Positions 1 to 32,009 of a stretch of DNA of 32,009 bases are shown here, piece after piece. This DNA comes from Streblomastix strix (lineage: Eukaryota). Made by a program: the position numbers and the translations under genes. Within the stretch, counting starts at the first letter, position 1. The number at the start of each line of letters is the position of its first letter. The stretch spans positions 1 through 32,009 of the forward strand of contig SNRW01000072.1 of assembly GCA_008636045.1 (NCBI GenBank). The letters run 5' to 3'. The notes under the pieces are model-generated. The model saw only the letters and a program-made list of their open reading frames with translations, was not told where the DNA came from and ran no database searches.

Positions 1-1
1 T

Positions 2-133
2 CTACCCAAGATAACTAGCCAGATCGACCTAGGCCCCTCTCAACTAGTACTAGAGCCAGGTCCTAAGATGAAGGTTCTGGAACTTAAGTTACCTCCAGGA
101 AATATCATAGCTCTAAGAGTGACAAGTGTATGA
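2..133 (+). pseudogene. C-terminal end of a DIRS-like retrotransposon pol ORF (runs off the window start)
   Basis: Frame 2 reads LPKITSQIDLGPSQLVLEPGPKMKVLELKLPPGNIIALRVTSV* (TGA 131-133). It resembles the tail of DIRS-type pol ORFs as I remember them and directly overlaps the start of a tyrosine recombinase ORF. Confidence 0.6.
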
Positions 134-1158
134 GAGGTGAACAGTTGTATATCCGAATAGCCACTGCTGCCGGTTTAGACAGTGGTACAGTCAACACTCT
201 AATTGCGAATATGAACTTCGAAACTTGGCACAAAAGAAGAACAGACTTAACATTTCTAGATGATTATCTTCAAACGGTAACTATTCTCATTACTAGATTA
301 ATTTGTGATCATCCAAATATTATATTACTTAACACCTTGAACTGGGTTAAAATCAGAATCAAATTAACCAAATCTAATAATAAAAAAGTTTGAGAACGCA
401 CGGATCTGTCACTCTAAGCTAGTTCTCCAAGATGATTAATGTAAGTCATTCACCATTAACAAGAGACTTCACGAAAGTAGAACATCTTACATCATCAAGC
501 AACCTGAAGCTCAAAGTTGTTTGGAACCTTGATTTTCTTCTATAATGCATAACAAACAACTCATTCACTAGTTCCAATGATGCATAAATAGCCGCTATGG
601 CTTTATTAGTCGCCGATGCAGCTATTAGAATGACAGAGCTATGCCGATTCAAACAGCAAAATATTACTTTTTCTGACTCTGTTTTAAACCTTGAAACAGA
701 GATATGCAAGAATGGAAAGATTGTCCAAGAAACGAATTGACTGAGAAGACATGACGGTAAATGCTTCCCAGTTTAAGCGCTTAATCCAAGGCTAAATATA
801 AGGAAAAACATTAATATTGAATTAAATACCTTATGGCTAGATATAAAAAATAAAAAATTAAGCTACACCTTCCTTCTGCTCCAAGCAACTAACAATTTTT
901 ATACGTAGAGCAGGAATTGGGGGTCATTACGCAGGTCCAACGATTCGCCATGCAATAATGACTAAATTACGTGCCAACAGCGCCATTAAGGCAGAAGTAA
1001 ATGTTTGGATTCGTCACTCAATCACCTTTGATGTTGTAGACACTTTCTACTTTAAACCTGTAGAAAGGGATCTCGGTGAGATTATAGCCAAGTTTGACCG
1101 GTGTGCGACCGATATATATATTTACCTATCCTCCTGTAGTATATCAATGTTTTATTAA
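130..1158 (+). pseudogene. Degenerate tyrosine recombinase (YR) of a DIRS-like retroelement
   Basis: Three frame segments (frame 1 130-~390, frame 3 ~390-~855, frame 1 ~856-1158) join into a YR-like protein: VWNLDFLL, AMALLVADAAIRMTEL (first catalytic Arg), CFPVQAL, CSKQLTIFIRRAGIGGHYAGPTIRHA (second Arg box), WIRHS and VVDTFY (catalytic Tyr). It has two frameshifts and a TGA at 738-740. The end coordinate is approximate. Confidence 0.8.
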
Positions 1159-1255
1159 ACCATCAATTAATTATATTCATTTTCTAATCCCAATCTCTTC
1201 TATTGAATAACATATATGGTTTTATTTTTAATTCTACATTTTTATACAATCGATA

Positions 1256-1503
1256 GTGAGTTCGGTGGACACGGCTTAAGAAGTGCAGGCCCACTCTTTC
1301 TATCGCATTTTTACCTTGGGTATTTTACATTTTAATTTAAACTAAATTATTTCTAAGCGAATTTGGTGGAAACAGCTCCAAAAGTATACGATCACTCTTC
1401 ACCAATCAATCTATATATTTATCGAGCCTTTATTATGTTTTTTCTCCATGATTCAATGCGAGTATGAAGAATACGGCCTCAAAAGAGTACGCCCATACTT
1501 CGC
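1256..1503. repeat. Array of three ~46-bp degenerate hairpin repeats with exact 101-bp period
   Basis: Units start at 1256, 1357 and 1458 and align without gaps at 28-30/46 identity (consensus GCGAGTTTGGTGGAnACGGCTTCAAAAGTGTACGCCCACTCTTCnC). They are separated by unrelated AT-rich 55-bp spacers. Confidence 0.8.
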
Positions 1504-1616
1504 AATTTTACAATTATTATTTATTTTTAACTTAAATTTTGATCAATAAAATACAATCTATTAAATTTACTAAAGTTTATAACCGCAATATATATATCAA
1601 ACTATTCTTTGAAAGA

Positions 1617-2084
1617 TCTTATATTCCAATAAAAGTGGAGGTTGCAGGATAATGATTGGTTCAGGTAAAACCCACCCAATTGGGTTTTACTCTATACCAG
1701 AATCATCTATGATCTTAATATGCTTTTTAAAAGCAAATTTCAATATATTATTTACCTTTTATTTTTATTTATAAAACTCCACATACTCATGAGTTCGATT
1801 CCTTGCACACAATTTGCAGTCGATGAAGATCTCATGTGAGAAATTACATCGGAAAGCGAAGAACTAAGCAACGCCTGATCTAGCTGACTCCGCATCAGGA
1901 GGCTTGCAGAAGACTATTCTATGAAACAATAACGGGCAGCTAGAGTGAAGCATTTCATTTTTTGTTTTCATCTGGCCATTTTTAGTTGGCTCTTGTATTC
2001 CAATAAAAATGGAAGTTGTAGATGATTCAGGTTTGAAGTAGACATATTCTCTTCTATCTTATTTTTCTTCTTTTATTGGAATAT
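1617..2084. repeat. Direct and inverted repeat cluster
   Basis: 1617-1666 is similar to 1991-2032 (direct). 1621-1635 is the exact reverse complement of 2070-2084. 1996-2008 pairs with 2071-2083. There is a perfect 10-bp stem at 1665-1674/1681-1690. Confidence 0.75.
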
Positions 2085-2830
2085 CTTCATCTGTTGAATC
2101 GTATCGATTACTTTGAATGATCCTTTATGATGATTAATATATATATTATTTTAAAATTTATTGATTTATTAGAAATTAAAATTTAGATGTGATTAACTCC
2201 TTTAGAATTTTTAACTGAAACAGATTATAACTCTACATGGTGTGTAATTTAACAATCCCTGGAATAATTTAAATTTAATTGATACATTAATCATTGTTTG
2301 AATTATCGATCAGATCATTCGGATTGTCAACAGGAGTTCATTGGACAGATATTGAATTGTTGAAGATCTTGAATTCAAATACGATCTAGGAAAGTTTCTG
2401 TTTTTATTAAAACCATGGCTTTGATAAACTGATCTGTCATCTTTCTTAGCATTCTTCTCTTCAGAACTAAACTCTGCAGTTTTTGGAAGTTAATTGTAGC
2501 TTAATTTTGAGCTTCGATGGTCCAATTTCTGTTTTCATAACTACTACGCTTCAATAAAAAAAACTATGCTTTGAACTTTTCAATCGATCTTTTGATTAGA
2601 TTTTGAGTGATAACACAGAAAATGAAGTTGCCAAATGATTATATAATGATATTTTTAAAAATGAAGCATCTTTTCTATTATATATTATATAAAAATATTA
2701 CATTTGATCAATTTAAAAGTAGTTTGTTTGAATTTTAAAAATATTCATCTAATTAATATAATAAAGAAGTAAATGAATTGGGAAAAAAGACAATTAAAAC
2801 GCTTGAGATGTATAAAAAGCTGTACAAACA

Positions 2831-3145
2831 ATGAAAAAAGAAGAAGGGAATATTATTGACATTATGCGAGGAATGGATTGTTCAATTTAAAATGGAAAAG
2901 CAGATACTAAAAATTATGATGGAGAAATGACGAACAATATGGATCAAATTCTTAAAGAAATGACTGGAAGAAAGAATAAAGCTATGGATATTGACAATGA
3001 CTTTAAAAAAGAAAAATTAAAGAAATTAAAAAAGAATTAGAAATCCTCGCCAACAAGTGGAACAGAAGATAATTCAAATAAATCTTTCGATATGAATGCA
3101 ATTGAGAGGTGGTTACTCGATGGTGATGCGGGATCATTTTTCTGA
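2831..3145 (+). CDS. Hypothetical 104-aa protein in the dispersed repeat
   Basis: With TAR=Gln it reads MKKEEGNIIDIMRGMDCSIQNGK...AIERWLLDGDAGSFF*. The frame and TGA stop are conserved in both copies. No family recognised. Confidence 0.4.
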
Positions 3146-3555
3146 TCATTTGGCTAATATGAATACTGATTTTTTACAATAAAATAATAATTATTCGAAA
3201 ATCCATTCTAATCGAATATTTCAAAGAATCCGATTATCCCGTCTGCCACAAATTTAATTTATAAATCACTTCATTTTGACGGATTTTATCAATGATCTAT
3301 ATATGAATTATACTATTAAATAACATATTCAGACTTATATTTACTGAATAATTTGACTTGCAACTTAAATTCCTTATTCCTCCACAACAAGAACTCTAAA
3401 TATCCAATCTATTAATTTATTTTCAAAATTATTTGATTATTATTGTTTTTTTCTAATAATTACTATAATTAATATTGCTCCAAACGTACTAACCAAGAAC
3501 AAATTTTTCATTTAAAATAAAGAATATGCATGAATTTAACTACCATTAAAACTAT
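2831..3555 (+). repeat. Dispersed ~725-bp repeat, copy 1 (104-aa ORF plus 3' non-coding region, ending in a TAT microsatellite)
   Basis: Highly similar direct copy of 23700-24423 (offset ~20869). Confidence 0.95.
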
Positions 3556-3602
3556 ATTATTATTATTATTATTAAGTAGCAAGCTGCACTAATCTCTTTT
3601 GT

Positions 3603-6600
3603 ATGTCTCACTAAACCAATACTTGTAAATTTTTGTATCAAGCTATATAGTTTTTTTTATATATTTTTGTAATATTTAAAACTCTATTCTTTCAGACTCT
3701 CGTAATTCAGTAATTGATCTAGATATGAATTTCAACAATTTGAAGGAGATATAATAAATCCAAATATATTTTACAAAAATTAATAATTTATTGAAGAAAA
3801 AAAGCGCACCATTGAAGAAAGTATGATTTTAATTCCATCTTCAACATTATTATCAATTGAAATGATAATTTTTTTATTAGAAAATTGAAGATTATTAGGG
3901 TAATTTTAGTCAAATATAATTGCAAGCAGAAACCGAAGTAGTATCCTGTGTGCATAAGCAAAAATCAATTTATTTATTTATTTATTTATTTTTTTTTAGT
4001 TCTTAGAAAAGAAGTTAAATTAATTGAGATTTTTACAGAAATATTTAAGACATAAAAATAAGTTATTGTAAGTCTTACATTGGATTTGATTAAATTTTTG
4101 TCATCCTGCGGCTGTATTGATGAAGTTTACCTATTTTTTATCTTAAATATTTTATACTATAATTATTACTTAGAATGTTATTTCGACTTCTATTGTTGAT
4201 TCTCTTATAGAAATTGCTGAGTTTATACATTTTTCTTTAGTTATTTTATTTTTATTTTTATTATTTATATTTTTTAGTTAATATTCAAGTAATGAGAGTA
4301 TTTTATAAGGTATATTAAATGTGATATTAAGTTCATTATCTTCTCCTAATGAGATGCACAGTCGTAATTTGTAAAGAACAGCTATTCTTGCATTTCGTTT
4401 GATGTATAATCGTTAGTAACGAGTTTCAGTACATGCTCAGTTCGTAGTTTAACACATCTCTAGATCAATTACTGATATTTTTATATAGTCTCACTCAGAT
4501 CAAAGTCATTAATCATAGGATTTAATTGATTAAGATTATTTGATGTTATTAACAGAATCAATTGATCTTCTTACTGGTAGTGGTCCTGCTTATATTTCTT
4601 CATCTTCTTCATCTTAACCTTCATCACAAACTTCATCTTAATTATCTCCTTTGTTTGGTTGTGAACCTCTTAGAGAAACATCTGGATGGGAACTTCTGCG
4701 TATTTTCATAACAGAAGACGCTTTATAAACACTTTGAAGATCCAATATTGCTTCAAAAGTAGTTGCAATCATTTCCTCTCAATTATGTCCGTTACTTATA
4801 GACTGTCTTGGACTTGATAGAAAAAGTATAAGAGCAGTTTCTGATGGAGGAAATCCAGCAGCTCTTTTGAGGCATCATTTAGCATTCACAATTCCATCTA
4901 TTTCTTTACCATAATAATAATAATAGTTTGGAGGGAGCAACAACCAAAGAATGTTGAAGTTGAATTCGCTTCCTAAAGAATCATCACACGATCCAGAAAT
5001 TGTACTTCCACATCTTATATCAGTTTCATGCATATTGATATATTGTATTGCTGATCATATTCCAAATGAAGGAGCAGTTCTCTTGGCTGGACTACTGGCT
5101 ATGACACTTCATAGTAGAGATATCTTAGAGCGCACAATTACAATGCGATCCATCAGGACTATTTTATAATCTCCATCTGTTTTACGTATAGCTTTTTAAC
5201 TTTGGGGAGGAGAATCAATAAATGGACCACTTTAATTATAGTAACTGGAGAATTTTGATAAAATTGAATGGAGTGCAATACAAGGATCTTCAAAACAGAT
5301 TAAATCAAGCCTATTTCTTCAATTAATGACTGCTCCAGCTCATGCATTGATTCAACAACTAAATAGCACTGAATCGCAAACTAATTAATCTCATTTATAA
5401 TCTCAAACTTCCTCTTCATATTAGAATTAACTTATTTCAACTTCTTTTTTGTCAATTGTCCTTCGCTTTTCATATCAACAATAATAACATTAATCATAAT
5501 TTTTATCTTAATCAAGTAATTCAATAAATGAAGATTAAGCCAATTCTTCTGTTTAGAATCTTCTTAAATTTAATGAAAGTCTAAATTTAACTTCACTTCC
5601 AGACATTTAAGAATAATATAAAGAACTTAGATATGATTATTCTCGTTCATATGACTCTTCTGCATTAAATTAAGCTTCTATTTCAAATTATACAAAGTTA
5701 GCATTTGATTCACTATTATTTGCAGTTCGATCTATTTTTATAATTGCTAATTAGGGCAATCAAGCTGATAAAGAATTAATTTAAGTATCAATAGCACCTC
5801 TTGTTGAAGGTTTATCATTTGTAGCTCACACAGTTGCAATTCCACTATCTTTGCTATATTTACTTTAAAATCCTTTAAATCGACAAAATATTCTCCCATC
5901 CTTATTACAACTTTCAGAATTATTTGCTTCACCAATAAGATTAAATTAATAAACATTTAATGTATCTCAGTTCAAATCTTCTTTTTTAACGTTTCAAAAC
6001 GTATTTCCTTTATCTTAATCACCAACTTTAGGATAATAATCACAATCATAAATAAATTCAATGTCATTATCAATTTAAGGAACCGATTCAACTCGATTAA
6101 TTTACAAATTACTTTAAAATTTGCAAATGATTGTGCAATCATCTAATCAGTTTTAATTAAATTCTTAGCATACAAAAGCGCTTTTAGCTATCTGTGCAAT
6201 TACTTCTCCATACCTTTTTACTCTTTGGGCAGTATTTCAACCACCAAATACAAATATACCTTAACCTACTTCAAACTTATTTCAGAAACTTTCATCCACA
6301 CATCAACAAACTAATTCATTGTCTCTTAAATGGATGCCGATGCTTATAAGAATTAATTTTTTATCTGGGAACGCAAATTCATTTTTATTGAAAGATATAC
6401 ACCCATCAAATGTTATTTTACCAATTAATGAATAATTAAACTAATAATCACCAGAGGATAGTGAAAATAAATTTGCAAAAATGAACAAGGACAAAATTAT
6501 ATTCAAATAGAATCAAAATATCCCTCAGAATTACATATCTCTAACTCCACATAGTCCACTTTCTCTTCAGAAACCAGCTTCATCAATATTCGACTTTGAT

Positions 6601-9600
6601 TGCATTATATCTGAAGCTACATTTATTGGATTTGAATGTTTATTTAGTTACATTAATTCTCACTATTCTAAACTTAATCGCTCAGATTGGAAGGTTGTAT
6701 TATATTCATTAATTCATACAGAACTTATTCTGATGCTTCACAAAAATAATGAAAAGAAAAGAATAATGAAACAACAGCTTCTTGCTTCATAAAATGCAGA
6801 TAATTTATATGACGAGAATGGTATGGAATATTATGATGAAGAAAATATAAAAAAACGTAATTAGCATATTTTGAAACCACAACAATCTCCAGGTAAACTT
6901 AACACTTTTCAATAATCATAAGATTCCATATTATCTGATTAAGATTAACTTTTAGTAAATATTAAGAATGTGTATAAGATTGGAAAGAGAATGGATAATG
7001 TTTCATTCACATCATTTTATTAGTCTTTGTGTGATATAGCTGCTCATATACTTAAAATTGACTCAAATACTGGTTTGAATACTTCTCAAATTGATGAAAA
7101 GAATAAAGAAGAAGTAATTAAAAAGAAAATTATAGGAAATCCCCAGGCAAATAACGATGAATTCACATTATCTTCTTCAATAAATCCATAATTTATTCTT
7201 CCATTTAATGAAACAGCTATTATAAATGCTGGAAATTAAGCTGTATCTTAATGCCATCTAAAAATAAAACAATAATCAAATTAGGGTTTTATTAAAAACA
7301 CACTTCTGTCTTCAGATTATAAATATTAGCTATAATTTGAATCTATTAATTCTATCTATTCATATTCTGACACCCCCATTCCAATGATACTATCTATTTA
7401 TTAGGATAAAACTAATAATGATGAATAACCTAATATTATTTAATATTAAGCGCGATTTGAATCTGATTATTTTAATGAATAATCCTCATTAATAACAGCT
7501 TCACCAAATTAACCATCATAAGGAAAGTAAGATTCATATCAATCTACTCCATAACCCATTACTTACTAACCTTCACTATTGCTACCATAAATAAATGCAA
7601 CTGTGGAAGCTAAAGATTTATTAGGAACTGGGATTGAATGCCTTCTTTCACATTTAATTAATATTCTTAATGAAAATCTTTTCCGTGGATCTCTAGTTGT
7701 AGAAACCGCTTTGATACCTCTTCTTCGTGAATTATTTAACTCTTAATCATAATCAATTAAAATTTTTGCATATGATATAAGTGTACTTCTTCTTTCATTA
7801 TTTTGTACATATATTCACTGCAATGATGTTTTTATTAGTCTTGAGTAGTATATTAATAAATCAATAGAAAAGATCAAGAATATATATATAAAAGATAGTA
7901 ATAATGAATAGAATAAAATTGATTTCACTATTGATGTAAATAATTTCGATACAAATATGAATTATTCATTTCATCCAGTTGATCATTAATGTATATAATT
8001 AATATTTTCACTTCTCACTGAACAACTTCAATCATCCAATTCAGAACTATGTAATAGAATCCAAAATCTTATTTATCCACTTCTCTAACTTCATTGTTCA
8101 CAATTATTTTATACAGATTTAGAATGGTAGGCACTTCTTCGTTTCCTTCGACCTCCCCAACGGAATCAAAAATATACATTTAATAGAACAACATCACCAA
8201 TATAATCTTAGATATAATAATCATAAAGTATTCAGTAGGATACAATACAAAATTAATAATCTAAATCCAATTCTTATGATATAAAGCAAAAAGAATCAAG
8301 TGAAAATTAGATTTAAAAAGATTTAGTTGTTGAAACTGTAAATAATCCAAAGATATTATACAAATCAAAACCAAAAGTTACTCTTAGTGGAAAATAATAA
8401 TAATAATAAGTATTAAATGCATCAAAAATATCTTACAATCTTTTTTCCATATTAAAATATGTTATAATTCATCATTCTTAACCAAATTTCTCTTCGTTTT
8501 CATCATTTGGTATTTCATCATATGTAACATCATTTGAAATCCTTTCCATTTATGCATAATAACGATTTTCTCTTCCTGTTGCATTAGAAGCTGTCGATCT
8601 TTTGTGGAATTTGGGAAATTCACTTGTAAATGTTGGAGAAGCACATGTAACATGTTAAAATTAAGAGAAAAATATGAATAAAGAAAAGATAAAAGAAAAA
8701 GGAGAATTGTTTGATAAAGAGGTTGAATAAAATAAAAATACAAAGGAAAAAATTATTTATTAATTTTATAACATGAATTATAAATGTGGATTGTGCGATT
8801 AAATACAATATAATCAAAATCAAATCCAAGATTAACAATAAAAATCTAATTCAGATTTCAGCAATGTTTAATAATTTGAAAAATAAACCTAATAATCGTC
8901 ACATAATTAGATTGAATGAATGTTTTTCTGTCCAACACTTGAATCCATTCGTACAGCTCTTACTTCTTTATTTGAAAGATTAGCTGGACTTTCAATGGAT
9001 GTTTGTATGGAAGTTAGAAGTGCTGCATTAATGACTCTAACAACTCTTCTTACAACACACAAAGAATTCTTTGCATAAACAGGAATGGCAGCAGTAACTG
9101 TAGCTGAATACATTTTACCCACTGCTTAAGCAATGTGGATGCAAGCTGAATCTGTTCAACTACTTACAAATGAAGATGAATATATGGTCGATAGATTCAA
9201 TGTTTCTTTATTGGATCAGAAAAGTGGAAATTAGAATAAATAATCTTTGCTACTTCAACAGGTTAATATGGATTTATAACGGAAATAGTGGGAATAATCA
9301 TTTTCAATGATTACAAAAGCAGCTGTCTTTCTTGTATGTTAAAATTTGCATGGATTTGTTTATGCTGATTCTTCATATTTAACCGATCGCAAATATTTGT
9401 CAAATACTAAATCACAATAAATTGTGAAATATTAATTTCCTTTTTAAAACACTAACAATAATTAATCTCCAGTTTAAGGAAAGATGTTTGGAACAATTAG
9501 ACCAATGTTAACAGCGTTTCTTCTAAATATGCTGATTCATGGTAAATTGGAGATGGCTTATTCAGCGGTAGATTCATTACATTAATTAATGAGCGTATCA

Positions 9601-12600
9601 TATTAAGTAATGCATAATTGTTCGAATACAGAAGAAATTGCACTTATTGGTATTGCATAATCTCTTTGGGATATTGCATGGGATGTTTTAGCCGGGTTTT
9701 CTCAATCTTGTACTAGATGCATTCACGATGAAAGCGTTGCATCTGCTTCGTCACTTGCTTATCGAGGAATTAGTTCAGCTAAAGCTTCATTATAAAAAAC
9801 GCTTGAAGTACTTTTCCATTCTTTTACAAATAGACCATTTTAATAATAAGAAGAAGATAAATGTAAAAATGGCAACTAGTTATTGAAAGAAAATCTTATA
9901 ATCCCTCAATCTATTAATGCAAATTAAAATTTTGAAGAGAAACCAATCTCTCAATTTAAAATAAGTACAAATAATATAATGTTTAATATGGATGAAAACG
10001 AAGAACAAAAATCAGAATTAAATTTGAGAACCAATACAGATGTTGAACAAGATAAAATCCAATATGTTCTTCCTCTTCTCTCAACAAAATGTGCACTTTG
10101 TGCCATTGCTCATCAAAAAGCCATGAAAGTACTCTTTTTACTCCTTCTTTGGGCTCCAAGGTAACATTCTGCTTATTAGATGGTATCATTAAGAGACAAG
10201 AAACTATTTAAGACAATTAAATAAAGAAATTTTAAAGACAAAGAAGACAAATTGTGCCAAACATTGACACATTACATGAAATTGCTCTACAATTTACAAT
10301 CTGTGCCCAATCTACAGTCACTATGCAAGAAACCAATATTTCTTTCGCACTTCTTTCACAGAATTATTCCAGATTCAAATCCACTTCACACACCATAACC
10401 TCTTGTCTTATTAGAGCTATTAAATAAATCTTTGGATAATTCATTAGAAACAGAGAAAATGATTTTGTATGTTAAGAAACGTAGAAAGAAAATGAAATAA
10501 TAAAATGGATATGAATCTTCAATTCGTTCATTTACACCGCTTCAATCATAGTCGCCTTCATAATAAAATATTCATTAATTACAATCCTCCTCCTCTTCTT
10601 AATCCTCTTCTTCTTCTTCTTCTTAATCCTCTCCATCTCCATCATCATATTAATCTACTCCAATTCATCCAATAAATCCATTTATTGCTTAATAACCACT
10701 TCATAATTCATCTTAATCTTCTCTCTCTAATATTTATAATTTTCATTCAAACGATAATATCTCTCCATCAATAAAATAATATGAGATACTGCCGTGTATT
10801 GGTATAAGTATTGTAAATCCTTCAGTTTACCTTCAGCAACTCCCAACAGCTGATCCAGCAACAATCAGTGAAACATTGAAAATAATAAATAATTTCACAT
10901 AACAAACTACTGGAGATAAAGAAACGGACTTAAATTTGAATTCTTTATAAGAGAATAACAAAGAAAATTTTGGTAAAACATAAGAAAATCGAGAATAAAT
11001 GAACAATTATTTTGCTCTAGATTCAGACAATGATTAATTGAATGCGTTAGATAGTTAAATATTCACCAATATAATAATCTTATCCACATTAACAGCTCTA
11101 ACAGTTCCTCCTCTTTATTATGTCTCATTTATTATTAATGACAATATTTCTCCACTACACACTTCATATACTCATCTCATTGGACCAAATCCTGTTACTG
11201 CAAATATCCCATACAAACCCCGAATGTTTCATTCTCAACATTCCTCTGTAATCACACCTTTTCCTTCACCTGCTTCCATTTCTTCTTCAATTACAATTAA
11301 TTCTTATAAGTATAACAATGACTAATAAATGAATACAAATTTTTCAATAACTTCATCCATTCAAGATTCAATTTCAAATTCAATTATTTCTCCTTAATTT
11401 TCTTCTTAATCTTCTGTATAATAATAGTAATAATAGATCTATACAAATTTACCAACTGCTTCTTTTTTTCCTGCTTTGCATACAACTGCAAATCTCCCCG
11501 TTTCAACACATAAACTATTTTTAAAAGATGTTCAATAAATTAGAATACCATTTGTTAGTCTCTCTACATTACATATAATTCACTATATAATTCTTCATGT
11601 AGTTGCAGAACAAAATAGAATAAAGATTAAGAAAGATGAGTCATCGTAAGATAATAAACAGAAAGGAATAAGAGATTAATAGTAAGAATAATAAAGTGAT
11701 GATGATTATTACGTTTAACCAAAGTGGAATTCAGTTTGGAATGCAGCTTCTAAATGCATTTGTCTTCTTATCAAATATGGATTAATGATTTTAGAGGCTG
11801 TCGAATGTTGGCATAGTAAATATGAATGGATGGAAATAATAGCTCAAGGATCAATAAAACAGATCAATGCAAATTAAGCTCAACATTCAACAATTTTTTT
11901 ATAGAATGAAAAGAATGAAAATTATCCAGACAAATAAGATTAACAACAAACTTACGCTTTTCCAAGTAACTTAGATAAATCAAAAAAAGATGTATTTACA
12001 AAATCTCCAAATTAAAATCAATAATAACTACAATCACCAAGAAACTCAAATTAAAAAATTCCTGCACCAACTTAATTATTTTAATAAGCACCGATTGGAT
12101 TCTAACAAACACCTCTTACATCAATTATTAATCCTACTACAAATGAATTAGGAAAAATTGATCAGGATTTTTTTATAGTTTCTCCTTAAAATTTATTTTT
12201 CTTTGACAAGAAAGATGTTATTGAGTTAAATTAAAACAAGCCTACAAATATAGACAATTAAGAATATATTATTCCCAAGTTGAACTCTTTTGGTCATTTG
12301 GAGAGTACACTTCTTGTGTCTCATTTCTTAACAGCCTGCAAATTTGTATCAACAGCTCTATCTGTAGTGACTGCTCTTGCTCCAATTATTCCCTCATTTG
12401 AATATACATAATTAATTTATTAAACTTTGAAACCTCATCTTTTCTACTTTGCTTCAGAGATTTCACATCCACTTTGTTTCTCGTCCAATGCAACATTAGC
12501 AGCTCTAAGATCAAGACTTATTATTGGTATTCTCCTTGGTTAGAATGAATTATTAAAACAAAACAATGAAAATGATTAATAATAATTAAATTAAGAGTAG

Positions 12601-14223
12601 AAATTAACATTGGAAGGATTGTTTAGGGATTTTGAGGAAATAATTTGCGTATTTTGGTCAAATTTTTTGAAATCTCATTCATAAGAAAAATAATAATCTT
12701 ATTCTGAGCCTACAAATATATAAAATTCGCAATTTCATAGAGATTTCTTTAATTAAGTTTTTCCTTTCATTTTATCATCTTTATCAAGCATCCACCTAAC
12801 ATCTTCTAATCTGCATTAAAATTATATCCATTCACTTTTTATTGATGGGGAGGAGATTTCTGAAGAAGAATCTCTATTGTACAAAGAATAGGCGAGAAAA
12901 ACTAAAAGAAATTTAAAGTAAAATAAACATATAGAAAAATTGAAGAAATTAATTCCAATTGAATCCAAAGAATAAACTTAATATAATAGCTATGAAAGTG
13001 ATAATATAGAATTTAATGAGGAGAATAAAAATAAAGAGTTTATATTAGCTAAATTAATAATGGAGAAGCGAAAATTTTCGAAATAATATATAAATGAAAA
13101 TAGCGCATCAGGAATTGCTAGCCAATCAAACTTACAATATAGTTAAACATAAACAATTCTATCATCTAAATAACAGGGAGAAGCACAAATAGAAAAAGAA
13201 GTGTTAAATTAAATAGATGATCGAAATAATTCGGATAGCAGTGAAAGCGATATTAAATATTGGAGCCTTGAAGAGTAAGAATAAGATGATTTTGTATTTG
13301 ATGAAAGTAATTCAGATGAAGAAGGAGTTATAAAAGAGTAAGAATAAGTCTCAATTAACCAGAAAATCAATTCAAATTCTTAACCATAAAAATTTTCTAT
13401 TTTAACTACACTTTCAAATCATAAGGAAAGTTTGAATCAGCTAAACGATATTACTCATCATTTGCACCAATGCATTTTTCACAAACTTCCTCTTGCTCCT
13501 TTATCTTAACTATGGCCACGCCAAGAACATGTTGAGTCTATATTGATTGATTCTATTAGCAAGAATTTTATCTATCCTTTTCTTTTTGCTGATTAAAGAG
13601 GAGAAAAAGATACAATTTAATTTCAAATAATGTATCGAGCATTGGAAATCCTCTAATCTCTTGCCTCTGTTTCAATCATAAATGAAGGTGAGAAGAATAT
13701 AAATTAAGGGATAAAAGAAATGAAAAGAAAACCCTTTTACAAATTCTCTTGGAATATATCGTTGCGAGCAATGTAGACGCTCGTAGAATTGCTTCTTGTT
13801 TGCGTGCAACATAAAGATTTGCATGATTAGAGTATTATTGCAGATGTGCTAGCATCGACTTGGCCGAAACTTGAACGAATAGTCAGTAAACATATGTTAT
13901 AGAGCATTCATATTGCAACTAGTTCTTCATCTTCAAATCATTCATAATTGATTCATTTTCGTGTTATTTCCAATGTTTTAAGTATATTGCTTTAATTATC
14001 AACCATCAACAGATCAAATAAAATAGAATCAAATTCTCTATTATTTTCACCTCTCATTCGACTTATGCACAAAATTACAATGCACAAAAGCTTATCTATT
14101 ACAAACGATAAACAATTTCACTAAATAGATAGAATGAAGTTGACTATTCTAAGAAAAATTACAATACTTTTGGTAAGATACAATTTCTATTAATAGAAGG
14201 AATAAAATATTTCACAGGAATGA
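3603..14223 (+). CDS. MON2: Mon2-like (Sec7/BIG-related DCB-HUS-HDS) Golgi/endosome trafficking protein, ~3443 aa
   Basis: Exons 3603-3624, 3696-3820, 3881-3947, 4000-4124, 4174-4220, 4278-14223 (sum 10332 nt, in frame). Motifs are colinear with Mon2: MHSRNLQRTAILAFRL, DYLMLLTESIDLL, GWELL...LCPLLI, SDWKVVLYSLIH, ALEAVDLLWNLGN, RLAGLSMDVCMEVRSAALMTL, RKQWEQS. In-frame TGAs at 4735 and 8917. Confidence 0.8.
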
Positions 14224-14407
14224 ACAAACCACTTTAATCTTTTTTGACATATACTTCAGTTAAACTCTAAAATATAAATTTTTTTTTCTAACTGATGTAA
14301 ATATTTGTTTGACACATCATTTATTTATTTAATTTTTTAATGGTTTAATAAAAAACTGACTATATCTTCTGAAAAAGGAAGTGTGATGATGAAATGAATA
14401 TTTATTA

Positions 14408-17400
14408 TCATCTGTGGTGTGATATATCCATTAGCTTTTTGTAATCTTGAGTCATTTTGCCTTAAGTACGATGAGATAGTGTTGAATTGACTAAACTGAA
14501 TACTAGATGTCCTTGCACGATGATATAGTGAATTGTGGATGCGAGAGCTGCTTCAGCAATATTAACACATGTAGCAGTATCTTAAAAATCAAGTTTGCAA
14601 AGTGTTGTCATTCTCTGTCGTAAACGCAACTTCTCTTACCTATGAAAAAGAATTTTGCTCTGAAAATTCATTTGTTGAGTATGATGCTTTTGTATAGTCG
14701 AATGTTACGTATTGTCCGGTTATTTCATTTGAGTTTTTTATTATGATTTTCCATCCACAGGTTTATCAATATACCCACTAACATCCCTCGCAATTTATTT
14801 ATCCTTGTCAGTCAACTTTGTTTTATTATTTATCTTTTCAAGTATAATCAAAATCTTTTCATCCTCCTTTTTGAATGTATCTCTTAATGTAATCAACATG
14901 CATCTACCTGCATCCTATGCATCATGTATCAATTTTGACTTCTTTCTCAACAAACCAGCTAATGTACCTTCATTAATACCACTAAAACCGCATTGCCATA
15001 CAGAATCTGCAAAGTGTATGATTACATCTAAAATTTGCAAATGTATTCCATCAAGGAATGTATTGCCGCTCAGGAGGTGAGCAGACATTCGTTGGAAGAC
15101 GAGGGGTAGTTCCAATAATTTTTCAGGAATAAAACTATCATCTAAAACTGCTTTGTGAATTTTAGAATGTAAGTTTCCCTAATATGATTGTTGATATTAA
15201 TGCGCATATTGAGAAGTGGGAGATGGAATATGAGATGATATATAAGTATTAGGTTATGAATCAGTCTGAAAATATAATTATTAAGCATTTGCTTATTATG
15301 TTTAATAACTATTTCGACTTAATGTTATACTTGATCTTCGCTTTAAAACCTTGTTCTTTACTGAAGCATTCTCAGGACTCTTTAAAGATGATCCTGATAT
15401 TTCTTTAGTTATGAGTGGTTATGTATCTTATACTTAATGACCTGCTTCATTATCTTCATAAAAATCTTATTGTATTTTTTTATTAATCACTTCTGCTGTA
15501 TTTTTCCCAGCATTTTACTATTAATTTCGAGGTGATTGTTGGCCAATTCCTTAATCAGATTTTAGATCACCAATCAGTTTTTCTTTCTCTTTTTTTCTCT
15601 TTTCCAGACGATCACGCATTTTCTCACGCATTTATTATGCACGCTCTTTCCTAATATGTAATTTATCCCTTTTCTTTTCATGCTCAATCTGAATAGCGGT
15701 TATTTCTTTTATTGTTCTCTCAACAACTCTACAACAGCTTCGCGTATCTGGAGGAAGAAGCTCTCGAAGTCGATTTGAGTTTCTGCAACTGGTGCTGTAT
15801 ATTAACATTAATGATATTCCATTAAAGAGATAAGCCATAAGAAGGAAAACAAATGAGAAAGGAAGGAAGACAGTGAGTGCTGTACTTGAGAATCCAACTA
15901 AATAATTAGCTTATTCTAATATTTAATTATTCATCCATTAAACTGCACCTACAACGTCATTATCAATACTTGACAGAATAAACTTGAAATAGTTACTTTT
16001 GTAATCCAAAGGCTTTATGATATCTTCGTTTGTTTCTTAAGAACCAAGAACCTCCAAATATATTCTTAATCGTGAAAGTAATTAAGACATTCCATAAACA
16101 TAATCACCAATATTCCATATCCTTTAATTCATTCCTAATTCAGAGTCTAATTACTAATCTCCATCATTTGAAGAATGCATTAACGATTCTTATTTTCTGA
16201 ATAGAATAAGTTCATTCACATTTGAAGAAAAACGTCTCATCATCATTTTTTTATCATCAAATACTATATCATTTGTGAAACTTGAATCTCCAATGTTTCC
16301 ATATAAATTATATTCATTATCATTCTACTTACTAAAATGAGTTCGTATATGAAGAGCTTGAATATAATCAGCTAATCTTGTAAGAAGACCAACTAATACA
16401 CGAGGATCATCACTGATATGATCACTTGAATTCCAAACTGGATTAGTTGCAGTTGGGAATAATATACGATCGAATGTTGCGATAGTTGGTGAGTCAGGAA
16501 AGCATGCACGAATGAGTACGCATTGCATAGTACGCAATATTGGAATTCTGAAAGAAGATACAATTAATGATGAGGGTATTGAACTAAATCGCATGTCTAT
16601 TGCTAAAAACATACACATTATTGCAACTGTGATTACTAAACAAATCAGTATTGATGTGATTGAAAGACTTATAAATGATAAAGATATAGGCTAAGGGAAT
16701 TATTTCTTGAATGTTATCCGCAATTCATTAATTTCTTCATCAAGTCTTTATGCCCACTTTGAATCATCAATAACTCCTTAAACATAAATTTCTGATTCTG
16801 CTTTTTGTGATAACTCTATTTCTTTCAATTTAACTTCATTAGGTATTTTTGCTTTTTCTTTTTCATCAATTTCTTCTGGTAATTCTTTATCTAAATTATT
16901 TGATTATACTTTCTCCAATAAATTATTAATCGTTTCATTCTAAACACCACTTTATTTTAAATTGAGCAGTCTTAATAGTTCTTCATTATAAGTTTATAGA
17001 GTTTGCTGATTTATTAGAGCTTATTGAAGTTATTATTAAGTCAATACTAAATTTTAAACAATTTATTAGTTGTTGATATAAGGTTATTGAACAGATTGAG
17101 ATTATTCAATAGATAAAGATTAAACAAATTATTAAGGATAAAGACCAGTAGAATTGGGTTATAATTACTGAGATTATTATAAGAAATTGGTTTAATTTGG
17201 TGCTTACAATACATTTATTAATTAACTCTAAAGAGGATCGAATCCAACACCTTATTATTATTATTATTAAATTGGAGTTATTTATGTAAGATTTGGAGCA
17301 ACAGATTGTTATATTTATTGTCCATATATCTGTTGCTATTAATTTTATAATTGCAAGTAGGCTTATAATGGTTATGAATTTTGTATCTAAGCTAAAAATT

Positions 17401-20400
17401 ATGGGTCGATACGTTCTGATCCTTATGGTTATAATAATGAATTAGCTGCTGGACTATGTGATTAAGATATATCATTGGGATTATGTGATATTTAATCTTA
17501 AGCCAGTTTTAAACCAACTATTCTTTCATTCACCTGCATTTGGTTAATATCATCAATATTTCTTTTTCTTTCACTATTTCCATTTCTATTGGATATCTTT
17601 CTTTATTTACTTCTTCTTTTCTCTCTCCTATCATATGATGAACTGTCAGAGTCATCAGAATATCTTCTTCTCTTCCTATCACTGTAATGTCTATTTCTTT
17701 CATAATAAGAATCTGAATCAGAATCATCATCAGAACTGTGGCTTCTTTTTCTTCTATCATCACTATCTTCACTTTAATCACTTCTGTCATTACTTCTTCT
17801 TCTTCCTCTTCCTTTTCTTCTTCTTCCTTTTCTTCTACTATATTCACTGCTCTAACTTTGAGAAGTTGAAGATGAGTCAGTTGATTCACTGAGTGATCTT
17901 CTGCTTCCACTTTTATTCTTTCTTCTTCTTCTTCTTCTTTTTCTTTTTCTTCTTCTTCTTGATTCATCTGAACTGTCAGATGAACTTTAATCATCAGATT
18001 AGTCATCCTTATGTTAATTATCATTAATTATTTACTTCTACTGTATGTCTGGATGAACTGAAGCTTTAATATTTTAATTTGATATTTCTTTATTCTCAAT
18101 TTTTGCAATATTTTAATCTTTTTAATTGTTATTTGTTTTTATTATAGAATCATCCATTTAACCAGTTCCTTAATTAACTTAACGAATTTATTATTTTTCT
18201 TAAAATATATTTTAAAATGGAGTTTATGATGTTGGTTGTGATTATTCTTATTATGCTTATTGTGATGATTCTATTAATTTATATTATGAATCATTCCATG
18301 AATGAGAAAGTCTTTATAAAGATTTGGCATTAATGTTTGAAGATTATAATGATGATTAGTTTCCCATCTGAACAGGAGTCATTGAAGATAAAACTTTATC
18401 ACGATTAACTTTATGTAAAGTGGTTGAATTATATTTTTATGCTTCTTTCTTAACTTTAGGTTGTATTAACTTCTCATGCTTCTACTGAGATTGTAAAGTA
18501 GTTGCTTCTGAAATATCCAGATTCTTTAAGCTATTTTATTGTGAGATTAATGAATTAGGTTTAAAATTTTGTTTGAATTAAGATACTGTCAATTTCTTAT
18601 TAACTTATCCTAATCTATTGGTAGGAATGAATAATTATTTGTTAGTATCAAGGTCATGATCTTATAGTAATGATTCAGCATTTCCTTGTTGAGTATCTTT
18701 TGCTGTTTCTTGCTTTGTAATGTCTGCTGCTATTTCTTAATTTTTTACAAATTCATTTAATTTTTTTGTTATTTCTTCAATTGTTTATTCATTTACTGGA
18801 TGAATATCTTCCATTGCTTTCAAATTCATCAACATTGAATCGTGCCTTGAAATAGCAGCTCTTCTAAATGCACTTCTTGATTTACTAAACATTTAAAATA
18901 TAGAATATCCATATAATAATAAAAGACCTATTATGGCTACTCCAGCTCCTGTTAGAACTATTGCAATTGAGTTTATTGGGGCATATCTAGCTAATTCCTA
19001 AGTAGTTAATAAGCAATTCACTACTGCTTTCTTTGCTGACTCCATTACAGGAAGAAGGGTATTGAATACAATATATAGGAGATCTTGTCTATAAGTTGGA
19101 AGATCAATCTAAGGACTTGTTGAACTTCCTAAAGTCTTACATCTGTTCACAAGTTAATTTAAAGCAGTTATTAGATTAACTCTCATGGAGGCTTAAGAAA
19201 TGACTTTCTTGTTATCTGTATCAAAACCGAATTCATATATCTATATTGATTAAACTTCAAATTCCTAACTATCTGAAGTTAAGGAATATATCTATGAGGT
19301 TACACCTTCTACTAATTTTGCATTGTCCCTTAAAATCTGAGCAAAACTAGTCATTGAAGCAATAAAAGGCGCATCTTCATCATTGATAGTAGATTATTAA
19401 ATGTTTATTTTTATTTATTTTTAATTTGAATTATTTATTGAGTCATTACTAAAATTGTAATCAAATAAAACATTCTCTTTATTATTATAATTAGATTTAG
19501 AAAGTTTAGATTAGTGTAATTTTTCTTATTACTCAATACTACCAATTGAATATTATCCAATACTATTATCTCCATTTTAGTTAGAATCTTAAAAAATGGA
19601 TTTATAGCGAAATTAAGGATGATCAACATTCGACCATATCCAATTAAACTATTCATGAAAGTGATATCCCATTGCAGCATATCCCATTCTTGCAATTGAA
19701 TCTGGTACTGATGCCACTTTTTATAAATTAATTGTGAGTTAATAAAACTAAGCACATGTATTGAAGTGAGTGGCACTGGATACAGCTATGAATATTGAAT
19801 AGAAAATATATGCAAGAGTAGTAAGAAGGAACAATGTCAGCATAGATCTATCAATTAAACTATATTTTTTCAATAACACATTTGGATCTAATGTAACAAG
19901 AAGCCTCTTTGTATTCCATCTAGGTTTTGATTTAGATTGTAGTTTAGATTGAGAAAAATCATCATTATATCCACTCTTTTATAAATCTTATTCATTTTGA
20001 TTATTTCCTAGATTCTCTTCTGTCAATAATCTATTAGCTTTGATTAAAAGTACATCTGCAAGCTCTTAATCATTGAATATCTATCTAAAGAATGTAGAGA
20101 AGAGAATATAAAGATTCTAATCTTATGGATGTGTTGACATTTATTCCTCATATTCGTGAAGTGCTGCTCTTTCTTACTATTATAATCTTTCAACAGACTT
20201 TCCAAGATGCTTAAAGTTAACAACATTTTCTGATGCCATTCGCCAAAATTCTTTTAGTGCAGTAATTGAAAGATTATGCAATTCAATGGCATGTTTTAAA
20301 TATGTACCTTTTTATGACTAAGATTATGGAGATTAAATCTCTTCTTCATCATCTTACTCTCTTTTTCCTTCATCTTTTGTTTTATCTGAAGATTACGCAC

Positions 20401-23400
20401 TCAATAACAATGAAGGATTCTTTTCAATTTAATTTGTTGAGCTTTCCTTTCTCTTTAGATTATTAACTATTCCAACTAATGAACCCCATTTCTTCTTTAT
20501 TTTATTTTCTCCTTATTTTTATACATTAAATTTATGAGGATCCTGAAGCGTATTAGAATTCTAGTCTTTTGTGGTGGATTCTTCTTCAATTAGTGGAAGG
20601 ATATCTGGATTATTGGGATTTGATGCTTGATTGATTTGCACTGGAGTAAACATTTGTCCAAATTTAGCCATTTTTGCTTTAGATCTGGTTAATGTCATAT
20701 TTTCATATTCTTTATTCAAATCTACTGGACTTGATTGAGCACTAATTGTAAAAAATTATTCTTTGTCTTTCTCAGGAGTATGAACTAACGGAGATGAAAA
20801 TATTTATTATATTCTTTAATCTTGATCTAATTCTTTATTTTTCTTCGTTTTATCAATTTAAAGTTATTTATTTGAATTTTATCTGATAGTACCACCATTA
20901 AAATCTATTTCAGAGTTCGATTAACTAATTGATTCTTATTCTTATTCTTTCTTTGCTAAATACTCAAGCATATACTTTTAATTCTCTCTCTCGTTTGCTT
21001 ATTCTTTATTTCTTTTTTCTTTTTCTTATTCACTTTATTCTTTTAAAAGTTATTGCATTATTTATTCTCCTTCTTTGTCAGCTTCATCATATTAATACTA
21101 ATCAGTTACATTTTCATTTGATGTTTCTTATATCAGATTCTTCTCAAAAGAACCTCTCCTCTTTCCTTTTGATTTATTATCAAAAAGATTTAAAGAATTT
21201 GCTTCATTGTTTTATGATGTATCCGGAGAAATCATAAAATCATCTTATAATTATAATTGTAATTATTAATTTTGAAGAGAAGATTTAGAAACAGATTGAT
21301 TCAAGGATTTCTTAGCTTTGAAAGATACAGACTTTGGCTAATTTTGTGGGTCCGGTGATACCCCTCTTTAATCAGAAGCGTAACTTATCTCGCTGTCAGG
21401 ATTAGATTTCTGCATTGAATATTACTACATTCTTGAAAGATTTGCTCGTGAAGCTTGTTTGCTATTTCCAAACTTATGCATTCTCATCAATGTACCAGGA
21501 ATTTCAGTTTCATCAAAAGTTGACAGGCGTCTATTATCTCATTATACATATGCTTATTGAGGAACATGGAGTAGACTAACTGGTTATTAGAGAAAATCTC
21601 TCTTTTTTGCTAATTCTTATTGTGTTCTAATTTTATATTCTTATTAAAGCTTTTATATTGTTAACTAAACACTCTTATTCTATTCATCTGAACCTTTCAA
21701 TGGATTATCTATTCCTGTAGTATATACAATTACATCCATCTCTTTTTCTATTCCAATTCCACTTTAACCATCGTCCAAAATAATTTCATTTGGCTTCCGA
21801 GGAACATCAAATGCATCTCCTTCATATTATGTAATGCCTTATGCTCTCTAAAGACAATAAATATTCAATCTTAGAATGAAATGGGGTTTAGCTATTTTGC
21901 ATCTCTGAAGTGCAATATTAGCAAGAATATGATCGTGAACGAAGTGTGATAAGAAATTTGCATAATCATAGAGTAAATCTGCATTGCATTAATACTTTCA
22001 TATTGAATGCATATAGAATATGTTGGCAAATGAAAGGTAGGAAGACAAGAAAGTCCTATTTGATCTACGAAATTATCTATATTATATAAAACGGAGTGAC
22101 CTTTCTACGTTATTTGGATTTCTGATCTTAGGAAGACTTTGAGTAAGACGTGGAATTGCTCTAATATAATTACTTTTAGCCTTGTATGCAAATATATTTG
22201 GATTTAAATTGTTTGCTTTATTAAGAGTTCGGTCAATTTCATTTTAATGAACATTGTCTTCTATTTAACTAGAATCTGGCATTATAGTGTTAACATTTTA
22301 AGCATATGGAAATGATTTTTATAATTTCATCTGCCTAAATACTTAATCATGTTTGGATTATGTTTCTTATGTAGAGTCTTAATCCTAAAGATACATTTTA
22401 ACTTTATCACCAAGAGAAGATGTTTTCTATTCCATGGCAGCACTGTATATAGCAGAAATACTAACCAAAGGAGATCCATCCTTATTTAAGCACCAATGTT
22501 TCTATTCAATCTTGCGAATAATAAAGAAGAGAAAAACAGATGCTACACCTGCACATACTAAACCAATTGCCCATAATAATGAAAAGGTAATAATATTTGT
22601 TTCATTCTTAGATGCTCCCGATGCAAAATATGCTAATTCAGCAAATGCACGAATCAATCCAAATAGTAGATATGGTAATGCTGAGAGATAATTTCCTATT
22701 ATATGATAATATGGTTGTATAACAGTATATATAAAAACAAGAAGAGATGATGTTCCAACAGTTACAAAAAATCTCCAAAAAGGCCAATCGAATAGAAATC
22801 TCATTGCAAATACAACTCCAAATAATAAAAATCTATCAAATGCGATAATTTAACCTTATTTAATTGAAAAAATTCCTCCTTTCTTTGAATGTCTATTATG
22901 AGTAGGAAATGAAGATCCTGTTGCAATAATAAGTATGAATGGGAGATTAACAGCTATGGATACAATAGCTGATACTAATTGAAGAACACTAGAACCAAAG
23001 CATTCATCTGTTCCAGATGTAATAATTGACTTTTAATCAGGTATAGGTTTATAACAATCTATTGCTGGTAGGGCAAGGTTAATCAAAGGTATATAGAATG
23101 TTTAGAATATAATTATGAATGTTATTTATAATATTCTCATAAAGAATGGATGATATCGCATAATCTTTTAATGAAATGAAGCAAATAAAATCAGCCACAT
23201 TATTAGACACAGAAGTAATATGAAGATGCCAATAGGAAAGTATAGAGAGTAGTTGCCCAAGAGGAATGAATATGAGGAGAAACTGATATAACCTCCAATC
23301 TTTGACAAAGTACTCTATACAAATGTTACTGGATTAATCCAATATGTAGACAGTGACAGGAGGAAAATGCATTTCAAAACAAAATTTGTAATTTACCATT

Positions 23401-23598
23401 TGATGTTTGGTCTTTTAAGCTGTTATAAATAAAATAAAATATATGAAAAATATATGATATTTTCAAATAAAAATATAATAGGCATACAGGATAATAAAGT
23501 GGAAAAAAGATGCTAAAAATAATTTTATCGCTTTTAGAAAAAATTCCCTCGTCTGCAGCTCCTTGAATTTTATGTTGTTGAACGTTTCCACTAGGCAT
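14408..23598 (-). CDS. TmcB/TmcC-like large multi-pass membrane protein with TPR-like segments and a possible hemerythrin-like C-terminus, ~3040 aa
   Basis: Exons 23598-23488 and 23419-14408, with a GT..AG intron at 23487-23420. It has an N-terminal TM bundle (FGVVFAMRFLFDWPFWRFFVTVG..QPYY..GN), LPKIRNPNNVERSLRFIQ, TPR-like DLLYDYANFL and ALKEFWR..YEEQMSTHP..IFND, further TM pairs and long low-complexity inserts. In-frame TGAs at 22000-21998 and 21541-21539. Confidence 0.75.
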
Positions 23599-23699
23599 GG
23601 TCAAATTAATTTAATTTTTCTTACAGGGAAAAGTAGAAAATAAGAATTAAAATGTAAAAAAAATAAAACTAATTTTTATTTCATCTTTAAAAATAAATG

Positions 23700-24421
23700 A
23701 TGAAAAAAGAAGAAAAAAATATTATTGACATTATGCGAGGAATGGGTTGTTCAATTTAAAATGGAAAAGCAGATACTAAGAATTATGATGGAGAAATGAC
23801 GAACAATATGGATCAAATTCTTAAAGAAATGACTGGAAGAAAGAGTAAAGCTATGGATATTGACAATGACTTTAAAAAAGAAAAATTAAAGAAATTAAAA
23901 AAGAATTAGAATCTCTCTCAAACAAGTGGAACAGAAGATAATTCAAATAATTCTTTCGATATGAATGCAATTGAGAAGTGGTTACTCGATGGTGATGCGG
24001 GATCATTCTTCTGATCATTTGGCTAATATGAATACTGATTTTATTGCAATAAAATAATAATTATTCGAAAATCCATTCTAATCGAATATTTCAAAGAATC
24101 CGATTATCTCGTCTGCCACAGATTTAATTTATAAAACATTTCACTTTGACGGATTTTATCAATGATCTATATATGAATTATAGTATTAAATAACATATTC
24201 AGACTTGTATTTACTGAATAATTTGACTTGCAACTTAAAATCCTTATTCCTCCACAGTAAGATCTCTAAATATCCAATCTATTAATTTATTTTCAAAATT
24301 ATTTAATTATTATTGTTTTTTCTAATAATTACTATAATTAACAATACTCCAAACACACAACTCAAGAACAATTTTTCATTTAAAATAAAGAATATGAATT
24401 AATTTTGCTACAGTTAAAACT

Positions 24422-24423
<2 letters not shown>
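23700..24423 (+). repeat. Dispersed ~725-bp repeat, copy 2 (ORF 23697/23700-24014)
   Basis: Direct copy of 2831-3555 with the same ORF length and stop. It lies between the divergent TmcB-like and transportin genes. Confidence 0.95.
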
Positions 24424-24480
<57 letters not shown>

Positions 24481-24504
24481 ATTAATATTAATATTAATAT
24501 TAAT
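24423..24504. repeat. Compound AT microsatellite (TAA)n-(TAT)n-(ATTAAT)n
   Basis: Directly visible. The TAA and TAT arms are mutually complementary. Confidence 0.95.
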
Positions 24505-24587
24505 TCAATTAACAAATTTAAGATTATATTTAAAACCTCATTTAAAAATACGTATTAATTTATTAATTTTTTAAAGAAAAAGAGTCG

Positions 24588-27500
24588 ATGGCCTCGTTTT
24601 CTATTGATGAAACTTTGTTGCAATAAATACTTACATAGATTGAACGTGCTTCCACTCCAGATACTTCAGTTCAATAATTTGTTATGAAGGTTTCTTTAAT
24701 AATTTTATTTCAACATATTTTATTAATTTTATATTTATTCTGTTAACTTGAATGGTTTACATAGTATTTTGAAGAATAGAAAATAAATCCATTTTTTCCT
24801 ATTTATTTGTGTTTTATCATATTTGACTGTCGTCTTCCTGTTGATCATCGAAAATTTGCTGATACTCAACTAAAGAATATAATTGGCACCAAATATTTTA
24901 ATGAGGAGGTGCGATAATACTGTTTATCAAAATTGTTTGATGCAATAGAAAATGAGAATTAATTTACTAGATAATTGGCTGGAAGATTAATTGGTGATTT
25001 TTTTAATTCATCAAGTATGCATAAAACTAATTATTTTAAATGTTTTAATCATTATATTAACTGATAATGCAAGATAATGAAGAGTAAGCAATCATACTTA
25101 ATTATTTAAAGGATCGTATATTTAATGATAATTTAATTATCTTAGAAAGTTGCCTCTATTCTTTATCATATGGATTGGATATTTGTTTTTCCTTAAAGGA
25201 TTCAGAGCTTTAAGAATAAATAATTTTGACTTTCCTTCCTTGACTTATCATTATCGCTCAATAAGCAAATTATAATTTTGAAATAAGATATTTTGCTTTA
25301 GAGATTATTAAAATATTTATTAACGATTTAAAACCATCTCTTATATTAATGGTTTAAGATATTATTACTGTTTGCTATTTATTTTAATATTTATAATGTC
25401 TTTAATTGATATATTTTTGAAGATGCTTCTCGGAATTGAACTAAATGACCAGTCTAATATTAAATTTCATATTTAAATAGTATAGTGTTTTGAAGGGTTA
25501 ATAAAAGAGTATAAAATTTCTCAATTTCAGGAAATAATATCAAAATATTCAACATAAATATTAACATATATTATTGGATTAATGCAGCAACACACTCATA
25601 TTACAATTCCTTCTTCTTAGTCATCTTCAATCACATTTCAAACATCTTCATCAAATTAGTATTCAGATGCAAAATAAGAAGATGATCTACTTAAATATAC
25701 ATGTAGCTTTTGTTCAAATCTTTTAATTCATAAATCTATAACTAATAGCGTTCAATATAAAAATGTCATTAAAACGATTATTCCAATTATAATTCTTAAT
25801 ATGCGGTTGAATAGAGGAGAAATTGAAGATATTTAATCTTCAGATGAATTTATAGAAGAATGGATATTAGAAACAGAAAGTGGAATTCATAAATCTAAAT
25901 TTGAATAAGAAATATCTCTTATTGAAGGAAATGATGAAGAAAGTCATTTATTTGATGAATATTCTGAAGATGTGACATTTGATGTTATGAATATGGGAGA
26001 ATGGACACTTAGAAATGCTGCTTGTGAAATATTGAGAGATGGAATATTATATTGTAGAAAAACATGGGCAGATTCTCTTATTACTACTTTGGGGTAGATT
26101 ATGGTTCAAATTATAATATATAAATTAAATTAAATTATAATATAATATAATATAATATAATATATCATTTATTATTCTGAATATTTGCACATATTCATAT
26201 TAAGACTCAAACGCAGCATCTAATTAATGAAAGCAGTTAGAATAGCTCAGAATTATTAACATCTGGTGAAGATTCAAATAACGATTGGTTTTTAGTTGAA
26301 GCAGCCATTCTTGCATTTGGTATATGTTTCAGTAAATGTGTTAAATACATCTAAAATGAGCATATTTCTGTTATTGTGAACTGGATTATACAAATTGGGG
26401 AACAATCCTCAAATATTTTCCTCAAACATCGTTCAATATGGATTTTGGGGCGTCTTTCATCCTGGTTATGTCCCCAATAATCTTAAAAACAAGGAAATAT
26501 TGATGAATAAACTTTATTATTTGATAAGATTAATATATTTGATTAACATGAAAAAAGATATGATTAAAGTGAAATTGAATTATTAACAGATAGTATAAAT
26601 TAAGAAGAAGAAGAAAACGATGAATTTGATGATGAATTTAGTGAAGATGATGATGAAGAAAGGCCTTTACATAAAATAATGCTACATTCTTAATCTAATG
26701 AACATGTTTAAAAAGCAATAAATTTATTGGTTATTGGAATGTAGGACAAATGCAGGAAAGTTTATGAATTACATTTATTTATATTTGTATTTAATATTAT
26801 TATTTGTTTATTTTCATGATACTTTATATTAATAGATTTAGCGTCAATCATGCTATTCTCTTTAAAAGATAGTACACAATTATAGGAAAGGAATTTAACC
26901 CATAACACAACCTCTAATTGCACAAATAGTATCTCTTATTCCTCATTATGGCACTCGTTCACTTGAAAGCCTGTTTGAATTATTGGATGAAATTATTATT
27001 CAATCTCCAGACACTTTTGCAGAAGATCAATCTGCATTCGGAAGAATGCTTTAACTTGCATTAGAAACTATGATCTTCAGCACATAAAAGAAAAATGGTA
27101 TTAACAAAAGCAAACTTTCAATAAATGTTGCCAATTTCATTAGTACTCTTATTGAAAATGTTAATTTCATTGAAGTCTCTGCTGCAGAAAATGCAGCCAA
27201 TATTCTTATTATTTTTATCTAAATTCATTTGTAGAGATTAAATTTGCTTGAATCTTAATCAGAGATGCATTTTGGAAGATTAAATGATGATTTAGATGAT
27301 TTAAACACTTTTGAGATGAGTGATACAATTGCTGCTCCAATAATTACACTCGATCATATTGTAGTTAAATGTAAAATATCGGTTATTTCAATCTTGCATA
27401 ATACTTAATTTATTTATAAAGTCCTTGTTCCATGTCTTCAACATAATAATAATCATGTTTTATGTGAATTATTTATTCTTATTGGTGATATTGCAAAAAT

Positions 27501-28398
27501 CATACCTCAACTATTTTTTGCAGTTAATGACAGTCAAACTTAAGCAATATCTTTAAATAATGACAAAGGAATCCAAATATGTATGGAATTAATTCAAGAA
27601 ATGATTAAACACATTTCTCCATAAAATGAAAGAAAGAAATCTGAAAGTGCGATATGGGCAATTGGACGACTTATTCTTATTGGGAAGGATCGTGCTATTC
27701 CAAATCCTGAAGATAGATAATCTCTCCTTGAACTATTATTGCCCCTATACAATCTAGATATTCATACTCCTCCTAATTATATCCAAAACTAATAATCCAT
27801 TTCTAATACATAGGATCATTTATTAAGATTTGGAGGACATGCAGAGAAAGATCCTAATATTATCTCATTTCTTGTAAATGTTTCTGAGATACTTTGTATA
27901 TTAACCATCTTCTTTACAGTTGAAACTGTTTAATTTGTTTCAAATTACTAATTAGAATTGGATAACTAAGATATTAATACATTTAATTCTTCTCAAACAA
28001 TGATTAAAGATTCATAAGGATCTGATTAGAAGATTTCCAAGAGGATCAAACGAGTAAATTAAACTCGACCTTCCTGCATAAAACTTTGGCTTGACTATTT
28101 ATCTGCATTAGAAGACAATGAGTCTGATAACAATGAAAAGAATATTGCCTTCCGTGGATTATGTTTATCTGTAAAATAATTCCCTTAGATATTTATGCCC
28201 TACTTGTATTCACTTATCAGTGCTATTGGATCATATAAAATCAATCCATAGGATGATTCTGAACTTACTGCAGATATAAAATTGATTTTACTCAATTTTT
28301 AAGCTTAGTTCAAACCATAAGAATGGGAATTATTCTATTCTTTCGTATCTGGGAATATTTAATATAGATTAAAATCATTTTTTGATTTTGGAAAGTGA
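24588..28398 (+). CDS. TNPO1: Transportin-1 / importin beta-2 (Kap104) homolog, ~1148 aa
   Basis: Exons 24588-24689, 24765-25014, 25074-25369, 25423-26103, 26205-26759, 26836-28398 (3447 nt). Colinear motifs: LQQILTQIERASTPDTSVQ, GEWTLRNAA, DWFLVEAAILAFG, SIWILGRLSSW, AIWAIGRL, DNNEKNIAFRGLC, and the C-terminal EWELF..IQYRLKSFFDFGK*. In-frame TGA at 25241. Confidence 0.9.
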
Positions 28399-28634
28399 AT
28401 ATCTACTCTTCAATGGATCATAAACTTTCATCTTCATAATTAATTTACTTGCATATTCAATTCTTTTATTTAATAATGTTAAAATAATAAATTATCTTTA
28501 ATGTGATATATGCACTCGATCTAATATAGTAAGTATAAAAATGTGGAAGATAGAGATCTCATGGTTGAAAAGGGGGGGAAATACCGCTCAATGTATTTAT
28601 AAATGTTAATAAAATTAATATATTATAAAAATAC

Positions 28635-28757
28635 TTATCATTTATCCTCGAATTGCAGGGGTTGCTTACAACTTTTTTCATTAGGCCCCATAGCAGCTGT
28701 CCGTACGATTTTACGTCGTTTTCCCGTGCTCGCTGAACTGCCCAAGGATAATGATAA
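28635..28757. ncRNA. Candidate structured small RNA or cis-element (unidentified)
   Basis: GC-enriched ~123-nt island with a closing stem (28635-28648/28745-28757, one bulge) and two internal hairpin arms. Confidence 0.3.
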
Positions 28758-28921
28758 AACTTATTGTTTCAAAATTCACTAAAAACATTTTGAAAATTGG
28801 TTCATTTATCCATACAGACCCCAAAAACGGCTTTTATTTCTTGAAAACAATAAAAACCTATTTTTATTTTAACTGCTCTTTCAAACGACTTATTTAATAT
28901 TTTTTTCTATTCTTAGATATC

Positions 28922-30093
28922 ATGCCTGCTAAGAAAGCAGAGAAAGTTGATCCGAAGAAGACAGAGACGAAGGACACAAAGAAAGAAGAGAAGAAGGTTG
29001 AAACGAAGAAGGTTAAGGCTGAAGATAAAAAAGTGGAGACAAAAGATGAAAAGAAATAGGAGCCAAAGAAATAAGAGCCAAAGAAACAAGAACCAAAGAA
29101 GTAAGAGCCAAAGAAAGAGGCCAAAAAAGCTGAAAAACCAAAAAAACCCGAATAAGCAGATACAAAGAAGACCGAAACTAAGAAGACTGAAACAAAGAAA
29201 GAAAAAGTTGATGCTAAGAAACCTGAAGTTAAGAAAGAAAAGGTTGATACAAAGGCAACTGACAAAAAGGCTACAGATAAGAAGCCTGCAGATAAGAAGA
29301 CTGTTGACAAGAAGACTACCGATAAGAAAGAAACTGATAAGAAGGCAACTGACAAGAAGGCAACCGATAAGAAGCCTGCTGACAAGAAAGAAACTGATAA
29401 GAAGGCCACTGATAAGAAGGTAGTAGACAAATAAGATACAAAGAAAGGTACTAAGACAGATGAAAAGAAGGATAATAAGGCAAATGTAACAAAAGGAGGG
29501 AAATAAGACGATAAAAAGATTGAAAAGGATGATTAGAAGAAATAAGATGCAAAGAAAGTAGATAAATTAGAGACTAAGAAAGTAGTAAAGGAAGCAAATA
29601 AAGTAGTTGTGAAACCTGGATAGAAGAAAGTTAAGAAATTGAATAAATATGAAACAAACAGAAAACGTCTCCACGAATTGAAGAAGATACGATATAATAA
29701 ATATGCAATTGCATGTCACGCTCAGGCAAAGGATAATATTATGCAACCACAGAAACTTGTATTATTATTATTATTATTAGTTCACTATTCATATATATAC
29801 TATTATTATATATTGATTATTCTTAGGAGTAATATCTGCGACAGAAGATCAAAATAGCAGGAAAGACTCATAGTTTAGCAAAACATGTCAAGACGAAGGT
29901 TAAGAAGGACAAAGTGATTGTACTTGCACGTGATCCCTTCCAGAAGAGGTACTTGAAGTATCTGACAAAGCGCTTCCTGAAGAAGAATGCCCTCAGAGAT
30001 TGGATACGTGTTATTTCTAATGGAAAACATGGATATAGACTCGTCTACTACAAGATTGAACAGGAAGATGAAAATGCTGAGGCTGAATCTTGA
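28922..30093 (+). CDS. RPL22: 60S ribosomal protein eL22 with a ~250-aa Lys/Glu/Asp-rich N-terminal extension, ~367 aa
   Basis: Exons 28922-29758 and 29827-30093. The core KYAIACHAQAKDNIM..EQYLRQKIKIAGK..PFQKRYLKYLTKRFLKKNALRDWIRVIS..YRLVYYKI is unmistakably eL22. Stop TGA at 30091-30093. Confidence 0.95.
29051..29440 (+). repeat. Coding 15-bp tandem repeats: (KKQEP)x4 at 29051-29110 and (DKKxx)x13 at 29246-29440
   Basis: Directly visible pentapeptide repeats in the eL22 extension. Confidence 0.9.
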
Positions 30094-30209
30094 GTTTAAA
30101 TGTGAACCGTTCTAATAGATCGTTACGATGCTATAAGATCCATTTTTCATTTTTATTTTATTTACGAAGTGAAAAGATTAAAAATGTGCCAAATTATCCT
30201 AATTTACCA

Positions 30210-31663
30210 TCAATTATAATATCTTTAGACTGCAACTTCGTAGTTTCCATTTTCTCTGATGATCAGTGGAATGATCTGAATTATTGATATTGAATTTCAT
30301 ATTTGAATGAATATGAGTTCAAAATGAATATTTTTTATTATTATTAAAAAATATATTAATATAAATTCAAACCTTAGATTCATCTAATCCCATCTAAAGA
30401 GCGCTGTTGAGAGCATCCATACAATTCTAGACTTTATTCTTGTCAACCAATTCGCGAAAGAAGTGATCCCTATAATATTCAGAATATTGCTGAATTCGAG
30501 GATGGAGTGACCCTTAACTTTTATTTATTGGCTAATTGTATATTCCCCCAGGTTGAGAATAAGGAGGTTTCTGAGATATGGACATGTAGGGTGGTTGTGT
30601 TCCTGTAGAAGGGACTGCATTAAATGTTATTGGATCTGTATTATATGGTCTTCCATATCCAACAACTGGACCTTATTATATGTATGGTACCTATTACTGC
30701 ATATATGGGTATTGTATATTACTTTGAGGTATATTCTGTATGACTGGACGCTGTTCAAGTAGATATTTACGAACTATAACCTTCTTATTCATTCTATCAT
30801 CCCATCTCTTCTTAATTTAGACTGAAAGATCCTTCTTCTCAATTTCAAATAGAATTGATGAGTAATATGCAGATGGTTATTACATTGTATATGGATGTGC
30901 TTCTTATATAACTATATTTCTCTCAGGCAATGATAATCTCTCTAAAATATTCTTATTAACTGGTTTAGGAGGAGGAGTTATTGAAGGTTTTTATGGAATA
31001 GATAATTAATTTCCTCCAATTGGTACAGTTGGAGAATAAATAGAAGGTAATTATGGATTAATATATGGAGGAGGATTTAGAGATGGTTATAAATATGGAG
31101 GAAGATTATTAATTGGATATTTCTATTAATTAGAGATAACTGGATATGGACTGAATATTCCATCTTATGCTCCTATTATAGGAATTACTTAATTTGGATT
31201 CTTTGATTGATCATTCTATGCAGGTTATCCAGGTCTTGCTGTTCCATCTATATATGATAAGATCTTTTATACTAAAATAATAATAATTATTATTAATATT
31301 AATAATTATAATTCAAACATATGTTAATATCTTCTCTATGAATAGTTAAACTAAAATGATTTCCATCCTTTGTGTCAATAAAAAGTGATTTGTCTTCAAT
31401 TTTTGCTTCTTTCACAGAAAACCTTCTCATGATTCTAGATTCATCATTTGGCTTGGTAAATCTCATTTCAACATTACCATTGTTAATAATCACTTATATT
31501 TTCACTTGGTCGTTGTTAATTATAACTATTTAATAAGTAATATCAAAAAGTTATTGGATGAAAATGCAAATTTACAGAAAAATGTTGCCATACTCTGTTT
31601 AAATACTCCTTTGAGCTGCAGTTGCTGTAATGTAACCACATGCTTCTCGGTATATACTTGCAT
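30210..31663 (-). CDS. Hypothetical protein with an N-terminal beta-rich domain, Pro/Gln/Tyr-rich linker and C-terminal UBA-like domain, ~413 aa
   Basis: Exons 31663-31594, 31525-31319, 31271-30373, 30275-30210 (1242 nt, three GT-AG introns, phases consistent). The C-terminus ALQMGLDESKIIPLIIRENGNYEVAVQRYYN* fits the UBA pattern (MG-phi loop, NGN..AV). The 5' exon is the least certain. Confidence 0.7.
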
Positions 31664-32009
31664 GACAAATATAATTTCTCTAAGGCTTATAGTTTAATAA
31701 ATAATATTAAAAATTGTATTATAAAAATTAAAAATTTGTCAGTTGCAATATAGGATAGGTTAATTTTTGTATGCGGATGCGTTATTTATTTATTTATTAT
31801 TAATTATTGCTGATATTTGAAATAGTGAGCAATTAAATTAGCATTTCAATGCGAATGAATTAGAATTTATGTGAATTGAAAAAAGTGGATTCATTTAGTG
31901 TATATGAAATATTGTATAAAATAATTATCTCTATAAGAGCAGTAATGATGTTCAATACATGATTTATAGATTAGAAACAAAGCGGAAATTGTATTGCAGT
32001 GACGGGAAA

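Follow-up and report, generated by a model that had tools for sequence, protein, structure and literature searches.

Internal UGA codons in long genes of the oxymonad Streblomastix strix point to a probable sense and stop meaning of UGA

Nuclear genetic codes that lack a dedicated stop codon have been described in a small number of ciliate groups, in Blastocrithidia and in one Amoebophrya. Streblomastix strix, an oxymonad protist of the termite gut, belongs to the Metamonada. Its published code reads UAA and UAG (UAR) as Gln, as is also seen here, and treats UGA, with which its genes also end here, as a pure stop, unlike the dual reading considered below (NCBI table 6; Keeling and Leander 2003, cited in PMC13002328 and PMC11687900). 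This was the only S. strix code known to the original prediction, and the literature searched, which lay outside the S. strix genome paper and its supplement, agrees and nowhere describes UGA as a sense codon in an oxymonad. A study from 2026 derived its codes solely from alpha- and beta-tubulin, in which a rare sense UGA would be overlooked.

A Q/Q/R code, in which UAR is Gln and internal UGA is Arg, has been reported in seven spirotrich ciliates (PMC10089648). In Sterkiella, Stylonychia, Tetmemena, Paraurostyla, Uroleptopsis and Uronychia, as in S. strix, UGA is found both terminally and internally; internal UGA stands opposite Arg-type columns there, and opposite a basic or polar column at the one alignable S. 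strix site. However, the spirotrichs belong to another supergroup, so the S. strix code would be independent of theirs, and their code is computational, whereas in S. strix Arg is favoured but unseparated from Gln or Trp. Karyorelicts such as Parduczia (table 27) and Condylostoma (table 28) likewise share UAR as Gln, rare internal UGA (0.04-0.12%) and short 3' UTRs, and UGA is the main stop in karyorelicts. Specifically, the share of internal UGA in the S. strix window, 0.061% of codons, lies between that of Condylostoma (0.042%) and Parduczia (0.120%) (PMC4967479). In these ciliates UGA is read as Trp, documented for Condylostoma by peptides and ribosome profiling, whereas the one testable site in S. 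strix, an intron-rich metamonad, argues against Trp. S. strix would resemble Blastocrithidia, where UAR is Glu, UGA is Trp and UAA is the stop, and Amoebophrya ex Karlodinium in having, outside the ciliates, a nuclear code that gives every canonical stop a sense meaning. In Blastocrithidia, however, UGA is frequent (0.72-0.85%), never a stop, and UAA terminates, while in S. strix UGA is rare and is the sole stop seen.

We analyzed a 32,009-nucleotide stretch at the start of contig SNRW01000072.1 (the window), whose DNA is that of S. strix, as the original prediction had supposed in taking it for oxymonad rather than karyorelict. Its genes and internal TGAs are listed in Table 1. The TmcB-like gene matches PF25474 (E 1e-11), has 52 homologs, and its intron is spliced in cDNA. 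Transportin carries an IBN_N match (E 0.0017), and its last 99 residues match Transportin-1 up to the end of that protein (E 0.005). The long HEAT-repeat gene we take to be putatively Mon2-like from its motifs; profile, structure and fold searches did not confirm this label. Pfam and PDB searches gave no alignment across the Mon2-like or transportin TGAs, a word-index homolog search with the TmcB N-terminus and eL22 gave no match, and neither did an exact look-up of five window ORFs in a protein collection or a search for related loci among viral, metagenome and genome contigs. The predicted fold of transportin exon 3 (pLDDT 69) has five helices with generic helical structure matches only, and that of a Mon2-like piece (pLDDT 38) is too low for use. 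The public gene model on this contig places the transportin start after the TGA and fuses the gene to eL22. Many S. strix paralogs look decayed.

Table 1. Genes and internal TGA codons of the window (coordinates are window positions).
Feature	Coordinates	Strand	Remarks
Mon2-like HEAT-repeat gene	3725..14223	+	last exon about 4278-14223, preceded by putative small 5' exons; end TGA 14221-14223
Internal TGA, Mon2-like gene	4735..4737	+	3,162 codons before stop; next Met 71 codons on; in X1 contig
Internal TGA, Mon2-like gene	8917..8919	+	1,768 codons before stop; ATG directly after; in X1 contig
TmcB-like gene	14408..23598	-	exons 23598-23488 + 23419-14408, about 3,040 codons; end TGA 14410-14408
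Internal TGA, TmcB-like gene	21998..22000	-	first TPR-like helix pair; column K12 R4 H3 Q2 A1 M1 T1; kept in X2 cDNA
Internal TGA, TmcB-like gene	21539..21541	-	within insertion absent from homologs; kept in X2 cDNA
Transportin-1 (karyopherin beta2) gene	24588..28398	+	six exons inferred; end TGA 28396-28398
Internal TGA, transportin exon 3	25241..25243	+	codon 174 of 1,149; in predicted helix; in X1 contig
eL22 gene	28922..30093	+	0 internal TGA; end TGA; 3' UTR 38-42 nt
Unnamed gene, 3' part	30210..31242	-	end TGA 30212-30210 after 97-nt intron; 3' UTR 76 nt

The five in-frame TGAs proposed from the letters alone (+4735, +8917, +25241, -22000 and -21541) are all present, and the frames run on through them without a frameshift. 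Apart from these five and the terminal codons, no in-frame stop interrupts the Mon2-like last exon (3,315 codons), the TmcB-like gene (3,041 codons) or spliced transportin (1,149 codons), and the TGA nearest to its true stop is still 975 codons (2.9 kb) away, in line with the distance originally given. Five in-frame TGAs in about 7,500 codons compare with 115-170 expected from off-frame or non-coding rates, a scarcity that is not chance. All five genes also terminate in TGA as claimed, with one correction: in the fifth gene the first in-frame TGA (30369) is intronic and is spliced out, which moves the true end to that of Table 1. For transportin and eL22, homolog matches place the terminal TGA at the conserved C-terminus, again as predicted.

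It had been proposed that DNA and RNA reads be mapped over these codons, and the outcome is complete for DNA and covers the two TmcB-like sites for RNA. All five TGAs are present in the independent assembly of X1, a DNA run that is possibly the source sample of the window. Its contigs differ from the window at five positions over 4006-17785, none at a TGA, at two, with positions listed in part, over 20600-23742, and at none over 24513-26107, which includes the transportin TGA. X2 is a run of another sample; a template-switch adapter, ends in poly-T and introns already removed mark it as cDNA (X5 and X6 were also recognised as cDNA from their own contigs). A 2,443-nt X2 contig covers 23619-23488 and 23419-21156, and none of its four listed differences falls at either TmcB-like TGA. 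Thus, two of the five sites are covered by spliced cDNA, and both TGAs are retained, unspliced and unedited. The five in-frame TGAs are real.

The explanation that we regard as least probable is a set of artefactual or special causes: decay into pseudogenes, errors of amplification or assembly, removal of cryptic introns, A-to-I editing that turns UGA into UGG, or selenocysteine. Most of it is refuted already for the TmcB-like gene, whose TGAs recur in cDNA of another sample. In its favour, the window DNA likely comes from amplified few-cell material, the Mon2-like and transportin TGAs are seen in X1 alone, minority edits drop out of contigs, and oxymonads are said to make selenocysteine (PMC10703272). 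Against it, no intron-like stretch was found over any internal TGA: the eight introns have a GC of 0.10-0.19, while each GT-AG stretch able to excise a TGA has a GC of at least 0.25. Selenocysteine is opposed by the absence of Cys from the one alignable column (0/24) and of any Rfam match, SECIS elements included, in the window at E 1. No frameshift occurs in 22.5 kb, where neutral decay yielding five TGAs predicts 15-38 (P 4e-7 or less), and no second diverged gene copy appears among the X1 pieces listed at 80% likeness. Finally, relative to the window, X4, a population 2% divergent from it, has 22 synonymous and 24 third-position changes among 33 listed differences, all downstream of a TGA, against a synonymous share of 0.21-0.22 expected by chance (p 3e-7; dN/dS about 0.14). 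Rows specific to X1, rows from X2 and a pair of X1 rows (17729/17733) were excluded from this count, which keeps four rows of depth 8-26 that are possibly from other organisms; the bias could partly predate the TGAs, X4's own TGA state lying outside the listed rows. Purifying selection acts on the sequence beyond the TGAs of the three long genes, and the synonymous bias together with the lack of frameshifts upholds the original view that these are not pseudogenes.

The cDNA also bears on whether each gene is split, so that several polypeptides would arise, either from short mRNAs of their own or by renewed initiation downstream of each TGA. An ATG does follow the TGA at 8917 immediately, and the X2 contig ends at 21156. 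It ends there with no tail, 120-150 nt short of an A-rich tract, and only one 151-nt piece (17635-17785, depth 3.8) lies beyond; the TmcB-like mRNA is thus covered in part, a point against the main reading given below. However, a single cDNA contig crosses both TmcB-like TGAs, and the next Met is 17-86 codons off at the other four. In addition, the codons after -22000 retain family homology within one helix pair, and the mapped 3' UTRs (two transcripts) are below 80 nt where at least 850 nt would be required. We consider split genes highly improbable.

All three canonical stops occur inside intact genes of the window, with 466 TAA, 97 TAG and 5 TGA in frame among 8,180 codons. UAA and UAG behave as Gln, and a CAA/TAA swap separates populations at 20638. 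TGA equals the rarest sense codon, CGG (5). This rarity falls within the background that genuine stops show in Pfam-based counts of ciliates (at most 0.09%) and would suit a UGA that is essentially a stop, with leaky premature stops fixed by drift and a few percent near-cognate readthrough sufficing for low-abundance proteins. The sites also match the commonest mutational sources, since one-step paths lead to them from TAA in 30-57% and from TGG in 3-7%, and UGA is the leakiest yeast stop, at about 8% in a [PSI+] reporter (PMC13192750). However, with two TGAs in each of two genes, readthrough at the level of a few percent would yield <1% of full-length product, three of the five genes of one window are affected, and selection persists after the TGAs. 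Moreover, no readthrough motif was found at the five TGAs, in keeping with the absence of a flanking motif noted originally, and no hairpin 3' of them (z -1.04 to +0.36). Leaky stops are therefore distinctly unlikely in our judgment. All five TGAs lie >950 codons before the stop compared with 26 of 52 TGGs (p 0.04, at a threshold picked post hoc). The convergent Mon2-like and TmcB-like genes are separated by only 184 nt.

Because the TGAs are real, the coding sequence shows synonymous bias and no frameshifts, all genes end in TGA and the 3' UTRs of the two genes with mapped ends are short, UGA probably has both a sense and a stop meaning in S. strix, whatever the residue. This part of the original prediction is retained as probable; its implied identity with table 27, in which UGA is Trp, is not.

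The residue evidence comes from one alignable site of the five, at -22000, through which oxymonad TmcB homology runs ungapped. Its column (Table 1) is basic or polar and holds neither Trp nor Cys in 24 oxymonad homologs. Among held-out residues, such columns contain Trp in 0/161, Arg in 65/516, Gln in 35/416 and Lys in 199/607 cases, and the profile odds at the site (Arg 2.0, Gln 1.9, Trp 0.33) give a likelihood of about 6:1 favouring Arg or Gln over Trp. The three Trp-dominated columns tested in the TmcB-like protein all have TGG and none TGA. As two of the six TGGs of the same protein face columns poor in aromatics, however, this one site only lowers the probability of Trp. An S. strix paralog model unmarked as partial, P0038, ends just before a column with Arg in 47/50, its stop being inferred from annotation. 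An all-Glu column opposite -21541 was rejected as the forced alignment of an insertion, and further short paralog models (P0024, P0029, P0033 and others) were set aside because their ends are uninformative.

A dual meaning with UGA as Trp, as in karyorelicts, Condylostoma and Amoebophrya, read by a tRNA-Trp(CCA) whose anticodon stem might be shortened, is the alternative we take most seriously, although still an unlikely one. The Mon2 position matching the TGA at 4735 is presumably hydrophobic, which would favour Trp. A change from Arg to Trp takes a single step from AGA or CGA, hence Trp is possible in a basic column. Wherever experiments support the decoding, the residue is Trp, and in those cases too only a small share of UGG became UGA (PMC4967479; 10.1101/2022.04.12.488043; PMC12153298). 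Besides the column evidence above, the A-ending share argues against Trp, being 0.09 for TGA/TGG (5 vs 52) compared with 0.67-0.87 in six other boxes. Arg or Gln thus more likely suits internal UGA than Trp does; given a dual meaning, Arg would be the leading single candidate, short of even odds, followed by Trp and then by Gln, with another or mixed residue least expected.

Our main reading, with a probability of about 0.48, is that the five internal UGAs are translated, most probably as Arg or Gln rather than Trp, and that UGA near the poly(A) tail still terminates. In such a mechanism eRF1, having lost recognition of UAA/UAG, would hold UGA weakly and win only with poly(A)-binding protein near, a proximity model taken from earlier work (PMC4967479). 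Far from the message end, a near-cognate tRNA would outcompete eRF1 at UGA. The candidate decoder is the tRNA-Arg that reads CGA/AGA, through a mismatch at the first position, just as tRNA-Gln would have captured UAR; alternatively, an abundant UAA-reading tRNA-Gln could act by a second-position mismatch. No tRNA genes were found in the window. UGA decoding would probably be costly, which would keep sense UGA at 0.06%, restrict it to very long genes and exclude it from eL22. One point against dual meaning is that S. strix has UPF1 (PMC1501061), which should penalise premature stops.

More tentatively still, S. strix may possess a nuclear code without a dedicated stop that is independent of those in ciliates, trypanosomatids and dinoflagellates. 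Internal UGA would then mean Arg, giving a Q/Q/R code, or even Gln, which would make Gln of all three stops; the code would be at an early stage, with sense UGA still rare and limited to long genes, and public gene models would be broken throughout. If true, the Metamonada would have their first known code lacking a dedicated stop, and such codes one more independent origin, here in an organism rich in introns that retains UPF1. Such a case would test whether loss of UAA/UAG recognition together with short 3' UTRs suffices for position-dependent UGA, and a non-Trp residue in S. strix would independently support the computational Q/Q/R code. It would also mean that the table-6 S. strix gene models behind gene-absence claims are truncated.

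When the AT-rich window is read with table 6, in which UAA and UAG encode Gln, it contains five genes, three of which are interrupted by in-frame TGA codons. Once introns are removed, the five internal TGAs are the sole stops ahead of the terminal TGAs across the ~7,500 codons of these genes, versus 115-170 TGAs expected at off-frame or non-coding rates. This bears out the original observation of five such codons in otherwise open frames. All five genes also end in TGA as proposed, with the last transportin exon aligning with Transportin-1 up to the final residues and the eL22 gene likewise matching eL22 proteins to their C-terminal residues. The TmcB-like gene codes for a TPR_TmcB domain and has 52 homologs, of which those named (20, plus 4 cluster members) come from Blattamonas, Monocercomonoides, S. 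strix or unnamed metagenomes; one Blattamonas homolog carries the name putative hemerythrin. The first long gene is tentatively labelled Mon2 from its motifs, a label that gained no support from any tool run.

Coordinates of internal TGA codons and other features of the window
Feature	Position	Strand	Remark
Internal TGAs, Mon2-like gene	4735 and 8917	+	in frame
Internal TGAs, TmcB-like gene	22000 and 21541	-	in frame
Internal TGA, transportin exon 3	25241	+	in frame
745-nt element, two copies	2831-3574 and 23700-24442		~94% identical
Tyrosine recombinase fragment, decayed	309-740		contig start; PF00589, E 0.0002
Inferred transportin introns ending in AAG, not YAG (3 of 5)	25015-25073, 25370-25422, 26104-26204		putative
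His-rich, hemerythrin-like C-terminal region, TmcB-like protein	14408-15100	-	

The 745-nt element lies directly upstream of the Mon2-like gene and, in its second copy, separates the TmcB-like gene from transportin, which are divergently oriented; its depth is 63-70 versus ~20 in the DNA run X1. A joint from 23619 to 23777 (CT..AC) in run X2 suggests that the TmcB 5' UTR is spliced from inside this element.

Contigs from X1, possibly the source sample of the window, show no listed change at any of the five TGAs, in line with these codons being real. X2, from another sample, was recognised as cDNA by an adapter at the eL22 start (28917), poly-T ends and spliced introns. Its 2,443-nt TmcB contig (depth 31, four differences from the window) lacks the intron and retains both TmcB-like TGAs. 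The expectation that the TGAs are unspliced and unedited therefore holds for this pair, with the reservation that partial editing may occur, as minority edits would be hidden in contigs. Splicing out of all five appears unlikely since every frame-keeping GT-AG stretch across a TGA has a GC of 0.25 or more, versus 0.10-0.19 for eight introns, five of them inferred and three observed in spliced form. Split genes are a very doubtful reading. The public model P0001 begins transportin downstream of TGA 25241. This model (25801-30093), named ribosomal protein L22, uses false introns to link eL22 to the last two-thirds of transportin. The eL22 gene itself has a Lys-rich repeat extension of 279 residues (28922-29758), with a 15-nt insertion in X2 at 29331, that is partly matched by PDB eL22 4v6w (299 residues). 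Runs containing window DNA include termite gut metagenomes.

Artefact or pseudogenes are the least probable explanation, with a slim chance. In X4, DNA from a different study and a population with ~2% divergence on listed pieces, 33 differences (from 40 rows shown, 157 more being hidden) all lie downstream of at least one TGA. Of these 33, 22 are synonymous (chance share 0.21-0.22) and 24 are at third positions, giving a dN/dS of ~0.14 where the TGA state of X4 itself is not visible. A second line of evidence, free of X4, comes from a non-coding element present twice in the window, which shows 41 substitutions alongside 3-7 one-base indels. At this ratio the ~220 substitutions needed for neutral decay to five TGAs predict 15-38 frameshifts, versus none present (P 4e-7 or less). 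This synonymous bias and lack of frameshifts agree with the earlier view that Mon2 and transportin are unlikely to be pseudogenes, and no diverged second copy occurs among X1 pieces listed at 80% likeness.

Regarding position, poly(A) sites could be mapped for two genes, whose 3' UTRs are 38-42 and 76 nt, and the stops of the convergent Mon2-like and TmcB-like genes are 184 nt apart. Transcripts of eL22 and the unnamed gene, which converge, are polyadenylated within ~4 bases of each other (30131-30135). Internal and terminal TGAs showed no difference in flanking sequence or in downstream folding. All five internal TGAs are >950 codons from the gene end; among TGGs, 26 of 52 lie that far away (p 0.04, with the threshold chosen post hoc). 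Their frequency in the window, 0.061%, matches the internal UGA values of Condylostoma (0.042%) and Parduczia (0.120%) (PMC4967479). However, the X2 TmcB contig stops tailless at 21156, close to an A-rich tract with one short low-depth piece beyond, which speaks against a clean position-dependence. Leaky premature stops are the foremost rival to a dual meaning of UGA, albeit an unlikely one.

All ten S. strix-named TmcB models (P0014, P0029, P0033, P0035, P0038, P0040, P0045, P0053, P0054, P0057) are short at 134-469 residues; three lack a partial mark and lie on 6-7-kb contigs. By contrast, among the eight top named hits from Blattamonas and Monocercomonoides, seven are longer than 1,000 residues. 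An internal TGA may be one cause of the short models. P0022 and P0023 are oxymonad-type TmcB fragments from JGI metagenomes; scanning metagenomes did not recover the DNA that encodes them.

As to the residue, TGA -22000 is the sole site with a usable alignment. The 24 of 52 homologs covering it, ungapped around the site, have K12 R4 H3 Q2 A1 M1 T1, with no Trp or Cys. When the query was aligned with 22 long homologs (related rows, so counts are not independent), held-out Trp fell in such columns in 0 of 161 cases, compared with Arg at 13%, Gln at 8% and Lys at 33%; S. strix residues in 19 such columns include Gln 6, Arg 3 and Lys 3. By profile odds, Arg or Gln is preferred to Trp at ~6:1. The three Trp-dominated columns are all TGG in the TmcB-like gene, but two of its TGGs sit opposite aromatic-poor columns, so Trp still has some chance as the UGA residue. 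According to its annotation, the short S. strix paralog model P0038 ends directly ahead of a column with Arg at 47 of 50, a weak hint at Arg. The residues matching 25241 in transportin-1, presumably basic, and 4735 in Mon2, presumably hydrophobic, point in opposite directions. Overall Trp, the table 27 reading, does not appear to be the best fit.

The text available of PMC13002328 (2026) gives S. strix as TAR=Gln, inferred from tubulins, and is silent on UGA; the accessible parts of PMC11687900, PMC8629427, PMC13192750, PMC1501061 and PMC10703272 treat oxymonads for UAR=Gln or other topics only. Context-dependent UGA read as Trp is described in a karyorelict preprint (10.1101/2022.04.12.488043) and PMC12153298. 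According to PMC10089648, UAA/UAG/UGA are Gln/Gln/Arg in seven spirotrichs, and codons with two functions are rarely met beyond the ciliates. Among the hits listed, full-text searching turned up no description of UGA as a sense codon in oxymonads or other metamonads; its scope did not extend to the 2003 code paper, the 2019 genome paper or supplements, which may bear on novelty.

The observation of in-frame TGAs stands, and ordinary explanations mostly fail. We give a probability of roughly 0.7 to UGA having a dual meaning as sense and stop. A weakened eRF1 might end translation at UGA only close to the poly(A) tail, and elsewhere UGA would be read by a near-cognate tRNA-Arg or tRNA-Gln at some cost. 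For the independent code originally proposed, Trp, the residue implied, is not the favoured one, but a context-dependent UGA that is unrecognised probably operates in S. strix.
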